Shown: one piece after another, positions 1-64,000 of the stretch
Position numbering within the stretch: the stretch's first letter is position 1
How the letters are laid out: every line of letters begins with the position of its first letter
Source of the DNA: Patescibacteria group bacterium
GTDB taxonomy: Bacteria > Patescibacteriota > Gracilibacteria > UBA4473
NCBI GenBank assembly: GCA_965660445.1
Contig: CBFIAK010000002.1
Span: forward strand, 8,235-72,234
Direction of reading: 5' to 3'
Length of the DNA: 64,000 nucleotides
The notes under the pieces: model-generated
Database searches by the model: none
What the model was told of the DNA's origin: nothing
Seen by the model: only the letters and a program-made list of their open reading frames with translations
Translations under genes and position numbers: made by a program

Positions 1-23
1 GCCCAAAGAATGCCCCTAATGCG

Positions 24-1919
24 GTGAGTACTTATCCTGTTATTATTGCACAAACAAAAGAAGATCTTCTACAACTCGATAAAAGAGTTGCTTTGTATCC
101 TCAATCAGAAGAAGAAAAAGACATAGTATCAAAACCTTCTTCATTAATTTCTCAAAAATCGTCACCGAGTATAACACAAAAACCAAATTCAACTGTTGTT
201 CTTGCACAACAAAATACAGAATTACTCGATACACTCTATAGTGATGAAAGAGTTGCATTATTTCCTTTGCAGTCTCCGTCCCCTTGGGATTATTTTCTAA
301 AATCTGGAGTGAATTTAGAAACGAATCGGTTAAATTTTTCAGATGTCAATGTATTGAACCATAACCGGCTTCCTATTGATGCTTTTGGTGGTGGGCGGAA
401 TGAAACAGCACAGTTTTTTCAAATGTTGGCTGATTATGGAGATATGCATGATAAAGCGTTTATTCAAAACAATTCAAAACAATTAACCTATTATGCCGAT
501 CAAATAGATATGACCAGAACATTGCACCAAATGCTCAATCCTGAGTATACAGAAAAATGGGCTTCGCAATGGAGTGAATATAAAGATTTTATTGCGTTTG
601 CTCAAAACACACTTTTGCCAAAACTTCAGTCGTTTAACCCAGAAACACAAACATTTAAAGAATTCTTAGATGATGCGGTGTCTGATTTTTCTTCACTTGA
701 AGCGTTTCAAGATGCACCAGATTCTTTGAAAAGTACGCTTGAAAATGGACTGAAATCAGCTTTACTGAACCAACTTTGGTATGTTAACGATCGGTTTCAG
801 GAAAATTCAACAGCAAAACAAGATCTTCAGTTTCAGTCGCAATTGTATGGGTTTTCATTAATTCAGTCTCAGTTTCTTCAAAGACCAGCGCAACGATCAG
901 CAATCAATGTGTTTGCACAAAAAACAATGGAAAGTTGGTTGAATTCTGAAAATTCTCTTGTGCATGTCGAAGGAACCGCCCAATATGATATAGGGAAAAA
1001 AGGAAAACTCTCTTTTTCTGGAGCATTAGGGTTAAACCCTTCTGGAAAACTTGGAGGAGACGAAGGAAACTTTGATCTCTATACAAGAAATGCTCTTTTA
1101 GCAACGACCAAGCTTGCCTACACACAACCAATTTTCGAAAAATCCGGTATTGATGCTGATATTAATGCAGAACTGAAGTTTGGGGTAATTACTCCATTAG
1201 GGGATGCAATGTCTCGCCATACGGGAAATTTTCAATTAGCAGGAAATATTGTGGGGGTGGATAGTGGAATGTTGACTTTTGGAAACCTTGCCGATACGGA
1301 AATGATGGGATACGGGAAAATTGATGCCGTTTTTCGAACGGAAAATAAATCACAAACACTCTTGATTGATTGGAACCCTCAAATGTACGTGTTACCATAC
1401 CAAGTCATTGATACATTCCAAGGGGAGGCTTGGCAACAAGCCAAAGAAATATCAGGTATTCAGTCTTCTGGAGCCGACCTTGTTCCAGAAATGCTTTTTG
1501 GAATAAATCTTCAGTATTCACCAGATTCTATACGAAGAAATAATAAAAATGAACCACAACGAATTGATAAAGCTCCGGATTTACTCTTTAAAGGAGGCCT
1601 TCTCTTGAATGTAAAACGACCATTCTTAGAGGCTTTATCTGAAAACGATAACGTTGAAATACTTCGTTCTATTCAAGCGTTAAACCTTGAAGTCGATAAA
1701 AAAGTAGCTGATGATGTTCAATTATATCTCAAAACTCAATTCTCTGGAGGTATTGGAGGTGGAGCAAACGTATTTTTGAATAATTTTAATACTGCGTTTG
1801 GAACCAGATGGCAAATGGATAGCAAAGGAAAACTTCTGTTTGATGCCAATGTTGGGCTTACTCAATTTGGAGGTCATAAAAACTACAACGCTCAAGTAGG
1901 AGTAAAATGGAACTTATAG
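24..1919 (+). CDS. Hypothetical protein, possibly 5'-truncated by the window edge
   Basis: 631-aa ORF. The frame stays open from nt 3, so the true start may lie upstream of the window. The N-terminus has two copies of a ~25-aa motif (VIIAQ..LL.L.KRVALYPQS and VVLAQ..LL.L..ERVALFPLQS). No recognisable catalytic motif. A hairpin terminator follows. Confidence 0.6.
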   Translation: MSTYPVIIAQTKEDLLQLDKRVALYPQSEEEKDIVSKPSSLISQKSSPSITQKPNSTVVLAQQNTELLDTLYSDERVALFPLQSPSPWDYFLKSGVNLETNRLNFSDVNVLNHNRLPIDAFGGGRNETAQFFQMLADYGDMHDKAFIQNNSKQLTYYADQIDMTRTLHQMLNPEYTEKWASQWSEYKDFIAFAQNTLLPKLQSFNPETQTFKEFLDDAVSDFSSLEAFQDAPDSLKSTLENGLKSALLNQLWYVNDRFQENSTAKQDLQFQSQLYGFSLIQSQFLQRPAQRSAINVFAQKTMESWLNSENSLVHVEGTAQYDIGKKGKLSFSGALGLNPSGKLGGDEGNFDLYTRNALLATTKLAYTQPIFEKSGIDADINAELKFGVITPLGDAMSRHTGNFQLAGNIVGVDSGMLTFGNLADTEMMGYGKIDAVFRTENKSQTLLIDWNPQMYVLPYQVIDTFQGEAWQQAKEISGIQSSGADLVPEMLFGINLQYSPDSIRRNNKNEPQRIDKAPDLLFKGGLLLNVKRPFLEALSENDNVEILRSIQALNLEVDKKVADDVQLYLKTQFSGGIGGGANVFLNNFNTAFGTRWQMDSKGKLLFDANVGLTQFGGHKNYNAQVGVKWNL

Positions 1920-1947
1920 ACGTTTCGCTTTAGAGGAGACAACTTAG

Positions 1948-1970
1948 AAACCGCCATTCTGCGGTTTTTT
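1948..1970 (+). terminator. Rho-independent terminator candidate
   Basis: Stem aaaccgc / gcggttt with loop cattct, followed by a T-run, 29 nt after the stop of the 24..1919 ORF. Confidence 0.6.
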
Positions 1971-2230
1971 GTTTTCTCCTCTATACGAAAAAGTGCTTAC
2001 TTTTTCGATACCTCTTTCCAATAAAGAGTTTGAGTGCTTCGAGCCCCACAAGACCCAAAGCGTACTCACACATATTTTATTTTTGAAATATATTCATTTC
2101 AAAATCAAAATCAGTTAAAAATTTGAGTTGGCTCCCTTGGGTGGTGCTGACTCAAATTTTTTCTTCTTAAAGGGAAAAGATAGGTATTGGAAAGAAAAAC
2201 CGAATGGTTTGTCTTTCCAAAAAAGAAGCG

Positions 2231-3454
2231 CTATAGCCCTTCTTGAATTCTCAATAACTGGTTGTATTTACACACTCGTTCAGACCGAGAAAGAGACCCT
2301 GTTTTGATTTGTCCGGCGTTTGTTCCCACTGCTAAATCAGCAATAAATGAGTCTTCGGTTTCTCCTGATCGGTGAGAAATAACGGTACCAAACCCGTGTT
2401 TTTTCGCTAAGTGCATGGTCTGAAATGTTTCGGTTAAGCTTCCGATTTGGTTTACTTTAATCAAAATAGCGTTGCATAAATGTGTATCAATAGCCACTTG
2501 TAACCGTTTTGGGTTCGTGACGAGTAAATCGTCACCAACTAACTGCAACTTACTTCCAAACCGTTCTTGCATTTTTCCAAACCCAATAAAATCGTCTTCA
2601 TGATGTGAGTCTTCTAGCGACTCAATAGGATATTTTTTCATCAGATCAGCATAGACATCAATAAGTTCAGCAGACGATACCACTCGGTTATCAATGTGGT
2701 ACTGTCCGTTTTCATAAAACTCATTGGCTGCTGCATCCATAGCGAGGCGGACTTTTCCGTCGTACCCCGTTACATGAATTGCTTCCAAAATAACATCACA
2801 CGCTTCATGAGAATGAGCTATATGAGGAGCAAAACCACCTTCATCACCCACTCCAACAGCGTGTCCTTTTGATTTAAGTATCTTTTTTAACGTATGAAAA
2901 ATTTCAGCACCTGCTTGTAAGTTTTGTCGAAAATCTTCGAAATGAGGAAATACCATGAATTCTTGAATGGCAAGTCCCGAATCAGCATGAGCGCCTCCAT
3001 TTAAAATATTCATCATCGGTCGAGGTATGCTCATACGCCCTCCAAATAAATGATTGATATGTCGGTATAGCGGGATGTTTTTTTGTACGCTTGCGAGTCG
3101 ACACACGGCAAGCGATACCCCTAAAATAGCGTTGGCTCCTAATTGTGATTTATTCGGAGTTCCGTCTAAATGAATCATTTTTTGATCAATGGCTTCTTGG
3201 TTTTGAGGATCAAGCCCCAAAACAGACGGCCCAATAATCGTATTCACGTTTCGAATAGCTTGTAATACTCCTTTTCCGTTATATCTATCGAGGTCTTTGT
3301 CTCTGAGTTCTAATGCTTCGTGAGCGCCTGTTGATGCCCCTGAGGGGACGCATGCACGTGCGACATGTTGTCCATCAGAAACTTCTACTTCAATGGTTGG
3401 GTTTCCTCGTGAATCAAGAATTTCTCGTGCGAAAACAGATTTAAGTGGCTTCAT
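2231..3454 (-). CDS. eno: Enolase (phosphopyruvate hydratase)
   Basis: 407 aa. N-terminus is REILDSRGNPTIEVEV. Also carries SGETEDSFIADLAV and KTGSLSRSERVCKYNQLLRIQE, all hallmark enolase motifs. Confidence 0.97.
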   Translation of the reverse strand: MKPLKSVFAREILDSRGNPTIEVEVSDGQHVARACVPSGASTGAHEALELRDKDLDRYNGKGVLQAIRNVNTIIGPSVLGLDPQNQEAIDQKMIHLDGTPNKSQLGANAILGVSLAVCRLASVQKNIPLYRHINHLFGGRMSIPRPMMNILNGGAHADSGLAIQEFMVFPHFEDFRQNLQAGAEIFHTLKKILKSKGHAVGVGDEGGFAPHIAHSHEACDVILEAIHVTGYDGKVRLAMDAAANEFYENGQYHIDNRVVSSAELIDVYADLMKKYPIESLEDSHHEDDFIGFGKMQERFGSKLQLVGDDLLVTNPKRLQVAIDTHLCNAILIKVNQIGSLTETFQTMHLAKKHGFGTVISHRSGETEDSFIADLAVGTNAGQIKTGSLSRSERVCKYNQLLRIQEGL

Positions 3455-3610
3455 GGTTGTGTAAAAAAAATCAGTTTTATTGTAAGGAATTATTCAAAAG
3501 AAGTGTAGAGAATGCGTATTGTTTTGGTCTTTAAAATATGGTATAGTTTATGAGTAAAAGAAAACATCTTTTCTTTTGTGTGTTTGGTATGAAAATACAT
3601 TGAATTTCTT

Positions 3611-5188
3611 TTGGTTTTTCTGCACAATGGATGTGTGAAAAAGTTTTTTCTTATCGGGTTTATCTGTGTTCATTTGTGTTTTGTGCCATACTTTGTGGTA
3701 CAGGCAAATCTTCGTGTGAGCGATGCCGTGGAGATTGTGAATGGGAAGGTTGTAAAAACCACAGTACTGGCTAATAAAGAAGGCTCTGTTTTTCTTGAGT
3801 TTTTAAACGATACTCGTGTATTCGCTCCTGTGGAAGGATCATTTGCGGGATCGGTGTTGCCTCCTGTTGTCATTGATCGTCCTTATTCACCGCCTCTTCC
3901 GTTAATGCAAGATGTTGTTGTGTTTTCGTTTGAATCGAGTATGGACGATATGCCGTTGCAATTTGCTGATAAAATGCAGTTTGTACGTAATAAAACCGCT
4001 TATCGTCTTGAGCATTTCTCTCCTGAGGAATTTGAACGTACAGCACATGTGCGTGTGTTTGTACCACTGGATAAAGAAGTAACAAAAGCGTCTTTATGGC
4101 AATTTATAGATACCAATGAAACGAGATCGGGGCGTATGCCGTTTTGGGTTCGTATGGGAGGACGCATAACTCAAACCGATAAAGACCCTGTTTTCGTAGC
4201 GCATATAAAAGAAACAGGTACGTATGCTGTCTTTAATGAGAACCCGAACCCCACAGGAACAGATCCCGTCAACCCCGATGATATAGAATTAGCAGAATTA
4301 CCCCCTTATATTGATGAATTCACAGACCCTCAAATGGGACTGAATGAAGCTGGTCTTTTTGATTCATCTGATCTGGAACTGTATGAGCAATTGGGCGATG
4401 TTCCCCCTTATATTGAGTCTCAAGGTTCTCTTGCACCAACCAATCAAACGCCTCTCAATATTGAAGGCAATCCTGATGCAATGGTTCCAGGGATGCAAGC
4501 GCCTAATATTTTTCAGGCTTCTGCTCCGTTATTGCCTACTCAGACCGTACCCGCTCAAAATGCAATGGGGACTCAATCGCAAGACATGATTCCTTCAGTA
4601 ACATCTCTATCAGATACTCTTCCTTCACAATCTCCTGCGCGAAGTGCTCCTCCATTACCTATCTATGCTTCATATGTGCAGTGTGATGCTCCACCACCTC
4701 GTCTTGATACTCTTCCAGGGGCACCGAACTGGCAACGTCCAAATTATTTGAATCCTGATGTCAATACTCAACCACTGACACAAGACCAAATAAACCAAAT
4801 TCCAACGTATTGTCGTATCTTTATTCCTCGTGATGTGATGCAGTCTTATCAAGACTCATTACTCGCTTTGGATCAAAACCAAGAAGTACCACAAAATATT
4901 CTTGAAACCCAACAAAATAATGGTTCTTTTGCCATAGATACATTTCAGTCTGAAAATGAAGAAAGAATCGAGGACGAAGGAAACACTATTCCCAATGATA
5001 TGAATCTTTCAGATCTTCAGGCACAAGTGTTTCATTCGCCATTACCAAAAACGGGAAACCAAGGGCGTCTGGATATTCCGTTTGGAGTCTTGAGTGTGTT
5101 GGGGCTTTTGGGAGCGAGTGTGTGGGTAATAGTGCGACAACGAAATCAACGCATAGTGCTTGTTCCTCGTAATCAAAACCGTCCATAG
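3611..5188 (+). CDS. LPXTG-anchored cell-surface protein, Pro/Gln-rich
   Basis: C-terminus has LPKTG (nt 5042-5056), then a hydrophobic stretch (FGVLSVLGLLGASVWVIV) and a basic tail (RQRNQR), which is a classical sortase sorting signal. A signal-peptide-like N-terminus suggests the more likely start is the GTG at 3635 (VKKFFLIGFICV...). Confidence 0.8.
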   Translation: MVFLHNGCVKKFFLIGFICVHLCFVPYFVVQANLRVSDAVEIVNGKVVKTTVLANKEGSVFLEFLNDTRVFAPVEGSFAGSVLPPVVIDRPYSPPLPLMQDVVVFSFESSMDDMPLQFADKMQFVRNKTAYRLEHFSPEEFERTAHVRVFVPLDKEVTKASLWQFIDTNETRSGRMPFWVRMGGRITQTDKDPVFVAHIKETGTYAVFNENPNPTGTDPVNPDDIELAELPPYIDEFTDPQMGLNEAGLFDSSDLELYEQLGDVPPYIESQGSLAPTNQTPLNIEGNPDAMVPGMQAPNIFQASAPLLPTQTVPAQNAMGTQSQDMIPSVTSLSDTLPSQSPARSAPPLPIYASYVQCDAPPPRLDTLPGAPNWQRPNYLNPDVNTQPLTQDQINQIPTYCRIFIPRDVMQSYQDSLLALDQNQEVPQNILETQQNNGSFAIDTFQSENEERIEDEGNTIPNDMNLSDLQAQVFHSPLPKTGNQGRLDIPFGVLSVLGLLGASVWVIVRQRNQRIVLVPRNQNRP

Positions 5189-5198
5189 TTTTTTTTGT

Positions 5199-6239
5199 AT
5201 GCCTGATTATGAATTTTTTTCGTTTGATGTACCCCATTCTCAAGAATGGGATCTTTTTGTCGCCCAGTCTCAACTTGGATCGATTCATCAAACTTCATGG
5301 TGGGCGAATTTTCAGAAAAAAATACCCGGACGTGACTTTGTTCGTGGATACGGTGTTCGTCATTCAAAAACCAAACAAATACTGTCGACTACTTTTTGTG
5401 TTCAAATGAAGGTGGGAGTTGGTGATTTTTTTTGGTGGTATTCTCCTCGTGGACCTGTATTTGATATGGATCATTGTGAAGCAGCGTGTGCCTTATTGCA
5501 GTTTGTAAAGAAAGAGTTACAAAAAAGTCGAGGTATATTTTGGCGACTTGATCCATTGGTACCCATCTCTCAAACCTTTTCGTATCCATTTTTAACCTGT
5601 GCAGCGACACAAAACTATCAACCCACCGATACACTTCATATAGATCTCACGCAATCATCAGATGTAATTCTTTCGCAAATGAAACGAAAAGGGCGCTATA
5701 ATATACAACTGGCTCGTAAACATGGCGTTACGATACAGTCTTTATCAGCTTCAGATATAACCGATCAAGATATCGATGATTTTTGGAAACTGAATCAAGA
5801 CACAACACAGCGTGACTCTTTTTCAGGACACGAAAAATCGTATTATCGTCATTTTTTGTCGTCTCTTCCTGATATTGCCGTCCTATTTTTCGCGGTTGCA
5901 CCAGATGGAACGCGTATAGCCACCGCTATTTCTACTTTTTATGCTCATCATGCAATTTATTATTTTGGAGCCTCAACATCTGATCCACACTTTCGAAAAT
6001 ATATGGCGCCTTATTTGCTTCAATGGGAGATGATGCAGTATGCGAAAGACAAAGGCTTTCGGGATTACGATTTTTTAGGTATTGCACCAGAAAATAAACA
6101 AAACCACCCATATGCAGGTATTTCAGAGTTTAAATGGAAATTCGGGGGAACTCGAAAAACCTATCATGCGGGGCGTGAAGTGCCTTTGCGATGGTTTTGG
6201 TATGGTGTGTATCGAGTTTTAAAATTTTTTCGTTCATAA
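5199..6239 (+). CDS. FemAB-family peptidoglycan peptide-bridge aminoacyltransferase (FemX-like)
   Basis: Motifs YYFGASTSD...R.YMAPYLLQWEMMQYAKDKGF..YDFLGI and ISEFKWKFGG are typical of FemAB / lipid II aminoacyltransferases. The start was trimmed to the ATG at 5199, just after the upstream stop at 5186-5188. The ORF-track start of 5160 overlaps the previous gene. Confidence 0.75.
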   Translation: MPDYEFFSFDVPHSQEWDLFVAQSQLGSIHQTSWWANFQKKIPGRDFVRGYGVRHSKTKQILSTTFCVQMKVGVGDFFWWYSPRGPVFDMDHCEAACALLQFVKKELQKSRGIFWRLDPLVPISQTFSYPFLTCAATQNYQPTDTLHIDLTQSSDVILSQMKRKGRYNIQLARKHGVTIQSLSASDITDQDIDDFWKLNQDTTQRDSFSGHEKSYYRHFLSSLPDIAVLFFAVAPDGTRIATAISTFYAHHAIYYFGASTSDPHFRKYMAPYLLQWEMMQYAKDKGFRDYDFLGIAPENKQNHPYAGISEFKWKFGGTRKTYHAGREVPLRWFWYGVYRVLKFFRS

Positions 6240-6252
6240 TTATTTTTTTCTC

Positions 6253-7113
6253 ATGATTAAGCGACTAACAAAAGCCATTATTCCTGTTGCAGGGTTCGGG
6301 ACTCGTATGCTTCCTGCTACAAAAACTATCCCGAAAGAAATGCTTCCGGTGTTTGATACTCCCGTTATCGATTGGATTATCCGTGAAGTAGTGCAAGCTG
6401 GTATTCAGGATATTATTTTAGTGACTAGTAGTAACAAAAAATCAATCGAAGACTATTTTGATGTTCATTTCGAGCTTGAAACAAAACTCAAATCGAGATC
6501 CAAAACAAAATTGTTGCGTCGTATTGAAGATTTACATAATTTAGCTCGTATTATGTATGTTCGCCAAACAGAACCTCTTGGAGGAGGGCATGCTATACTG
6601 TGTGCTCATCGATTCTTAGCTCCTGACGAATCAGCAATTGTTCTTTTTGGAGACGATATTGTGATGAACGAGGGCGGAAAAAACGCGGTAGAACAAATGC
6701 TTGATATGTATATGAAAGATGGAAACCCTGTGGTACTTTTACAAGATGTTGCAAAAGAAGATGTGTCAAAATACGGTATCGTACAACAATCAAAAAATGG
6801 TCTTATCACTGATATTGTTGAAAAACCATCGATTGAAACAGCGCCGTCTTCTTTAGCCGTTGTGGGAAAATATATTTTAACGCCTAGAATGTTTGAGTTT
6901 TTATACAAAACAAAATCTGGACTGGGCGGAGAAATAGGGCTCACCGATGCTTTTTATGATTATATTCGTGCAGGAGAATCTTTGCGTGGATGTGTCCTTG
7001 AAGGAAAACGGTTTGATACAGGGGACCCTATTGGATACGCGGAAGCCTTTTTGTATGCCGCTTTACTTCAGTATCCAGATGAGATAAAAAAACGGTTTCG
7101 GTCTTATTTGTAA
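6253..7113 (+). CDS. galU: UTP--glucose-1-phosphate uridylyltransferase, paralogue 1
   Basis: KAIIPVAGFGTRMLPATKTIPKEMLPV at the N-terminus, plus VRQ.EPLGGGHAIL and FDTGD. This is the GalU/GtaB signature. Confidence 0.9.
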   Translation: MIKRLTKAIIPVAGFGTRMLPATKTIPKEMLPVFDTPVIDWIIREVVQAGIQDIILVTSSNKKSIEDYFDVHFELETKLKSRSKTKLLRRIEDLHNLARIMYVRQTEPLGGGHAILCAHRFLAPDESAIVLFGDDIVMNEGGKNAVEQMLDMYMKDGNPVVLLQDVAKEDVSKYGIVQQSKNGLITDIVEKPSIETAPSSLAVVGKYILTPRMFEFLYKTKSGLGGEIGLTDAFYDYIRAGESLRGCVLEGKRFDTGDPIGYAEAFLYAALLQYPDEIKKRFRSYL

Positions 7114-7193
7114 AGCGAAATTTCGTTCGTTCTCTTTTTTTCCTGAGAATGTTTTGTATACTGAAACAGATTCTATTCTAACGATTTATTTCT

Positions 7194-8063
7194 ATGAAGA
7201 AAATTCGAAAAGCTATTCTTCCTGTTGCTGGGTTTGGAACTCGGTTTTTACCTGCTACAAAAGCACAACCAAAAGAAATGCTCTCGGTGTTTGATACGCC
7301 GGCTATTGAATTTGTTGTTCGAGAAGCTGTTGATTGTGGTGTTCGTGATATTATTCTCATTACTGGAAAAGATAAACGATCACTCGAAGATCATTTTGAT
7401 ACTCACTTTGAGTTGGAATATAAACTCGAACAGGCTGGGAAAATTAAACAGCTTGAAATGGTTCGTCGTATCTCACAACTCGCTAATTTTGTGTATGTGA
7501 GACAACCCAAACCATTAGGAGACGGACATGCTATTTTGTGTGCCAAAGACTTAATTGGTGAAGATGAAACAGTAGCAGTTCTTTTTGGGGATGATTTAGT
7601 TGATAACCCTGGAGGTCCAAATGCGTTACAACAACTCTTTGATGTGTATGAAAAAACAGGTGATCCAGTTGTTTTACTCGAAAGTGGAATTAAGTCGCAA
7701 GATATGCATAAATATGGAATGGTGCAAATGGATCAAGAAAATATTATTCGGCGAATTGTCGAAAAACCAGAAAACCCAAAAGATGCTCCTTCTGATTGTG
7801 GTGTTGTAGGAAAATTTGTGGTTACTCCTGATATTTTAAACCGATTAAGAGATGCAGAATCAAGTCATACCGATGGCGAAATTCGTCTTACAGATGCATT
7901 TATATCACATATTCATGCTGGAAAAAACGTGAGAGGAAAAGTGCTTCAAGGGCGACGGTTTGATACAGGAGACAAAATTGGGTTTCTAGAAGCCACGCTT
8001 CATTACGCACTTAAAAAAGATCCAGAAGCGGTTCGCAATGTGATTAAAAAGTTTGCGGAGTAG
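7194..8063 (+). CDS. galU: UTP--glucose-1-phosphate uridylyltransferase, paralogue 2
   Basis: KAILPVAGFGTRFLPATKAQPKEMLSV, VRQPKPLGDGHAIL and RFDTGDKIGF. Collinear with the upstream paralogue over its whole length. Confidence 0.9.
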   Translation: MKKIRKAILPVAGFGTRFLPATKAQPKEMLSVFDTPAIEFVVREAVDCGVRDIILITGKDKRSLEDHFDTHFELEYKLEQAGKIKQLEMVRRISQLANFVYVRQPKPLGDGHAILCAKDLIGEDETVAVLFGDDLVDNPGGPNALQQLFDVYEKTGDPVVLLESGIKSQDMHKYGMVQMDQENIIRRIVEKPENPKDAPSDCGVVGKFVVTPDILNRLRDAESSHTDGEIRLTDAFISHIHAGKNVRGKVLQGRRFDTGDKIGFLEATLHYALKKDPEAVRNVIKKFAE

Positions 8064-8068
8064 ATCTT

Positions 8069-9478
8069 CTATTCGAGCGTTCGTATTTGTAAAGCTTTGA
8101 TCATAGTACCGTTTATTAAAATATCAGAAAGCATTACAAATCGTTGTCCTCGGCGTTCAGGGTATGTGCGCAAGAGGTGAGCAATAGCTGTTTTAATGGT
8201 TGTTTCTGGGTCAGATGAAAACGGAATATGGAACGACTGCGTTCCCCAAAATAAAGACATATTTCGGCATATTTTTTCTGTATCAGCAAAAACAAATAAT
8301 GGTTCATGAGGGCGAAAGCTTGCCATAGTTCGGGCAGTTGATCCACTTCGAGTTAAGACCATAATAAATTCTATGTGCTCAAGTGTATCTATAACATTCC
8401 ATGCGTTTTGGCAGAATGATTCTTTTTCTGTTTCTACTTCTAATTTTCGAATAGATCGTTTTCCTAAATACGCTTCTTCTGTGCGTTTAATAATACGACT
8501 CATAGCCTCTACTGCCTTAAATGGATAAGCGCCTATTGTTGTTTCTCCTGAAAGCATAACGGCATCATTTCGTTGATAAGTAGCGGTGAAGACATCGGTT
8601 GCTTCTGCTCGAGTAGGGATGGGTTCTTGAATCATTGATTCAAGCATATGCGTTGCGACAATCACTGGTTTTTTGTAGATCGCACTTTTTTTGGCTATTT
8701 CCCATTGAATAATGGGTACATCTTCAAACGGAATTTCTGCTCCTAAGTCTCCACGAGCAACCATAATACCGTCTGATACTTGAAATAAATCATCAATGTT
8801 TTGTGTGGCTCTCAGTGTTTCTACTTTTGTAATGAGTTGAATAGTTGATTTTTTTTCTTCTAAAAATTTTCGAATCGTCAAAATGTCTTCAGCTGACCGA
8901 ATAAACGATAACGCAATAAAATCAGCATCGTTTTCAACCGCAAACTCAATATCAGACCAATCTTTTTCTGTAATTGAGGGAAGTGATATATCTTTTCCGG
9001 GGAGATTTACATGTCGTTTGCTTTTTATTTCTCCTCCATCAAGAACCCGACACAGTACATCGGTGTTCTGTATTGAATCTACCGTAAGGGTAATAACTCC
9101 ATTATCAATAAGAATCGTGTCTCCAGATTGCACATCTTGAGGAAACTCTTTGTAGTTGATCGTGAGGATTGATTGAGAGAACGGTTTGTCCGTATCAGTG
9201 GTCAGTGTTATCGTATCGTTTTCATGAATAGTGAATGGGTGTGGAACATCACCAGTTCGAATTTCTGGGCCTTTGGTATCAATCATAATACCATAATGAA
9301 GTCCTGTTTCTTGATTGAGTTGCTTAATGCGATCAATAACTTGTCTGTGAGACTCATGTGTGCCGTGAGAAAAATTGAGGCGGAAAATATTTACTCCGCA
9401 CTCGCCAAGTCGTTTTAAGTTTTCATAGCTTTCGGTAACGGGTCCAATGGTCGCAACGATTTTTGTTTTTTTGTTCAT
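8069..9478 (-). CDS. pyk: Pyruvate kinase
   Basis: KTKIVATIGP, NFSHG..E.H, IDTKGPEIRTG and MVARGDLG are canonical pyruvate kinase motifs. Confidence 0.95.
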   Translation of the reverse strand: MNKKTKIVATIGPVTESYENLKRLGECGVNIFRLNFSHGTHESHRQVIDRIKQLNQETGLHYGIMIDTKGPEIRTGDVPHPFTIHENDTITLTTDTDKPFSQSILTINYKEFPQDVQSGDTILIDNGVITLTVDSIQNTDVLCRVLDGGEIKSKRHVNLPGKDISLPSITEKDWSDIEFAVENDADFIALSFIRSAEDILTIRKFLEEKKSTIQLITKVETLRATQNIDDLFQVSDGIMVARGDLGAEIPFEDVPIIQWEIAKKSAIYKKPVIVATHMLESMIQEPIPTRAEATDVFTATYQRNDAVMLSGETTIGAYPFKAVEAMSRIIKRTEEAYLGKRSIRKLEVETEKESFCQNAWNVIDTLEHIEFIMVLTRSGSTARTMASFRPHEPLFVFADTEKICRNMSLFWGTQSFHIPFSSDPETTIKTAIAHLLRTYPERRGQRFVMLSDILINGTMIKALQIRTLE

Positions 9479-9490
9479 ATGAGTGGAAAT

Positions 9491-9895
9491 TTAAGATTCG
9501 TTATCAGGTTTTGTTTCTATTTTTGGAAGTTGATACATGCTTATACTGTACTCAACCAGTGATAAAAATAAAGCGGTTAAAAATGCAGCGTATATATCAA
9601 GCATGTTTAAAAACGCAAAGAGTATTAAAGCGGTTATAAAAACACCAATAAAAACACCTCGTCTCAGTGCTGTATAGAGTGATTTTATACCGAGCGTTCT
9701 TCTGGCAAATAATTCTTTTCCAAAAAAAAGAATAAGTGTCCAAAGAGAAGCCATCATGAGGAATAACGATATAAAAAAGAGTAAGATTCCTAGGTTTTTT
9801 TGTGGACCAAATGGGTCAATGCGCGTAATGGTCATAAGAAAGAGGATTCCGCTAAGAATAAAAACCATACCCAGAGCCAGTAAATATCGTATCAT
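9491..9895 (-). CDS. Small integral membrane protein (about 4 TM), unknown function
   Basis: 134 aa, four hydrophobic segments. Tightly packed between pilD and pyk on the same strand. Confidence 0.6.
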   Translation of the reverse strand: MIRYLLALGMVFILSGILFLMTITRIDPFGPQKNLGILLFFISLFLMMASLWTLILFFGKELFARRTLGIKSLYTALRRGVFIGVFITALILFAFLNMLDIYAAFLTALFLSLVEYSISMYQLPKIETKPDNES

Positions 9896-9898
9896 ATG

Positions 9899-10678
9899 TT
9901 ATCCAAAGAAACCAAGCAGTTGTATATACCAATTCCATAACCATGTATCGGTATAGAGGAAAACCAGCAGTGCCGGCATAAGGAATGCGCCCATGGGTAA
10001 TGGAGTTTCTCCATTTGCTTTTTTAAAAATGAGTAATGGTAGGGCAATAAAACTTCCCAATATGTAAGACAAAAATAATGCCCCAAGTGTCAGCTTCCAT
10101 CCCAACACAAGACCTATAAAAAGAGCTAATTGTTGGTCTCCGTCGCCTACCCATTTTCCTTTTGAAATCCAGTATTGCAACGCGTAAAAGGAAAACCCAA
10201 TGGCTCCACCAATAAGAAAAGTCTGAACACCTTCTTCTCGAAAAAATGCCCAAAGTAGAACACCAGCTATCGCAGGAATCGTGAGTCTCTGGTCCACTTC
10301 AAAGTACCAAAGATCGTAATAGAAAAAAACCAATGCGAAAAAAACCACCCATAACACAGGAATAAGCTCTACGCTTGGATACATTTTTTGTGCAAACAAA
10401 AAAAACAAAAGCCCAAAACTTATTTCCAATAGTGGGTATATGGCTGATATTTTTGTTTTACAAAAACTACATTTTCCTTTTTGTATTACCCATGAGAGCA
10501 CAGGAATAAGATTGAGAACGCCAAGGCGGTGTTTGCATTTTGTGCATTTCGATCGTCCATTGATAATACCTATTTCATCGTTATGGAGTCTGTGAATAAG
10601 CAGTGATGAAAAACTTCCAAGTACGAGTCCGAGACAAGTAATGAAAAAGAGGGGAAATGCTGATAAAGTGTGAAGCAT
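9899..10678 (-). CDS. pilD: Prepilin peptidase (type IV leader peptidase, A24 family)
   Basis: Polytopic membrane protein with paired Cys motifs CTKCKH...CSFCKTKI near the N-terminus, followed by IYPLLE and a GDGD..LA aspartate motif. Confidence 0.85.
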   Translation of the reverse strand: MLHTLSAFPLFFITCLGLVLGSFSSLLIHRLHNDEIGIINGRSKCTKCKHRLGVLNLIPVLSWVIQKGKCSFCKTKISAIYPLLEISFGLLFFLFAQKMYPSVELIPVLWVVFFALVFFYYDLWYFEVDQRLTIPAIAGVLLWAFFREEGVQTFLIGGAIGFSFYALQYWISKGKWVGDGDQQLALFIGLVLGWKLTLGALFLSYILGSFIALPLLIFKKANGETPLPMGAFLMPALLVFLYTDTWLWNWYIQLLGFFG

Positions 10679-10696
10679 GTGAGAGGAAAGAGATAT

Positions 10697-11962
10697 TTAT
10701 TTTTTCGGATATATGACATCAAATCCACAGAGTGATTGGAGTACTTTTGGAATACGAACACTTCCATCTTTTTCTTGTAGGTTTTCAAGTATTGCAATAA
10801 GCGGACGTCCAGAAACGACAGTTCCATTCAGCGTATAAGCGGGAACAATATCACCATTTTTTCGTCGAATACGAATATTGAGTCGCCGAGTTTGAAAATC
10901 AGTACAAATAGAAGTCGATGTCATTTCTCGGTATTGGTTTTGTCCGGGAAGCCATGCTTCTAAATCGTATTTTTTAGCCGCTGAGTTTCCTAAGTCTCCA
11001 CAACACACATTCACGACCCGATAGGGGATTTCTAGTGATGAGAGTATGTGTTCTTCAATGTTTCGGAGTTCTTCATGAATTGTTTCTGCATTTTCAGGAA
11101 GAGCAAAAACAACCATTTCTACTTTTTCAAACTGATGTACTCGAAATATACCACGAGTATCTTTTCCGTACGTTCCGGCTTCTCGTCGAAAACAAGGAGA
11201 ATAAGATACATATCGAGCCGGCATATCTTCTTCGTTGAGTATTTCCCCGTCGTGATAACTCACCATTGGAACTTCACTTGTTCCGATGAGATACAAGTCG
11301 TCTTCACCAGGGTTTATACAATAGTTTTCGTCTTTATCTAAATATCCGGTACCAAACAAGGCTCGTTCACGAGTCATGAACGGAGGAATAATCGCGGTAA
11401 ACCCTTTTTTTTGAACTTCCATGAACGCCCAAAAAATCAACGCTCTTTGGAGGATTGCGAGTTCATTTTTGAGGTAGTAAAACCGAGCACCTGAAGTTTT
11501 TGCACTTCGTTCCGTATCGAGAATATCAAGTATTTCTGCTAAGTCAGCATGGTCTTTCACAGGGAAATCAAACTGAGGGATGGTTCCTTCTTTTCGTATA
11601 ACTTGGTTTTCTTCGTCACTTTTTCCATCAGGAGCGTCTTTGTGTGGTGGATTTGGTAGAGAAAATAAAATGTTTTGGTATTGTTCTTCGGCAAACCGAA
11701 ACGCAGACTCTTTTTCTTTTCGAGTTTCAGATAATGTCTTCATATGAGCAAGTACGTTCACTTTTTCGTTTCCAGAAAGAGTTGGTATTTTTTTAGAAGC
11801 CTCGTTTTGTTGTGCTTTGAGTGATTCGATTTCTTGTTGGAGTGCAATACGGTTTTGATCGAGTTCTAATAACTCATCAAGAAGAAGAGGTGATACCCCT
11901 TTTCGAGCGAGGCTTGTTTTGTAGTCTTGGGTTTGAGAACGAATATCTTTTATATCAAGCAT
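10697..11962 (-). CDS. serS: Seryl-tRNA synthetase
   Basis: MLDIKDIR N-terminal coiled-coil arm and class II core motifs (FRREAG.YG.DTRGIFRVHQFEKVE, TLNGT). Confidence 0.95.
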   Translation of the reverse strand: MLDIKDIRSQTQDYKTSLARKGVSPLLLDELLELDQNRIALQQEIESLKAQQNEASKKIPTLSGNEKVNVLAHMKTLSETRKEKESAFRFAEEQYQNILFSLPNPPHKDAPDGKSDEENQVIRKEGTIPQFDFPVKDHADLAEILDILDTERSAKTSGARFYYLKNELAILQRALIFWAFMEVQKKGFTAIIPPFMTRERALFGTGYLDKDENYCINPGEDDLYLIGTSEVPMVSYHDGEILNEEDMPARYVSYSPCFRREAGTYGKDTRGIFRVHQFEKVEMVVFALPENAETIHEELRNIEEHILSSLEIPYRVVNVCCGDLGNSAAKKYDLEAWLPGQNQYREMTSTSICTDFQTRRLNIRIRRKNGDIVPAYTLNGTVVSGRPLIAILENLQEKDGSVRIPKVLQSLCGFDVIYPKK

Positions 11963-11994
11963 GTGCGTCTAAAAAATAAAATAAAAAGTTTTGT

Positions 11995-13044
11995 TTATGA
12001 AAACAAGTTTGGGGGTGGTTTGATACCAATATGTTGAAACGCTGCATCAGTTGCCATTCTTCCGCGTGGAGTTTTTTGCAAGAACCCTTCTTGAATAAGA
12101 AATGGTTCGATCATGTCTTCAATCGTGTTTTCTTCTTCGCCCATAGCAGCCCCTATAGTACTTAATCCTACAGGGCCACCTCTAAATTTTTCGCATAAGT
12201 TTTGGAGATACATTTGGTCGGAATGATCAAGCCCTTTGTGATCAATAGATAAGTTTTGGAGCCCATCAAGAATCACTGCTTTTGTGATGCGTCCTTGGTG
12301 CAATATTTCCGCAAAATCTCGCATTCGTCGTAAGAGTCGGTTTGCAATTCGAGGCGTTTTTCGTGCTGAGTGGGAGAGTATTTCAGCGGCTTCATCTTCA
12401 ATAACAATATCAAGAATATGAGCTGATCGAGTGATAATGTGTTGTATTTCCTCAGGTGAGTAGTATCGAAGTCGTTCTACGTGTCCAAACCGGTCACGAA
12501 GAGGTCCTGCCAAGCTTGATGCCTTTGTGGTCGCTCCAATAAGCGTGAATTTTGGGACATTGAGTCTCATGGTTCTCGCACTTGGCCCTTTTCCGACGAC
12601 AATATCGAGTACAAAATCTTCCATAGCGCTATACAGGATTTCTTCAACGGTGGTTTTAAGTCGATGTATTTCGTCGATAAAAAGGAAATCGTTTGGTTTG
12701 AGACTGGTAAGAATAGCGGCTAAATCTCCGGGTTTGTCGAGTGCTGGGCCCGATGTTATGCGAAGATTTGATTGCATGTGATGAGCAATAATCAGAGAGA
12801 GTGTTGTTTTTCCAAGTCCAGGAGGACCATAGAGGAGAATGTGGTCGAGACTTTCTCCTCGTTTACGAGATGCTTCACAAAATATTTTTAAGTTTTGTTT
12901 GATATCCGTTTGTCCGATATAGTTTTCAAAATCTTTTGGACGGAGCGTGTTTTCAAACGAATCAATATCACTTTGTGTTTGCGGTGACACAAATGAATTA
13001 TTGGTTTTTTTAGGTTGAAAGGGTTTGTTTTCTTCTATGGCCAT
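11995..13044 (-). CDS. ruvB: Holliday junction branch-migration helicase RuvB
   Basis: LRPKDFENYIGQ, LLYGPPGLGKTTL (Walker A), FIDEIHRL (Walker B) and LIGATT. The start was trimmed to the ATG at 13044 (MAIEENK); the ORF-track start is 13125. Confidence 0.95.
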   Translation of the reverse strand: MAIEENKPFQPKKTNNSFVSPQTQSDIDSFENTLRPKDFENYIGQTDIKQNLKIFCEASRKRGESLDHILLYGPPGLGKTTLSLIIAHHMQSNLRITSGPALDKPGDLAAILTSLKPNDFLFIDEIHRLKTTVEEILYSAMEDFVLDIVVGKGPSARTMRLNVPKFTLIGATTKASSLAGPLRDRFGHVERLRYYSPEEIQHIITRSAHILDIVIEDEAAEILSHSARKTPRIANRLLRRMRDFAEILHQGRITKAVILDGLQNLSIDHKGLDHSDQMYLQNLCEKFRGGPVGLSTIGAAMGEEENTIEDMIEPFLIQEGFLQKTPRGRMATDAAFQHIGIKPPPNLFS

Positions 13045-13191
13045 AGTCACTGAGAATGGTACTCTATATTGATAGGAATGACAATTGAATTCACGGCTAT
13101 TTTTTATAAAAAAAACTTGCCACAAAAAATTTTTTTTTTACAATGGCAAAGCTGTTTACCGTAATACACTTACCGCACTGAAAAAACAATC

Positions 13192-13268
13192 GCCACCTTA
13201 GCTCAGCTGGCTAGAGCAACGGATTTGTAACCCGTAGGTCATCGGTTCGACTCCGATAGGTGGCTCCA
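13192..13268 (+). tRNA. tRNA-Thr (anticodon UGU), CCA encoded
   Basis: Folds by hand as a cloverleaf: acceptor GCCACCT/AGGTGGC, D-arm GCTC...GAGC, anticodon loop TT-TGT-AA, T-arm ATCGG-TTCGACT-CCGAT, discriminator T, then CCA. Confidence 0.9.
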
Positions 13269-13283
13269 CCCATATACAGAACA

Positions 13284-13309
13284 AACACTCCTTCGGGGTG
13301 TTTTTTTGA
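13284..13309 (+). terminator. Rho-independent terminator after tRNA-Thr
   Basis: Stem aacactcc / ggggtgtt around a short ttcg-type loop, followed by T7. Confidence 0.6.
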
Positions 13310-13352
13310 TTTTCATTCCTTTCTTTTTTCTCTTCTTTTTCGTATCATATGA

Positions 13353-14729
13353 ATGTTCATGCAACTGACTGCTGCTCACATTGTTCGGATATTGCAAAAT
13401 AATGGGTTTGAGGCTTATTTTGTAGGGGGTTGTGTGCGTGATTTACTCCTAAAAAAAGAGCCTCAAGATTTTGATATTGCCACCAATGCCACTCCAGAAC
13501 AAATAGAATCTCTTTTTCAGAAAACATATGCTATTGGAAAACGATTTGGAGTGATTCTTATTGAAGAAAATAACCACCATTTTGAAGTGGCAACATTCCG
13601 TTCCGATAGCGGATACTCCGATGGGCGTCGTCCTGATTTTGTTACGTTTTCTACCGCAAAAGAAGATGCACTTCGTCGTGATTTTACTATTAATGCACTC
13701 TACTACGATCCCATAAAAGAATCGATTTTGGATTTTGTAGGCGGAAAATCAGATTTAGCTCGTGGTATTATTCGGTTTGTGGGAAACCCCGATGAACGTA
13801 TAGAAGAAGACTGTCTTCGGTTGTTGCGGGCTATTCGGTTTCGGCATAGACTTGGATACGACTACGATACCGAAACAAGAAATGCACTGAAACGTCATTC
13901 TTCACTTGTAAACCATATCAGTGTTGAACGTATTCGTGATGAGTTGAATAAAATAATTGTTCACTATTCGAGTAAAGACGCGTTTGCTGAGCTTCTGGAT
14001 TTTGGTATTCTGTCTCGTCTTATTCCTGATATTGAAAAGTTGCAGTGGGTTACTCAACCGGAAGATCATCATAGTGAAGGCAATGTTTGGGCTCATTCTG
14101 TACTGGTGCTTTCTCATATTCCGCCAGATTCTTGTTTAGAGCTGTATTGGGCAGCGCTTTTTCATGATATAGGAAAAATGGATACTGTTGTTTTTTCGGA
14201 TGGGCGATTGCGTTACCCTCATCATCAAGATGCCAGTCGTCAGCGTGCAGAAAATTGGTGTCACCAGTTTTCTTTTTCGAGAAGGCAAATCAATAAAATA
14301 GGTTGGCTTATTCATAATCATCATATATTTAATACTTTTCAAGACTGGAAACTTGTGCGAAAACTTGAATATTTTGATCATCCGTATTTCTTAGATCTCC
14401 TCACGCTCGTGCGTGCTGATATTCAGGGTTCTCGTCCCACAGATAATGATTACACAGGACATAAAAAAATACTTGAAAAGTTAGAATCTATTGAAGAAAA
14501 TTACCATTATGCGCATTCAGCTCGTATACTCCCTTCTCATCACGAGCCTTTTTTTGATGGACATCAAATTCAAAAAATATTAGGTCTTTCCTCAGGAGAG
14601 CATATTGGGGTACTCAAACAAAAACTCAAAGAAGCACAGCTCGTGGGGGATGTTACTACGCAAGGAGAAGCTCTTGCATGGCTCAAATATCAAGAAAAAA
14701 GACTTTCTTCGAAAAGAAAGTCTTTGTAG
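13353..14729 (+). CDS. cca: CCA-adding enzyme / poly(A) polymerase-family tRNA nucleotidyltransferase with HD domain
   Basis: YFVGGCVRDLLL...DFDIAT (the GG..RD nucleotidyltransferase head), RRDFTINA, and a downstream HD-type region (LFHDIGK). Confidence 0.85.
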   Translation: MFMQLTAAHIVRILQNNGFEAYFVGGCVRDLLLKKEPQDFDIATNATPEQIESLFQKTYAIGKRFGVILIEENNHHFEVATFRSDSGYSDGRRPDFVTFSTAKEDALRRDFTINALYYDPIKESILDFVGGKSDLARGIIRFVGNPDERIEEDCLRLLRAIRFRHRLGYDYDTETRNALKRHSSLVNHISVERIRDELNKIIVHYSSKDAFAELLDFGILSRLIPDIEKLQWVTQPEDHHSEGNVWAHSVLVLSHIPPDSCLELYWAALFHDIGKMDTVVFSDGRLRYPHHQDASRQRAENWCHQFSFSRRQINKIGWLIHNHHIFNTFQDWKLVRKLEYFDHPYFLDLLTLVRADIQGSRPTDNDYTGHKKILEKLESIEENYHYAHSARILPSHHEPFFDGHQIQKILGLSSGEHIGVLKQKLKEAQLVGDVTTQGEALAWLKYQEKRLSSKRKSL

Positions 14730-14741
14730 GGAATAACTTGT

Positions 14742-15911
14742 TCACGTTGTTTTTTTAATCTTCAGTGTTTTTGCACTCAAAAAAGAAAGAATGATCATAA
14801 TAGAAGATCCAATAAGAACTCCCATTTTTGCAGATGCTTGAATATCACTATTGATAAAGGCTGCCCCACTGACAAATAAAGCAACGGTGAGTCCAATACC
14901 TGTAATATTAGCGAGTACAAAAAGTTCTTTCATTCTTATGCCTTTTGGAAGTTTTATACCTAGTAAATGAGCGGTAAAAGCAAATCCAAAGACTCCCATA
15001 AATTTACCAATCATAAGTCCGAACATTACGGGGTATGTAGAATCTCCAATAGAAGACAGAAGTACTCCGGCATTCACAAGTGCGAAAACAAAAAGTCCGA
15101 CTTCAATAGGCGTTTTAAAGAAGTGTTCGAATTGATTGAGAGGATCAATGTTTTTTTTCATATGGCCACTGACTTCTCTTCTTTCTTCTTCCGCAAAAAG
15201 ACCTTCATCTTTTGTGGCAGATGGAATAAATGGAATAATCGGAACGAGTGCCAGTGCTGGATGTAAGTGAGCTGTGTAGAGCCCTATCCAGCTTAAGCCT
15301 CCTCCAAATATGATATACCACCAAAAGTTTTCAATTCGTGCTTTTTTAAAACCGAATGAAAGAAAAACGCCCAAGACAAGAAATAGTAGGTTTTGCAGTT
15401 CCACTGGATGATTTGGATCGGGATAGAATATGGCAATTATACCCAGTCCGAGTGCGTCATCAACAATGGCGAGTAAGAGTAAATATTGAATAGCAGGGTG
15501 TTTTTTCCCAAATATAAGGGATGCAATCATCCATGCAATAGCAATATCAGTTGCTGTTGGAATACCAAAACCAATAAGAAGGGATTCTTGTTTTCCCATA
15601 ACAAAGACTGTTATGATATAGACCCCAATTGGTACAAGTATTCCGCCCATTGTGGCAATAAGCGGATTCAGTGCGTTTTTTATATTCGCTAATGATCCAC
15701 CTGGTTTTGTGGCTTCAACAATCTCTTTTGTGGCAATCCCAAAAAAGAAAACCATAAAAATATCATTTATGGCGAAATGAAGTGTGTGAACCATATTATT
15801 ATAGGATTCACTATCGACATTAATCCATATGAGAGAAGCAATTATTCCTGATATCAGAAATAATGAAAATTCCATGGATAAGCTCCATGCCTTTTGAAGG
15901 TATTTTGTCAT
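14742..15911 (-). CDS. nhaA: Na+/H+ antiporter NhaA
   Basis: Polytopic protein with NhaA-like motifs: FFFGIATKEI, GIPTATDIAIA, LAIVDDALGLGIIAIFY. Confidence 0.85.
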   Translation of the reverse strand: MTKYLQKAWSLSMEFSLFLISGIIASLIWINVDSESYNNMVHTLHFAINDIFMVFFFGIATKEIVEATKPGGSLANIKNALNPLIATMGGILVPIGVYIITVFVMGKQESLLIGFGIPTATDIAIAWMIASLIFGKKHPAIQYLLLLAIVDDALGLGIIAIFYPDPNHPVELQNLLFLVLGVFLSFGFKKARIENFWWYIIFGGGLSWIGLYTAHLHPALALVPIIPFIPSATKDEGLFAEEERREVSGHMKKNIDPLNQFEHFFKTPIEVGLFVFALVNAGVLLSSIGDSTYPVMFGLMIGKFMGVFGFAFTAHLLGIKLPKGIRMKELFVLANITGIGLTVALFVSGAAFINSDIQASAKMGVLIGSSIMIILSFLSAKTLKIKKTT

Positions 15912-16013
15912 TTAAGACATCTCCTTTTTTTGTTGAACAAGTTGTGTAAAAGAACCATGAATAAGTATGATTTGTATCATCTTTTCATGAATTTTTATTT
16001 TTCATTTTTTATA

Positions 16014-16637
16014 TTAAAAGTCAATGTTTTTCTTAATTTTCATAGAGAAAGGGTTTGCTTTTAAACCTTCCAGAAAATCTTTAAATATTATTTCTTGGCT
16101 TCTCAGTGATAGTGTATTGTGAAGTCCTTCTGATTCGAGGAATAAATCAAACTCTTCATAAATATTTGTTATAATCTGATTATAGAGAGTGTGTAAGAAA
16201 AATTTATTGTTCCGAAACTCTGATCGGTTTCCAGTGTAGAGTGGTTCGTTTTGGCTTTCTATAAACAATAAAAATGAAGTGTTGTTTTCGTGTTGTAAGA
16301 AATCTAAGTCTTCTTTTGAAAGAGAAAGATAGATAGTGATTATTTCAAATTTTCTTTCAATATCTTCTGGCATCAACGATTGATCAATAATTTCAGAAAT
16401 TCTATTGATGGGATAGTTTTTTTTATTTATGTATTGGCGCAAGAGAGAAGAAAATGTAAGAATTTCATCGATGTTATCTGTATTGTCAAGAACATCATTA
16501 ATGCGATTATTGTATTCAGAAAGTGCATAATAATAAGCTTGAAAAGCTTCTTTTTTTGAGAGTTTCAATTGATGTGCAATTTTTATAAGGGCCTGATCAT
16601 TTTCATTTTCAAACTCAGATGAGTGATATTTTTCCAT
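16014..16637 (-). CDS. Hypothetical cytoplasmic protein (orphan)
   Basis: 207-aa ORF in a locally very AT-rich stretch. No signal peptide and no motif I can recognise. Confidence 0.5.
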   Translation of the reverse strand: MEKYHSSEFENENDQALIKIAHQLKLSKKEAFQAYYYALSEYNNRINDVLDNTDNIDEILTFSSLLRQYINKKNYPINRISEIIDQSLMPEDIERKFEIITIYLSLSKEDLDFLQHENNTSFLLFIESQNEPLYTGNRSEFRNNKFFLHTLYNQIITNIYEEFDLFLESEGLHNTLSLRSQEIIFKDFLEGLKANPFSMKIKKNIDF

Positions 16638-16709
16638 AAATTATTTATAAAATATTTAAATATTGTGTCAATGTGTTTTTTTTGTATTTTTTCTTTTATA
16701 ATAAAAAAC

Positions 16710-17600
16710 ATGAATCGTTTTTTTTCTTTCTTGTTTGTTCTTGGTCTTTGTATAGGAGGGTATGTATGGTTGCGTCCAATAAATCCATGTGAGATTTCAT
16801 TTGAATATCGACTTGGTATACTTGATGAACGTTTTGGAATTTCTCGTGAAGAGGTATTACAGATACTTCTTGATGTGGAAACTTTTTGGGAAACCCCAAC
16901 TCAGAAAAATCTTTTTACGTATAATCCAGAGGCTTCTTATACTATTGATTTTATATTTGACGATCGTCAGATTCGAACCAATACTGTCAATAAATCATCA
17001 CAAAAACTGAATGATATGAAATCGATATTTGATGAATTTCAGTTGCGTTATGAACAAGAAAAAGTGAAATACGAATCCCTTATTCAAGAATACGAACAAA
17101 AAAAATCAGTCTATGAAATTGATCTTTCACAAATCAATCAACGAATTCAAGATTGGAATAAGAATCCATCTTTCGATCCGAATATTCGTGCTGAACTGGA
17201 ACGTGATCAAAAGAGTATACAGCAACGACAGCAATTATTATTGAATGAGCAATTAGATATTGCACAACAACAAGAAATCGTTAACAGTATTGCTCAAGAA
17301 GCGAATGTACTTCAAACAGAATATAATAGGGCTGTTGAAGAATTTAATGCGTTGTATTCTGATGGACGTGAGTTTAGTCAGGGCACATGGTTTCCTGATC
17401 GAATAGAGATTTATGAGTTTGAAAATGAACAACGGTTAAAATTTTTACTCGCTCATGAGTTTGGTCATGCACTTGGCGTTGATCATGTTTCAGATCCTAC
17501 GTCTATTATGCATGCTTATATGGAAGAACAACCACTTGATACTCAAACAGTTTCAGTATTTGATATTAATGCTTTATACGCTGTCTGTGGAATCGAGTAG
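16710..17600 (+). CDS. Secreted or membrane-anchored zinc metalloprotease, matrixin-like (M10-type HExxHxxGxxH)
   Basis: LLAHEFGHALGVDHVSDPTSIMHAYM gives HEFGHALGVDH plus a downstream Met-turn. Hydrophobic N-terminal anchor MNRFFSFLFVLGLCIGGYVW and a central coiled-coil-like Q/E-rich region. The start was trimmed to the ATG at 16710. Confidence 0.7.
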   Translation: MNRFFSFLFVLGLCIGGYVWLRPINPCEISFEYRLGILDERFGISREEVLQILLDVETFWETPTQKNLFTYNPEASYTIDFIFDDRQIRTNTVNKSSQKLNDMKSIFDEFQLRYEQEKVKYESLIQEYEQKKSVYEIDLSQINQRIQDWNKNPSFDPNIRAELERDQKSIQQRQQLLLNEQLDIAQQQEIVNSIAQEANVLQTEYNRAVEEFNALYSDGREFSQGTWFPDRIEIYEFENEQRLKFLLAHEFGHALGVDHVSDPTSIMHAYMEEQPLDTQTVSVFDINALYAVCGIE

Positions 17601-17602
17601 TA

Positions 17603-18976
17603 TTATTCTGTTGTCCCAATAATTACCTGAATGTCTGTAATGTCACTGGCTGTTTTATGTTCAGGAGATATGGTCATTATTTTATCAGTATTGAATATTT
17701 TTTTCAGGATTTTAATGGTTTCTGGTGTTTTTTCTGGGCTATAAACATGTAAAAAACTGGTGAAAATAGGCATTTCTGAATCGAAATTTCCAACGTCAAT
17801 GACATGGAACCCAAGTTTCTTCAGTCTATTTGCAGATTCTCGTGCTTTTCCTGGAAGTCGTGATCCGTTTAAAACCTCTATTTGTGCGTTCTCAAGTAGT
17901 ACTTCTGGATGAATGAGTACAAGATCCATAAAGAGTTGTGTTTCTCGTAAGTCTTCAGGAAGTAACACATATCGGCCTCCGTAAAATTCTTTTGCTGGCG
18001 TATAAAGATATCCTCCTGGTTTTAGTTGATCATCATTAAGGACCGCCACAACAGAATTATTGTAGTCAATATTAAGTGCCATTTTAGCCAGTGATATCAT
18101 TTGCGTTGTGCTAATATCAGTGATGATATTTTGAGTGATTGAATCATAAAACCGTTTCAATTTGCCCATATCAGTAAAAAGGCTTATGTCTTCTGCTTTT
18201 TTTCGGATAGCGAGTAGAATGTCTTGTTGTCGTCGAGCTCTATCATAATCAGATGATGTTTTTCGGCTTCGTGCGTATCGCAACGCTGTACGTCCATCAA
18301 TAGTTTGGAGTCCTTTTCGAATGACAAAAGTTGTATATCCATAATTATTATCAGGATAAAAAGGATCTTCAATGTCTTCTGGGATAAAAATATCTATCCC
18401 GCCAAGAGTATCAATGAGGCTCTCAAACATATGAAAATCAATCACTACACCGTAGTGAATATCAATATTGGTAAAATTAGAAATAGCTTCTTTTACAATA
18501 CTAAGTCCCTTTTGAGGATCTTTGTATTTATATTTTGCAGATGCATAGACCTCATTGATTCTTCGTGCACCCATATCTGATTCTACAAATAAGTCTCGAG
18601 GGAGGCTTAAAAAAGAAGCAGATGGGTTCTTCGGATTTAAGGAAGCAATCATAATTGAATCCGTGAGATTTCCTCCTTCATTTCCCTCACCAGCTACACC
18701 CAAAAACACAATATTTATATGTTTATTTGTGTCGGTTGAGAGATTCGTAATTGGTTGAAATGCGTTTCCATTTAAAACATGGTTAATAGTGCCCATTGCC
18801 CAAACAAATGACCCTAAAAGTCCAACACCAAGAACAAAAAACCAGATTTTTGATCCACCACAAAGAATATGTTTCTCAATCCAGAAAGGAACTTTTTTTT
18901 CCTTTTTTTGTTTTATTTTTCTCACTTTAAAATTCATTTCGTGTGGCATAGTATCGCTTTTCTTAAAAATGGTCAA
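17603..18976 (-). CDS. LytR-CpsA-Psr (LCP) family cell-wall glycopolymer ligase
   Basis: N-terminal TM segment, then NIVFLGV....GGNLTDSIMIASL.......FLSLPRDL (the LCP core motif) and a C-terminal LytR_C-like region. Confidence 0.8.
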   Translation of the reverse strand: MTIFKKSDTMPHEMNFKVRKIKQKKEKKVPFWIEKHILCGGSKIWFFVLGVGLLGSFVWAMGTINHVLNGNAFQPITNLSTDTNKHINIVFLGVAGEGNEGGNLTDSIMIASLNPKNPSASFLSLPRDLFVESDMGARRINEVYASAKYKYKDPQKGLSIVKEAISNFTNIDIHYGVVIDFHMFESLIDTLGGIDIFIPEDIEDPFYPDNNYGYTTFVIRKGLQTIDGRTALRYARSRKTSSDYDRARRQQDILLAIRKKAEDISLFTDMGKLKRFYDSITQNIITDISTTQMISLAKMALNIDYNNSVVAVLNDDQLKPGGYLYTPAKEFYGGRYVLLPEDLRETQLFMDLVLIHPEVLLENAQIEVLNGSRLPGKARESANRLKKLGFHVIDVGNFDSEMPIFTSFLHVYSPEKTPETIKILKKIFNTDKIMTISPEHKTASDITDIQVIIGTTE

Positions 18977-19041
18977 ACTGAATACAAAAATTATTCAAAT
19001 TTAGAATTTGCATCGTTTTTTGTGTTCGTTTATTATACCGG

Positions 19042-20046
19042 TTGATGAAAAAAATAATTTTTGCTCCCGTATTGTTTCTATTGAGTGTTGGGTTTACTCC
19101 ATCACTTGTGTTTGCGTATAGCGATATTTCTCTTGAAAATAGCCTTTATCCTGCACTTGAGTATCTTACGACAAAGAAATTCGTTAATGGATATAGCGAT
19201 GGAACCTTTCGTCCTTCACAACCGATCAATAGAGCGGAAGCCTTAAAAATGATATTGGTAGCAGCAGAAACACCTCTTTTAGATGAAGGGGAATTACTTT
19301 CTGATGTACCAGAAGATGCATGGTTTGCGCCTTATGTTCGGTTTGCTCAAGCGAGAGGTATTGTTTCTGGAAATGAAGATGGTCTGTTTGTGCCTGATCG
19401 ACAAGTAAATCGAGCTGAGTTTTTAAAAATGCTATTAGGGGCTTTTGATGTTAACCCAAGTGATTATGAACTGAATGTGCAACCAGTTGATGCTCCGCAA
19501 GATGCATGGTTTGCACCTCATGTTCGGTTTGCGACAGAGTTTAATATCATTGAAATGGATGGGTTTCAAAAAGTGTATCCTGCCGAAACACTTACCAGAG
19601 GTGGGGCAGCTACTCTGCTCTATAAAACATTAAAAGTCGGTCAAGGCCTTGATGCTCAAACATTACTGACACTTACTGAAAATCATTTAGTATCGGCTTT
19701 AGAGACACTTCAACAAAAAAACATGTTTCAAGCAGGGCTTCATGTTCAATCGGCACAGTATTTTTCCAAAGTATCTCAAGGTTTATTGCCCGATAACGAA
19801 ATTGTCATTGCGGCTCATAATACTACTTCAGCGGTAAATAATTTAGTCGGTGCGTATGTAGCAGCTGAAAACGTGCAATTAGAAGATGTTATTACCGCCG
19901 CAAAAAATGCTTGGTCATTTGCGGATAAAATTCATATGTCAGGAGGACCCAATCTTATGAATATGGCATTAGAAATTAAGGAACTCGCTGGAAGTATAGC
20001 TAATAAAGCTCGTGAGTTACAAAAAACACTGAATACTGAAGAATAA
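19042..20046 (+). CDS. S-layer homology (SLH) domain surface protein
   Basis: Signal peptide followed by SLH-type repeats (FVNGYSDGTFRPSQPINRAEALKMIL, GIVSGNEDGLFVPDRQVNRAEFLKMLL) and repeated DAWFAP(Y/H)VRFA motifs. The ATG at 19045 is the probable start. Confidence 0.8.
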   Translation: MMKKIIFAPVLFLLSVGFTPSLVFAYSDISLENSLYPALEYLTTKKFVNGYSDGTFRPSQPINRAEALKMILVAAETPLLDEGELLSDVPEDAWFAPYVRFAQARGIVSGNEDGLFVPDRQVNRAEFLKMLLGAFDVNPSDYELNVQPVDAPQDAWFAPHVRFATEFNIIEMDGFQKVYPAETLTRGGAATLLYKTLKVGQGLDAQTLLTLTENHLVSALETLQQKNMFQAGLHVQSAQYFSKVSQGLLPDNEIVIAAHNTTSAVNNLVGAYVAAENVQLEDVITAAKNAWSFADKIHMSGGPNLMNMALEIKELAGSIANKARELQKTLNTEE

Positions 20047-20057
20047 AAGATGTTTTC

Positions 20058-20092
20058 AAAAAAATACCACAGAATATCTGTGGTATTTTTTT
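20058..20092. terminator. Bidirectional hairpin terminator between convergent genes
   Basis: aaaaataccacag-aatat-ctgtggtattttttt. An A-tract and a T-tract flank a perfect 10-bp stem. Confidence 0.65.
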
Positions 20093-20139
20093 GTGAATGA
20101 ATCGAACCTATCGAGTTCTCTTCTTTTTAAAGAAGGGGA

Positions 20140-21396
20140 TTATTTAACGTTGGTATTGAACTTGATTTCTCCCACATAACTCGCGTTTTGATCTTCTGAA
20201 AACATTCGGATTCGGATTGTCATGTATTGTCCTGGTGTAAAAGTTCCTCCTGTAAAGGTAATCGCATTATCGTTCACCCATGTTGTACTTGCGGCAGGAG
20301 TGTCTCCACTATCGATACTAGTTACTGGTGAACCATCAGTTCCGATAATATCTACAATTTCAATTGCATTGTCAGCCAAGTTTGCCGTATCGGTTCGGTA
20401 GTCGATTGTGATAGGTGTTGCTTGCCATCCTTGAAAGTTTTCAGGAATAGCCCATTGAAGAATGATATCATAGTCTTGCATTGTATTTCGTCGAGTTGAC
20501 CATTTGTAGTAGTTTCGGTTTGTTGCTCCATCATGGTCTTATTCAAGTGTTCCAGAATTTGCTGATCCGTCAGCTACAATAGTAAAGTTTTGAAACTCTG
20601 GAGAAAGTGTAAATGTTCCTGTTCGTGCTGATATATCAGCGAGTGTAATAGACCCATCAGCAATTTCATCAGTTCCAACAGCACCTGTAGCGATTTCAGA
20701 AGCCGTTACTGCATCAGCAGCAATTTCATCAGAGTCTACAGAATCGGTTCCTAAATCATCAGCAGTAACAGAACCATCAATGATTTGAGCAGATCCAACA
20801 GAATCGTTTGCTAAATTGGTTTGTGTAATAGTGGCAGAACCAATATCAGTTCCAGTAACAGACCCATCAGCAATTTCATCAGTTCCAACAGCACCTGTAG
20901 CAATTTCATCAGAGTCTACAGAGTCGGTTCCAAGGTCATCTGCGGTAATAGTTCCGTCAGCAATATCACTACTGGTAATGGATCCAACACCTCCTACTTG
21001 AAGCGTTACCCACGTTGTTCCATTACAGTAAAGGAGATCAGAATCAACAGTATTGTAGTACATCCGCCCTTCTGCTCCAGCGTTACAAGCCGTTGGATCA
21101 GCAGCGAGTTTCTCCACAATAAAGTTTTGAAGTTCTTGAGCACTTAAATTCAATGAATCACTCAAGATGAATGTGTCTGTCGATACGTCGTATCGCAAAC
21201 GATTTGTAAGATCCGACCCGAAAGCCAAATCAATAAAAGTAGTAGACGCTCCTTCCCGATCAATTCGGTATGATTCAGAAGCAGTCCCGTCATCTTCTGT
21301 TGTGAAGATAAGACGTGCATTTGCAGTAGATACTGCGAGTACCGATATAATACATATCAATACAATGTTACGAAAACGATAGGTGATTTGTTTCAT
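20140..21396 (-). pseudogene. Fibre-like secreted repeat protein interrupted by one in-frame TAA; paralogue of 21557..22810
   Basis: ORFs 20539..21396 (285 aa) and 20140..20481 (113 aa) share one reading frame and are separated only by a TAA at 20539-20541 plus 19 sense codons. The joined length is 418 codons against 417 aa for the neighbouring paralogue. The sequence across the stop (TLE*DHDGATNRNYYKWSTRRNTMQDYD) aligns with the paralogue's MYEDSEDNAGINYQTIQWSTQQVTIQDYD. Confidence 0.65.
20651..20958 (-). repeat. Intragenic direct repeat, two copies 210 nt apart
   Basis: 20651-20691 is identical to 20861-20901 (41 nt). 20722-20778 nearly matches 20902-20958, and copy A carries an extra 30 nt. 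The repeat encodes ...IADGS(V/I)T..D(L/I)GTDSVDSDEIA.GAVGTDEIADGS... Confidence 0.85.
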
Positions 21397-21556
21397 TTGT
21401 GTTTTGGTTTAAAAAATAAGCAAATCCGAGTATTGTACTCTAAAATTTGCTTTTTTTCAATTATTATGACTTGCCTTGTTTCTTATTTTGTGTTTTATGT
21501 ATTTTTTAAGAAATAGCCGTTTTGTTTAGAAAACCCCATATATATCGGGGTTTTCT

Positions 21557-22810
21557 TTATTGTCCAATGTATCGAATTGATATATTACTGATGTGGGCAA
21601 TATTGTTTTGAGTGGCATTCATTTTTACTTTAAAGACGAGCGTATCATCGTTATCCCATGTGGTTGATGGTTCAAGGGTAAAGATTTGAGTGATCCATCC
21701 ATTATGAGAAAGGTTGAGTCCATTCCCGTTTATTTGATCAGTTCCAATCTCATCACTTTTCTCAAGAACAATGTCGAGCTTTGAATCGGTAAGAAGTCCT
21801 TCTGTTTTGTAGAGTACCTCTATTTGGTTATTACTTTCAAACCGAATGAAATCTTCTGGAAGATTATAGTGAATTTGCATATCGTAGTCTTGTATCGTTA
21901 CTTGTTGTGTACTCCATTGAATAGTTTGGTAGTTTATACCTGCATTATCTTCACTGTCTTCATACATAGAACCTTTATTATCACTTCCATCAGCAAGAAA
22001 TACGGTATTTGGATAATGAGGACTGAGTATTTCTTTTTTTGATTTTTCACCAACACTCACGCTATTTATAGTTCCAGAAACCACTAAGTCGCCTGTGATA
22101 GATACGGAATCATTAAATTCAAATTGATTTAGGAGTCCGTTCCAAGAAATAAGCTTTCCAATAGTATTTCCAAACTGAAGGCTGAGTGTATCTGTTGGAT
22201 TTGCATTACCGTCTCTATCAAGTGTAAATATATTATCGCTTACTCCGTTTGGAATTATAGTGTCGGGAAGTTTCCCAGTTCCGTCTGTGTAGGGAATGTT
22301 ATTCGCTCCCATTCCGACTTCTCTGTTACCAACTTTCCCAGCATTAAGTGCATAGGGGCTTTTATTAAGTTCACGTCTATTCTGAGTTGGTTTTGAGGAG
22401 ATGTCTATTTGTTCGTAACTGCTTTCTGGGTTTTCGTTTGATTTAATATCGATATGAAGAAATATATTTGGTTCATCTGAGAATATATTTATATCAATTG
22501 GGTTTATACTTCCCAGATAAGAAACAAACATTCCTCGATCTTTTTCGGCAATAGTAACGGTATGTGTTTCATTCCATGCCAAGTAATCAGGAGCTAATGT
22601 ATTTATTATACCACTGGCAATATCTCCTGCTTGGGTATTTGCATTTCTCCAAAGACTGAATCGAATATCAAAGGTTCCTTCACCATAGTTCCCAAGAGTG
22701 TCTTGAATACGTCCTTGATATTTTATTTCATGATTTGCTTTTACAATTTGAGGTATAATCCCTGTTGTGATGATGCAGAGTGTAATGATGATAGTTTTTA
22801 TTGTATTCAT
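21557..22810 (-). CDS. Secreted fibre-like protein (intact paralogue)
   Basis: Signal peptide (MNTIKTIIITLCIITTGIIPQIVKA). N-terminal KYQGRIQD..G...EGTFDIRFSLW motif. The C-terminal domain IQDYDMQIHYNLPEDF... is homologous to the C-terminus of the interrupted neighbour. Confidence 0.7.
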   Translation of the reverse strand: MNTIKTIIITLCIITTGIIPQIVKANHEIKYQGRIQDTLGNYGEGTFDIRFSLWRNANTQAGDIASGIINTLAPDYLAWNETHTVTIAEKDRGMFVSYLGSINPIDINIFSDEPNIFLHIDIKSNENPESSYEQIDISSKPTQNRRELNKSPYALNAGKVGNREVGMGANNIPYTDGTGKLPDTIIPNGVSDNIFTLDRDGNANPTDTLSLQFGNTIGKLISWNGLLNQFEFNDSVSITGDLVVSGTINSVSVGEKSKKEILSPHYPNTVFLADGSDNKGSMYEDSEDNAGINYQTIQWSTQQVTIQDYDMQIHYNLPEDFIRFESNNQIEVLYKTEGLLTDSKLDIVLEKSDEIGTDQINGNGLNLSHNGWITQIFTLEPSTTWDNDDTLVFKVKMNATQNNIAHISNISIRYIGQ

Positions 22811-22845
22811 TCTATTATTGAAATATTATTTTTGTTTGTTTCTTT

Positions 22846-23199
22846 TTAAGAAAGTGATTTCTTTTTTGTGTTTCTTCGAAGGAAAAGCATGAATATAAGA
22901 ATTACATTCACAATTTGAAGTCCTGCAAGGTAAAGCACACTGGTTGTGTTTAAGAATGTGCTTTCTTTTGATGTCTCAATATATTTTGCGATATGAGAGA
23001 GGAGTCCTGCATCGATCATAACTTTCATTCCTAAATTTTTTTCTTGAACGATATAAACATTGGAAGAAGATGGAGCGACTGATTCGATATTTGAGAGACT
23101 GACTGTTTGAGTTGTCTCATATTGAGCAAATGTGTCGTTCTGTGGAACTAATAGTGTGATAGCACACAGAGTGAAGATAAATGAAGAAATGTATTTCAT
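22846..23199 (-). CDS. Small secreted protein with C-terminal membrane anchor
   Basis: 117 aa. N-terminal signal peptide, C-terminal TM segment (LYLAGLQIVNVILIFMLFL) and a basic tail. Confidence 0.6.
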   Translation of the reverse strand: MKYISSFIFTLCAITLLVPQNDTFAQYETTQTVSLSNIESVAPSSSNVYIVQEKNLGMKVMIDAGLLSHIAKYIETSKESTFLNTTSVLYLAGLQIVNVILIFMLFLRRNTKKKSLS

Positions 23200-23235
23200 G
23201 GTATAAAAGGGGATTAGAAAGAATAGAAAATAAAA

Positions 23236-24162
23236 TTATTTTTTTGGTTTTTGGATTCCTTTTTCTTCTTCTGGCTTATCATCTTCATCAAAGAAGAGAT
23301 AGAGAAGAACAAAGAGTGTCATAATTTGTAATACGAGAAGAATTGATGTTAGTTTTTTAATGTCTCCGTTTTTGAGTGTTACGTGGTCGAGTCCTGCAAG
23401 GAAGTGTTGTAATATAGTGTCATCAAGGAATATAACTTGAATTTCATCTGTATTTTCTGATGATGGAATCATTATTTCTTCTGTTTGTGTTTCTGGGACT
23501 GGTTGTAATGTATTGTCTTGTGTTTGATCATTCTCTTCTTGAAAGTCTTGTATATTTGATCGTGTTGCGAGATCATCGTCATTGGTTTGTATATTCCCAG
23601 TATTATAATCGGTATTGGTGATTGTCTCTTCGTTCGTTTCAATATTCGTATTGTCACTGACGATTTCATTGTTTCCTTTTTCGTTTTTTTCAGGTGTATT
23701 TGTTTGCTCGTCTGGAATTTGTGTTTCTGGGGTATTGGTCGGATTTTCTGTTTTTGGGGCAGAAGCAAAATATTGGTCATATTCTTCTTCTGTATTTTGA
23801 ACAATGAGATTTTCTTTTTGTGTACTTAGTTCTTCGTATTTTTGTTCGAGTACCCAATTTGCAGCGTTGTATTTGCTGTTGTCATTTTCGGCAACTGAAT
23901 CTCTGACTCCGTTTCCACTATTTCCTCCAAGAGGTGTATCTTCTTGAGGTTGAGTGTTGTTTTCTGTTGGAGGAGTTGAATCGTCTTCAAATGAAAAAGA
24001 ATTTACGACTAATATATCAGCCACTTCACCTTCGATATTTCCGCCATGATCAGTTATAAAATCAACCTCGTCATGGGTAATGCTCCACGCATTGGCGTAA
24101 GGCGTTATACTCATATACCCTATTAAGGTGAGCAAAAGAAGTTTTTTGGAAAGACTATTCAT
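23236..24162 (-). CDS. Acidic low-complexity secreted protein with C-terminal membrane anchor
   Basis: 308 aa. Signal peptide, a long T/N/E/D/Q-rich region, a C-terminal TM segment (LTSILLVLQIMTLFVLLYLFF) and a charged tail. The architecture resembles that of the 117-aa neighbour. Confidence 0.6.
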   Translation of the reverse strand: MNSLSKKLLLLTLIGYMSITPYANAWSITHDEVDFITDHGGNIEGEVADILVVNSFSFEDDSTPPTENNTQPQEDTPLGGNSGNGVRDSVAENDNSKYNAANWVLEQKYEELSTQKENLIVQNTEEEYDQYFASAPKTENPTNTPETQIPDEQTNTPEKNEKGNNEIVSDNTNIETNEETITNTDYNTGNIQTNDDDLATRSNIQDFQEENDQTQDNTLQPVPETQTEEIMIPSSENTDEIQVIFLDDTILQHFLAGLDHVTLKNGDIKKLTSILLVLQIMTLFVLLYLFFDEDDKPEEEKGIQKPKK

Positions 24163-24313
24163 GAGATATAAAAAGATAAGAATTGAAAGAGTTTTTCTGA
24201 CTAAAAATTTAAGTCATTAGAATATTTTAACATAAATTTGCATAAATAGCAATAATATTATTTATTAAATAAACATGGCTTGATTTTTTATAGAAACCAA
24301 TTAGTATTTTTGA

Positions 24314-24868
24314 GCTCTTTGTTATGTCGCCTAATGAATTTTGGGAGGAAAGTCCGAGCCACACAAAAGATATCAAGACCGCTCACGGCTGGTGCGTCGT
24401 TGATGATTCGAGTATTCTATTGATATATCTATGACACATGAGAATGTGGTGATGTAGAATATTGGAATGATTGGAATTGCGATTTTGTCCATGAAAAATG
24501 ATGAGAGAAGAAGGAAGAGTCTTCGAACGAACAATTTTCATGAGAGGAGGAGATGATGAAAAAAAAGAGAATTTTGCGGAGCAAAATAGAATGTTGGAAT
24601 CATCGACGACGACGGATAGTGGCACAGAAATCAAACGATCCCGATTTATCGGGAGGTCGGTGAAATAAAAAACAGGTCATGCTGTTTTTCTGGTATATCG
24701 CAAGGTATATCAGTGCTAAACCCCTTGAGTGGAGAGGCAGGTGGCGTTTCTTTTAGGAGATGTGTCTTTTCATCTGTGATCGAAAGAAACTCCTGCTGAT
24801 GACTTCTCGCATAGAGAAGATGTAAGATAAATGACATTTAAAACAGAACTCGGCTTATCGCAGAGAGC
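24314..24868 (+). ncRNA. rnpB: RNase P RNA (bacterial type A-like), unusually long at ~555 nt
   Basis: Contains GGGAGGAAAGUCCGAGCC (CR-I/P4 5' strand) at 24343-24360, AGUGGCACAGAAA (CR-II-like) at ~24618-24630, GGUGAAA at ~24659-24665, and ACAGAACUCGGCUUAUCG (P4 3' strand/CR-V) at 24843-24860. P1 pairs gctctttg (24314-24321) with cagagagc (24861-24868). P2 pairs atgtc (24324-24328) with gacat (24833-24837). Confidence 0.9.
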
Positions 24869-24872
24869 ATAT

Positions 24873-24901
24873 AAAAAAAAGGAGATTTTCTCCTTTTTTT
24901 T
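24873..24901 (+). terminator. Rho-independent terminator after rnpB
   Basis: A8-ggaga-ttt-tctcc-T8 hairpin immediately 3' of P1. Confidence 0.7.
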
Positions 24902-24948
24902 ATACATTCGATTCTTGATTCTTGTTTTATTTCTCGTAGTATGGATGT

Positions 24949-26376
24949 ATGAAAAAGTATTTCACGACGCCTATTTATTATGTGAATGACGTGCCACATA
25001 TCGGACATGCTTATTGCACGCTTGCAACCGATACTTTAGCGCGATATTGGCGAGAGAAAATTGGAAACAAGAACGTTTTCTTTGTCACTGGGACCGATGA
25101 AAACTCTCAAAAAACGATTGATGCCGCTCAATCATCAGGGAAAGATGTTTTTCTCTATTTAGATGAAATGGCTCATGTCTGGAGAACAACGTGGGAGCAG
25201 TGTGGTGTTTCATTTGATGATTTTATTCGTACTACAGAAGATCGTCATGTTCAGACCGTACAATCTATTCTCCAGCAGATGTATGATCGTGGTGATATTT
25301 ATAAAGGAATATATAAGGGATTGTATTGTACGGGGTGCGAAACATTCTTAAAAGAATCAGATTTAGATGAAAATAAACATTGTCCGGCTCATAAACGACC
25401 TCCACAAGAAATAGAAGAAGAAAACTATTTTTTTAAGTTGTCTTCTTACCAAGACGATTTATTGGATTTATATGCCAATAATACTGAATTATTATATCCA
25501 GAGAAGAGGAAGAATGAAGTCTTGAGATTTATAGAGTCAGGACTTGATGATATATCTATATCAAGAGAAAAAGCCGAATTTGGTATTTCTCTGCCTTGGG
25601 ATTCGTCACAAAAAGTCTATGTATGGTTTGATGCATTACTGAATTATTTAACGGTTGTCCGTGACACAAAAAAAGAATCATTTTGGAATTCTGCTCATCA
25701 TGTACTCGGAAAAGATATCACAAAATTTCATTGTATTATCTGGCCAGCAATGCTTATGAGTGCTCGTTTAAAATGCCCTGAGAAAATGTTAGCTCATGGT
25801 TTTTTTACCGTTGATGGAGTGAAGATGTCAAAAAGTTTAGGCAATGTTGTTTCGCCTTTGCAGTTATCTGAAAAATATGGAAATGATGCTTTGAGATCAG
25901 GTTTATTATCGAGTTTTGAGTTTGGAAACGATGGAGATTTTTCGATTTCTCATTTTGAAGATTTTTATCAAAAAAAATTGGTGAGTGGATTCGGAAACGT
26001 AACACATCGAGTGTTGACGCTTATTCATAAGTTTTTAGACGGAAAAAAGCCGCGCGTTGATACCGATTATACTCTCTCGGTTCGAAAAGAATATCATCGA
26101 CTTATTGAACATTACAAACTCAAAGGTGTTTATGACCATTTTTTTCAGGTTGTTGATTTTACGAATGAACGGTTGAATCAAACAGAGGTTTGGAAACTTG
26201 CAAAAGAAAACCCAGAATCGGCATTTCTGGTTTTTGCTGAATTATATCAATACATAGAATTCTTATCAGAGATGTCGGTTGTGCTTTTTCCTGATGCTGC
26301 TCAAAAATTAAAAATCATATTAGGCAATGAAGACTCTCTTAAACCTTCTCAATATTTGTTTCCATCTCTTGAATAA
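24949..26376 (+). CDS. metG: Methionyl-tRNA synthetase (short form)
   Basis: HIGH motif (PHIGHAY), KMSKS motif (KMSKSLGN), Cys knuckle CTGCE...CPAH. No C-terminal dimerisation/Trbp domain. Confidence 0.95.
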   Translation: MKKYFTTPIYYVNDVPHIGHAYCTLATDTLARYWREKIGNKNVFFVTGTDENSQKTIDAAQSSGKDVFLYLDEMAHVWRTTWEQCGVSFDDFIRTTEDRHVQTVQSILQQMYDRGDIYKGIYKGLYCTGCETFLKESDLDENKHCPAHKRPPQEIEEENYFFKLSSYQDDLLDLYANNTELLYPEKRKNEVLRFIESGLDDISISREKAEFGISLPWDSSQKVYVWFDALLNYLTVVRDTKKESFWNSAHHVLGKDITKFHCIIWPAMLMSARLKCPEKMLAHGFFTVDGVKMSKSLGNVVSPLQLSEKYGNDALRSGLLSSFEFGNDGDFSISHFEDFYQKKLVSGFGNVTHRVLTLIHKFLDGKKPRVDTDYTLSVRKEYHRLIEHYKLKGVYDHFFQVVDFTNERLNQTEVWKLAKENPESAFLVFAELYQYIEFLSEMSVVLFPDAAQKLKIILGNEDSLKPSQYLFPSLE

Positions 26377-26421
26377 AGAAAAATGAGTTGATCTTTTTTT
26401 TACACATATACATACACACAC

Positions 26422-29058
26422 ATGAAACATACTGGTCTCCGATCTCGTGATATTGCAGCATTGCGTTCTAAATTTGGTTGGAATAGCCTTTCTGTTCGCA
26501 ATATGAATCCTTGGTGGAAAATATTTTTTCATCAGTTTACTGATATTTTAGTTCTTATTTTGATTGGTGCGGCAGTACTTTCATTTGTGTTGGAAGATCA
26601 CCCAACTGATAGTTATGTTATTGCTGGTATTGTTCTTTTGAATGCTCTTATTGGATTTGTGCAAGAGTTTCGAACTGAACAAACGATTCAAGCGTTACAA
26701 AAAATGGTAAGTAGTTCAATTCGTGTGTTGCGAGACGGAAAAGAAATGGCACTCCCAACGAAAGAGTTGTTACCCGGAGATATAGTTTTTTTATCGGAAG
26801 GAGACAAAATCCCTGCTGACGGAGTATTGAAAGAATCACATGCACTTCGAGCGGAGGAATCGGCACTTACGGGGGAATCCTTGCCAATTGAAAAATCACA
26901 AGGAGATGAGGTTTTTATGGGAACATCTATCGTTCATGGGTCAGGAGTCTATGAGGTTAAAACAATTGGTATGCAGACAAAGTTTGGAACCATTGCACAG
27001 CTTACAACTGAAACAGAACAAACACTTTCTCCTTTGCAGAAAGAGTTGTCACATATGGGATTATTTGTGACAAAAGTGACATTTTTTGTGTGTGGAATTT
27101 TGTTTGTGTTTGGGTTTTTGAATGCCGATGAAGGTTTGTCATTATCTGAGAAATTGATTCAAAATCTCATGTATGCGGTAGCAGTAGCTATTGCGGCAGT
27201 TCCTGAAGGACTTCCGACAACTATTACCATAGCATTAGCGTTAGGAGCGACTATTTTGGCAAGAAAAAAGACAATTGTAAAACGTTTGTCATCAGTCGAG
27301 ACATTGGGGTCTGTAACGACTATTTGTTCCGATAAAACAGGAACACTGACTCAAAACGAAATGACCGTTCGGGAGGTATATTTAGCAGATCGATCTGTTT
27401 ATACGGTGAGTGGTGTTGGGTACGATCCACATTCTGGAAAAATTGCTTTTGTGGGAGGAAGTGAAAAAAAATCTACACAGAATGATTCGTTATTACATGA
27501 TCTATTAGAAATTTGTACTCATTGTAATGAAGCTGTTTTACAACAGAAAGAGAATGAATATACAGTCTTAGGCGATCCTACAGAAGGGGCTTTGTTAACG
27601 CTGGCTCAAAAATCAGGATTGGTTTTTCCTGGGGTATGTGATGAAGTTTTTCCGTTTGATGCTGATCGAAAAATGATGTCGGTGGTGTTTCAAAAAAAAG
27701 TGTTTGTAAAAGGATCACCAGATCATGTACTTAATCGGTGTACGCATTGGTCAGATGGTTATTTGGTTCATCGTATGACCGATGAGAAACGATTACATAT
27801 TCAAACGCATTATGAACGTATGGCTCAAAATGCTTTGCGAGTATTAGCGTTTGCGTCTCGATCTATTGGAGACAGTGAAAAAGTTTCAGATGAAGACTCT
27901 GCAGAAAAAAACTTAGTGTTTATGGGGCTTGTAGGGATGATTGATCCTCCTCGAGATGAAGTGCGTGATGCGGTAAAAGCTTGTCGTACAGCGGGTATAA
28001 GAGTGATTGTGATTACGGGTGATTTTGGAGTGACGGCTGAAGCGATTGCGAGAGAATTAGGGATTGTGCGAGGAAAATCAGTAGAAGTATTAACAGGCGA
28101 TCAAGTAGCACAGTTATCGGATCAAGATTTATCAGCCCTTTTATCAGATCGAAATCAGTCGCTTATTTTTGCACGCAGTAGACCAGATCAAAAAATGAGA
28201 ATTGTTCAGTTACTTCAATCTCATGGTGAGATTGTGGCGATGACGGGTGATGGAGTGAATGATGCACCAGCACTCAAAGCTGCTGATATTGGAGTTGCAA
28301 TGGGTATTGCGGGAACCGATGTGAGTAAAGAAGCAGCGACAATGGTGCTTTTAGATGATTCGTTTGCTTCGATTGTAAGTGCTATTCGAGAAGGTCGACG
28401 TATTTATGAAAATTTAAAGAAGTTTGTCTGGTTTATTTTCTCTTGTAATATCGGAGAACTCGTCACTATCTTTTTGGCTATTGCTTTTGGGTTTCCGTTA
28501 GTATTAACCGCTATCTTAATTTTAGCTATTGATTTAGGAACAGATATTTTACCAGCTATAGCATTAGGAGTCGATGATGAAAACATAAATATCATGAAAC
28601 TCCCTCCAAGAGATCCGAAATTGCGAGTTATGAACAAAAATTTTATACTGAGTTTCTTTTTTATGGGAAGTGTTATTGGAGTATGCGTAACAGGTGCTTA
28701 TGTATGGACTTTGCTGCGTGATGGTTGGTCATGGGGCGATATGTCGTTTGATAACATTCATGCTCAAACGGTTGGGTTTACATCACTTGTTTTTGTTCAG
28801 CTGTTAAATACTTTTTCGGCTCGGAGTCAGACGGTGTCGGTATTTTCTCAACAATTGTTTTCGAATCATTTTCTTCTATTAGCCAATATTTCATCGATTC
28901 TTTTAGTACTTTTACTCTTATATGTACCTTTTTTCAATCGTGTTATAGGAACAACCCCGCTTGATGGGTATGATTGGGGAGTGGTGTTTGCGGCAACGGT
29001 TATTCCTTTTTTGGTATTGGAAACACGAAAATACTTTTTACGACATAAAAAAGTATAG
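26422..29058 (+). CDS. Cation-transporting P-type ATPase (type II, Ca2+/Mg2+-like)
   Basis: TGES, PEGLP, CSDKTGTLT (phosphorylation site), MTGDGVNDAPALK, and about 10 TM segments. Confidence 0.92.
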   Translation: MKHTGLRSRDIAALRSKFGWNSLSVRNMNPWWKIFFHQFTDILVLILIGAAVLSFVLEDHPTDSYVIAGIVLLNALIGFVQEFRTEQTIQALQKMVSSSIRVLRDGKEMALPTKELLPGDIVFLSEGDKIPADGVLKESHALRAEESALTGESLPIEKSQGDEVFMGTSIVHGSGVYEVKTIGMQTKFGTIAQLTTETEQTLSPLQKELSHMGLFVTKVTFFVCGILFVFGFLNADEGLSLSEKLIQNLMYAVAVAIAAVPEGLPTTITIALALGATILARKKTIVKRLSSVETLGSVTTICSDKTGTLTQNEMTVREVYLADRSVYTVSGVGYDPHSGKIAFVGGSEKKSTQNDSLLHDLLEICTHCNEAVLQQKENEYTVLGDPTEGALLTLAQKSGLVFPGVCDEVFPFDADRKMMSVVFQKKVFVKGSPDHVLNRCTHWSDGYLVHRMTDEKRLHIQTHYERMAQNALRVLAFASRSIGDSEKVSDEDSAEKNLVFMGLVGMIDPPRDEVRDAVKACRTAGIRVIVITGDFGVTAEAIARELGIVRGKSVEVLTGDQVAQLSDQDLSALLSDRNQSLIFARSRPDQKMRIVQLLQSHGEIVAMTGDGVNDAPALKAADIGVAMGIAGTDVSKEAATMVLLDDSFASIVSAIREGRRIYENLKKFVWFIFSCNIGELVTIFLAIAFGFPLVLTAILILAIDLGTDILPAIALGVDDENINIMKLPPRDPKLRVMNKNFILSFFFMGSVIGVCVTGAYVWTLLRDGWSWGDMSFDNIHAQTVGFTSLVFVQLLNTFSARSQTVSVFSQQLFSNHFLLLANISSILLVLLLLYVPFFNRVIGTTPLDGYDWGVVFAATVIPFLVLETRKYFLRHKKV

Positions 29059-29071
29059 GCAATATAGAGGA

Positions 29072-30877
29072 TTATTTTTTCATCATTGAAAAGAATGCGT
29101 CTTGGGGAATGGTTACTTTTCCAAACTGCTTCAGTCTTTTTTTCCCTGCTTTTTGTTTTTTCAGGAGTTTGTTCTTTCGGGTAACATCTCCTCCATAGAG
29201 TTTTGCGGTTACGTCTTTTCGAAGAGCTGATATCGTTTCTCGTGCGAGTACTTTTCCTCCAATGGCAGCTTGAATAGCGATAGCAAACTGAGCTTTTGGG
29301 ATGATGTCTTTGAGTTTTTCACACCATCGAGCACCGATATAATACGCATCATCACGGTGAACAATTTGGCTTAGTGCATCAACCCTGTCTCCCGCAACGA
29401 GTATATCGAGTCGAGAGAGTTTTCCTTCACGCATACCGATGGGTTCGTATGACATTGAGGCATATCCAGAGGTCATTGATTTAAGGTCGTCGTAAAAATC
29501 GGTGATGATAGAGGCGAGTGGTATTTCAAAAAACATCTCTACTCTGTCTTCGCTGGTATACTGAATATTTTTAGAAATTCCATGTCGACTTGTACATAAA
29601 TCCATTACAGCACCTATATATTGAGACGGAACAAGGATACTGATATTCATCCATGGTTCTTGTATAGATTCGTATGTGCCTGCATCAGGGAGTTCTCCAG
29701 GATTGGCGATAGGGACAACCGATCCGTCTTTTTGGATTATGTTATACGATACTGATGGAGCTGTTACTAAAATATCTAAATCAAATTCACGTTCGAGTCT
29801 TTCTTGAACAATATCGAGATGAAGAAGTCCGAGAAATCCAACTCGAAACCCATTTCCTAAAGAAGCTGATTGTTCTGGCTCAAATTGGAGTGAAGCATCA
29901 TTGAGGGAAAGTTTCTCAAGCGCTTTTCGCAGGAGTGCAAAATCATCCCCCTCAATAGGGTATACTCCTGCGTATACAAAAGGCGTTACTTCTTTATATC
30001 CAGGGAGTGATAATGGTTTCTCTATTTTTCCTTGATAAAGCGTTTCTCCTACTTTTGCATCAATAACATTTTTAAGTCCAGTAACGACGTATCCTACTTC
30101 ACCGGTGTTCAATTTTTCGGTGGGTGAATATCGAGGATTTAAAAACCCTACTTCGATTGCTTCTATTTTTCGTCCGGTTCTCAGGAGAGTGAGTTTGTCA
30201 CCTTTGTTGATTGATCCGGAAAAAACTCGAACACTTGAAACCACTCCACGATACGTATCAAACGTTGAATCAAAAATAAGAGCTTTTGTTTCAGTTATAT
30301 CAGAAAAAACTGGTTGATGGTTTTTAAAAATAGGGTTTTGAGGAGGACTTGGAATATGAGTTACAATAGCATCGAGGAGTTCTGGAACTCCGGTTCCTTC
30401 TTTTCCGCTGACTTGTAAAATATCTTCGGCTTTAAATCCCAAAAGGGACTCAATTTCTTGAGCTCGTCGTTCAGGTTCTGCAGCAGGAAGATCAATTTTA
30501 TTGAGGACGGGTATAATTTCGAGTCCTTGATCAAGCGCAAGATAGACATTGGCGAGAGTTTGGGCTTCAATTCCTTGTGTAGCATCAACCACAAGCACAG
30601 CTCCTTCGCAGGCTGCCAAACTTCGAGATACTTCATAAGAAAAATCAACATGCCCAGGGGTATCGATAAGGTTTAGTTGTGTGCCTTTCCAATACATTCG
30701 AACTGGCTGGAGTTTAATAGTGATACCTCGCTCTTGTTCGAGTTCCATTGTGTCCAGTAGTTGGGCTTTCATATCTCGTTTCTGAATAGTTCCTGTTATT
30801 TCTAAAAGTCGATCAGCGAGTGTCGATTTCCCGTGGTCGATGTGGGCAATAATACAGAAATTACGAATAGATGTCAT
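29072..30877 (-). CDS. lepA: Translation elongation factor 4 (LepA)
   Basis: IRNFCIIAHIDHGKSTLADRLL, DTPGHVDF, NKIDL, and the LepA-specific C-terminal region. Confidence 0.96.
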   Translation of the reverse strand: MTSIRNFCIIAHIDHGKSTLADRLLEITGTIQKRDMKAQLLDTMELEQERGITIKLQPVRMYWKGTQLNLIDTPGHVDFSYEVSRSLAACEGAVLVVDATQGIEAQTLANVYLALDQGLEIIPVLNKIDLPAAEPERRAQEIESLLGFKAEDILQVSGKEGTGVPELLDAIVTHIPSPPQNPIFKNHQPVFSDITETKALIFDSTFDTYRGVVSSVRVFSGSINKGDKLTLLRTGRKIEAIEVGFLNPRYSPTEKLNTGEVGYVVTGLKNVIDAKVGETLYQGKIEKPLSLPGYKEVTPFVYAGVYPIEGDDFALLRKALEKLSLNDASLQFEPEQSASLGNGFRVGFLGLLHLDIVQERLEREFDLDILVTAPSVSYNIIQKDGSVVPIANPGELPDAGTYESIQEPWMNISILVPSQYIGAVMDLCTSRHGISKNIQYTSEDRVEMFFEIPLASIITDFYDDLKSMTSGYASMSYEPIGMREGKLSRLDILVAGDRVDALSQIVHRDDAYYIGARWCEKLKDIIPKAQFAIAIQAAIGGKVLARETISALRKDVTAKLYGGDVTRKNKLLKKQKAGKKRLKQFGKVTIPQDAFFSMMKK

Positions 30878-31101
30878 AGAGAGAATAAGTGTGAGGGAAT
30901 CATGTCTTGTCGCCCCGAAGCTTTATGCGTAGGGTGCTGGTCGATGTGAGTAATAATACAAAAATTTCTCATATCTATAATTGGTTTCGATTGTACGGTG
31001 AAATAGAAGTTTTACAAATTTTTTCATGTTTTTCTTGTGACTCGGTTTTTTCCTATTATACTAAAGAATGCACATACACATATATATTTGAGTTTTTGTT
31101 T

Positions 31102-31626
31102 ATGAAACAGGGATTTACGCTTCTAGAACTGGTAGTGACGATATCTATTTTAGGTATTTTATTTTCTATTACTGTTCCAACCTTGTATGAAACTATTTTA
31201 AAATCTCGATTTTCATTGGAAGTAGATAGAATTATACAGGCCTTATCAGATACTCGAAACGATGTACTGGCTCGTCGAGATTGTTCAGATGATGAAGGTA
31301 TTCAATTTCGAGTGAATAATGATCTTGTTTCTTTTGGATGTGAACAAACATTAGTATTGCAAGAAAGTCGCATTGTGTTTGAAGACTCTTTTGCACAGAA
31401 TGGAAGTATTGGTTTTTCAGTTGATCCTTTTGCAATGGAATTGATTACTTCTTCCGGAAATGTATCTCAAACATATTTTACTATCGAAAGCCAAAATATT
31501 TCTTCCACCGAGATATATACAGTGTGTTTAGACAGTGTACTTGCTTATCCGAAAATGTATAAGAATCATTGTGACTGTTTTGATACCATACCCTATGAAA
31601 CTATTCCTGACTGTGAAATTTTATGA
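31102..31626 (+). CDS. Type IV pilin-like protein (pseudopilin 1)
   Basis: MKQG|FTLLELVVTISILGIL is a class III signal peptide with G-1, F+1 and E+5. The start was trimmed to the ATG at 31102; the ORF-track start of 30907 adds an implausible 65-aa extension. Confidence 0.8.
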   Translation: MKQGFTLLELVVTISILGILFSITVPTLYETILKSRFSLEVDRIIQALSDTRNDVLARRDCSDDEGIQFRVNNDLVSFGCEQTLVLQESRIVFEDSFAQNGSIGFSVDPFAMELITSSGNVSQTYFTIESQNISSTEIYTVCLDSVLAYPKMYKNHCDCFDTIPYETIPDCEIL

Positions 31627-32228
31627 AAAAAGAACAAAAAAAGTATTCAATAAAAAAAACAGGTGAGACTCTTATTGAAGTTCTTATTGCTATTGTTATT
31701 CTTGTCATTTTCTTGAGTAGTATTTTGGTTATTTTAAATCGTGCGATTATGATTAATAGTAATATTGAAAATCGTATTACAGCCCTCAGTCTTGCTAGAG
31801 AAGGTATTGAAGGTGTTCGACATATTCGAGACACCAATTGGCTTCGATTTTCTGGAAATAAAAGAGAAAATTGGTTGTGTATCGATACTGATTGTAATGA
31901 GAAAATAAATGATGGATTTTATCGTCTTGATTTTGATCCTCCTCTCTATGTCCTATCAGAACAAGGAGCATTAACACCTCTTGATGAATCGTATCGTTTG
32001 TACAGTCATGAAGACACTCCTTTTCTTAACCATGACACGGTGAATGGCTCGCCAACTCTTTTTTATCGACAAATTCAGACACGTCAAGAGGAAGTATCTT
32101 GTCCGCTCGTTGATTGTCCGAATAAATTAATTGTTCAATCTCGTGTTTCTTGGCAAGAAGCAAATGGGGATAAAGAAATAGTATTAGAAACTCACTTATT
32201 TGATTATTTTGAACGAGATGCGTATTAA
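31623..32228 (+). CDS. Type IV pilin-like protein (pseudopilin 2)
   Basis: MKKEQKKYSIKKTG|ETLIEVLIAIVILVIF is a prepilin-type N-terminus with E+5. An ATGA start/stop overlap joins it to the upstream pseudopilin. Confidence 0.75.
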   Translation: MKKEQKKYSIKKTGETLIEVLIAIVILVIFLSSILVILNRAIMINSNIENRITALSLAREGIEGVRHIRDTNWLRFSGNKRENWLCIDTDCNEKINDGFYRLDFDPPLYVLSEQGALTPLDESYRLYSHEDTPFLNHDTVNGSPTLFYRQIQTRQEEVSCPLVDCPNKLIVQSRVSWQEANGDKEIVLETHLFDYFERDAY

Positions 32229-33048
32229 ACAAAAGAAAAAAGCTTTTTCCCTTTTAGAACTCGTCATTGCTATGACGCTTTTTGCCGTTGTCTTTTTGAG
32301 TATTTTTTCTCTTGTGGGGCAAATGCAATTAACTCAGAAAAAACTTGATATTGCACATAATTTTTATGATGAATCTCGTTTGCTTATGGATAGAATGGTT
32401 GAGTTTGGTCGTTATTATGTGCTTGATTACGATCGGTATTTTTGTGAAGAAGATAATGTTGCTGAAGATTGTGATTCTCGGTATGAAGATGTATTTTATG
32501 ATGATATTGGTGGACGATTAAGGAATTTGGGAGGTATGGATAGAGAGTTTGAGCAATCAGATGTAGAGACAAATGCATTTGATGTTTCACAACAAGACGT
32601 ATTATTTTTACGGCATCCAGAGCGAAATGTTCGTATTGCTCTTCGAGTCGAAAGTGAACAAGTACAAGTACAATCTCAAGTTGGTGTTGATACAAATGAT
32701 GATGGACGTCTTGATGTATGGAGTGCTGAACCTCTTGTTTTACCCAATAAACAGTGCCGTATAGAAGGAATTGAATTCTCTGAAGATTTGTGTCGAGAAG
32801 CTTATGATTGGAAAACAATATCTCCATCACATGTTCGAGTTTTATCTTCTGTGTTTGAATTGTATCCTCAAAAAGACCCATATCTTGCGTTTGCTGATGA
32901 TGCAGTGCAATTGCAACCTGTTATTCGTATGGCGTTTAAATTTCAGTTTGATGAAGAAAATACTGGTTATGGGTTTTCACAGCAGGAAGTGCCAGAGATA
33001 CATTTACAAACCGCTGTCGTTTCGCGTATCCATGGAAATACTCGTTAA
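32218..33048 (+). CDS. Type IV pilin-like protein (pseudopilin 3, PilW/X-sized)
   Basis: MRIKQKKKA|FSLLELVIAMTLFAVVFL is a prepilin-type N-terminus. It overlaps the stop of the preceding gene. The start was trimmed to the ATG at 32218. Confidence 0.75.
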   Translation: MRIKQKKKAFSLLELVIAMTLFAVVFLSIFSLVGQMQLTQKKLDIAHNFYDESRLLMDRMVEFGRYYVLDYDRYFCEEDNVAEDCDSRYEDVFYDDIGGRLRNLGGMDREFEQSDVETNAFDVSQQDVLFLRHPERNVRIALRVESEQVQVQSQVGVDTNDDGRLDVWSAEPLVLPNKQCRIEGIEFSEDLCREAYDWKTISPSHVRVLSSVFELYPQKDPYLAFADDAVQLQPVIRMAFKFQFDEENTGYGFSQQEVPEIHLQTAVVSRIHGNTR

Positions 33049-34796
33049 AACTCAGGTTTTTGCATATGCCATAAAAAAATGAGCCCCGTGTTTTTTCGGA
33101 GTCTGTTTTTTTCTTCTTGAGTCAGGGCATCTCTTTTGAAGAGTTTTGGTTTTGGGGGGGTGGGAATAATAATTTGAGAAGGCGGCATAGTTTTGAGTAT
33201 CTGTATTTTTTCAGGAGAAAGTGCGTTTAAGAAATCTTCAAAAAAAGGCTTCTCGTATACATCATCAATATTTTTCTTCGTCATTTGTGATTGTGTCCAT
33301 TTCTGAATTGATTGTTCAAATATATGCGGAGCACCTCCTCCTCTCGTTGTTTTTTGTATAATTTGGGTTGTTACTTCTATTGGGATTTCAAGGGTGTCTT
33401 TTTCCCCAGAATGGTCCCAAAGAGTAAGTTTTATTGTATAGAGACCTTCTGCATCAAAATAGATAGTTTTTGGGTTTGAACGTTTTGATTCAATTTCACA
33501 ATAGTCACTCCATCGCCAAGTATCAGTGATATCGTTTGGACATGATTTTCCATTGATCTCCCATTGATAGGTATGCAGATCATGATCTCCATCGGGATCA
33601 AAAGAATTTTCAGCAGTGAGGTTGAGTGATTTTGTGTATATCTTTCGACCGCCTTGAAGTGTTATCTGAGCTTTTGGTGGTGTGTTTTGAGACTTGTTTT
33701 TTGTCCCTTTTGATCCATTAAAATGTCGAAAAAAATTAGATGCTTGGTTTGGTGGTGAGTTTTTTTCTTTTCGTGCGATTGATTCATTGGGAATCATGTC
33801 TTGAATATCAATACATTCTCCATTCCATAGGAATGCTTCTCGGTATTGGATAACTCGTTTTGTTTCTGATTGACTGAGTGTTTGTTTTTTCCAGCAGACG
33901 GTGTCAATTCGTTCTTCGGCACTTGTTCCATACATATGAATAATTTCAACGGTTCCTGAACCAGAAGATAGACTTTCTTTTTTCGATGTTTGAGCTGTGT
34001 AGAAAGTATTTTGTTTTTGAATATCTGTTGTGTGACTCCCTGTTTCGAGTACAAAAATATCGTTTGTAGATACAAATAATGGAGTTTCTTGCACGAATAA
34101 AAGAGTTCCGTTGTGTTTTATGGCGAGCCCTTGAATGTTTATCGGTTCACTGAAAGGGAGAGTAAACTGTATTTCGATAAAGTCTGTATTCGTGTTTTTC
34201 GGCGATATTTCTTGAATGAGAATGTCTCCTTTTTGAAGTTTTACTGTTGAGGGAGGGTTTTCTTCTCCTTTTGAATGATTCCAGACAGTGTTATTTGGTT
34301 CGTATCGAATGGGGATAAGTGGCAATAGGGGGTTATCTGTTCGATTCCATATTTCCGTATAGGGGTTTCCCTGAATTGTACCGGATTTTGTTTTTGGATA
34401 CGTAACGGTATCTTTTCTATTTGTTTGTTCTTGAATAGAAATCGTTGCTCCATTATCTGGCAATGAAAGAGGCGATTTATCCCACCACAATAGACCGTTT
34501 ATGGAACTGGTCAGGAGTGTTTGGTTTCCGCTTTCGTCTTCATGAACCGTTATATTTTTTGTTTGCATTGTTTCTTTTATTTCATCAAATGGTTTTTCCT
34601 GATTCCCATTACTGATGAAGAGAGATGAAATATTACAGGCGCTTTCCTTTTCTACGACTATTTCAATCCACTCATCTTCTTCGGCAATACGAGTCGGGCT
34701 TATTTCAGAAATAAAAAGATTACATTCGTTTTCATCATTTGCCAAAGATTGCATTGGAAAGCAAAAGGAAATGAGAAAAAAAATAATTCGTTTCAT
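33045..34796 (-). CDS. Secreted protein with two lamin-tail-like (LTD) segments and a PKD-like domain
   Basis: Signal peptide. LFISEISPTR...DEWIEIV and ILIQEISPKNTNTDFIEIQF are LTD-type motifs. NLTAENSFDPDGDHDLHTYQWEING...YTIKLTLWDHSGEKDTLEIPIEV is PKD-type. Confidence 0.65.
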   Translation of the reverse strand: MKRIIFFLISFCFPMQSLANDENECNLFISEISPTRIAEEDEWIEIVVEKESACNISSLFISNGNQEKPFDEIKETMQTKNITVHEDESGNQTLLTSSINGLLWWDKSPLSLPDNGATISIQEQTNRKDTVTYPKTKSGTIQGNPYTEIWNRTDNPLLPLIPIRYEPNNTVWNHSKGEENPPSTVKLQKGDILIQEISPKNTNTDFIEIQFTLPFSEPINIQGLAIKHNGTLLFVQETPLFVSTNDIFVLETGSHTTDIQKQNTFYTAQTSKKESLSSGSGTVEIIHMYGTSAEERIDTVCWKKQTLSQSETKRVIQYREAFLWNGECIDIQDMIPNESIARKEKNSPPNQASNFFRHFNGSKGTKNKSQNTPPKAQITLQGGRKIYTKSLNLTAENSFDPDGDHDLHTYQWEINGKSCPNDITDTWRWSDYCEIESKRSNPKTIYFDAEGLYTIKLTLWDHSGEKDTLEIPIEVTTQIIQKTTRGGGAPHIFEQSIQKWTQSQMTKKNIDDVYEKPFFEDFLNALSPEKIQILKTMPPSQIIIPTPPKPKLFKRDALTQEEKNRLRKNTGLIFLWHMQKPEF

Positions 34797-34860
34797 TTTC
34801 TTTTAATGTACTCTTCTTTTTTCGTATTTGCATTTTTTTTTTGTTTTCGAGACAATAAGA

Positions 34861-37098
34861 ATGTTCATGAATCGTTTCATCTTTCTATTCCTCTTTTCGT
34901 TTTTTTCTCTTATTGCGCTTGAGTCACATGCCGACTTTGTTCGTGATTCAGGAATAGATCTTGATGCGTCTCAATTAGTGATTGATTTTACAGCTCCCGT
35001 GCTATTACCACATTTAGAAGGAGAATATCCAGCGTTTGAGTGTTTTGGGTTTTTTGAGTCTCCAGTGACCGTTTCTTTTCAGAGCATAGGCATGACCGAT
35101 CCGGATAATTTAACAGCGGTGTTACAAAACACAGCCAATGGAGGATGTTTTCGTCAAGCAGGAACATACGAACTTGATGTTTTTGTACAAGACAAAGCCG
35201 GAAACACAGCCTTTTCTTCTGTATTTCCAGTTGTGATTGAAGTACTTCCATCAGACCCACATCCATCACAAATCACCCATCATGTTACTTATGATGACAA
35301 CAATAAAGCCACTCCATCATTAGCCAATGATAGCGATAAAACAATTTATACTCTTATTTTGAAAGATTTTGCAGGAAACCCCGTGACTCAAATTGATGGA
35401 GATGATATTCAATTGCCGGCTGGATATGTGGTTGATACCAACGGTCAAACAGATGCAAATACAGGATTATCTTTTCTTGATGGATTTGCAAACCAAGAAG
35501 TGAATACAGATGCGGCATGGATTCAGTTATCGTTTAAAGCAAAAGCCCCAACTGTTGCCAAAGTAGGGGACCATTTGGCTCGGTTTACTGATGATTGGTC
35601 ATTGAGAATGTCGGATATACAAGTCGCTGATATCAATAGTGCGGGTGGGGTTGTGGGAGGCGTTTGGAACCCGGTTTCGGTAACCACTCCTGTGAGAGTT
35701 GCATTTCAACCACTTTTCACCCTTATTCCTAAAGCACTGGAAGACTCTGTAATGGGGGAAACACAAGATGCTATCTATATTCTTGACTCTGATTATGTTC
35801 ACCCTGAAGATCCTGATCCACCTACAGGAAGTAATAATGCCTCTCGTTTTTTCTTAGAATTGCAGTCCAAGGATTCCGGAATTTCTCTTAATTCATTTGC
35901 GGTTCGGAATGAGGATTCTTGGCTTAGTTATTATAATAATCTAGCAAGTAATAGTTTTTCTCCTTCTGTAGAACTTGATACGACCTTTTATGATTGGGGA
36001 TTGGCTGATCCTGAAGATGATGATTCATGGTCATATTATATTCAAAAAACGGCAGGGTTTGTGCGTGATATGAGTACAGAAAAATATCCGTTATCACTCG
36101 TTGTTGAAGGAAACTACAGTGTCGGAGGATCGCCTATTTCTTATCCAATGGGAGGAAGTGGGTTTCATGAAACCGATGTGCTGAACCCAGCAAATAATAA
36201 TCCGAATGATTTTATTGATTTAACAACTCGGAATGGAGGTGTTTCAGGAGCAGGAACACTTGGTTATAATTCGATTTCTGGTGGGTCTGTGCCACCATTA
36301 GGAGCTGATGTGGTGGGGGCAGTAAGAGGCGTGATTGATAGCCGAATGACATCATCGTCTTCAGTACTCGTATCTGGAACAGTTGGAGAAGATGCTCGTT
36401 CGATCTTGTATGATAATGCTCTTTCGCTTATTCGTGGTATAGAAGAATCATGTCTCAACCCCATAGAACAAGATAGAGCATTGCAAATATCAGTATTTGA
36501 CACTTGTGATGTGGTGGTCGTTAATGATGGAGGCGATGTGCGATTCGCTTCTGGATGGAATCAAGGTATTATGCTTCTTCCTGCAGGGCAAAAAACATTG
36601 ATTGTACAAAATGCAAATGTGATTATAGAAGGGAATATGATGTATGGGAATCCGAATGATGCGTTTGGTATTATGGCTATTAATACTCCGCTTCGTCCAT
36701 TTCCAGAAACAGGAAACATATTTGTGCGATCAGATATACAACAAATAGTTGGTCATTTATTTTTAGAAGGAGCATTTGTGAGTAATGATGGAGATAGTAT
36801 TTGGGATGCGAATACTGGAACTGACCAGAATCAATTGGTATTTCAGGGTACGTTCTTAACGCATAATACATTGGGAGGGAGTCGTATTACGCCTGTGAGA
36901 ACTCCATGGGAAAGAACAAATGATACATTGCAATTGGTTCCTGTAGAGATAGAGGATCAGCGATTATCTCAGATTTATGATTTGCACTGGGTAAGAACAG
37001 GGAATTCTATGCCGGTTCATCTTTCAAATCAAAACGCATTTGTACTTGAAGTCAAACCACCACTTATTTCTCCTCCTGGATTTGTGCATCAAGAATAG
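34861..37098 (+). CDS. Large secreted hypothetical protein
   Basis: About 745 aa. Signal peptide MFMNRFIFLFLFSFFSLIALESHA. No recognisable catalytic motif. The start was trimmed to the ATG at 34861. Confidence 0.6.
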   Translation: MFMNRFIFLFLFSFFSLIALESHADFVRDSGIDLDASQLVIDFTAPVLLPHLEGEYPAFECFGFFESPVTVSFQSIGMTDPDNLTAVLQNTANGGCFRQAGTYELDVFVQDKAGNTAFSSVFPVVIEVLPSDPHPSQITHHVTYDDNNKATPSLANDSDKTIYTLILKDFAGNPVTQIDGDDIQLPAGYVVDTNGQTDANTGLSFLDGFANQEVNTDAAWIQLSFKAKAPTVAKVGDHLARFTDDWSLRMSDIQVADINSAGGVVGGVWNPVSVTTPVRVAFQPLFTLIPKALEDSVMGETQDAIYILDSDYVHPEDPDPPTGSNNASRFFLELQSKDSGISLNSFAVRNEDSWLSYYNNLASNSFSPSVELDTTFYDWGLADPEDDDSWSYYIQKTAGFVRDMSTEKYPLSLVVEGNYSVGGSPISYPMGGSGFHETDVLNPANNNPNDFIDLTTRNGGVSGAGTLGYNSISGGSVPPLGADVVGAVRGVIDSRMTSSSSVLVSGTVGEDARSILYDNALSLIRGIEESCLNPIEQDRALQISVFDTCDVVVVNDGGDVRFASGWNQGIMLLPAGQKTLIVQNANVIIEGNMMYGNPNDAFGIMAINTPLRPFPETGNIFVRSDIQQIVGHLFLEGAFVSNDGDSIWDANTGTDQNQLVFQGTFLTHNTLGGSRITPVRTPWERTNDTLQLVPVEIEDQRLSQIYDLHWVRTGNSMPVHLSNQNAFVLEVKPPLISPPGFVHQE

Positions 37099-37158
37099 CA
37101 TTTTTAGATTGAGGAGTTTGTTTTGCAAAACAAGAAAAGAGAGTATTATACGTGTACT

Positions 37159-37860
37159 ATGTTGCGATTTGAATCAGTTTCGCTTTCATTTGATGAACAT
37201 CCCGTTTTGTCTGATGTTTCTTTTGTTATTCAACCCGGAGAAAAAGTAGGTATTATTGGTGCGTCTGGAGCAGGGAAGTCTTCCTTATTTAAGCTCCTTA
37301 TTGGAGAACTGCGGCCAACAACAGGATCAATTTATGTTGATGATATATCCTTGGGAGATTTATCTCTTTCTGGTATTCAAGAATATCGTCGTCATATCGG
37401 GGTGGTATTTCAGGATTTTCGTTTGTTACCTCAAAAGACAGTTTTTGAAAACTTATCGTTTGCGCTTGAGGTATGTGGTAAAGAAGATGATATACTTGAA
37501 AAAGCAGAAACACTTCTTTCGACCGTTGGTCTTTTAGATGCCTACAATCAGTTTCCCAACTCTCTTTCGGGAGGAGAACGCCAGAGACTTGCTATCGCTC
37601 GCGCGTTAATTCATGATCCACGAATTCTTATTGCCGATGAACCAACAGGAAATCTTGATCCTCAAAATGCAAAAGATATTGCGTATTTGTTCCGAAACCT
37701 TCATGAAGAAAAAGGATTAACCTGTATTTGTGCAACACATGATCCTCAATTTATTGATATATTAAGACCCCGTATTATACGAGTTGCAAACGGTACCATT
37801 CTTGCTGATGAACCGTATAACACAACTATTGAGGCCTTTGGCGACCTATTGCGTTTGTGA
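37159..37860 (+). CDS. ftsE: FtsE-like ABC transporter ATP-binding protein
   Basis: GASGAGKSSL (Walker A), LSGGERQRLAIARAL (ABC signature), ILIADEPTGNLD (Walker B). About 230 aa, typical for FtsE. The start was trimmed to the ATG at 37159. Confidence 0.8.
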   Translation: MLRFESVSLSFDEHPVLSDVSFVIQPGEKVGIIGASGAGKSSLFKLLIGELRPTTGSIYVDDISLGDLSLSGIQEYRRHIGVVFQDFRLLPQKTVFENLSFALEVCGKEDDILEKAETLLSTVGLLDAYNQFPNSLSGGERQRLAIARALIHDPRILIADEPTGNLDPQNAKDIAYLFRNLHEEKGLTCICATHDPQFIDILRPRIIRVANGTILADEPYNTTIEAFGDLLRL

Positions 37861-40089
37861 GTCGCTAATAGATTGGTTTATAAACTCAAGTCCTTCCGTA
37901 ATACTATAGTTTTGATTACTTTGTTTTTGTGCACGATTGAGGAGTATGGTTATATCGGATAGTTGTTCTGATTCTTTGTTGAATAAAAAATGTATTCTTG
38001 ATTCTCGGTGTATTACGTCTTGAATTTTAAATTGTGTGTATTCCCAGTTTGTAATTTCTATATGAGATTTATTGATTCGGAGTCCATATGCGTTAAAAAG
38101 TTGAATAATGTTATTTTTTACCTGTAGTGCTTGTTGAGTTTCTTGAGGAATTCGAATGTTTATTGAACTTGGTTCTGTTGACGAAGTATTCGTTTGATTA
38201 TTCCAAAATTTCTCGAGTATAAGTGGTTGAATAGTTTGTGCTCCACGAATATGAATGAGCGTGTTGTCTTCTTTTATATTCGTAAACACTTGAGATTTAT
38301 AATAAAACTGACCAGAAAGAGAAATTGTTCCTTTTTTGGCTTGTGAAAACTCAACTGATGGGTTTGCTCCATCGATTTCTTTTATTTGCATAGTATTTGT
38401 TTCCCATCCGTTTTTTTCTAAAAATGTAAAGAGATCATCAGTATTATTTATCCCTCCTATGTGCTTTGGAACAGTTTCTATTTGAGGAATGATCCGCTCA
38501 CCTCCTATTGTATAATTTTTTTGTTCTTCTTCTTGTTCTTTTATTCTTTGTATTGATTCTGTATTTATGTTTCCGTCTCCAATTTTTTTAATAATTTGGA
38601 TTATATCTCGTTCGGTTTGCGTAAAAATTGTAATTTTTAAATCAGCCTCAATAGAATCAATATTGAGTATTCTATATGACTGCATCAGCGTACTTAATGG
38701 AATGGTATGCATACGCGCGGCAATAGATTTTTCAATAAAAACCATGATGTCTTTTCCATTTTCAAGAATGAGTTCTTGTCTTTTTTCAAGATGATTTTCT
38801 GTGTCTAATTCTGTTTCAATAAGTATTTTATGAGTTTCAAATGTATCTTCGTTTTGTAATTGTGTATGGAGTTGAAGGTTTTCACTGAGCAGTCTTCGAA
38901 TCCGTGTGTATGTTTGAGTTGGAATGGTTTTCTTGAGTTGTGGGTTTGTTTCAATCATTTTTTTTATATTGATGATTGATTCTTTTGCTTCATTCCATTG
39001 TTTTTCAAAAATAAATACTTCTGCGGTGTTCCAGAGTGTCGATATATTTTCATCGCTATAAAAAAACATATACAGTTCGTTTGAAGGATTTAAACTAGCA
39101 CGCCAAAACTTATAGATATGTTGATACGTTTCCCACATATCCTTGTATTTGGGTAGATTATTCAGTGCATCTTTGAGTATAAGTTGGTTCTCTGTTGATT
39201 CAAACATTGATTTTTGTGTTTGTGCTGTTTCGAAATCTCCTTCTTGTAAGGCATTCAAGAATACAAAAAATGGTTTTATTGATTTGAAAAATGCATCTTC
39301 ATTTTTTTCTGATTGAGAGAGTCCTACCGCATTTTTTTGAAGTGATTGAATTGATTCAATGTTTTGTGAAATTGTTTGATAAAAAATTCCTTCTTTTGAT
39401 TGTTGTATGAACTCGGATACGAGGTTTCTTCGTTCTTGTATCCTTTTTTGAGTAGGTTGTGCAAGTGCTAAAAGTTCTGGTTCTGTTGTATTAGGACGCA
39501 GTCTTAATAACTTTTTTAGTTTTGAATAAAACAAAATACCCGTTCTCTCAGAAATAAACCGTTCATTTATGAGTACATTCATGCCCGAAGGAACAATAAA
39601 TGGTTCTTGTATACCATCAAATAAAAGCTCAATTGATTGTCCTTCATTGACAATAGAAATGCTGTGTTCTTGTTTTTGAATGACCAGCGTGCTTTTTGGG
39701 TTTCGTATTCGTATTTTTCCGACGAATATCTCGTTTTTTCCAATTGATGATTGTGACTGTAAAAATGGGAATGTATGGATGCTTTTTTCGGGGTTTGAAA
39801 AATATGTACTCCATATAAGTGTTCCGTTGTTGAGCATTCTTTCGTTTTGGTTCCAGTCAGTATTATTGTCGAGTTTCTCAAATAATTCTCCATTCGTATC
39901 CCATATTTCAGCAGGAAAACTTCCGCCATTTTCTTCAAATGTTTTCCATGTATCTCTTTCTGATTGTGTAAGAGACCAGATTTTGACTGTATTCAAATTT
40001 ATCGGCTTTTTGTCTTGCACTATAAAGAGGATGCTATAGAGGCATCCCACAATACAGGCAAGAATTTGAAGTGTTTTTGTTTTCATCAA
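37846..40089 (-). CDS. Large hypothetical protein with a single N-terminal TM anchor
   Basis: 747 aa. N-terminal LQILACIVGCLYSILFIV anchor, the rest predicted extracytoplasmic. No recognisable motif. Its 3' end overlaps ftsE convergently by 15 nt. Confidence 0.6.
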   Translation of the reverse strand: MMKTKTLQILACIVGCLYSILFIVQDKKPINLNTVKIWSLTQSERDTWKTFEENGGSFPAEIWDTNGELFEKLDNNTDWNQNERMLNNGTLIWSTYFSNPEKSIHTFPFLQSQSSIGKNEIFVGKIRIRNPKSTLVIQKQEHSISIVNEGQSIELLFDGIQEPFIVPSGMNVLINERFISERTGILFYSKLKKLLRLRPNTTEPELLALAQPTQKRIQERRNLVSEFIQQSKEGIFYQTISQNIESIQSLQKNAVGLSQSEKNEDAFFKSIKPFFVFLNALQEGDFETAQTQKSMFESTENQLILKDALNNLPKYKDMWETYQHIYKFWRASLNPSNELYMFFYSDENISTLWNTAEVFIFEKQWNEAKESIINIKKMIETNPQLKKTIPTQTYTRIRRLLSENLQLHTQLQNEDTFETHKILIETELDTENHLEKRQELILENGKDIMVFIEKSIAARMHTIPLSTLMQSYRILNIDSIEADLKITIFTQTERDIIQIIKKIGDGNINTESIQRIKEQEEEQKNYTIGGERIIPQIETVPKHIGGINNTDDLFTFLEKNGWETNTMQIKEIDGANPSVEFSQAKKGTISLSGQFYYKSQVFTNIKEDNTLIHIRGAQTIQPLILEKFWNNQTNTSSTEPSSINIRIPQETQQALQVKNNIIQLFNAYGLRINKSHIEITNWEYTQFKIQDVIHRESRIHFLFNKESEQLSDITILLNRAQKQSNQNYSITEGLEFINQSISDSQTQ

Positions 40090-40222
40090 AAAGACGTATG
40101 AAATCCCACCATTATACCATATATCTATTCTTTATTCAAACAAAACAATCTTTTTTTGTGTATCAAGATCGATTTGTTTTTTTTAAGTTTCATTTATTTC
40201 TTTTTTATGATATAATAGGAGG

Positions 40223-41362
40223 ATGTCTGAATTCATTCAATTCCTTACCTCATCTTCATTCTTGCTTTATGCAAGTATGAGTTTAGTGCCAATACTCGGA
40301 TGGATTTATTTCGCCCAACGGCTTCATCATGAACGTCGATGGTATGTTTTTATAACATTTCTTGCGGGAATGCTTTCTGTGCTCCCGATTAAACTCTATG
40401 AGCGATATTTTCATTTTGGAGTACTGTATCTTGAACATACGAACCTATTTACGTATTTAGGGGATCTTTTCTTTAGTCCTTCTCTTCCAACACTTTTAGC
40501 ATATGTTTTCGTAAACGGAGTTGTAGCACTTGCTCTGTTTTTTTTCTCAGCGTTCCTTCTTTTTCTTCTTGAGATTCTTACAGGAGATAATACAATTCGA
40601 GTTTTTCAGAACAAGTTTCAGAAAATACTAGAAATGCCTTTTATTTTTCTGTTTATTGGTTTTTTCATTGGTTTGTGTTCATACTTCTTTTCTTCTTTTA
40701 CGGGAAATGTATCTTGGTTTGGATATGAAGTATCTCAAACAGTCTCTTTCTTTCTCGTCGTTGGGATGCTTGAAGAATATATTAAACACCTTATGCTTCG
40801 GTTTTCAGATGAAGAAAAAATAGAAACCGTTGATGATGCTGTTTCGTTTTCTATTATCATTGCTCTTGGGTTTGCGTTTGTGGAAAACATTATGTATCTG
40901 AATAATTTTTCTTACAGCTATAACTCTCTTGCTTCATTTTTAGTACTTTTCTTTTTAAGAGCCGTTATTCCAGTAGCCGCTCATATATCTTTTTCTGCTA
41001 TTGTTGGATACTTTTATGGTATTGCTTTATTCGCAAATGATATTGTGCGTGATGAAGTGTTTCGTGCACAACACAAAGTACTCGTAAAAGTTCATAAAAT
41101 CGTTCATTTAAAAACATCAACATTATTTCATGAAGAAAAAATATTTGAAGGTCTTTTTATTGCCATGATTGTCCATACTATTTTCAATTTATTACTTCAA
41201 TTTACGACTATTTGGGTTGTTCTTCCGTTTTTAGTGATTTGTATGCTTTTTACTATTTCATTTTTTGATTCTCTTCATTTTTATAGAAAACATAAGTACC
41301 TAAAAGAAGATACATCAATGCCAATACTACTCGATAAAGATCCTGTACTTTTAGATCGTTAG
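40223..41362 (+). CDS. PrsW-family intramembrane metalloprotease
   Basis: Polytopic protein with EEYIKH (EExxK), FAFVENIMY (FxxxEN), AAHISFSAIVGY and IVHTIFN (HxxxN), the four PrsW signature motifs. Confidence 0.7.
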   Translation: MSEFIQFLTSSSFLLYASMSLVPILGWIYFAQRLHHERRWYVFITFLAGMLSVLPIKLYERYFHFGVLYLEHTNLFTYLGDLFFSPSLPTLLAYVFVNGVVALALFFFSAFLLFLLEILTGDNTIRVFQNKFQKILEMPFIFLFIGFFIGLCSYFFSSFTGNVSWFGYEVSQTVSFFLVVGMLEEYIKHLMLRFSDEEKIETVDDAVSFSIIIALGFAFVENIMYLNNFSYSYNSLASFLVLFFLRAVIPVAAHISFSAIVGYFYGIALFANDIVRDEVFRAQHKVLVKVHKIVHLKTSTLFHEEKIFEGLFIAMIVHTIFNLLLQFTTIWVVLPFLVICMLFTISFFDSLHFYRKHKYLKEDTSMPILLDKDPVLLDR

Positions 41363-42309
41363 TGACTTATATGTTTTATACGGTGGAGAATGTGATTATG
41401 GGGATGGTTATGGTGATGTAATTGTGTAAGAATAAGCCCTGTAAAAATGCATAAACCTCCCCATATATGATGCGAAAAAAGCATTTCTCCTAAAATAACA
41501 ACAGCAAAAAAAACACCAAAGAGGGGATTGAGTAGATACATAAGTGATGCTTGTGTTGCTGAAAGTATTTCGAGTGATTTATACCAGAGAATCTGAGCGC
41601 CCATTATTACTAGTAGTGCATAGAGGATGAGTGGTAATAAGACGGTTTCTTGAGTGAGTGCTTGAAAATTATGATTATGACTTGAAAAGAATGGGAAAAG
41701 TGTTGATAAAAAAATCGCACCTGTTGTGTTTCTGAGTAATACCACTATTTGTGGTTGAATATCGGATAAAAATCGTTTAAAAAGAGTATTACTCACAGCC
41801 GTTAGAAAACAAGCCATAGTTATAAAAATATATCCAATATTAACATCAAGTGTATTGATAGATCCTTTCATCGCAATAATTGCTAGTCCTATAAGTAAAC
41901 AAGTGAACCCTCCGATTTGTTGTGCACTTATACGTTCATTTAAAAATAAAACACCTAATACTCCTAAGAATATAGGACTCATGCCTCCGAGTAATACCGC
42001 TTCATTGGCTTGTATGTGTTGCAGTCCTGAAAATGACAAAAAAGGAATAATGACCCCTGATAAAATAGAAACAAGGAGAATCCATATTTTTTGTTTGTGG
42101 GGAATATGAAAAATTGTTTTTATTTCGGGTACTACTCCAAAAAATAAAAGCAATACCAGAAGTGATAATGATTGTCCAAGAAGTATAAGTGTGTGTGGAG
42201 GAAAATGTTCTAACAGCATTTTCCCAAAAATAGAATAGAGTGAGAAAAATATCATAGCGGTTACTCCACTTCCTGTAGCAAAAAAGGTTCGTAATGATTG
42301 ATTATTCAT
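41359..42309 (-). CDS. EamA/DMT-superfamily transporter
   Basis: 316 aa, about 10 TM segments arranged as two similar halves, typical of EamA-domain proteins. Confidence 0.65.
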   Translation of the reverse strand: MNNQSLRTFFATGSGVTAMIFFSLYSIFGKMLLEHFPPHTLILLGQSLSLLVLLLFFGVVPEIKTIFHIPHKQKIWILLVSILSGVIIPFLSFSGLQHIQANEAVLLGGMSPIFLGVLGVLFLNERISAQQIGGFTCLLIGLAIIAMKGSINTLDVNIGYIFITMACFLTAVSNTLFKRFLSDIQPQIVVLLRNTTGAIFLSTLFPFFSSHNHNFQALTQETVLLPLILYALLVIMGAQILWYKSLEILSATQASLMYLLNPLFGVFFAVVILGEMLFSHHIWGGLCIFTGLILTQLHHHNHPHNHILHRIKHISH

Positions 42310-42321
42310 AGTTGTGCTCGT

Positions 42322-42774
42322 TTAAAACTCAGTATCGATAAAAACTTGATCACCTATTTTTCCTTGAAATGTATGAGCGTTTACTTCAAATACAAATCGA
42401 GCTTTCTCTTTTGGGTATGCATTTTCGCATTGTTTCTCACAGGGTGAATGTGTTTGTATATCAACAATCTGATGGTCTTTATTGATCCAAATAATATCCA
42501 GTGGAATAAGTGTATTTTTCATCCAGAATGTATAGTAATCTTCTGTATCAAATACAAAAAGCATACCATGATTTGGGTCAAGGAATTCTCGGTTCATAAG
42601 TCCTTTCATTTTTTCTTCGGGGGTTTGAGCGATTTCAGCAGTCCATGTTTGTGAACCGATACGAACAGAAGTTGTTTGCATTGATGTACGAGATAAAAAG
42701 AACGCAGAAATAAAGCTTCCTACGCAGAGAAGAAAGAAGAGTAATCCAATATATGTTTTTGCTTTTGTTCCCAC
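42322..42774 (-). CDS. DUF192-family secreted protein
   Basis: N-terminal anchor plus GLMNR..L....GMLFVF......FWMKNT.IPLDIIWI, the DUF192 core. Confidence 0.65.
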   Translation of the reverse strand: MGTKAKTYIGLLFFLLCVGSFISAFFLSRTSMQTTSVRIGSQTWTAEIAQTPEEKMKGLMNREFLDPNHGMLFVFDTEDYYTFWMKNTLIPLDIIWINKDHQIVDIQTHSPCEKQCENAYPKEKARFVFEVNAHTFQGKIGDQVFIDTEF

Positions 42775-42858
42775 GTTTCTGAGTATACGATTTTTTTATT
42801 TTTATAACAATACTTTGTAAAACTTGTTTATTTTTGGTATTCTACCAAACGATTTTTC

Positions 42859-43458
42859 ATGGTTAAACGTGTTCGAGCTCATGTTAATCCACTTTCTGTC
42901 TTAAAAGAATATGATTTTGAGGGATTTTCGAATAGGTATCCAATAGTCATTGATATTGGTTCCTTTAAGGGTGAGTTTGTAGAATCACTCGCATTACAAC
43001 ATCCTCGTAAAAACTATATTGCTTTTGAAATACGAGTGCCGATTGCGCAGTTTTTAAAACAAAAATTTAAATCGTTCGATAATGTTGTTGTTTTTGATGG
43101 CGATGCAGGAAGAAACCTAAAATCGATTCTTCTTTCATCATTAGAAAAGAATATTCCTATTGAAACTATTTATATCAATTTTCCAGATCCTTGGTTTAAA
43201 GAAAAACATAAGAAACGACGATTTATAACTTCATCGTCGTTAGCGTATTTTTCGACTTTTATCCCAAAAGAAACCGTGTTTGTGTTTCAAACCGATCAAC
43301 AATTCCTTTTTGAAGAAACGAAAGAGATCATTACTCATTCTGTCTATAACCATATTGAATATTTTGATGACTCTCCTTTTGGAGTTCGGACTGATTGGGA
43401 GCAATCAAAAATAGAACAAGGATTTCCTATTTATCGATTAAAGTTTTGGCGTGATTAA
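42859..43458 (+). CDS. trmB: tRNA (guanine46-N7)-methyltransferase
   Basis: IDIGSFKGEF (SAM-binding site) and INFPDPWFKEKHKKRR (TrmB signature). Confidence 0.85.
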   Translation: MVKRVRAHVNPLSVLKEYDFEGFSNRYPIVIDIGSFKGEFVESLALQHPRKNYIAFEIRVPIAQFLKQKFKSFDNVVVFDGDAGRNLKSILLSSLEKNIPIETIYINFPDPWFKEKHKKRRFITSSSLAYFSTFIPKETVFVFQTDQQFLFEETKEIITHSVYNHIEYFDDSPFGVRTDWEQSKIEQGFPIYRLKFWRD

Positions 43459-43909
43459 CAGAAAAAGAAAACAAGAACTGTCGAGAAAATCGACCATTGT
43501 TGTATTTTTGACAACACGCTTTGCACGCAATCATTCTTTTTTTATGAGCTTTGTGTTTTATGGCGCATTGTGGGCAAGTGATTGTGTATTTCGCAATTGA
43601 TGTTTGAATGTCACCAGTGTGGTATCGCACTTTTCCGTTTCCACCTATGCGTATAAGGGTTTCTTTCCAGATACGGTTATGTTTGTTTTCATGTCCAGCA
43701 AGTACATGGGCAATTTCATGAAGAATGGTTTGAGTGACGACTTCTTCGTCATTGATTTCTGTTAATGGGCGGGAGAGTGTTATCATTTTTTTTCCGTACC
43801 AGCAACATCCTAATCGGGTTTTTGCACGATCAAATCCAAACGTCCAGTCAGAAAGATTATGGATAGCGAGCAGTTTTTCTGCTTTTTGTTGAGCATCATC
43901 AAGGTTCAT
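43427..43909 (-). CDS. SprT-like zinc metalloprotease with C-terminal Zn ribbon
   Basis: ILHEIAHVLAGHENKH (HExxH) and CPQC....CKACC cysteine pairs. Its 3' end overlaps trmB convergently by 32 nt. Confidence 0.7.
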   Translation of the reverse strand: MNLDDAQQKAEKLLAIHNLSDWTFGFDRAKTRLGCCWYGKKMITLSRPLTEINDEEVVTQTILHEIAHVLAGHENKHNRIWKETLIRIGGNGKVRYHTGDIQTSIAKYTITCPQCAIKHKAHKKRMIACKACCQKYNNGRFSRQFLFSFSVNHAKTLIDK

Positions 43910-44403
43910 GTAATTGATTGGGTATAGTGATATTTGTGGAGTATGAGTTGTGGGAAATCAATAACAAAATAAAATCCGTCATCCGCTAGAGCTCCAGGGT
44001 TTAAAAAAAGCGTACCTCCTTTTTTTTCAATTCTGATGCGATGAGTATGTCCATGAAAGATTATATCGGGAGAACTTTTTTGTGTATGGGATATTGCATC
44101 AGACTCTTTATGTGCCGCAAGGAAAGAAACACCCTCAATATTTTTCTGAATATATGATTGACATTCAACATTGGGCAAAGCCTCTAATTGTTGAGCAATG
44201 GTATCATCAATATCCCAGTTTCCTCTCGTAATCCAAATAGTTATCCGTTGGTATTTCTGACAAACAGCAAGAAAATCATCTGTAAAACAGTCGCCACAGT
44301 GAAGAAGCGTATCAATGCCTGCTTTTTCTATATTTTGCATCGCTTGTGAAAACCGATCAGTGCTACTGTGAGAATCAGAAAGAACGACAATACGTTGGCT
44401 CAT
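43906..44403 (-). CDS. YfcE/MJ0936-type metallophosphoesterase
   Basis: IVVLSDSHS, HCGD, GNWD and FHGHTH, the calcineurin-like phosphoesterase motifs in the canonical order. Confidence 0.8.
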   Translation of the reverse strand: MSQRIVVLSDSHSSTDRFSQAMQNIEKAGIDTLLHCGDCFTDDFLAVCQKYQRITIWITRGNWDIDDTIAQQLEALPNVECQSYIQKNIEGVSFLAAHKESDAISHTQKSSPDIIFHGHTHRIRIEKKGGTLFLNPGALADDGFYFVIDFPQLILHKYHYTQSIT

Positions 44404-44411
44404 ATAATGAA

Positions 44412-45479
44412 TTATGGTGTATAGGGGGAGAGTTTTGGACGTAATCGGCTTTTATAAACACTTAAACCAGATGAAGTTCGTGCTCGTCGTTTTTTTTGTT
44501 CTTCAATGGGGAGTTTATTTATTTCCTGACACTCTTTTGTACAACAGTTTTCGAATTGTGCCTTACACGAAGAACACTGAATGAATAATAAATGACACGC
44601 ATCATTTTTACAATTGGTGTGATCATCACAAGGCGTACCACATTGATGGCATTGACTAATAATATCATCAGTAATGCGTTCTCCCATGCGTTCATCAAAT
44701 ACAAAGTTTTTTCCGATGTATTTTGACGGAATGCCTTCTTTTTTGCACTGATGAGCATAATAGATAATTCCTCCATAGAGCTGATTCACATCCTGAAATC
44801 CTTGGTGTTTTAAGTATGCACTTGCTTTTTCACATCGAACTCCTCCAGTACAATACAAGAGCACCTTTTTATCTTTTTTGTCTTTAAGTGCTTCGATTAC
44901 TAATGGAAGCTCTTCTCGAAATGTATCAGCATCAGGGCAGAGTGCGTTTTTAAAATGACCAATTTCACTTTCGTAATGATTTCTCATATCCACTACTATT
45001 GTATCAGGATTTTCAAGAGCCTCGTTAAATTCTCGAGCGGTAAGATGGTTTCCTACATCTGAAGCATTGAAAGTATCATCATTGAGTCCATCAGCAACAA
45101 TTTTCTTTTTCACAATTACTCGTAGTTTATAAAATGATTCATAGTCTTCAACAGCAATTTTTAAAGGCATATTTTTGAGTTCATCTTTTTCTTGAAGGTA
45201 TTGTGAAAAAGAATCCCAATGAGGTTCAGGAACATTTATTTGTGCATTTATACCTTCTTGGGCTACGTAAACACGCCCCAATACACCGAGTGCATTCCAA
45301 TCTTTATACAGTTGATTTCTGTATTCTTGAGGGTTTTCAATAGCTACATATCGATAAAAAGAGACGGTTCGTCTTGCAAACGATTCATTACGGATTTCTT
45401 CAAGGAGTTGCGCTTTGCTTTTGCGATTATGAAGAAAAACAGTTTTTGATTTAATCTTTTTCATGGGCAATATGTTCAA
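44412..45479 (-). CDS. trhO: Rhodanese-domain tRNA uridine(34) hydroxylase (UPF0176/YceA family)
   Basis: FYRYV, GRVYVAQEGINAQI, DMRN.YE...GHFKNA, YCTGGVRCEKASAYL, and a C-terminal Cys-rich tail. Confidence 0.85.
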   Translation of the reverse strand: MNILPMKKIKSKTVFLHNRKSKAQLLEEIRNESFARRTVSFYRYVAIENPQEYRNQLYKDWNALGVLGRVYVAQEGINAQINVPEPHWDSFSQYLQEKDELKNMPLKIAVEDYESFYKLRVIVKKKIVADGLNDDTFNASDVGNHLTAREFNEALENPDTIVVDMRNHYESEIGHFKNALCPDADTFREELPLVIEALKDKKDKKVLLYCTGGVRCEKASAYLKHQGFQDVNQLYGGIIYYAHQCKKEGIPSKYIGKNFVFDERMGERITDDIISQCHQCGTPCDDHTNCKNDACHLLFIQCSSCKAQFENCCTKECQEINKLPIEEQKKRRARTSSGLSVYKSRLRPKLSPYTP

Positions 45480-45524
45480 TACGCCCAGTATTTTAGTAAT
45501 TCTATATTTTTTTTCTAGTTTTTT

Positions 45525-46364
45525 TTAGATTTCATTATCAATAGTGTTTTCTATTTGTTCTCCAATTAAAATGAGTCTATTCTTGTTTGTTCCAATAGGC
45601 GTACAGGTCATGAGTGTGATGATTTTTACATCATCAGGTTGTTTGAGAACTTGTGTTGCAGTAGGGGGAACAACTTTCTTTGCTTTAATGAGATAGGTGT
45701 ATTTTTTTCCGTTCCAATAAACTTCAACAATTTCGTTCGTATTCATTTCATGAAGCAGTGCAAAAACATCTTTGAATCTTCCATTATCCCATGTGTAGTA
45801 AGATGAATGACCTGTGATAAATAAATTACCTTCTTTCTCAGGAGGCCGAGAGACTGGATGAACGACTACCCCATCTTGAAGTCCTTTTTGAATATTTGTT
45901 TCCAGTTGATTCCAGTTTTTGTGATGTGGGACGGTAATGAGTGGAACATTTTTATCTAAACTCGGAATATAAAGTCGGTTATCTGATGGATAAATATCCA
46001 TGTCACGAAAAACTCTTTTCGCTTCGTTTTTTGGTTTGAGTGCCGTACTTGCAAATAAAGGTTTCCGAGTGTTTTGCTGTACAAGGGTTACTTCTTTGAG
46101 TTTTTCTACTTGTGGAGTAAATGAATTTTCTGCTTTTACTTCGGCAATTCCTTTATTTTGAATTGCATCAATTTTAAATTCTGCAATTTGTGAATACGCA
46201 CTATAGTTTAAAGCAATATGACTTCCACCCCAAAAACACAAAACCGATAAAACAAATAAAGACATCTCTTTCCACATTGGTTTTCGTTTTTGAAGTTGAA
46301 ACCGAAACTGATTTCCAGAATTGTTATCTGTAGGAGATGTGTGCTTTATTTTTTTGTGATTCAT
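45525..46364 (-). CDS. Sortase (transpeptidase)
   Basis: N-terminal TM anchor, LFITGHSS (catalytic His), ITLMTCTP (TLxTC catalytic Cys) and a downstream NR (Arg). Confidence 0.85.
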   Translation of the reverse strand: MNHKKIKHTSPTDNNSGNQFRFQLQKRKPMWKEMSLFVLSVLCFWGGSHIALNYSAYSQIAEFKIDAIQNKGIAEVKAENSFTPQVEKLKEVTLVQQNTRKPLFASTALKPKNEAKRVFRDMDIYPSDNRLYIPSLDKNVPLITVPHHKNWNQLETNIQKGLQDGVVVHPVSRPPEKEGNLFITGHSSYYTWDNGRFKDVFALLHEMNTNEIVEVYWNGKKYTYLIKAKKVVPPTATQVLKQPDDVKIITLMTCTPIGTNKNRLILIGEQIENTIDNEI

Positions 46365-46458
46365 ATATCTGTTAAAAAGAAATCAGGATATTATACCTGA
46401 TTTTCTTATTTTTTTCAATGAAGATATATTGATTTATTGTTTTGATTGTAGTGAATTA

Positions 46459-48543
46459 CTACTCTTGTGATTCGGCTCGTCGGCGAAGTATTTCTTCTGG
46501 GTTACTGGTAATGATTCGGTCTTCTCCAAAACTTGCAATAATTTCAATAGCAACGTGTTGATTTCCAGCAAAGAAAAGCCCTTGTCCGACGGTTGAGTTT
46601 AAGAGGAGATATTTCTCTCCATCAGTGAGATTAAATACTTTTTTAAGTCTCTCAATAGCAACAGGGGCTTGCCTGAGAAGGAGTTGCATTGAAGAGTTTG
46701 TAATGATTGGTTTCCCCCATTTACTGTCTAAGAAATCTTCTACGTCTTGCGTGATAGTTGTAATTCCTAAGTAGTATTTCCGTGCTCGTTTAGTCAGATT
46801 ATGTAAAAATCGTCCAGAGTCTTCATATTGCACCATGTGCCATGCCTCATCAATAGCGAGTATCCGTTTTCGTAAATCAGATCGTACGCGGTTCCAAATA
46901 AAATTCAGAAGCATGTACATCGCAATCGGACGAAGTTGCTCTTCTAAATCACGAATACAAAAGACAATGAGTCCAGAATTTAAATCAACATTTGTTACAT
47001 CAGAAAAAAGTCCTGAAAATGTTCCTTTGGTGTATTTTTCCAGTCTTATGGCAAGATTTTTTGAACCATCAAGGGAATGGAGAACGTCTTCAAGATCAAC
47101 CATGGTCGGCATTTCGTATTCCCATGGGTTTTCAGTTTGAAGTGTGATTCCTTTGAGTTCATAGGTTTGTAAAATGGCTTTATCCATTAAGGCTTCTTCT
47201 TCAGGGGTGAGTTTTCCAAGCATGATATTAAGAAGCCCTAAAAGATTGATAGTGTTTTCTTTGATGAGTTCTCCTGGACGAATATCGTCTTTATCAATAG
47301 GAAGGGGAAGATCAAACGGATTGATTCGGTGATTTGATGTGAGCGAAATATGAACATAACTTCCACCAACTGTTTTTGCGAGTTCTTCGTATTCGTTTTC
47401 TGGATCAAGAACAATAACATCGGTTCCCATCATGAGAGACCGAAGAATTTCGAGTTTTACGGCATATGATTTACCAGCCCCAGATTTCGCAAATACAACT
47501 GCATTTGCATTTTCTAAATCAAATCGGTCAAAGATAATAAGAGAATTGTTATGTCGATTAATACCATACAAAATTCCACTATCAGTTGTAAGATCGTTTG
47601 ATACAAAAGGAAATGTTGTTGAAAGAGGAGAAGTGTTCATGTTGCGTGTTACCTCTAGCAGATCAACGCCTTGTGGAGTTGTTGATGTAAATCCTCGTTC
47701 CGTTCGAAAATCACTACTTCGAGTCATAACCAACTGTCCTCCAAGTATGGTTTCGATTTGTTTACTGGTTTCTTTTAGTTTTTCGTCTGATTCAGCATAA
47801 ACGGTTAAATACATTCCCACATGAAAAAATTTTTCCATACCACGTTGTAAATCGATTCGTAACTGTTGTGCATCTTCAAGTGCCGTATCTAAGGATGTAC
47901 TGTTTATTTTTCCTTGTTTTTCGTTTATGTGTTTTGTTGAAATCATTTCTACCACTTTTCGTCGCAGAACTTTCATAATTTTCGCGGAATCACGAGGATA
48001 CACAAAAAGCGATAAATCAAATGTTGCATCAAAGTTTATAATCGGATTAAGCCAGTTTGCTTCTAGATATCGTGGGTAGTTGTATACATAATATGTTCGT
48101 GCGTGAGCACTATTTATTTGAATACTATTCGTAGAAATCTCCATAGAAGATGGAGCGATAAGGTCTTTGACGGATATAATCCCTTCTCTATATTTTTTTT
48201 CTGATTCAATGATGCGTTTTCGCATTTCATTGGTCAGTTTTTTCTTGTCTCGTTTTGGATCAAAATTTTCAAAAAAGGCATCTAAGTCACCCATTTCTTT
48301 TTCTTTTTTTTCGTTTTCAGCTTTTTCGTTCTCAGCCTCTTCTTCTTTATCGGTTCCCCATTTTTTTCTTATTTTCTCAGCAATACCATACCCAAAAGTT
48401 CCTTTTTTCTCTTTACTGGCTATGACAATATCTTTTGTTTCTTTTTCTTCAGTTCCGTTATTCGGTTTGGTATTGTCTGTATCCACTTGAGGGGGGAGTG
48501 GTTGGTTGCTCTGAGATGTTGTTGTTTTTTGTTCTTCACTCAT
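46459..48543 (-). CDS. VirB4/TrbE/TraC-like type IV secretion ATPase
   Basis: VVFAKSGAGKSYAVK (Walker A) followed by VIVLDPENEY (compare the VirB4 DPKGEY motif), and RILAIDEAWHMV (Walker B). The N-terminal ~110 aa are a K/E-rich low-complexity extension. Confidence 0.75.
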   Translation of the reverse strand: MSEEQKTTTSQSNQPLPPQVDTDNTKPNNGTEEKETKDIVIASKEKKGTFGYGIAEKIRKKWGTDKEEEAENEKAENEKKEKEMGDLDAFFENFDPKRDKKKLTNEMRKRIIESEKKYREGIISVKDLIAPSSMEISTNSIQINSAHARTYYVYNYPRYLEANWLNPIINFDATFDLSLFVYPRDSAKIMKVLRRKVVEMISTKHINEKQGKINSTSLDTALEDAQQLRIDLQRGMEKFFHVGMYLTVYAESDEKLKETSKQIETILGGQLVMTRSSDFRTERGFTSTTPQGVDLLEVTRNMNTSPLSTTFPFVSNDLTTDSGILYGINRHNNSLIIFDRFDLENANAVVFAKSGAGKSYAVKLEILRSLMMGTDVIVLDPENEYEELAKTVGGSYVHISLTSNHRINPFDLPLPIDKDDIRPGELIKENTINLLGLLNIMLGKLTPEEEALMDKAILQTYELKGITLQTENPWEYEMPTMVDLEDVLHSLDGSKNLAIRLEKYTKGTFSGLFSDVTNVDLNSGLIVFCIRDLEEQLRPIAMYMLLNFIWNRVRSDLRKRILAIDEAWHMVQYEDSGRFLHNLTKRARKYYLGITTITQDVEDFLDSKWGKPIITNSSMQLLLRQAPVAIERLKKVFNLTDGEKYLLLNSTVGQGLFFAGNQHVAIEIIASFGEDRIITSNPEEILRRRAESQE

Positions 48544-48599
48544 GAGATATATATCATTTTATTATAGCACAGAGAGCCAGAAAATACAAACATTTTCCC

Positions 48600-49778
48600 T
48601 TATTGGCTTGCGAGTGAACGGCTAAATTCGAGTGGTTGTCCTGCAATGCGACGGAGTTCATTTCGATTCGCCTCATAGGCGAGTTGGTATTCCCATTCTT
48701 GTGCGAGATCTTGTTGTTGGTTTTCAAGAATTTGATTCAGTACTTTTTTTGTTGACGGTCCTACTTTTCCTGCGCCTAAAGCGTTTTTACTCCGGATAAT
48801 ATTGTGAGCGATTTGAAAATCAATGAGTGCGTTTTTTGTAATAGGGCCAAAGTATCCCGTTGGATGAACCATCATGAATTCTTCTTGTACCAATATGTTT
48901 TGAAGTTTGAAAACTTCATGGTTTCGAGTACCTGTTGATAATTCGTTTTCAAAATGAAAACTATCCCATGCTTCTTTTATTTTTTCTTCAACACTCTTTT
49001 TATACAGTACTTCGGTTAGTTTTGCTCGTGTTTGTGGACCAAAGACCCCTGCTCCGATATCTGTTTTCTTCTCAACTACAAAGTGTTGTTTCTGAAACTG
49101 AAATACTCCCTCTTTTACTTTTTCATTATAGATACCATCTTGAAATCCTTCATAGAGTCTTAACGTGTGAAGTGCTTGTTGGAGTAATGCGACTTTTTCT
49201 CCACTGTTTCCAAAAGAAAGATTCGTATTGAATATCGGACGTTGTGGCAAATCAATAATGTCTCCTAGTTGTGGAGGAACTTCGAAATTCATAAATACAC
49301 GTATATCGGCATTACTTGGATATACAGTTCCTTTCTTTTGTTTTACGCCCCAAGCAAGCGCTCGGAGGAGTCCTTCTTCGCCATATCCCATCCAAATATC
49401 AATACGATCATGTTGAGCGAGCGTTGTCTTGCCGGCTTCTACAATAGCTCCTCCTCGGTCATGAACCATTCCGCATCCAACCCCCTCAAAACAAATTTTC
49501 GTACCAAATGCATAGCTTTTTGGAGCAGCAATCATTCCCGCATATACAGGCGTTCCATCAGCTCCGGCAATACCTTCCCCATTGAGTCGTTTTTCCGATT
49601 CATACGTTCCAGTAATATAAAAGTTTTGGTTTGGAAGTGGTGAATAATACCCTGTTATAGTGAACATTCTTTGTTCCCCTTGAGTTTGTGCTTGTGCATA
49701 TTGAGTGTGACTGAGTATTGAAAAACAGAAAACAAGAAGTGTTGAAAATGGTATGCTTTTTAATTTTGAAAATCTCAT
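48600..49778 (-). CDS. Secreted 3D-domain (MltA-like) cell-wall hydrolase with peptidoglycan-binding repeats
   Basis: Signal peptide. FTITGYYSP....NGEGIAGADGTPV...GMIAAP, VHDRGGAIV and RIDIWMG give the three-Asp 3D domain. Two PG_binding_1-like repeats follow (G.KV..LQQAL...L..G..DG.Y). Confidence 0.7.
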   Translation of the reverse strand: MRFSKLKSIPFSTLLVFCFSILSHTQYAQAQTQGEQRMFTITGYYSPLPNQNFYITGTYESEKRLNGEGIAGADGTPVYAGMIAAPKSYAFGTKICFEGVGCGMVHDRGGAIVEAGKTTLAQHDRIDIWMGYGEEGLLRALAWGVKQKKGTVYPSNADIRVFMNFEVPPQLGDIIDLPQRPIFNTNLSFGNSGEKVALLQQALHTLRLYEGFQDGIYNEKVKEGVFQFQKQHFVVEKKTDIGAGVFGPQTRAKLTEVLYKKSVEEKIKEAWDSFHFENELSTGTRNHEVFKLQNILVQEEFMMVHPTGYFGPITKNALIDFQIAHNIIRSKNALGAGKVGPSTKKVLNQILENQQQDLAQEWEYQLAYEANRNELRRIAGQPLEFSRSLASQ

Positions 49779-49906
49779 AACACTTTTGATATAAAATAAA
49801 AATGATTGAGTTGTATAAAAAAAATATACTATTTTTTACAAAATAGTAATTTTTCTGTATTGATTTTCTGTTGTTTTTTATGGTTTTATAACCTTTCAAG
49901 GCGGAG

Positions 49907-50335
49907 TTATTTTTGTTCCCATTGTAAGAGTTCTTGGAATATTTGGGTTTCTCGAATACTCTTAAAATCAGGATCGTCTTTGGCTAAGTCAACTGCATAA
50001 TTATGAATAAAGACGGCTTGGGTTAGTGTATGGAGTGCTTCTTCTGTGTTGCCAAGCTTTGCAAATGCACAGGCTTTATTATAGAGTGACTCAAACCGAT
50101 GAGGTATTATTTCGAGGGAGATATTGTACCAATGAATAGCTTTTTCGTATTCTTGTTGATAGAAAAATGAATCTGCTTTTATGCGAGCATCATACTCTTG
50201 TTGAAGTGTTGTGTTGATATTGTGTTGCGTGTTTGGTTTTTGTTGAGCTTGCGAAATAGAAATGCCCATAAGAATCAGCATAACGAGGCATAGTGTTTGG
50301 AACTGAGGAGAAAAAAATTTCATATAGAAAAACAA
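49907..50335 (-). CDS. Secreted TPR-repeat protein
   Basis: Signal peptide plus TPR-like repeats (YEKAIHWYNISLEI.P....LYNKACAFAKLGN.EEAL). Confidence 0.7.
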   Translation of the reverse strand: MFFYMKFFSPQFQTLCLVMLILMGISISQAQQKPNTQHNINTTLQQEYDARIKADSFFYQQEYEKAIHWYNISLEIIPHRFESLYNKACAFAKLGNTEEALHTLTQAVFIHNYAVDLAKDDPDFKSIRETQIFQELLQWEQK

Positions 50336-50386
50336 GAGAAAATAAGAAGTGTTTGTTTTTATATATGTGTTTGAAAAATGAATGCC

Positions 50387-51055
50387 TTATTCAACGAGTG
50401 TTAAAAACTCCTCATTATCCCATAAGTTTTGAAGGTCGGTGTCTTCAACGGCAAATGTCTTTGCTTCTGAGTTGAGTTCAAATGCTATACGGAGATGACG
50501 TAATGCATCTGCTTCGTTTCCCATAAGTGCGTATATGCAGGCTTTGTTGTAATATGCGGGAAAATTGTCTTGAGTGATAGCAAGTGATTGATCGTATATA
50601 TTTAATGCTTCTTCATATTGTCCAAGTTTTAAAAGAGCGGCTCCTTTATCGCTTAAAAAGTTTGAATTGTTGGGTTCCATTTCAATCAGTTGATCATATT
50701 GAGTAATAGCTTCTTCGTATCGTTCGAGTGTGTAGAGAATACGAGCTTTGTTATTGATTGGTATTTTTCGCATATCTTCAGGGGCGATCTCTAAAGCAGA
50801 CTCAAACATTTCGAGTGCTCCTTCAAAATTTCCACTCGTGGCTTGTTGCATGCCTTTTGTAATGAAGTTTTGCGTTGCTTGACGGTTGATTGATTCCACA
50901 GAAGCGCCAAGCTTTTCATTTGTTGCTTGTGGTATTTCCATCTGAGACGTTGTATCTTGTGTTGCCGTATCGATGGGTGCATCGAATTGCGTAACACGAT
51001 TTGAGCTACATCCAGTAAGAAAGAGGAGGATAAGAAATGCGATAGTATGTTTCAT
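50387..51055 (-). CDS. TPR-repeat lipoprotein
   Basis: Lipobox LLFLTGC at the N-terminus and four or five TPR repeats (G.YEEAL..YD.SL.I.......YYNKACIYALMGN). Confidence 0.75.
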   Translation of the reverse strand: MKHTIAFLILLFLTGCSSNRVTQFDAPIDTATQDTTSQMEIPQATNEKLGASVESINRQATQNFITKGMQQATSGNFEGALEMFESALEIAPEDMRKIPINNKARILYTLERYEEAITQYDQLIEMEPNNSNFLSDKGAALLKLGQYEEALNIYDQSLAITQDNFPAYYNKACIYALMGNEADALRHLRIAFELNSEAKTFAVEDTDLQNLWDNEEFLTLVE

Positions 51056-51090
51056 AATGTTTAATAAAAAATAAAAAAAATCGAAATATG

Positions 51091-52536
51091 TTAAAATCCC
51101 GCTTGTCGGGTTTTTTCAAGGTTATCAAATTTCATACGTGCACGATCAAATAAAATAGAAACTCGTCCGATGTCACCATTTCTGTGTTTTATAATATTGA
51201 GTTCGAGTTCGTTTTTTCGTTCAGAATCTTCATTGTAGTAGTCATCTCGGTAAAGCATAACAACAATATCAGCATCTTGTTCGATAGATCCAGATTCTCT
51301 TAAATCAGAGAGTACGGGGCGTTTATCGACTCGACTTTCAACATTCCGAGAAAGCTGAGAAAGGGCAATGATTGGAATATGAAGTTCTCGTGCGAGTTGT
51401 TTTATGTTTCGGGATATATCTGATATTTCTTGGACTCTGTTCATTGGGTTTCCTCCGCTCATGAGCTGGAGATAATCGATAATGAGTAAATCAAGTCCGT
51501 GTTCCATTTGAAGTCGTCGTGCTTTTGCTCGGAGTTCTGTGATGCTTCCTCCCATTGTATCATCAATAAATATAGGAGCTGTTGAGAGCTCCTCCATAAC
51601 GGTTCCCATGCGCATGAAATCGGATTCATCAAGTTTTCCTTTATGGAGTTTCCATGATTCTATCCCAAGTCGACTACAGAGCATTCGATCGACAAGTTGC
51701 TCTTTTGACATTTCGAGCGAAATAACCCCCACTTTTTTGTTTTGTTCAATGGCAGATCTCATTCCCATCTCAAGAGAGAACGCGGTTTTTCCCATAGAAG
51801 GACGGGCTGCAACAATAATGAGATCTGAGGGACTAAATCCACCATTGAGTTTGTTATCTAAGTCTCGGAAAGATGTTCCGATTTTGTTTTTATTCGCGAG
51901 TTCAGGGTTTTCGTTGATTTCACAAAATTTTTCATAACTGGCGGTAAGGATTTCTCGAATAGGGATAAATCTATCTTTCAGAAATGTTTGAGAAATAGAG
52001 AAGATTCTTTTTTCAGCCGCTTCGAGTAGTTCCTCGATATTTTTTTCCATATCGTACCCGAGATTGGTGATTTCATTTCCCGCTTTGATGAGTTTTCGTA
52101 GTGTTGCTCGGTGTTTTACAATTTGTGCGTATTGGAATATATGGTTTCCAATCGGGACTTCGTTTGAAATTTCTGCTAGATACTCAGCACCACCAATAAG
52201 TTCAAGTTTCTCAGATGCTTGTAATTTTGTAGCAAGAGTAATCAGATCAATAGGTTCTGCTTTATGAAAAAGATTTAAACAGGCAGCATAGATGTATCCA
52301 TGATGATCATGGTAGAAATCTTCTGAAGAAAGGAAATCGGCAATTTGTATAATTGCTTCTTTGCTTTGCAAGAGTGACCCCAGTACAGCTCTTTCGGCAT
52401 CAAGTGCTTGGGGGACAACTTTTTTCCCGAGTTCAGTGGTGTTGTACTGACGCATCAAAGACTCAATAGCACTTGTGCTATTGCTTGATGTTTTTTGTAC
52501 ATCAGAAGAAGGAATACTCATGGAAAAGTGAAACAA
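51091..52536 (-). CDS. dnaB: Replicative DNA helicase DnaB
   Basis: P.ALDAERAVLGSLL, ARPSMGKTAF (Walker A), LLIIDYLQLM (Walker B), SQLSR and RNG. The ORF-track start is a TTG at 52536; the ATG at 52521 is an alternative. Confidence 0.95.
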   Translation of the reverse strand: MFHFSMSIPSSDVQKTSSNSTSAIESLMRQYNTTELGKKVVPQALDAERAVLGSLLQSKEAIIQIADFLSSEDFYHDHHGYIYAACLNLFHKAEPIDLITLATKLQASEKLELIGGAEYLAEISNEVPIGNHIFQYAQIVKHRATLRKLIKAGNEITNLGYDMEKNIEELLEAAEKRIFSISQTFLKDRFIPIREILTASYEKFCEINENPELANKNKIGTSFRDLDNKLNGGFSPSDLIIVAARPSMGKTAFSLEMGMRSAIEQNKKVGVISLEMSKEQLVDRMLCSRLGIESWKLHKGKLDESDFMRMGTVMEELSTAPIFIDDTMGGSITELRAKARRLQMEHGLDLLIIDYLQLMSGGNPMNRVQEISDISRNIKQLARELHIPIIALSQLSRNVESRVDKRPVLSDLRESGSIEQDADIVVMLYRDDYYNEDSERKNELELNIIKHRNGDIGRVSILFDRARMKFDNLEKTRQAGF

Positions 52537-52647
52537 AGAGGGGAATTGGTTCCTTTTTGTTGTACGTATTTTTACCGGTTTTGTAAAGTTTTCTTTTTGT
52601 GAGATACTCTTTTTTTGATAGAGTAATGATGTTTTTTACTTTCTTTC

Positions 52648-53904
52648 ATGATTACTTTTGATTTTCAAAATATGCTTTCTGTTTTGCGTATGGAATCTGT
52701 TCAGGATTGTGCTTTGCAGGAAGAATCTATACAATTGCTTCAGAACCGTTTTATGAGTCGGAATCAGCGATTTTATGCCGCTCTTGATGAAGATGCTTTA
52801 TTGGTGCAAATGGAATCGTTTGTTGATTCTTTATCTGATATGTATACAGATATTGTCCTTCTTGGTATTGGTGGTTCGGCTTTAGGGCCGAAAACTATTC
52901 GTGATGCATTGGGATCAAAGAATAATCGTCGATTGCATGTGTATGAAAATATTGATCCAGATTTTGTGTGTCGACATTCTGAAACGTTTGATCTTGAGAA
53001 TACGTTGTTTTTAGTGGTGAGCAAATCGGGAAAGACAACAGAAACACTGGCACAATATTTTTATTTTTTAGAACGGATTCAGCAAACAAATCGGAACCCT
53101 CAACACCACTTTGTGTTTATAACAGAAGAAGGTTCATTGCTTCATGAGGAATCACAACGATATAATGCCCCTTTTTTTCCTATTGCAAAAGATATTGGAG
53201 GAAGATTCTCGGTATTTACTCCTGTAGGAATTCTTCCGGCTTTACTTTTAGGAATTGATGTACAATCTTTTTTACAAGGAGCAAAAGATATGAGAGTTTC
53301 ATTTTTTGAGCATTCGTGGGAACAAAATATACCTGCACAAGTAGCACAAATACAATTCCTCTCTCTGATGAAGAAAAGAACAAAAAATGTATTCATGCCA
53401 TATATTCATTCTTTACGGACGTTTTCAGATTGGTTTGTTCAATTAGTTGCAGAATCAACTGGCAAGACGAATGAAAATGGGGAAAAAGTAGGTATCACTC
53501 CTATTCCAGCTTTAGGTGCGACTGATCAGCATTCACAACTTCAGTTGTTTTCAGAAGGGCCACGGGATGTATATGTGTTTTTTGTGAAGTCAAAAACGGC
53601 TTACAAGGCAGACCCCTTTGTTGTTCCTGAACATTTTCGTTCAGAATATTCTTTTTTAAATGGTATTTCTTTTCATACATTGCTCAATACACAGCATCAA
53701 GCAACATCGGATTCTTTGGTGGAATCTGGATGTGGAAATGCTACGTTTGTTCTGGATTGTTTAGATGCGTATCATTTAGGGGCTCTTTTCTTTTTGTTTT
53801 TAGGCAGTACGGCTTACGTGGGTGAATTGATGGATATTGATGCTTTTAATCAACCAGGGGTAGAGCGATCAAAAGTGTTGACGCGTCAATACTTGAGTGC
53901 ATAG
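52648..53904 (+). CDS. pgi: Glucose-6-phosphate isomerase (short bacterial/archaeal type)
   Basis: LLGIGGSALGP, VVSKSGKTTETL, IGGRFSVFTPVGILPA and ATDQHSQLQL. Confidence 0.9.
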   Translation: MITFDFQNMLSVLRMESVQDCALQEESIQLLQNRFMSRNQRFYAALDEDALLVQMESFVDSLSDMYTDIVLLGIGGSALGPKTIRDALGSKNNRRLHVYENIDPDFVCRHSETFDLENTLFLVVSKSGKTTETLAQYFYFLERIQQTNRNPQHHFVFITEEGSLLHEESQRYNAPFFPIAKDIGGRFSVFTPVGILPALLLGIDVQSFLQGAKDMRVSFFEHSWEQNIPAQVAQIQFLSLMKKRTKNVFMPYIHSLRTFSDWFVQLVAESTGKTNENGEKVGITPIPALGATDQHSQLQLFSEGPRDVYVFFVKSKTAYKADPFVVPEHFRSEYSFLNGISFHTLLNTQHQATSDSLVESGCGNATFVLDCLDAYHLGALFFLFLGSTAYVGELMDIDAFNQPGVERSKVLTRQYLSA

Positions 53905-53977
53905 GTTTTCGAGTTGCATTTCTTTTGGCGCATTTTATACTATCGGCACATATATTTTGTTTTTTAATTTTTTTCTT

Positions 53978-54268
53978 ATGGGCATGTTTTCACAAATGGG
54001 CGATATGTATCGTCTTCAAAAAGAAGCGAAACGGTTAAAACAAGAACTCGCTCAAACACATATTTCTGCTGAAGAGTCAGGTGTAAAAGTAGTTGTGAGT
54101 GGAGAGCAAGAAGTTATTTCGTATGAGATACTCGATGATACTTTATTGGGTGACTCAAAAGCGTTAAGTTCGGCAACGGTCAAAGCGATGAATAAAGCCA
54201 TGAAGAAAGCTCAAACCATTGCTGCTGAAAAAATGAAACCAATTATGGGAGGGTTAGGACTTGGATAG
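53978..54268 (+). CDS. YbaB/EbfC-family nucleoid-associated protein
   Basis: About 96 aa: M..MY.LQKEAKRLKQEL......AEESGVKVVVSGEQEV....ILD..L, typical YbaB. The start was trimmed to the ATG at 53978. Confidence 0.7.
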   Translation: MGMFSQMGDMYRLQKEAKRLKQELAQTHISAEESGVKVVVSGEQEVISYEILDDTLLGDSKALSSATVKAMNKAMKKAQTIAAEKMKPIMGGLGLG

Positions 54269-54301
54269 GTTTTCAATGGTATAACGAAAATATTTTAAAA
54301 G

Positions 54302-54333
54302 AAAACCGCTGATATTGTGTCAGCGGTTTATTT
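54302..54333 (+). terminator. Rho-independent terminator
   Basis: aaaccgctga-tattgtg-tcagcggttt followed by a T-rich tail. Confidence 0.65.
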
Positions 54334-54363
54334 GATCTGAATCTTCCCCTAAAATTTAAAAAA

Positions 54364-54627
54364 TCAATGTGTTTTTGGAATCCTGTTTCTTCTGAGGTGT
54401 CCAATTGATCGATATTCTATTTGTTGTAACGCGAAATAGGCAACATCGGTATTTTCACTTTTACTTAATTTTCGAAGTGTTTGGATGTTGGTGTTGGCAT
54501 TTTGAGCTACTTGTATCAAAATTTCGGGATCTTCTTCTGTTGAAAGCATATCAAGAACGTTTGGTTGTCTTGATTGCTGTGCTTTTCTTGCCTTTTCTGC
54601 ATTGGATAAGTTGTCCACGTTGTTCAT
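54364..54627 (-). CDS. Small hypothetical protein
   Basis: 87-aa ORF with no signal peptide. It has a helical-repeat-like sequence but no firm motif. Confidence 0.45.
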   Translation of the reverse strand: MNNVDNLSNAEKARKAQQSRQPNVLDMLSTEEDPEILIQVAQNANTNIQTLRKLSKSENTDVAYFALQQIEYRSIGHLRRNRIPKTH

Positions 54628-54794
54628 AAATGCTCCTTGTTTTTTAGTTTTGTAAAAAAATAGAAAAAATATTCGTTTTGGGAAAGATCACAGATTTAGT
54701 CTTAATGTATATTGTTTTGTTATTCTGTCAATTGTTGTGTTCTTGATTCTTTTTTCTTTTTTTCTATTATTTGTTTCACTAGATTTTCTTTTTT

Positions 54795-55763
54795 ATGAAA
54801 AAAATAATTTTTCTTTGTTTCCTTTTTGTAAGTCTTTATTTTGGTGGTCGTGTTGCATTGGTATGGAATGTGCAAAACTCTGATTCTACTCAAAGAGTAT
54901 CTTTTTCTATTCGCCCAGGTAGTTCGTTGAAATCAATTGCAGAACAACTTCATCAAGAAGGTCTGATTCGTGATCCTTTTGTGTTTGAGCTTTTTGTGCG
55001 TTGGCATGATCTATCACAGAAATTACAAGCGGGGGATTATGTAATTCCTCAAAACTTAACGCATGCAGAACTTGTTGATATCTTGCAGAGAGCGAAAGCA
55101 CAAGAAATACAACTGACTATTCCTGAAGGTTTTACAATTGCACAAATTGATGATTTGCTCGTTCGAAAAGCATTGATAGAACCTTTATCATTTATTGACT
55201 GTGCACAAACGTGTGATTTAGGGTTTCGTATCCCATCACTTGAAGGATATCTGTTTCCTGCAACGTATGCTATAAACCCAAAAACATTTACACCTGAAGG
55301 ATTTATTCGTCGTTTGTATGGAGAGTTTCAAAAACGTGTTGAGCCTTTTCGTGCAGAGATTGAGTCATCAGGACGAACACTGGATGATATTGTTATCATG
55401 GCCTCTATGATTGAGCGAGAGGCCGTTTATGATGAAGAAATGGCTATGATTTCTGATGTATTGTGGAAACGAATTGATGAAGGGATAGCATTAGGTGTTG
55501 ATGCCACAACGCGGTACGAAATTAATGATTGGAAACGCCCTCTTTATACAGCTGATTTTCAAAAGGATACTCCATATAATACCCGAATACGAAAAGGTAT
55601 GCCTCCAACCGCTATTTCAAACCCTGGAATAAGAGCTCTTCAAGCGGCGATTATGCCAGAACCAAATCCATACTATTTTTATCTTCATGATAGTTCGGGT
55701 GGGATTCATTATGGGGTAACGTATAATGACCATTTAGAAAACAAGCGTCGGTATATCGACTAA
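54795..55763 (+). CDS. mltG: Endolytic murein transglycosylase MltG (YceG-like)
   Basis: N-terminal TM, IPEG.T, ASMIEREA, YNTR...G.PPTAISNPG and YYFYL. Confidence 0.88.
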   Translation: MKKIIFLCFLFVSLYFGGRVALVWNVQNSDSTQRVSFSIRPGSSLKSIAEQLHQEGLIRDPFVFELFVRWHDLSQKLQAGDYVIPQNLTHAELVDILQRAKAQEIQLTIPEGFTIAQIDDLLVRKALIEPLSFIDCAQTCDLGFRIPSLEGYLFPATYAINPKTFTPEGFIRRLYGEFQKRVEPFRAEIESSGRTLDDIVIMASMIEREAVYDEEMAMISDVLWKRIDEGIALGVDATTRYEINDWKRPLYTADFQKDTPYNTRIRKGMPPTAISNPGIRALQAAIMPEPNPYYFYLHDSSGGIHYGVTYNDHLENKRRYID

Positions 55764-56083
55764 TCTTTGGAGTTTGATTCATTATATTTTGACCAATCCC
55801 ATTCTCTTTTTTTGTTTTGTTCTAATTTTTTGTTCATCTCGAGAGATGTATCTATCTCAAATATACCACATAAATGCAGTGTTCTTTGGAGTACATCGAT
55901 AAGTTCTTCCTTAAACCCGTGTGGACCGTCTATGTTTTTCTTACGGTATGCATCATAGGCTTCCGATACTTCAGAATGTAGAAGGGCAATTTTTTCTCCA
56001 ACATTGATATCATCAGGAGTTACTCCAAACCCTTTTTCTTTTGCTTGTTGAAGTATGCGATTCTGAAGATCTTGAATATCCAT
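55760..56083 (-). CDS. Small MazG-like nucleotide pyrophosphohydrolase
   Basis: 107 aa. LHSEVSEAYDA (ExxE) and EELIDVL (ExxD) helices are typical of all-alpha NTP pyrophosphohydrolases. Confidence 0.6.
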   Translation of the reverse strand: MDIQDLQNRILQQAKEKGFGVTPDDINVGEKIALLHSEVSEAYDAYRKKNIDGPHGFKEELIDVLQRTLHLCGIFEIDTSLEMNKKLEQNKKREWDWSKYNESNSKD

Positions 56084-56406
56084 TACGTTAGGACTTTATC
56101 ATACAAAAACCAAATCATCACGAGAACGAGGAATGCCATCGTAAAAAATCGCATATAGTATGATCGAATCGCTTCGTTTATTTCAGTTTCTTCTTGTGCT
56201 TTTTGTTGTGTTTTTTGGTCTTCGTTAAATGCGTTGTTATAGAGAAATTCTTGAATGTGTGATATTGTGTTTGTTTCTTCTTCTTGTAATTCTTGGTTTG
56301 TGATATCGGGTGCTTGTGCCAAAACAACATCGCTGGTGATACACACAGTAAACCCGTAAAACATCAAAAGCAAGACGATGGGAATTGTGTATATGTTGGT
56401 ATTCAT
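56083..56406 (-). CDS. Small bitopic membrane protein
   Basis: The ORF-track start of 56580 reads through tRNA-Lys. Trimmed to the ATG at 56406 (MNTNIYTIPIVLLLMFYGF...), with a second TM at the C-terminus. Confidence 0.5.
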   Translation of the reverse strand: MNTNIYTIPIVLLLMFYGFTVCITSDVVLAQAPDITNQELQEEETNTISHIQEFLYNNAFNEDQKTQQKAQEETEINEAIRSYYMRFFTMAFLVLVMIWFLYDKVLT

Positions 56407-56507
56407 CGTCTGTATGGTATCACTTTTTGAAAACAGTACAAACATAAAAAAAACATTACTCGATTCTAGAATCTCGTAACGTGAATCGAGTCCCGTCTTT
56501 GGCGATC

Positions 56508-56583
56508 TGGTGGGTTGGGTGGGGCTCGAACCCACGGCCAATGGCTTAAAAGGCCACTGCTCTACCGACTGAGCTACCAACCC
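56508..56583 (-). tRNA. tRNA-Lys (anticodon UUU), CCA encoded
   Basis: The reverse complement folds as GGGTTGG-TA-GCTC-AGTCGGTA-GAGC-A-GTGGC-CTTTTAA-GCCAT-TGGCC-GTGGG-TTCGAGC-CCCAC-CCAACCC-A-CCA. Confidence 0.92.
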
Positions 56584-56630
56584 GATTTATGAAATGATAT
56601 CGATATTGAAACGTATATGTGTGGACAAAG

Positions 56631-56707
56631 TGGTGGAGCCTAAGGGATTCGAACCCTTGACCCCCTGCTTGCAAAGCAGGTGCTCTAGCCAGCTGAGCTA
56701 AGGCCCC
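56631..56707 (-). tRNA. tRNA-Ala (anticodon UGC), CCA encoded
   Basis: The reverse complement folds as GGGGCCT-TA-GCTC-AGCTGGCTA-GAGC-A-CCTGC-TTTGCAA-GCAGG-GGGTC-AAGGG-TTCGAAT-CCCTT-AGGCTCC-A-CCA. It contains the G3:U70 alanine identity pair. Confidence 0.92.
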
Positions 56708-56714
56708 GTTTTTC

Positions 56715-56957
56715 TTATCCTGAAAATCCGGGAATAAATTGTCCAATGGTTCCGGCAATGAACCATTCTAAACCACCAGTAACATGCATAAACGAAAATA
56801 TAGAAAGAAGCAACCCAAACAGTTTTATAAATGTATACGTGCCACCCGTGCCGAATACTTTTTCGGCAAACGGTATTTGACCTGTAAACGTATCGACGAC
56901 TATATCAGCTTTCAGCAAGATATAAATGCCGGTGGGAATGAGTAACCATGCAATCAT
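56715..56957 (-). CDS. Small membrane protein (2-3 TM)
   Basis: 80-aa hydrophobic ORF directly upstream of the tRNA pair. Confidence 0.5.
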   Translation of the reverse strand: MIAWLLIPTGIYILLKADIVVDTFTGQIPFAEKVFGTGGTYTFIKLFGLLLSIFSFMHVTGGLEWFIAGTIGQFIPGFSG

Positions 56958-57049
56958 GTATTTTCTGCTTCAAAGAACGAACGCCGAACCATAATAAAAA
57001 AAAAGATTTTTCTGTCAAAAATATTTGAAAAAAACTATTTTCCTTTATA

Positions 57050-58033
57050 ATGACTATTGTGAAAAAACGTATTCTTGTTTTCGTTATGGCGGTTGCTTTT
57101 ATGAATGTTTTTTGGATTCCGATTGCGTTTCCTCAAGCACCAAATCCGAACGTATCGCGTCCAACACTTTCAAAACCAACAGAACGAACAACGAACCAAC
57201 TTCCACTTTTAGGTGAAGATCGGTACGATTCTATTATAAAACGGAACATTGTGAAAGACATTGTTGATGTGTCGCAAGGTCAATCAAGTGAGTCGATTAT
57301 TCGAACGTTGTTTCAACGGCGTGAAGGAGCGAGATCACCTATTGTTATTGCAAATGTGCTTTTCGGTGTTGCGGCTTTAATTTTTCTTATTTCTATTGGG
57401 GCTCGTTTTATTTTTGCAGATGGAAATGAGGAATCATTAAAAACGGCAAAGTTACATTTTGCGTATCTTGTTCTTGGTTTAGCTATTATTTCTCTTGCTG
57501 AGTTCGTTGCCTTTACTCTTATAGATCCTATCAATGAGAGTTCTCAACCGATGTTAACATCTGGAAATACAGCTTCTGCATTAGGTGAAAAGGCAGAGCA
57601 AATTATTGATTACGTACAGATTCTCATTACAGGAGTCATGCTCCTGCTTTTGTCTATTTCTGGGTATAGTCTTATTGCTTCCGGTGATGAAGGGGAGAAG
57701 CGATTAGAAGACGAAAAAAACTTTTTAAAAACCTTCTTTTTTGGGGCAGCATTGATTTTGCTTTCTGAATCGATTGCACTTATTGCGAGTGATCGACATC
57801 CGCAGAATGCTATTTTTAAAGCACAAAACGAAATACTCGGGTTTGTGAATTATGCTTTATCTTTTGTAGCGGTGACGTGTTTTGTGATGTTGATTCTTGC
57901 TTCGTTTTATTTTGTGACCAGTCTTGGAAATGATGATCAGATGCAACGAGCAAAGAAAATAATTCTGTCGTGTGTACTTGGTATTATTGTCGCCATTTCT
58001 AGTTATACTATTGCTAGCTTTATGATTCGATGA
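57050..58033 (+). CDS. Membrane protein made of three tandem VirB2/TrbC-like pilin modules
   Basis: Signal peptide followed by three copies of TM - (S/A).G(N/D)(E/D)... (A)K..I....G - TM, for example FYFVTSLGNDDQMQRAKKIILSCVLGIIVAISSYTI. Confidence 0.6.
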   Translation: MTIVKKRILVFVMAVAFMNVFWIPIAFPQAPNPNVSRPTLSKPTERTTNQLPLLGEDRYDSIIKRNIVKDIVDVSQGQSSESIIRTLFQRREGARSPIVIANVLFGVAALIFLISIGARFIFADGNEESLKTAKLHFAYLVLGLAIISLAEFVAFTLIDPINESSQPMLTSGNTASALGEKAEQIIDYVQILITGVMLLLLSISGYSLIASGDEGEKRLEDEKNFLKTFFFGAALILLSESIALIASDRHPQNAIFKAQNEILGFVNYALSFVAVTCFVMLILASFYFVTSLGNDDQMQRAKKIILSCVLGIIVAISSYTIASFMIR

Positions 58034-59058
58034 AAACATTTCTGATTTCCGGTTTTGTGGCTGTTGTTTTTTTTCTCTCACTTCCTGTATTTGCTCAGTC
58101 ACAACGGAGCACTTTAGATATTTTTTCAAATAATCCTTCTACACAAGATTTATATACAAAGTATAGCCCTTTGCATGACTATACACCTGAGGTTTTGTAC
58201 GGAGAGAACAAGTTTCGAGGGATTCTTTTTGTGGTTCAAGATTTTGCGTATGGAATTTTTATTCCTATTGCTATTTTATTAACCGTTTGGGCTGGAATTC
58301 AATTGATTTTTTCTCGCGGGTCGGAAGATACGTTTACAGAAAAAAAGACACAATTTATTGGTGTTTTTTTAGGATTCGCGGTTTTACTTCTTTCAAGGGT
58401 TATTGTCGATGATGTTTTTTTTGGAATTGATTTTGATGATGGATTTTGGGGACTGAGACAGGTCGGTGACTATTTTGGGTTTACCAATGAAGAAAACCGA
58501 ATGATTGTTGATGCAGGGCAAATATTTAACGATTCTGATTCTGCTTCTTTTGCAAAAAGCGGGTTTCGACAACTCGAAGGAATATTTAATTATTTAATTA
58601 CTTTTGCTGCAGGGGTATCGGTGTTATTTGTTATTTATGCTTCCTATAGAATGATTACAGCAGATAATGACGATACACTTTCAAAAGCTCGAAACCAGAT
58701 TTTATATGTGTTGGGAGGTATGGCACTGCTTATTTCTGCACGTCGAATTATTGGACTTTTTCGTCGAGAAAGTCAGTCGAAAATTGGATTAGATGGGTTA
58801 TTTAATGATGGAGGTTTATCGCTGCCAAAAGTTTCTCCAACGACAGATCTTGTTATTCAATGGACTAATTTTGCACTGAGTTTTATTGGTATTGTGGCTG
58901 TTGTAGGACTTGTTTATGGAGGAATTCAGCTGATTACGAGTTTAGGGGAAAGTGATGAAGCGCAACAAAATGCAAAAAAGATTGTTATTGCTTCTATTGC
59001 TGGTTTAGTGCTTTCTATATCAGCATGGACAATTATTTATTATTTCATCAACATTTAG
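58030..59058 (+). CDS. Membrane protein made of three tandem VirB2/TrbC-like pilin modules (paralogue)
   Basis: ATGA overlap with the upstream gene and the same three-module layout, for example GIQLITSLGESDEAQQNAKKIVIASIAGLVLSISAWTI. Confidence 0.6.
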   Translation: MKTFLISGFVAVVFFLSLPVFAQSQRSTLDIFSNNPSTQDLYTKYSPLHDYTPEVLYGENKFRGILFVVQDFAYGIFIPIAILLTVWAGIQLIFSRGSEDTFTEKKTQFIGVFLGFAVLLLSRVIVDDVFFGIDFDDGFWGLRQVGDYFGFTNEENRMIVDAGQIFNDSDSASFAKSGFRQLEGIFNYLITFAAGVSVLFVIYASYRMITADNDDTLSKARNQILYVLGGMALLISARRIIGLFRRESQSKIGLDGLFNDGGLSLPKVSPTTDLVIQWTNFALSFIGIVAVVGLVYGGIQLITSLGESDEAQQNAKKIVIASIAGLVLSISAWTIIYYFINI

Positions 59059-59098
59059 TTTTTGCTTGATTTTTCTCTCTATTCTTTTTATTCTGCAG

Positions 59099-60154
59099 AT
59101 GTTTATGCAGAATAGTCCACATATATTTACTCAGTGTCTTGAGTCGTGGTATAAAAAGTATGCGAGAGACTTGCCTTGGAGGCACACAACCGACCCATAT
59201 CATATTTGGATATCGGAAATAATGCTTCAACAAACGCAAGTAGATCGAGTAAAAGAAACTTTTTATCCTCGTTTTTTGGAAGTTTTTCCTTCACTTTCTG
59301 GTTTAGCGAAAGCACAATGGGAGGATCTGTACCCAGTTTGGAAAGGGCTTGGGTATTATACACGTGGAAAAAATATGCTTCGAACTGCTCGTTTACTTGT
59401 TGATCAATATGAAGGAACCTTTCCTCGTGAGAAAGACCGTCTATCAGCTCTTCCAGGGATTGGAATCTATACGGCTTCTGCTATTTTAGCGTTTGCTTTT
59501 GATCAAAAAGTGCCAGCGATTGATACGAATATTCGAAAGATAATAACAGCTCTTTATCCACAAGAACCAGTTGATAAAAAGGCACAAGAATTAGTAGGTT
59601 TAAGTAGTTCTGGGCGGTTATGGAATAATGCTATGATGGATTTAGCAACGACTTTGAGACAGGGGAATGTTCCGGATGAGTTGCGTGAGTTTTTTCCGCC
59701 AACGATTGCTTCTTCTTTTGTCCCTGTAAAGAAACCGTCTCAAAAACGAAAGAAAAATGATCGGTTTACTCTTGAAATTGGTATTGCGTGTATCTATAAA
59801 GATGGAAAATATCTGATTCAAAGTCGTCCGAAAGGAAAGAGTTTTGAAGGAATGTGGGAATTTCCCGGAGGGAAACGAGAAAAAGGGGAAGATTTGCGTG
59901 GATGTGTAAAACGAGAAATACAAGAAGAGTTGGGGATTGAGTTATCGGTTCGACCTGCATTTTTTACACAAATGCATGCTTTTGATAAAATTAATCTCAA
60001 GCTTTGTTTTCATCGTTGTCAGATTCAAAAAGGAGAACCGAAACCGCTTGAGGGACAAACTTTGCAATGGGCAAGTCCAGCAGAGTTTGATTCTATTCAG
60101 TTTTTAGATACCAATCATGACGTGCTTCAGAAATTGAAGAAAATGAGAATGTAG
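59099..60154 (+). CDS. mutY: MutY-like adenine DNA glycosylase (HhH-GPD) fused to a Nudix domain
   Basis: DPYHIWISEIMLQQTQV (catalytic Glu region), LPGIGIYTASAILAFAF (HhH), PAIDTNIRK (catalytic Asp). The C-terminus carries GGKREKGEDLRGCVKREIQEELGI, a complete Nudix box. The start was trimmed to the ATG at 59099. Confidence 0.8.
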   Translation: MFMQNSPHIFTQCLESWYKKYARDLPWRHTTDPYHIWISEIMLQQTQVDRVKETFYPRFLEVFPSLSGLAKAQWEDLYPVWKGLGYYTRGKNMLRTARLLVDQYEGTFPREKDRLSALPGIGIYTASAILAFAFDQKVPAIDTNIRKIITALYPQEPVDKKAQELVGLSSSGRLWNNAMMDLATTLRQGNVPDELREFFPPTIASSFVPVKKPSQKRKKNDRFTLEIGIACIYKDGKYLIQSRPKGKSFEGMWEFPGGKREKGEDLRGCVKREIQEELGIELSVRPAFFTQMHAFDKINLKLCFHRCQIQKGEPKPLEGQTLQWASPAEFDSIQFLDTNHDVLQKLKKMRM

Positions 60155-60172
60155 GAATTTAGATTTTAAATT

Positions 60173-60371
60173 AGAATCTGGAATCTAGAATCTTGAATCT
60201 AGGGGAAGCGCAGGAATCACAAGGCTTTACAATGTCTTGTGATTTTTTTGTGATTCCTGCGCTTCCTGCGATTCTCCCTAATTCCTAATTCATACTTCAT
60301 AATTCTGAAGTCTTCGACTTCACTGTGCTTTTGCGATGGGAACAAGATTCCAGATTCCGGATTCAAGATTC
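60173..60371. repeat. Nested inverted-repeat element flanked by 4x heptamer arrays
   Basis: The left array 60173-60200 is (N-GAATCT)x4. The right array 60344-60371 is (N-AGATTC/GGATTC)x4, its inverted counterpart. Inside is a perfect 16-bp inverted repeat, gaagcgcaggaatcac (60205-60220) and gtgattcctgcgcttc (60250-60265), plus smaller hairpins. Confidence 0.8.
60215..60249 (+). terminator. Rho-independent terminator of the mutY-like gene, embedded in the repeat element
   Basis: aatcacaag-(12-nt loop)-cttgtgatt followed by T7. Confidence 0.6.
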
Positions 60372-60419
60372 GAGCGCCTCAGCGCTCCTGTGCTTCATGG
60401 TTTGTCTTTCCCACAGTAA

Positions 60420-62126
60420 TTACCCCTTAATCACTCGCAATACTTCTTCCATAGTGGTTGTTCCGTTTAATACTTTTCGGTATCCATCTTCGAACATTGT
60501 TTGCATTCCGTTTTCAATTGATTGTTGTTTTATTTTATCGGCATCGGATCCTTCCATGATAAGTTTTCGTATTGAGTTGTCCATTTTCAGGATTTCAAAT
60601 ACCCCAACTCGTCCATGGTATCCAGTTCCATGACAGAGTTTACACCCATCACCTTTAAAGAGGGTTATTTTATCTTTTTTACTTTTTCGGTCTTTTTCAA
60701 ATCGTTCGATAGCCTCAAGTGGAAGCGAGATTTTCATTTCTTCAGGTGTTGTTTCATAACTATAAATACATTTTGGACATATCTTTCGAACCAACCGTTG
60801 TGCCACAACAATAGCAATGGTTGATGAAATTAAGAACGGTTCAACACCCATATCAAGTAACCGTGGAATAGAAGTTGCCGCATCGTTTGTATGCAGAGTC
60901 GAGAGTACCAAGTGCCCCGTCATCGCGGAGTTAACGGCGATATTTGCGGTTTCAGGGTCTCGGATTTCCCCCACCATTATGATATCCGGATCTTGCCGTA
61001 CTAACGCTCGGAGTCCTGTGGCAAAGGTAAGATTTCCTTTTGGGTTGGTTTGAATTTGCGTAATTCCTTCGATATTCCGTTCTACGGGATCTTCAATGGT
61101 AGCGATATTTACGTCTCGTACGTTTAACACTTTCAAGAACGAATAAAGCGATGTCGTTTTCCCAGATCCCGTTGGTCCGGTTACGAGTATAAGCCCCCAA
61201 GGGTTTTTAATAGCTTCATAGGCTTTATCAAGATCTGCTTTGTCGAGATCCATCGATTCTATAGAGAAACTATTGGATTTATCACTTAAGTACCGCATAA
61301 CGACGTTTTCACCTCCGATTGTTGGTACCATAGATACCCGGATATCAAACTGTTCGTCTTCAAACGCATATCGAATTTTACCGTCTTGCGGTGATTGGTG
61401 TTCATCGGTTCGCAGTCGTGCCATTACTTTAATACGGGCGATAATACTCCCATGAATTTGTTTTGGCATTTCTAAGATATCGTTCATGATACCGTCAATA
61501 CGAAATCGCACAATACTGTAATCTGGTTGTGGTTCAATATGGATATCTGATGCTCCAAATTCGTATCCACGATCGAGGAGCATATCTACAATTTCAATGA
61601 TAAAGTTTCCATCACTTCCGTCGTCTTTCTTTTTGTTTTGTTCGAGTTCTTCTTGTGCTTTTTGAAAAATTTCCTCGAATTCTTTTTTAATATCAGATTT
61701 ATAGAGATAGTAATGGTCAGAGAGATCTTTTTCTGATGCATAATGCACGACTATTTTCTTTTTAAACTTTTTTTCAAGAGTATGGACAAGTGTTACGTTT
61801 TCTGGGTTTGTTGTTGCAACAAGAATCTCATTGTCGTCTTCTGCAAACGCAATAATTTGCTTGCTTCGCGCCATACTTTCCGGAATTTTCTTCATAACCG
61901 CCTGATCAATACCTTCGTTTGCTAATACAATAAACTTCCACCCATTGGCTTCCGCAATAATACGAGAAAGATGATCAAGCTTGATAAGTTCTCTTTCTAC
62001 AAGGATATCTTCAAGCATTTTTTGGTCTTTCGCAACCTTGAGAACGTCATCAATATCTTCTTGTGATACAAAATCTCCTAATACTAAGAAGTCGACGACT
62101 TGCTGATTTATTTTTGATTGTTTCAT
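60420..62126 (-). CDS. pilB: Type IV pilus assembly ATPase PilB (GspE family)
   Basis: N-terminal GSPII_E_N-like domain, VTGPTGSGKTTSLYS (Walker A), IMVGEIRD (Walker B), STLHTNDA, and a tetracysteine motif CPKC...CKLCHGTGYHGRVGVFE. Confidence 0.92.
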   Translation of the reverse strand: MKQSKINQQVVDFLVLGDFVSQEDIDDVLKVAKDQKMLEDILVERELIKLDHLSRIIAEANGWKFIVLANEGIDQAVMKKIPESMARSKQIIAFAEDDNEILVATTNPENVTLVHTLEKKFKKKIVVHYASEKDLSDHYYLYKSDIKKEFEEIFQKAQEELEQNKKKDDGSDGNFIIEIVDMLLDRGYEFGASDIHIEPQPDYSIVRFRIDGIMNDILEMPKQIHGSIIARIKVMARLRTDEHQSPQDGKIRYAFEDEQFDIRVSMVPTIGGENVVMRYLSDKSNSFSIESMDLDKADLDKAYEAIKNPWGLILVTGPTGSGKTTSLYSFLKVLNVRDVNIATIEDPVERNIEGITQIQTNPKGNLTFATGLRALVRQDPDIIMVGEIRDPETANIAVNSAMTGHLVLSTLHTNDAATSIPRLLDMGVEPFLISSTIAIVVAQRLVRKICPKCIYSYETTPEEMKISLPLEAIERFEKDRKSKKDKITLFKGDGCKLCHGTGYHGRVGVFEILKMDNSIRKLIMEGSDADKIKQQSIENGMQTMFEDGYRKVLNGTTTMEEVLRVIKG

Positions 62127-62280
62127 GTGTGTGTTTTTTGTATGAACAAAATCGCTTCATTATAACACAAACAAAAAATTTTTTCAATTGTTTCTGTTTC
62201 GAAAATCATAGTTTTCCTTTGAAAATTATTTGACCAAAAAAAAATTTTCGTTAAAGTTTTGAGGCTGTTTTTTTGTTTAC

Positions 62281-62358
62281 GGGATCGTAGCTCAGTTGGT
62301 TTAGAGCGCCGCCCTGTCACGGCGGAGGTCGCGGGTTCGAGTCCCGTCGGTCCCGCCA
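62281..62358 (+). tRNA. tRNA-Asp (anticodon GUC), CCA encoded
   Basis: GGGATCG-TA-GCTC-AGTTGGTTTA-GAGC-G-CCGCC-CTGTCAC-GGCGG-AGGTC-GCGGG-TTCGAGT-CCCGT-CGGTCCC-G-CCA. Confidence 0.92.
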
Positions 62359-62402
62359 GATATACTTTTAAAAAAAAGAATCTGGTGAAAACAGTATATA
62401 GG

Positions 62403-62434
62403 AAAAAACCATATCATGCGATGTGGTTTTTTTT
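62403..62434 (+). terminator. Rho-independent terminator after tRNA-Asp
   Basis: aaaaaaccatatc-atgc-gatgtggtttttttt, with one G.U pair in the stem. Confidence 0.6.
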
Positions 62435-62577
62435 GATACTAAAAAAAGGACGGATTTTTTGACACATTTCGCAAATTTTCATAGAGTTTTCACGTATTAA
62501 GACGAGAGAGGATCCGGACGGTGTTAGTGCCTAAGGAGCCTTTTTCATGTATAAATCGTTTTTTTTAAGTCGTTAAA

Positions 62578-63324
62578 ATCTACAAAAGTAGAAATTTAAT
62601 GGTGAAATTAAACAAATCCGAACCCAAAAAGCCAATTGATTCTATCTACAAAAGTAGAAATTTAATGGTGAAATTAAACCAAAAGAAAGAGTTACTATTA
62701 GAATCTGATCTACAAAAGTAGAAATTTAATGGTGAAATTAAACCCAACTTGTTTTTGGTGTTTGGTACGCCTATCTACAAAAGTAGAAATTTAATGGTGA
62801 AATTAAACTTGGAACAGGAGGTTGCAGACTTCGTTATCTACAAAAGTAGAAATTTAATGGTGAAATTAAACAATAATATGACAAATAATATAAATAACAT
62901 ATCTACAAAAGTAGAAATTTAATGGTGAAATTAAACCTCCAACACCCTTGCAGGACGAGACTCATCTACAAAAGTAGAAATTTAATGGTGAAATTAAACT
63001 AAAAAGTACAAAATCATTATACCTATATAATCTACAAAAGTAGAAATTTAATGGTGAAATTAAACACCGTATCCCCCTCCTTCGCTAATACTGATCTACA
63101 AAAGTAGAAATTTAATGGTGAAATTAAACTCATAAGTATAAGCATTTGATTCGCTTGTATCTACAAAAGTAGAAATTTAATGGTGAAATTAAACGGAGAA
63201 GATTTAATATGTATGTCAAACAGATCTACAAAAGTAGAAATTTAATGGTGAAATTAAACGAATATTACTATTATGATGAACAACAATTATCTACAAAAGT
63301 AGAAATTTAATGGTGAAATTAAAC
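62578..63324 (-). CRISPR. CRISPR array with 12 identical 36-bp repeats and 11 spacers (27-30 nt); repeat is type V-A (Cas12a) type
   Basis: Repeat on the + strand is atctacaaaagtagaaatttaatggtgaaattaaac. Repeat starts: 62578, 62644, 62708, 62773, 62836, 62901, 62964, 63030, 63094, 63159, 63224, 63289. The reverse complement GTTTAATTTCACCATTAAATTTCTACTTTTGTAGAT ends in the UCUAC-UUUU-GUAGA-U handle. The transcribed strand was inferred from this handle and from the cas2 orientation. Confidence 0.97.
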
Positions 63325-63500
63325 CCTTAAAATCTGATAGCAAAGCCAAAAGATACAAACAGTATCTTTTTGAGTGACCGCGACTTTTGGCTTTGTTATC
63401 ATGTCTTCGAAAAATAAAGACTTAGGTTTGCTTGTTGTGTTAATTTCCTCACAGAAACTTATACCTTTGTGTGAATTAATGGAATGGGAAAGATCAAACG
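63325..63500 (-). promoter_or_regulatory. Putative CRISPR leader (between the cas2 stop and the first repeat)
   Basis: 176-bp AT-rich non-coding stretch upstream of the array in the inferred transcription direction. It contains a 17-bp inverted repeat (63336-63352 and 63384-63400). Confidence 0.6.
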
Positions 63501-63779
63501 TTACAAAAATAGTATATCATCATCCATATTTTTTGCATAGCCGAACTTCATTATTTTATCAGTTGATTTGTTTGATAGCCTGATAATCATAACACTATCG
63601 ATTCCTGAAAAATGTTTTTTGTATCGTTTTTCTATTTCAGCAGTTATAAGGTTCAAAATTCTATCGCTATTTTTTATTTCATAGACTGAATATTGTAGGC
63701 GATATCCAAATTTTTTTAAAAAACTAGAAAACCGAGTTCTTACTTTGTCGTTAGAGATATCATAAGTTATGAGAAGCAT
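63501..63779 (-). CDS. cas2: CRISPR-associated endoribonuclease Cas2
   Basis: 92 aa. MLLITYDISNDKVRTRFSSFLKKFGYRLQYSVYE is the canonical Cas2 N-terminal beta-strand with Asp, plus the LQ.SV(Y/F)E motif. It is immediately adjacent to the array. Confidence 0.92.
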   Translation of the reverse strand: MLLITYDISNDKVRTRFSSFLKKFGYRLQYSVYEIKNSDRILNLITAEIEKRYKKHFSGIDSVMIIRLSNKSTDKIMKFGYAKNMDDDILFL

Positions 63780-63781
63780 TT

Positions 63782-64000
63782 TTATTGTGGTTTATAGCAT
63801 TGAAATTCTAGAGATTCTTTCATAGAAGCTCTGTAATATTCTTGTATATATTTAAATATTTCAGATTTTTCTTTGAGTATAGCTTTGAAGAATATACTCG
63901 TATATTTTGTTCCTTTTTCGTATTTCAAAATATATTGTCCTTTTTGTATTTCGAAATCATTTTCATCTACCTGTTTTAGATTAAATGCTTTGAGTAATTC
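63782..64000 (-). CDS. cas1: 3' end of a cas gene, probably cas1 (truncated by the window edge)
   Basis: My own translation of the minus strand from nt 64000 gives an open frame: ELLKAFNLKQVDENDFEIQKGQYILKYEKGTKYTSIFFKAILKEKSEIFKYIQEYYRASMKESLEFQCYKPQ*. The stop is at 63782-63784, 2 nt before the cas2 ATG. The pattern ..DF....G.Y.L...G.K.F...F resembles Cas1 C-termini, and its position upstream of cas2 fits cas1. Confidence 0.5.
   Translation of the reverse strand, partial: ELLKAFNLKQVDENDFEIQKGQYILKYEKGTKYTSIFFKAILKEKSEIFKYIQEYYRASMKESLEFQCYKPQ

What the first reader, a model, noticed from the sequence alone, without database searches (positions are those of the whole stretch)
62578..64000. 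Cas12a-type (type V-A) CRISPR locus whose effector lies just outside the window
The sequence shows 12 perfectly identical 36-bp repeats with 27-30-nt spacers. Read on the minus strand, the repeat is GTTTAATTTCACCATTAAATTTCTACTTTTGTAGAT. Its last 19-20 nt (AAUUUCUACUUUUGUAGAU) match the conserved 5' handle of Cas12a crRNAs. The Fn, As and Lb Cas12a repeats all end in UAAUUUCUACU-N3-5-GUAGAU. That orientation places the array downstream of cas2 (63501..63779) and of an ORF open to nt 64000, which fits the canonical cas12a-cas4-cas1-cas2-array order. The host looks like a CPR-type reduced genome. CRISPR systems are uncommon in such genomes, although Cas12a orthologues have been reported from Parcubacteria and Peregrinibacteria bins. 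The effector could be a known or a divergent Cas12a; only the neighbouring sequence can tell.
Basis: partly seen in the sequence, partly recalled or inferred. Interest (0 to 1): 0.7.

Follow-up and report, generated by a model that had tools for sequence, protein, structure and literature searches.

The report
Cas12a-family CRISPR locus with two effectors
The repeats are a real CRISPR array of the Cas12a family in a candidate-phyla-radiation bacterium, but just beyond the window the cas12a gene carries a premature stop codon and an intact second nuclease, a compact Cas12a3 (an RNA-triggered RNA-cutting enzyme first described in 2026), probably uses the array instead.

Summary
There are 12 identical 36-nt repeats at 62578-63324 with 11 spacers of 27-30 nt. 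cas2 lies at 63501-63779, and the ORF open to nt 64000 is the 3' end of cas1. A public contig (L001) is identical on both flanks of the array and extends the locus. It reads tRNA-Arg, cas12a, an inverted 1049-aa gene, cas4, cas1, cas2, array, tRNA-Asp.

- **cas12a is interrupted.** A single in-frame TAG sits at codon 79 of 1277, where all 21 nearest homologues have Tyr. Gene calls from two sources, NCBI and Logan, carry the same break.
- **The inverted gene is an intact Cas12a3.** It is 59% identical to ca3Cas12a3 of Dmytrenko et al. 2026. Its model superposes on Ba1Cas12a3 with TM 0.75. The RuvC triad, zinc ribbon and PFS-contact residues are conserved. The tRNA-loading domain is replaced by about 39 residues.

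Solo relatives of this Cas12a3 carry mini-arrays with the identical 19-nt handle. The array therefore most likely guides Cas12a3. By analogy with the domain-less RoiCas12a3, it would be triggered by RNA and cut RNA, both the target and bystander RNA. No protospacers were found.

This is a new member of a known kind and of moderate interest.

The parts
62578..63324 (-). CRISPR array: 12 identical 36-nt repeats and 11 spacers of 27-30 nt. The crRNA sense is the minus strand, and each repeat ends ...AAUUUCUACUUUUGUAGAU.
   Evidence: Searches give coordinates, identity and spacer lengths. One search gives the hairpin. In about 27 related loci with a detected array the array reads ...TCTACTNTTGTAGAT on the strand of the adjacent cas12a3-type gene (in most, also that of cas4-cas1-cas2); only L018 and L021 are reversed.
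63325..63500 (-). Putative leader: a 176-nt A+T-rich stretch between the cas2 stop codon and the first repeat. Its role as promoter and integration site is inferred from position only.
   Evidence: sequence. The sigma-70 scan gives no convincing minus-strand promoter here, and promoter-like sites in the region are no more frequent than in shuffled sequence.
63501..63779 (-). cas2 (92 aa).
   Evidence: PF09827 E 9.8e-15. TIGR01573 45 bits against a cut-off of 24.5.
63782..64000 (-). 3' end (72 codons) of type V cas1. The gene continues beyond the window. Coordinates extrapolated as window = 72793 - L001 position: cas1 63782-64738 (-); cas4 64745-65293 (-); cas12a3 65404-68553 (+); cas12a 68588-72421 (-) with the in-frame TAG at 72185-72187; tRNA-Arg(TCT) 72554-72628 (-).
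   Evidence: L001 was fetched with the Cas2 protein and is identical to the window on both array flanks. Family matches are (TIGR04329, TIGR04328, TIGR04330).
62281..62358 (+). tRNA-Asp(GTC). It marks the trailer-side edge of the roughly 10-kb, low-GC CRISPR-Cas island. The other edge is tRNA-Arg in L001.
   Evidence: The cas region has 28.3% GC against 36.8% for the window.

Best explanation
This is a composite type V-A-family CRISPR-Cas island of about 10 kb. It has lower GC than its surroundings and sits between two tRNA genes in a standard-code CPR (Gracilibacteria/Peregrinibacteria-type) genome. The gene order is cas12a, inverted cas12a3, cas4, cas1, cas2, and a 12-repeat array.

The proposed mechanism runs as follows.

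1. The array is transcribed from the cas2 side on the window minus strand (inferred).
2. The effector's own WED-domain RNase cuts the pre-crRNA. This leaves the 19-nt handle AAUUUCUACUUUUGUAGAU in front of a guide of about 23 nt. This step is inferred from Cas12a and BaCas12a3.
3. cas12a carries a Tyr-to-amber nonsense codon at position 79 of 1277, so it probably makes no functional protein. The intact 1049-aa Cas12a3 is then the working effector.
4. Guided by the crRNA, Cas12a3 recognises a complementary invader transcript flanked 3' by an A-rich PFS. That PFS is the complement of the T-rich PAM that Cas4-Cas1-Cas2 select during spacer acquisition.
5. Recognition opens the RuvC site. The protein lacks the tRNA-loading domain, so it most likely cuts the target RNA and bystander RNAs, tRNAs included. 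The expected outcome is growth arrest or abortive infection rather than clean CCA-tail trimming.

What is shown here: the array, the gene content, the stop codon, clade membership, the fold and the conserved residues. What is inferred: transcription, crRNA loading, RNA targeting and the substrate range.
For: **Array and adaptation genes:**

**Extension of the window:** L001 is identical on both flanks of the array.

**cas12a and its stop codon:**
- One continuous 1277-codon frame holds a single TAG at L001 606-608.
- Both fragments (78 aa and 1074 aa) are on record from the NCBI 140,866-bp contig and from Logan.
- All 21 nearest Cas12a proteins have Tyr at that column.
- Homologues of 1265-1300 aa cover 100% of the reconstructed protein.
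- TAG ends 15 of 44 long ORFs in the window, and no suppressor tRNA is seen.

**Cas12a3 identity:**
- PDB sequence hits are only Ba1Cas12a3 and BaCas12a3, at E 2e-71 and 1e-68.
- It is 59% identical to P0008, which matches the N-terminal region of the paper's ca3Cas12a3 shown.
- BLAST gives ca1, Ba4, Bd and Ba1 Cas12a3 at E 1e-100 to 1e-69, Cas12a2 at 5e-16, and Cas12a4 not significant.
- An NJ tree places it inside Cas12a3.
- The AlphaFold2 model has pLDDT 87 and pTM 0.78. Foldseek gives TM 0.75 to 9hlx, 0.47 to Cas12a2 and about 0.33 to Cas12a.

**Conserved residues:**
- D690, E914, D1030 and zinc-ribbon cysteines C984, C987 and C1010 are invariant in 47 homologues (C1005 completes the CxxC...CxxxxC motif in this protein).
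- The PFS-contact pattern Y224, S427, T429, K435 matches Y218, S469, T471, K477 of BaCas12a3.

**Use of the same repeat:** the solo relatives L003, L004 and L006 carry mini-arrays ending in the identical AATTTCTACTTTTGTAGAT.

**Missing tRNA-loading domain:**
- HMMER and BLAST leave Ba1 residues 846/847-938/960 opposite only 37-39 residues here.
- The tRLD-less RoiCas12a3 cleaves target ssRNA and shows strong collateral RNA cleavage (PMC13594972).
- BaCas12a3 crRNAs are a 19-nt repeat tag plus a spacer of about 23 nt.
Against: - No transcript, crRNA or activity data exist for this locus.
- No protospacer was found. Eight spacers were searched in viral contigs, one spacer and the full repeat in metagenome contigs, and all 11 spacers against the window and fetched loci. 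Neither the PAM/PFS nor the target strand could be checked.
- The TAG comes from metagenome assemblies that may share the same reads. A minority intact allele or a consensus error cannot be excluded.
- This subclade is only 30-33% identical to any Cas12a3 that has been tested (Ba1, Sm3, ca23, Roi), so its substrate preference is extrapolated.
- cas12a3 is inverted relative to the other cas genes, and no promoter is demonstrated for it.
- The sigma-70 scan shows no clear leader promoter.
Confidence: 0.62

Rival explanations
1. Both effectors work. The TAG is an assembly or consensus artefact, or a minority allele. The array then feeds a DNA-cutting Cas12a and an RNA-triggered Cas12a3 in parallel, as proposed for loci that hold Cas12a together with Cas12a2 or Cas12a3.
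For: Apart from the single TAG, the cas12a frame is intact over 1277 codons, with RuvC motifs present (IGVDRGE, VLEDLN, NGDENGAYNIA) and all Pfam domains. cas12a next to a cas12a3-type gene, cas4, cas1 and cas2 is common among related loci (at least 12 of 43), and the literature reports it (PMC13594972).
Against: The same break appears in the gene calls of two sources, NCBI and Logan. TAG is a normal stop codon here (15 of 44 long ORFs). No intact allele above 71% identity exists among 5.8 billion proteins. The next in-frame start codon is 124 codons downstream, so re-initiation would drop the WED-I strand and half of REC1.
Confidence: 0.22
2. Cas12a3 here is a tRNA-tail specialist like Ba1Cas12a3. 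On RNA recognition it trims the 3' CCA ends of tRNAs and spares the target RNA.
For: It belongs to the Cas12a3 clade and has the same fold. Three tested orthologues (Ba1, Sm3, ca23) cleave tRNA tails (PMC12851939).
Against: [quoted passage not shown] The REC2 T-arm loop residues R251, N253 and K257 are not conserved in the HMMER alignment. Deleting the tRLD substantially reduced Ba1Cas12a3 reporter silencing and RNA cleavage and abolished BaCas12a3 tRNA cleavage, and the natural tRLD-less RoiCas12a3 behaves differently.
Confidence: 0.15
3. The whole locus is a decaying relic. The array is no longer expressed or used, and cas12a is only the first gene to break.
For: cas12a has a nonsense codon. 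No spacer matches any searched sequence. The island has a foreign GC content.
Against: All 12 repeats are 100% identical. cas12a3, cas4, cas1 and cas2 are full length and score above curated cut-offs. The Cas12a3 catalytic and zinc-binding residues are intact.
Confidence: 0.08

Closest known systems
Type V-A CRISPR-Cas (Cas12a/Cpf1), e.g. FnCas12a, and CPR Cas12a such as the Peregrinibacteria protein P0194
   Same: The repeat is 36 nt and ends in the AAUUUCUACU-N-GUAGAU hairpin handle. Spacers are 27-30 nt. The order cas12a ... cas4-cas1-cas2-array is kept, with type-V-specific Cas4 and Cas1. The Cas12a sequence scores 807 bits against TIGR04330, E 1e-166 against FnCas12a structures, and is 71% identical to a Peregrinibacteria Cas12a.
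   Different: The cas12a ORF is cut by a TAG at codon 79 (Tyr in all 21 nearest homologues). A second, inverted effector gene lies between cas12a and cas4.
Cas12a3 (Dmytrenko et al., Nature 2026, PMC12851939; Li et al., NAR 2026, PMC13594972), structures 9hlx/9hm4 and 21we/21wj
   Same: It belongs to the same clade: 59% identical to ca3Cas12a3 and 28-33% to Ba1, Ba4, Bd and ca1. It has the same fold (TM 0.75), the RuvC triad, a zinc ribbon instead of a Nuc domain, conserved PFS-contact residues, and the same Cas12a-type crRNA handle. It is associated with cas4-cas1-cas2 and with cas12a.
   Different: At 1049 aa it is near the short end of the clade's 1011-1337 aa range. It lacks the roughly 106-aa tRNA-loading domain and the T-arm loop residues of Ba1. 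It belongs to a Patescibacteria subclade (P0002-P0021, 52-70% identity) of which no member has been assayed. The gene is inverted relative to the adaptation module.
RoiCas12a3 (Roizmanbacteria, tRLD-less; PMC13594972)
   Same: It comes from a CPR host, lacks the tRLD, and has a similar length across the tRLD region (91 aa here against 98 aa in the related ca1Cas12a3). It is therefore the best functional analogue: target ssRNA cleavage plus strong collateral RNA cleavage.
   Different: It is only about 32-33% identical to the Roizmanbacteria-type (L014, ca1-like) proteins and sits in a different subclade of the NJ tree.
Cas12a2 (SuCas12a2, 8d49/8d4a)
   Same: It is an RNA-triggered type V-A relative that shares crRNAs with Cas12a and has a zinc ribbon.
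   Different: It is much more distant: BLAST gives 73 bits against 241-332 bits for Cas12a3, no phmmer hit at E<=1, and TM 0.47. The Cas12a3 clade lacks the aromatic clamp used for dsDNA shredding (PMC12851939).

Membership tests
Type V-A CRISPR-Cas locus | CRISPR repeat whose 3' end forms the Cas12a 5'-handle hairpin (UCUAC-loop-GUAGAU), with the array downstream of cas2 on the same strand | tested here: met
   The same handle and orientation occur in about 27 related loci (all but L018 and L021).
Type V-A CRISPR-Cas locus | Cas12a effector: REC1, REC2, PI, split RuvC and Nuc domains, no HNH | tested here: met
   TIGR04330 807 bits against a cut-off of 300. PF18501, PF21918, PF22222, PF18516 and PF18510 all match. 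PDB FnCas12a E 1e-166.
Type V-A CRISPR-Cas locus | Effector gene intact (uninterrupted ORF) | tested here: not met
   An in-frame TAG sits at codon 79 of 1277, present in both the NCBI and Logan gene calls. All 21 nearest homologues have Tyr there.
Type V-A CRISPR-Cas locus | Type-V-specific adaptation module cas4-cas1-cas2 | tested here: met
   TIGR04328 200 bits (cut-off 70), TIGR04329 339 bits (cut-off 300), TIGR01573 45 bits (cut-off 24.5).
Type V-A CRISPR-Cas locus | No tracrRNA; effector processes its own pre-crRNA | not testable with these tools
   This needs small-RNA-seq or biochemistry.
Cas12a3 | Falls in the Cas12a3 clade, distinct from Cas12a, Cas12a2 and Cas12a4 | tested here: met
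   59% identical to P0008, which matches the paper's ca3Cas12a3. BLAST against paper sequences gives Cas12a3 at 1e-69 to 1e-100, Cas12a2 at 5e-16, and ApCas12a4 not significant. NJ tree. Only one Cas12a4 and one Cas12a2 reference were used, and the tree is distance-based.
Cas12a3 | Cas12a3 fold: bilobed, RuvC plus zinc ribbon, no Nuc/TNB domain | tested here: met
   The model has pLDDT 87. Foldseek top hits are 9hlx and 21we at TM 0.75-0.76 and E 2.5e-48. The CxxC...CxxxxC motif lies at residues 984-1010.
Cas12a3 | RuvC catalytic triad (Ba1 D712, E1032, D1137) | tested here: met
   D690, E914 and D1030 are invariant in 47 homologues.
Cas12a3 | PFS-contact residues (BaCas12a3 Y218, S469, T471, K477) | tested here: met
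   Y224, S427, T429 and K435 have identical spacing and are invariant or nearly invariant. The correspondence rests on motif and spacing, not on a structural superposition.
Cas12a3, tRNA-tail-specific subgroup (Ba1/BaCas12a3 type) | tRNA-loading domain (Ba1 residues 855-960, with K881, K885, R902, Y922, N924) | tested here: not met
   HMMER and BLAST leave Ba1 846/847-938/960 opposite only 37-39 residues. The segment Ba1 820-985 is 166 aa against 91 aa here. Only about 35% of Cas12a3 proteins have this domain.
Cas12a3 | RNA-triggered RNA or tRNA cleavage with no DNA cleavage | not testable with these tools
   This needs biochemistry or a plasmid-interference assay.
Cas12a2 | Close sequence and fold similarity to SuCas12a2, with aromatic clamp | tested here: not met
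   There is no phmmer hit to 8d49 at E<=1. BLAST to Ba3Cas12a2 gives 73 bits. TM is 0.38-0.48.

The most novel reading that the evidence does not exclude
This may be a natural effector hand-over caught in progress. In this CPR lineage the DNA-cutting Cas12a has just been lost to a single nonsense mutation, so a shared Cas12a-type array and adaptation module now serve only a compact, tRLD-less Cas12a3. That protein belongs to an unassayed Patescibacteria subclade, which also occurs as solo genes with 3-5-repeat mini-arrays. Its RNA substrate preference may differ from both Ba1 (CCA tails) and Roi (target plus collateral RNA).
Probability: 0.3. Interest if true: 0.6.

Novelty: new member of a known kind. 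Interest (0 to 1): 0.45.

Why it matters
The locus adds a well-defined example from the candidate phyla radiation to the recently described Cas12a3 family. It includes adaptation genes, a 12-repeat array and a genomic setting. The Cas12a3 here is one of the more compact members at 1049 aa and lacks the tRNA-loading domain.

If the nonsense codon in cas12a is real, the locus shows how a shared array can pass from a DNA-cutting effector to an RNA-triggered one that arrests growth. That bears on how episymbiotic CPR bacteria defend themselves.

The subclade is an obvious candidate for biochemical testing as a small RNA-guided RNase. Neither Pfam nor NCBIfam (June 2026) recognises this protein, so automated annotation will label such loci as plain V-A or miss the working effector.

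Tried and rejected
- **Alternative genetic code (TGA as Gly, as in Gracilibacteria and SR1) as the cause of the split cas12a.** Rejected. The stop is TAG, not TGA. Long ORFs such as LepA and the P-type ATPase are intact under table 11. TAG ends 15 of 44 long ORFs.
- **Assembly artefact as the cause of the stop.** Made less likely because the same two fragments are on record from the NCBI and Logan assemblies. Not excluded.
- **Cas12a4 or Cas12a2 identity for the 1049-aa protein.** Rejected by BLAST, the tree and the fold search.
- **Protospacer search.** 22-nt seeds of 8 spacers in viral contigs, 24 nt of the newest spacer and the full repeat in metagenome contigs, and all 11 spacers with up to 6 mismatches against the window and 45 loci gave no hits. 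PAM/PFS and target strand remain untested.
- **Retrieving the 140,866-bp NCBI contig.** Only the 9.8-kb Logan contig could be fetched. The genome-contig scan did not contain the source genome; the best hit was 74% identical.
- **Rfam.** It returned only tRNAs and two sub-threshold chance hits in the region.
- **Promoter scan of the leader.** Uninformative: 10 sites found against 9.7 expected.
Full report
**1. The observation**

The window ends in a textbook CRISPR array. An exact search finds 12 copies of the 36-mer ATCTACAAAAGTAGAAATTTAATGGTGAAATTAAAC between 62578 and 63324. All are identical, and they are separated by 11 unique spacers of 27-30 nt. No degenerate copies occur elsewhere in the 64 kb.

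On the minus strand the repeat reads GTTTAATTTCACCATTAAATTTCTACTTTTGTAGAT. Its last 15 nt form the UCUAC/GUAGA hairpin (MFE -5.6 kcal/mol, z = -3.7).

The ORF at 63501-63779 (-) is Cas2 (PF09827, E 1e-14; TIGR01573). The frame open to nt 64000 is the C-terminus of a Cas1 protein.

**2. Extending the window**

An exact look-up of the Cas2 protein returned one public contig, L001 (Logan assembly of ERR15116713, 9761 nt). [quoted passage not shown]

- It is identical to the window over the 712 nt from window 64000 down to the first repeat.
- It is identical again on the far side of the array, through the tRNA-Asp gene.
- Its assembler collapsed the 12 repeats into one.

The conversion between coordinates is window = 72793 - L001 position. 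All five cas products of L001 are also on record from an NCBI contig of 140,866 bp, which is presumably the source of the window.

L001 reads as follows:

| Feature | L001 coordinates | Strand in L001 |
|---|---|---|
| tRNA-Arg(TCT) | 165-239 | + |
| cas12a | 372-4205 | + |
| 1049-aa ORF (cas12a3) | 4240-7389 | - |
| cas4 (TIGR04328, 200 bits) | 7500-8048 | + |
| cas1 (TIGR04329, 339 bits) | 8055-9011 | + |
| cas2 | 9014-9292 | + |
| leader, then repeat | after 9292 | + |

The cas region has 28.3% GC against 36.8% for the window, and it is bracketed by two tRNA genes. It therefore looks like an acquired island.

**3. cas12a is there, but broken**

The gene callers report two products, of 78 aa and 1074 aa. 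Translating L001 372-4202 in one frame gives a continuous 1277-residue Cas12a with a single stop, TAG at 606-608.

- The 1074-aa part scores 807 bits against TIGR04330 (cut-off 300). It has the REC1, REC2, PI, RuvC and NUC Pfam domains and matches FnCas12a structures at E 1e-166.
- Full-length homologues of 1265-1300 aa cover 100% of the reconstructed protein. The closest is 71% identical and is labelled Candidatus Peregrinibacteria.
- In an alignment with the 21 nearest homologues, every one has Tyr at the TAG column, in the motif G-Y-[LF]-E-[IL]-F-K-K-W-K. The lesion is therefore a single TAY-to-TAG change.
- It is not a recoding signal. The codon is TAG, not TGA. TAG terminates 15 of 44 long ORFs in the window. 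Large conserved genes such as LepA and a P-type ATPase are intact under table 11. No suppressor tRNA is seen.
- The next in-frame start codon lies 124 codons downstream. Any re-initiated product would lack the N-terminal WED strand and half of REC1.
- Both fragments are recorded from NCBI and from Logan gene calls. The stop is therefore present in the gene calls of two sources, although these may rest on the same reads.

**4. The second effector is a Cas12a3**

The inverted 1049-aa ORF has no Pfam or NCBIfam match. Its N-terminus (KTIRFSLEP) and C-terminus (DSDKVASYNIAKRG, preceded by CxxC...CxxxxC) look like a Cas12 protein with a zinc ribbon.

- *Solved structures.* Against all PDB sequences it hits only Ba1Cas12a3 (9hlx, E 2e-71) and BaCas12a3 (21we, E 1e-68). 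These are the two recently solved RNA-triggered tRNA-cleaving nucleases (PMC12851939 and PMC13594972).
- *Homologues.* A search of 5.8 billion proteins gives 62 homologues. A tight group of about 20 is 52-70% identical, 1037-1136 aa long, and labelled 'Patescibacteria group bacterium' wherever a name exists.
- *Link to the published set.* One of them, P0008 (59% identical), shares the N-terminal sequence shown for 'ca3Cas12a3' in the Nature paper's sequence file; P0028 (37%) likewise matches 'ca22Cas12a3'.
- *BLAST against paper sequences.* ca1Cas12a3 scores 332+96 bits, Ba4Cas12a3 315, BdCas12a3 276+90 and Ba1Cas12a3 241+91. Ba3Cas12a2 scores only 73 bits, and ApCas12a4 is not significant.
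- *Tree.* An NJ tree places the protein inside Cas12a3, with ApCas12a4 outside.
- *Fold.* An AlphaFold2 model built from 47 homologues (pLDDT 87, pTM 0.78) superposes best on the Ba1Cas12a3 and BaCas12a3 binary complexes (TM 0.75-0.76). Cas12a2 follows at up to 0.48, and Cas12a at about 0.33.
- *Conserved residues.* The RuvC triad (D690, E914, D1030) and zinc-ribbon cysteines C984, C987 and C1010 are invariant across the family (C1005 completes the CxxC...CxxxxC motif in this protein). The PFS-contact pattern Y224, S427, T429, K435 reproduces BaCas12a3 Y218, S469, T471, K477 with identical spacing.

**5. What it lacks**

The hallmark of the characterised enzymes is the tRNA-loading domain (tRLD, Ba1 residues 855-960), which clamps the CCA tail. 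HMMER and BLAST both stop at Ba1 residue 845/846 and resume at 939/961. That leaves only 37-39 residues here opposite 93-114 residues in Ba1.

In a MAFFT alignment, the segment Ba1 820-985 is 166 aa long. It is 91 aa here and 87-107 aa in most other clade members, including the paper's own Ba4, Bd and ca1. The T-arm loop residues R251, N253 and K257 are not conserved in the HMMER alignment either.

This agrees with Li et al. They report that only about 35% of Cas12a3 proteins carry the domain. They also report that a tRLD-less Roizmanbacteria orthologue (RoiCas12a3) cleaves its target ssRNA, has strong collateral RNase activity, and degrades tRNAs in a different pattern. The present protein is only about 30-33% identical to any assayed orthologue, so its exact substrate range is inferred.

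**6. Does Cas12a3 use this array?**

A scan of one genome per species gave 43 related loci.

- At least twelve of them have cas12a, a cas12a3-type gene, cas4, cas1, cas2 and an array on one strand.
- The closest relatives (L003-L008, 43-74% identical) are solo genes with no cas12a or adaptation genes within 10 kb. L003, L004 and L006 carry 3-5-repeat mini-arrays directly downstream, and their repeats end in exactly the same 19 nt, AATTTCTACTTTTGTAGAT.
- The L004 context is housekeeping genes (MurJ, LepA, RecJ), not a phage.
- In the ca3Cas12a3 locus the gene lies downstream of a cas12a-cas4-cas1-cas2 module.

This subclade therefore reads the very handle present in the window's array. BaCas12a3 crRNAs are a 19-nt repeat tag plus a spacer of about 23 nt. 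The purine-rich PFS of Cas12a2, Cas12a3 and Cas12a4 is the complement of the Cas12a PAM, so one adaptation module can serve both effectors.

**7. Host**

The window uses the standard genetic code. Its LepA is 75-78% identical to proteins labelled Candidatus Gracilibacteria or Peribacteria. The Cas12a and Cas12a3 neighbours are labelled Peregrinibacteria or Patescibacteria. No rRNA is in the window.

**8. Verdict**

The finding is real, and the type V-A call and the predicted upstream genes are correct. The fuller picture is a dual-effector island in which cas12a carries a fresh nonsense mutation. An intact, compact, tRLD-less Cas12a3 is the probable user of the array.

Co-occurrence of Cas12a3 with Cas12a, and tRLD-less Cas12a3 proteins in CPR bacteria, are both already in the 2026 literature. 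This is therefore a new member of a known kind, not a new system.

What remains open:

- whether the stop codon is fixed in the population;
- whether the array is expressed;
- what the spacers target (none of the searches found a protospacer);
- what this subclade cleaves.

Noticed in passing
L001 372-9292 compared with the whole window; window 62281-62358; L001 165-239: The CRISPR-Cas island has 28.3% GC against 36.8% for the window. It is bracketed by tRNA-Arg(TCT) and tRNA-Asp(GTC), which suggests horizontal acquisition at a tRNA-rich site.
   Followed up: partly
L003 13340-13506; L004 13334-13607; L006 13339-13487: The closest relatives of this Cas12a3 are solo genes without cas1, cas2, cas4 or cas12a within 10 kb. 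Each is followed by a mini-array of 3-5 repeats with the identical 19-nt handle. The L004 neighbourhood is chromosomal housekeeping genes. How these mini-arrays acquire spacers is unclear.
   Followed up: partly
JGI 3300075153 contig of 184,026 bp (no DNA held): In the ca3Cas12a3 (P0008) locus, cas12a3 lies about 2.3 kb downstream of cas12a-cas4-cas1-cas2, probably beyond the array. The position and orientation of cas12a3 relative to the V-A module therefore vary within this subclade.
   Followed up: no
L001 9469-9504 compared with window 62578-63324: The Logan assembly collapsed the 12-repeat array into a single repeat joined directly to the trailer flank. This is a caution against using such contigs to count spacers.
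   Followed up: yes
L003, L005, L007, L008 (record titles): Contigs that carry Patescibacteria-type cas12a3 genes are titled 'uncultured Gammaproteobacteria' or 'Micavibrio' MAGs. They may be mis-binned or mislabelled.
   Followed up: no
window 46462-48543 (-); 33048-34796 (-), 34828-37095 (+), 37849-40089 (-): There is a VirB4-like conjugal-transfer ATPase (NF045971, E 1e-114). Three large neighbouring ORFs of 583, 756 and 747 aa have no NCBIfam match. This may be a type IV secretion or pilus-like cluster of the kind common in CPR genomes.
   Followed up: no
window 57050-58033 (+) and 58030-59058 (+): Two adjacent, overlapping ORFs of 327 and 342 aa have similar multi-pass hydrophobic architecture. 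They lie near a PilB/GspE-type ATPase at 60420-62126 (TIGR02533, E 1e-158). They were not analysed further.
   Followed up: no
P0037 compared with P0068; L012 2731-6345: Cas12a3-type and Cas12a genes from Altimarinota and Vampirococcus (Absconditabacteria) contain in-frame TGA codons, translated as Gly or Trp in different sources or shown as '*'. These are code-25 hosts, unlike the window's host.
   Followed up: no
window 62320-62448 (-) and 63268-63340 (+): There are sub-threshold Rfam hits: HPnc0260 at 42.5 bits against a gathering score of 59, and snoRNA sn2841 at 21 bits against 45. They overlap the tRNA-Asp flank and the array and are judged to be chance matches.
   Followed up: yes
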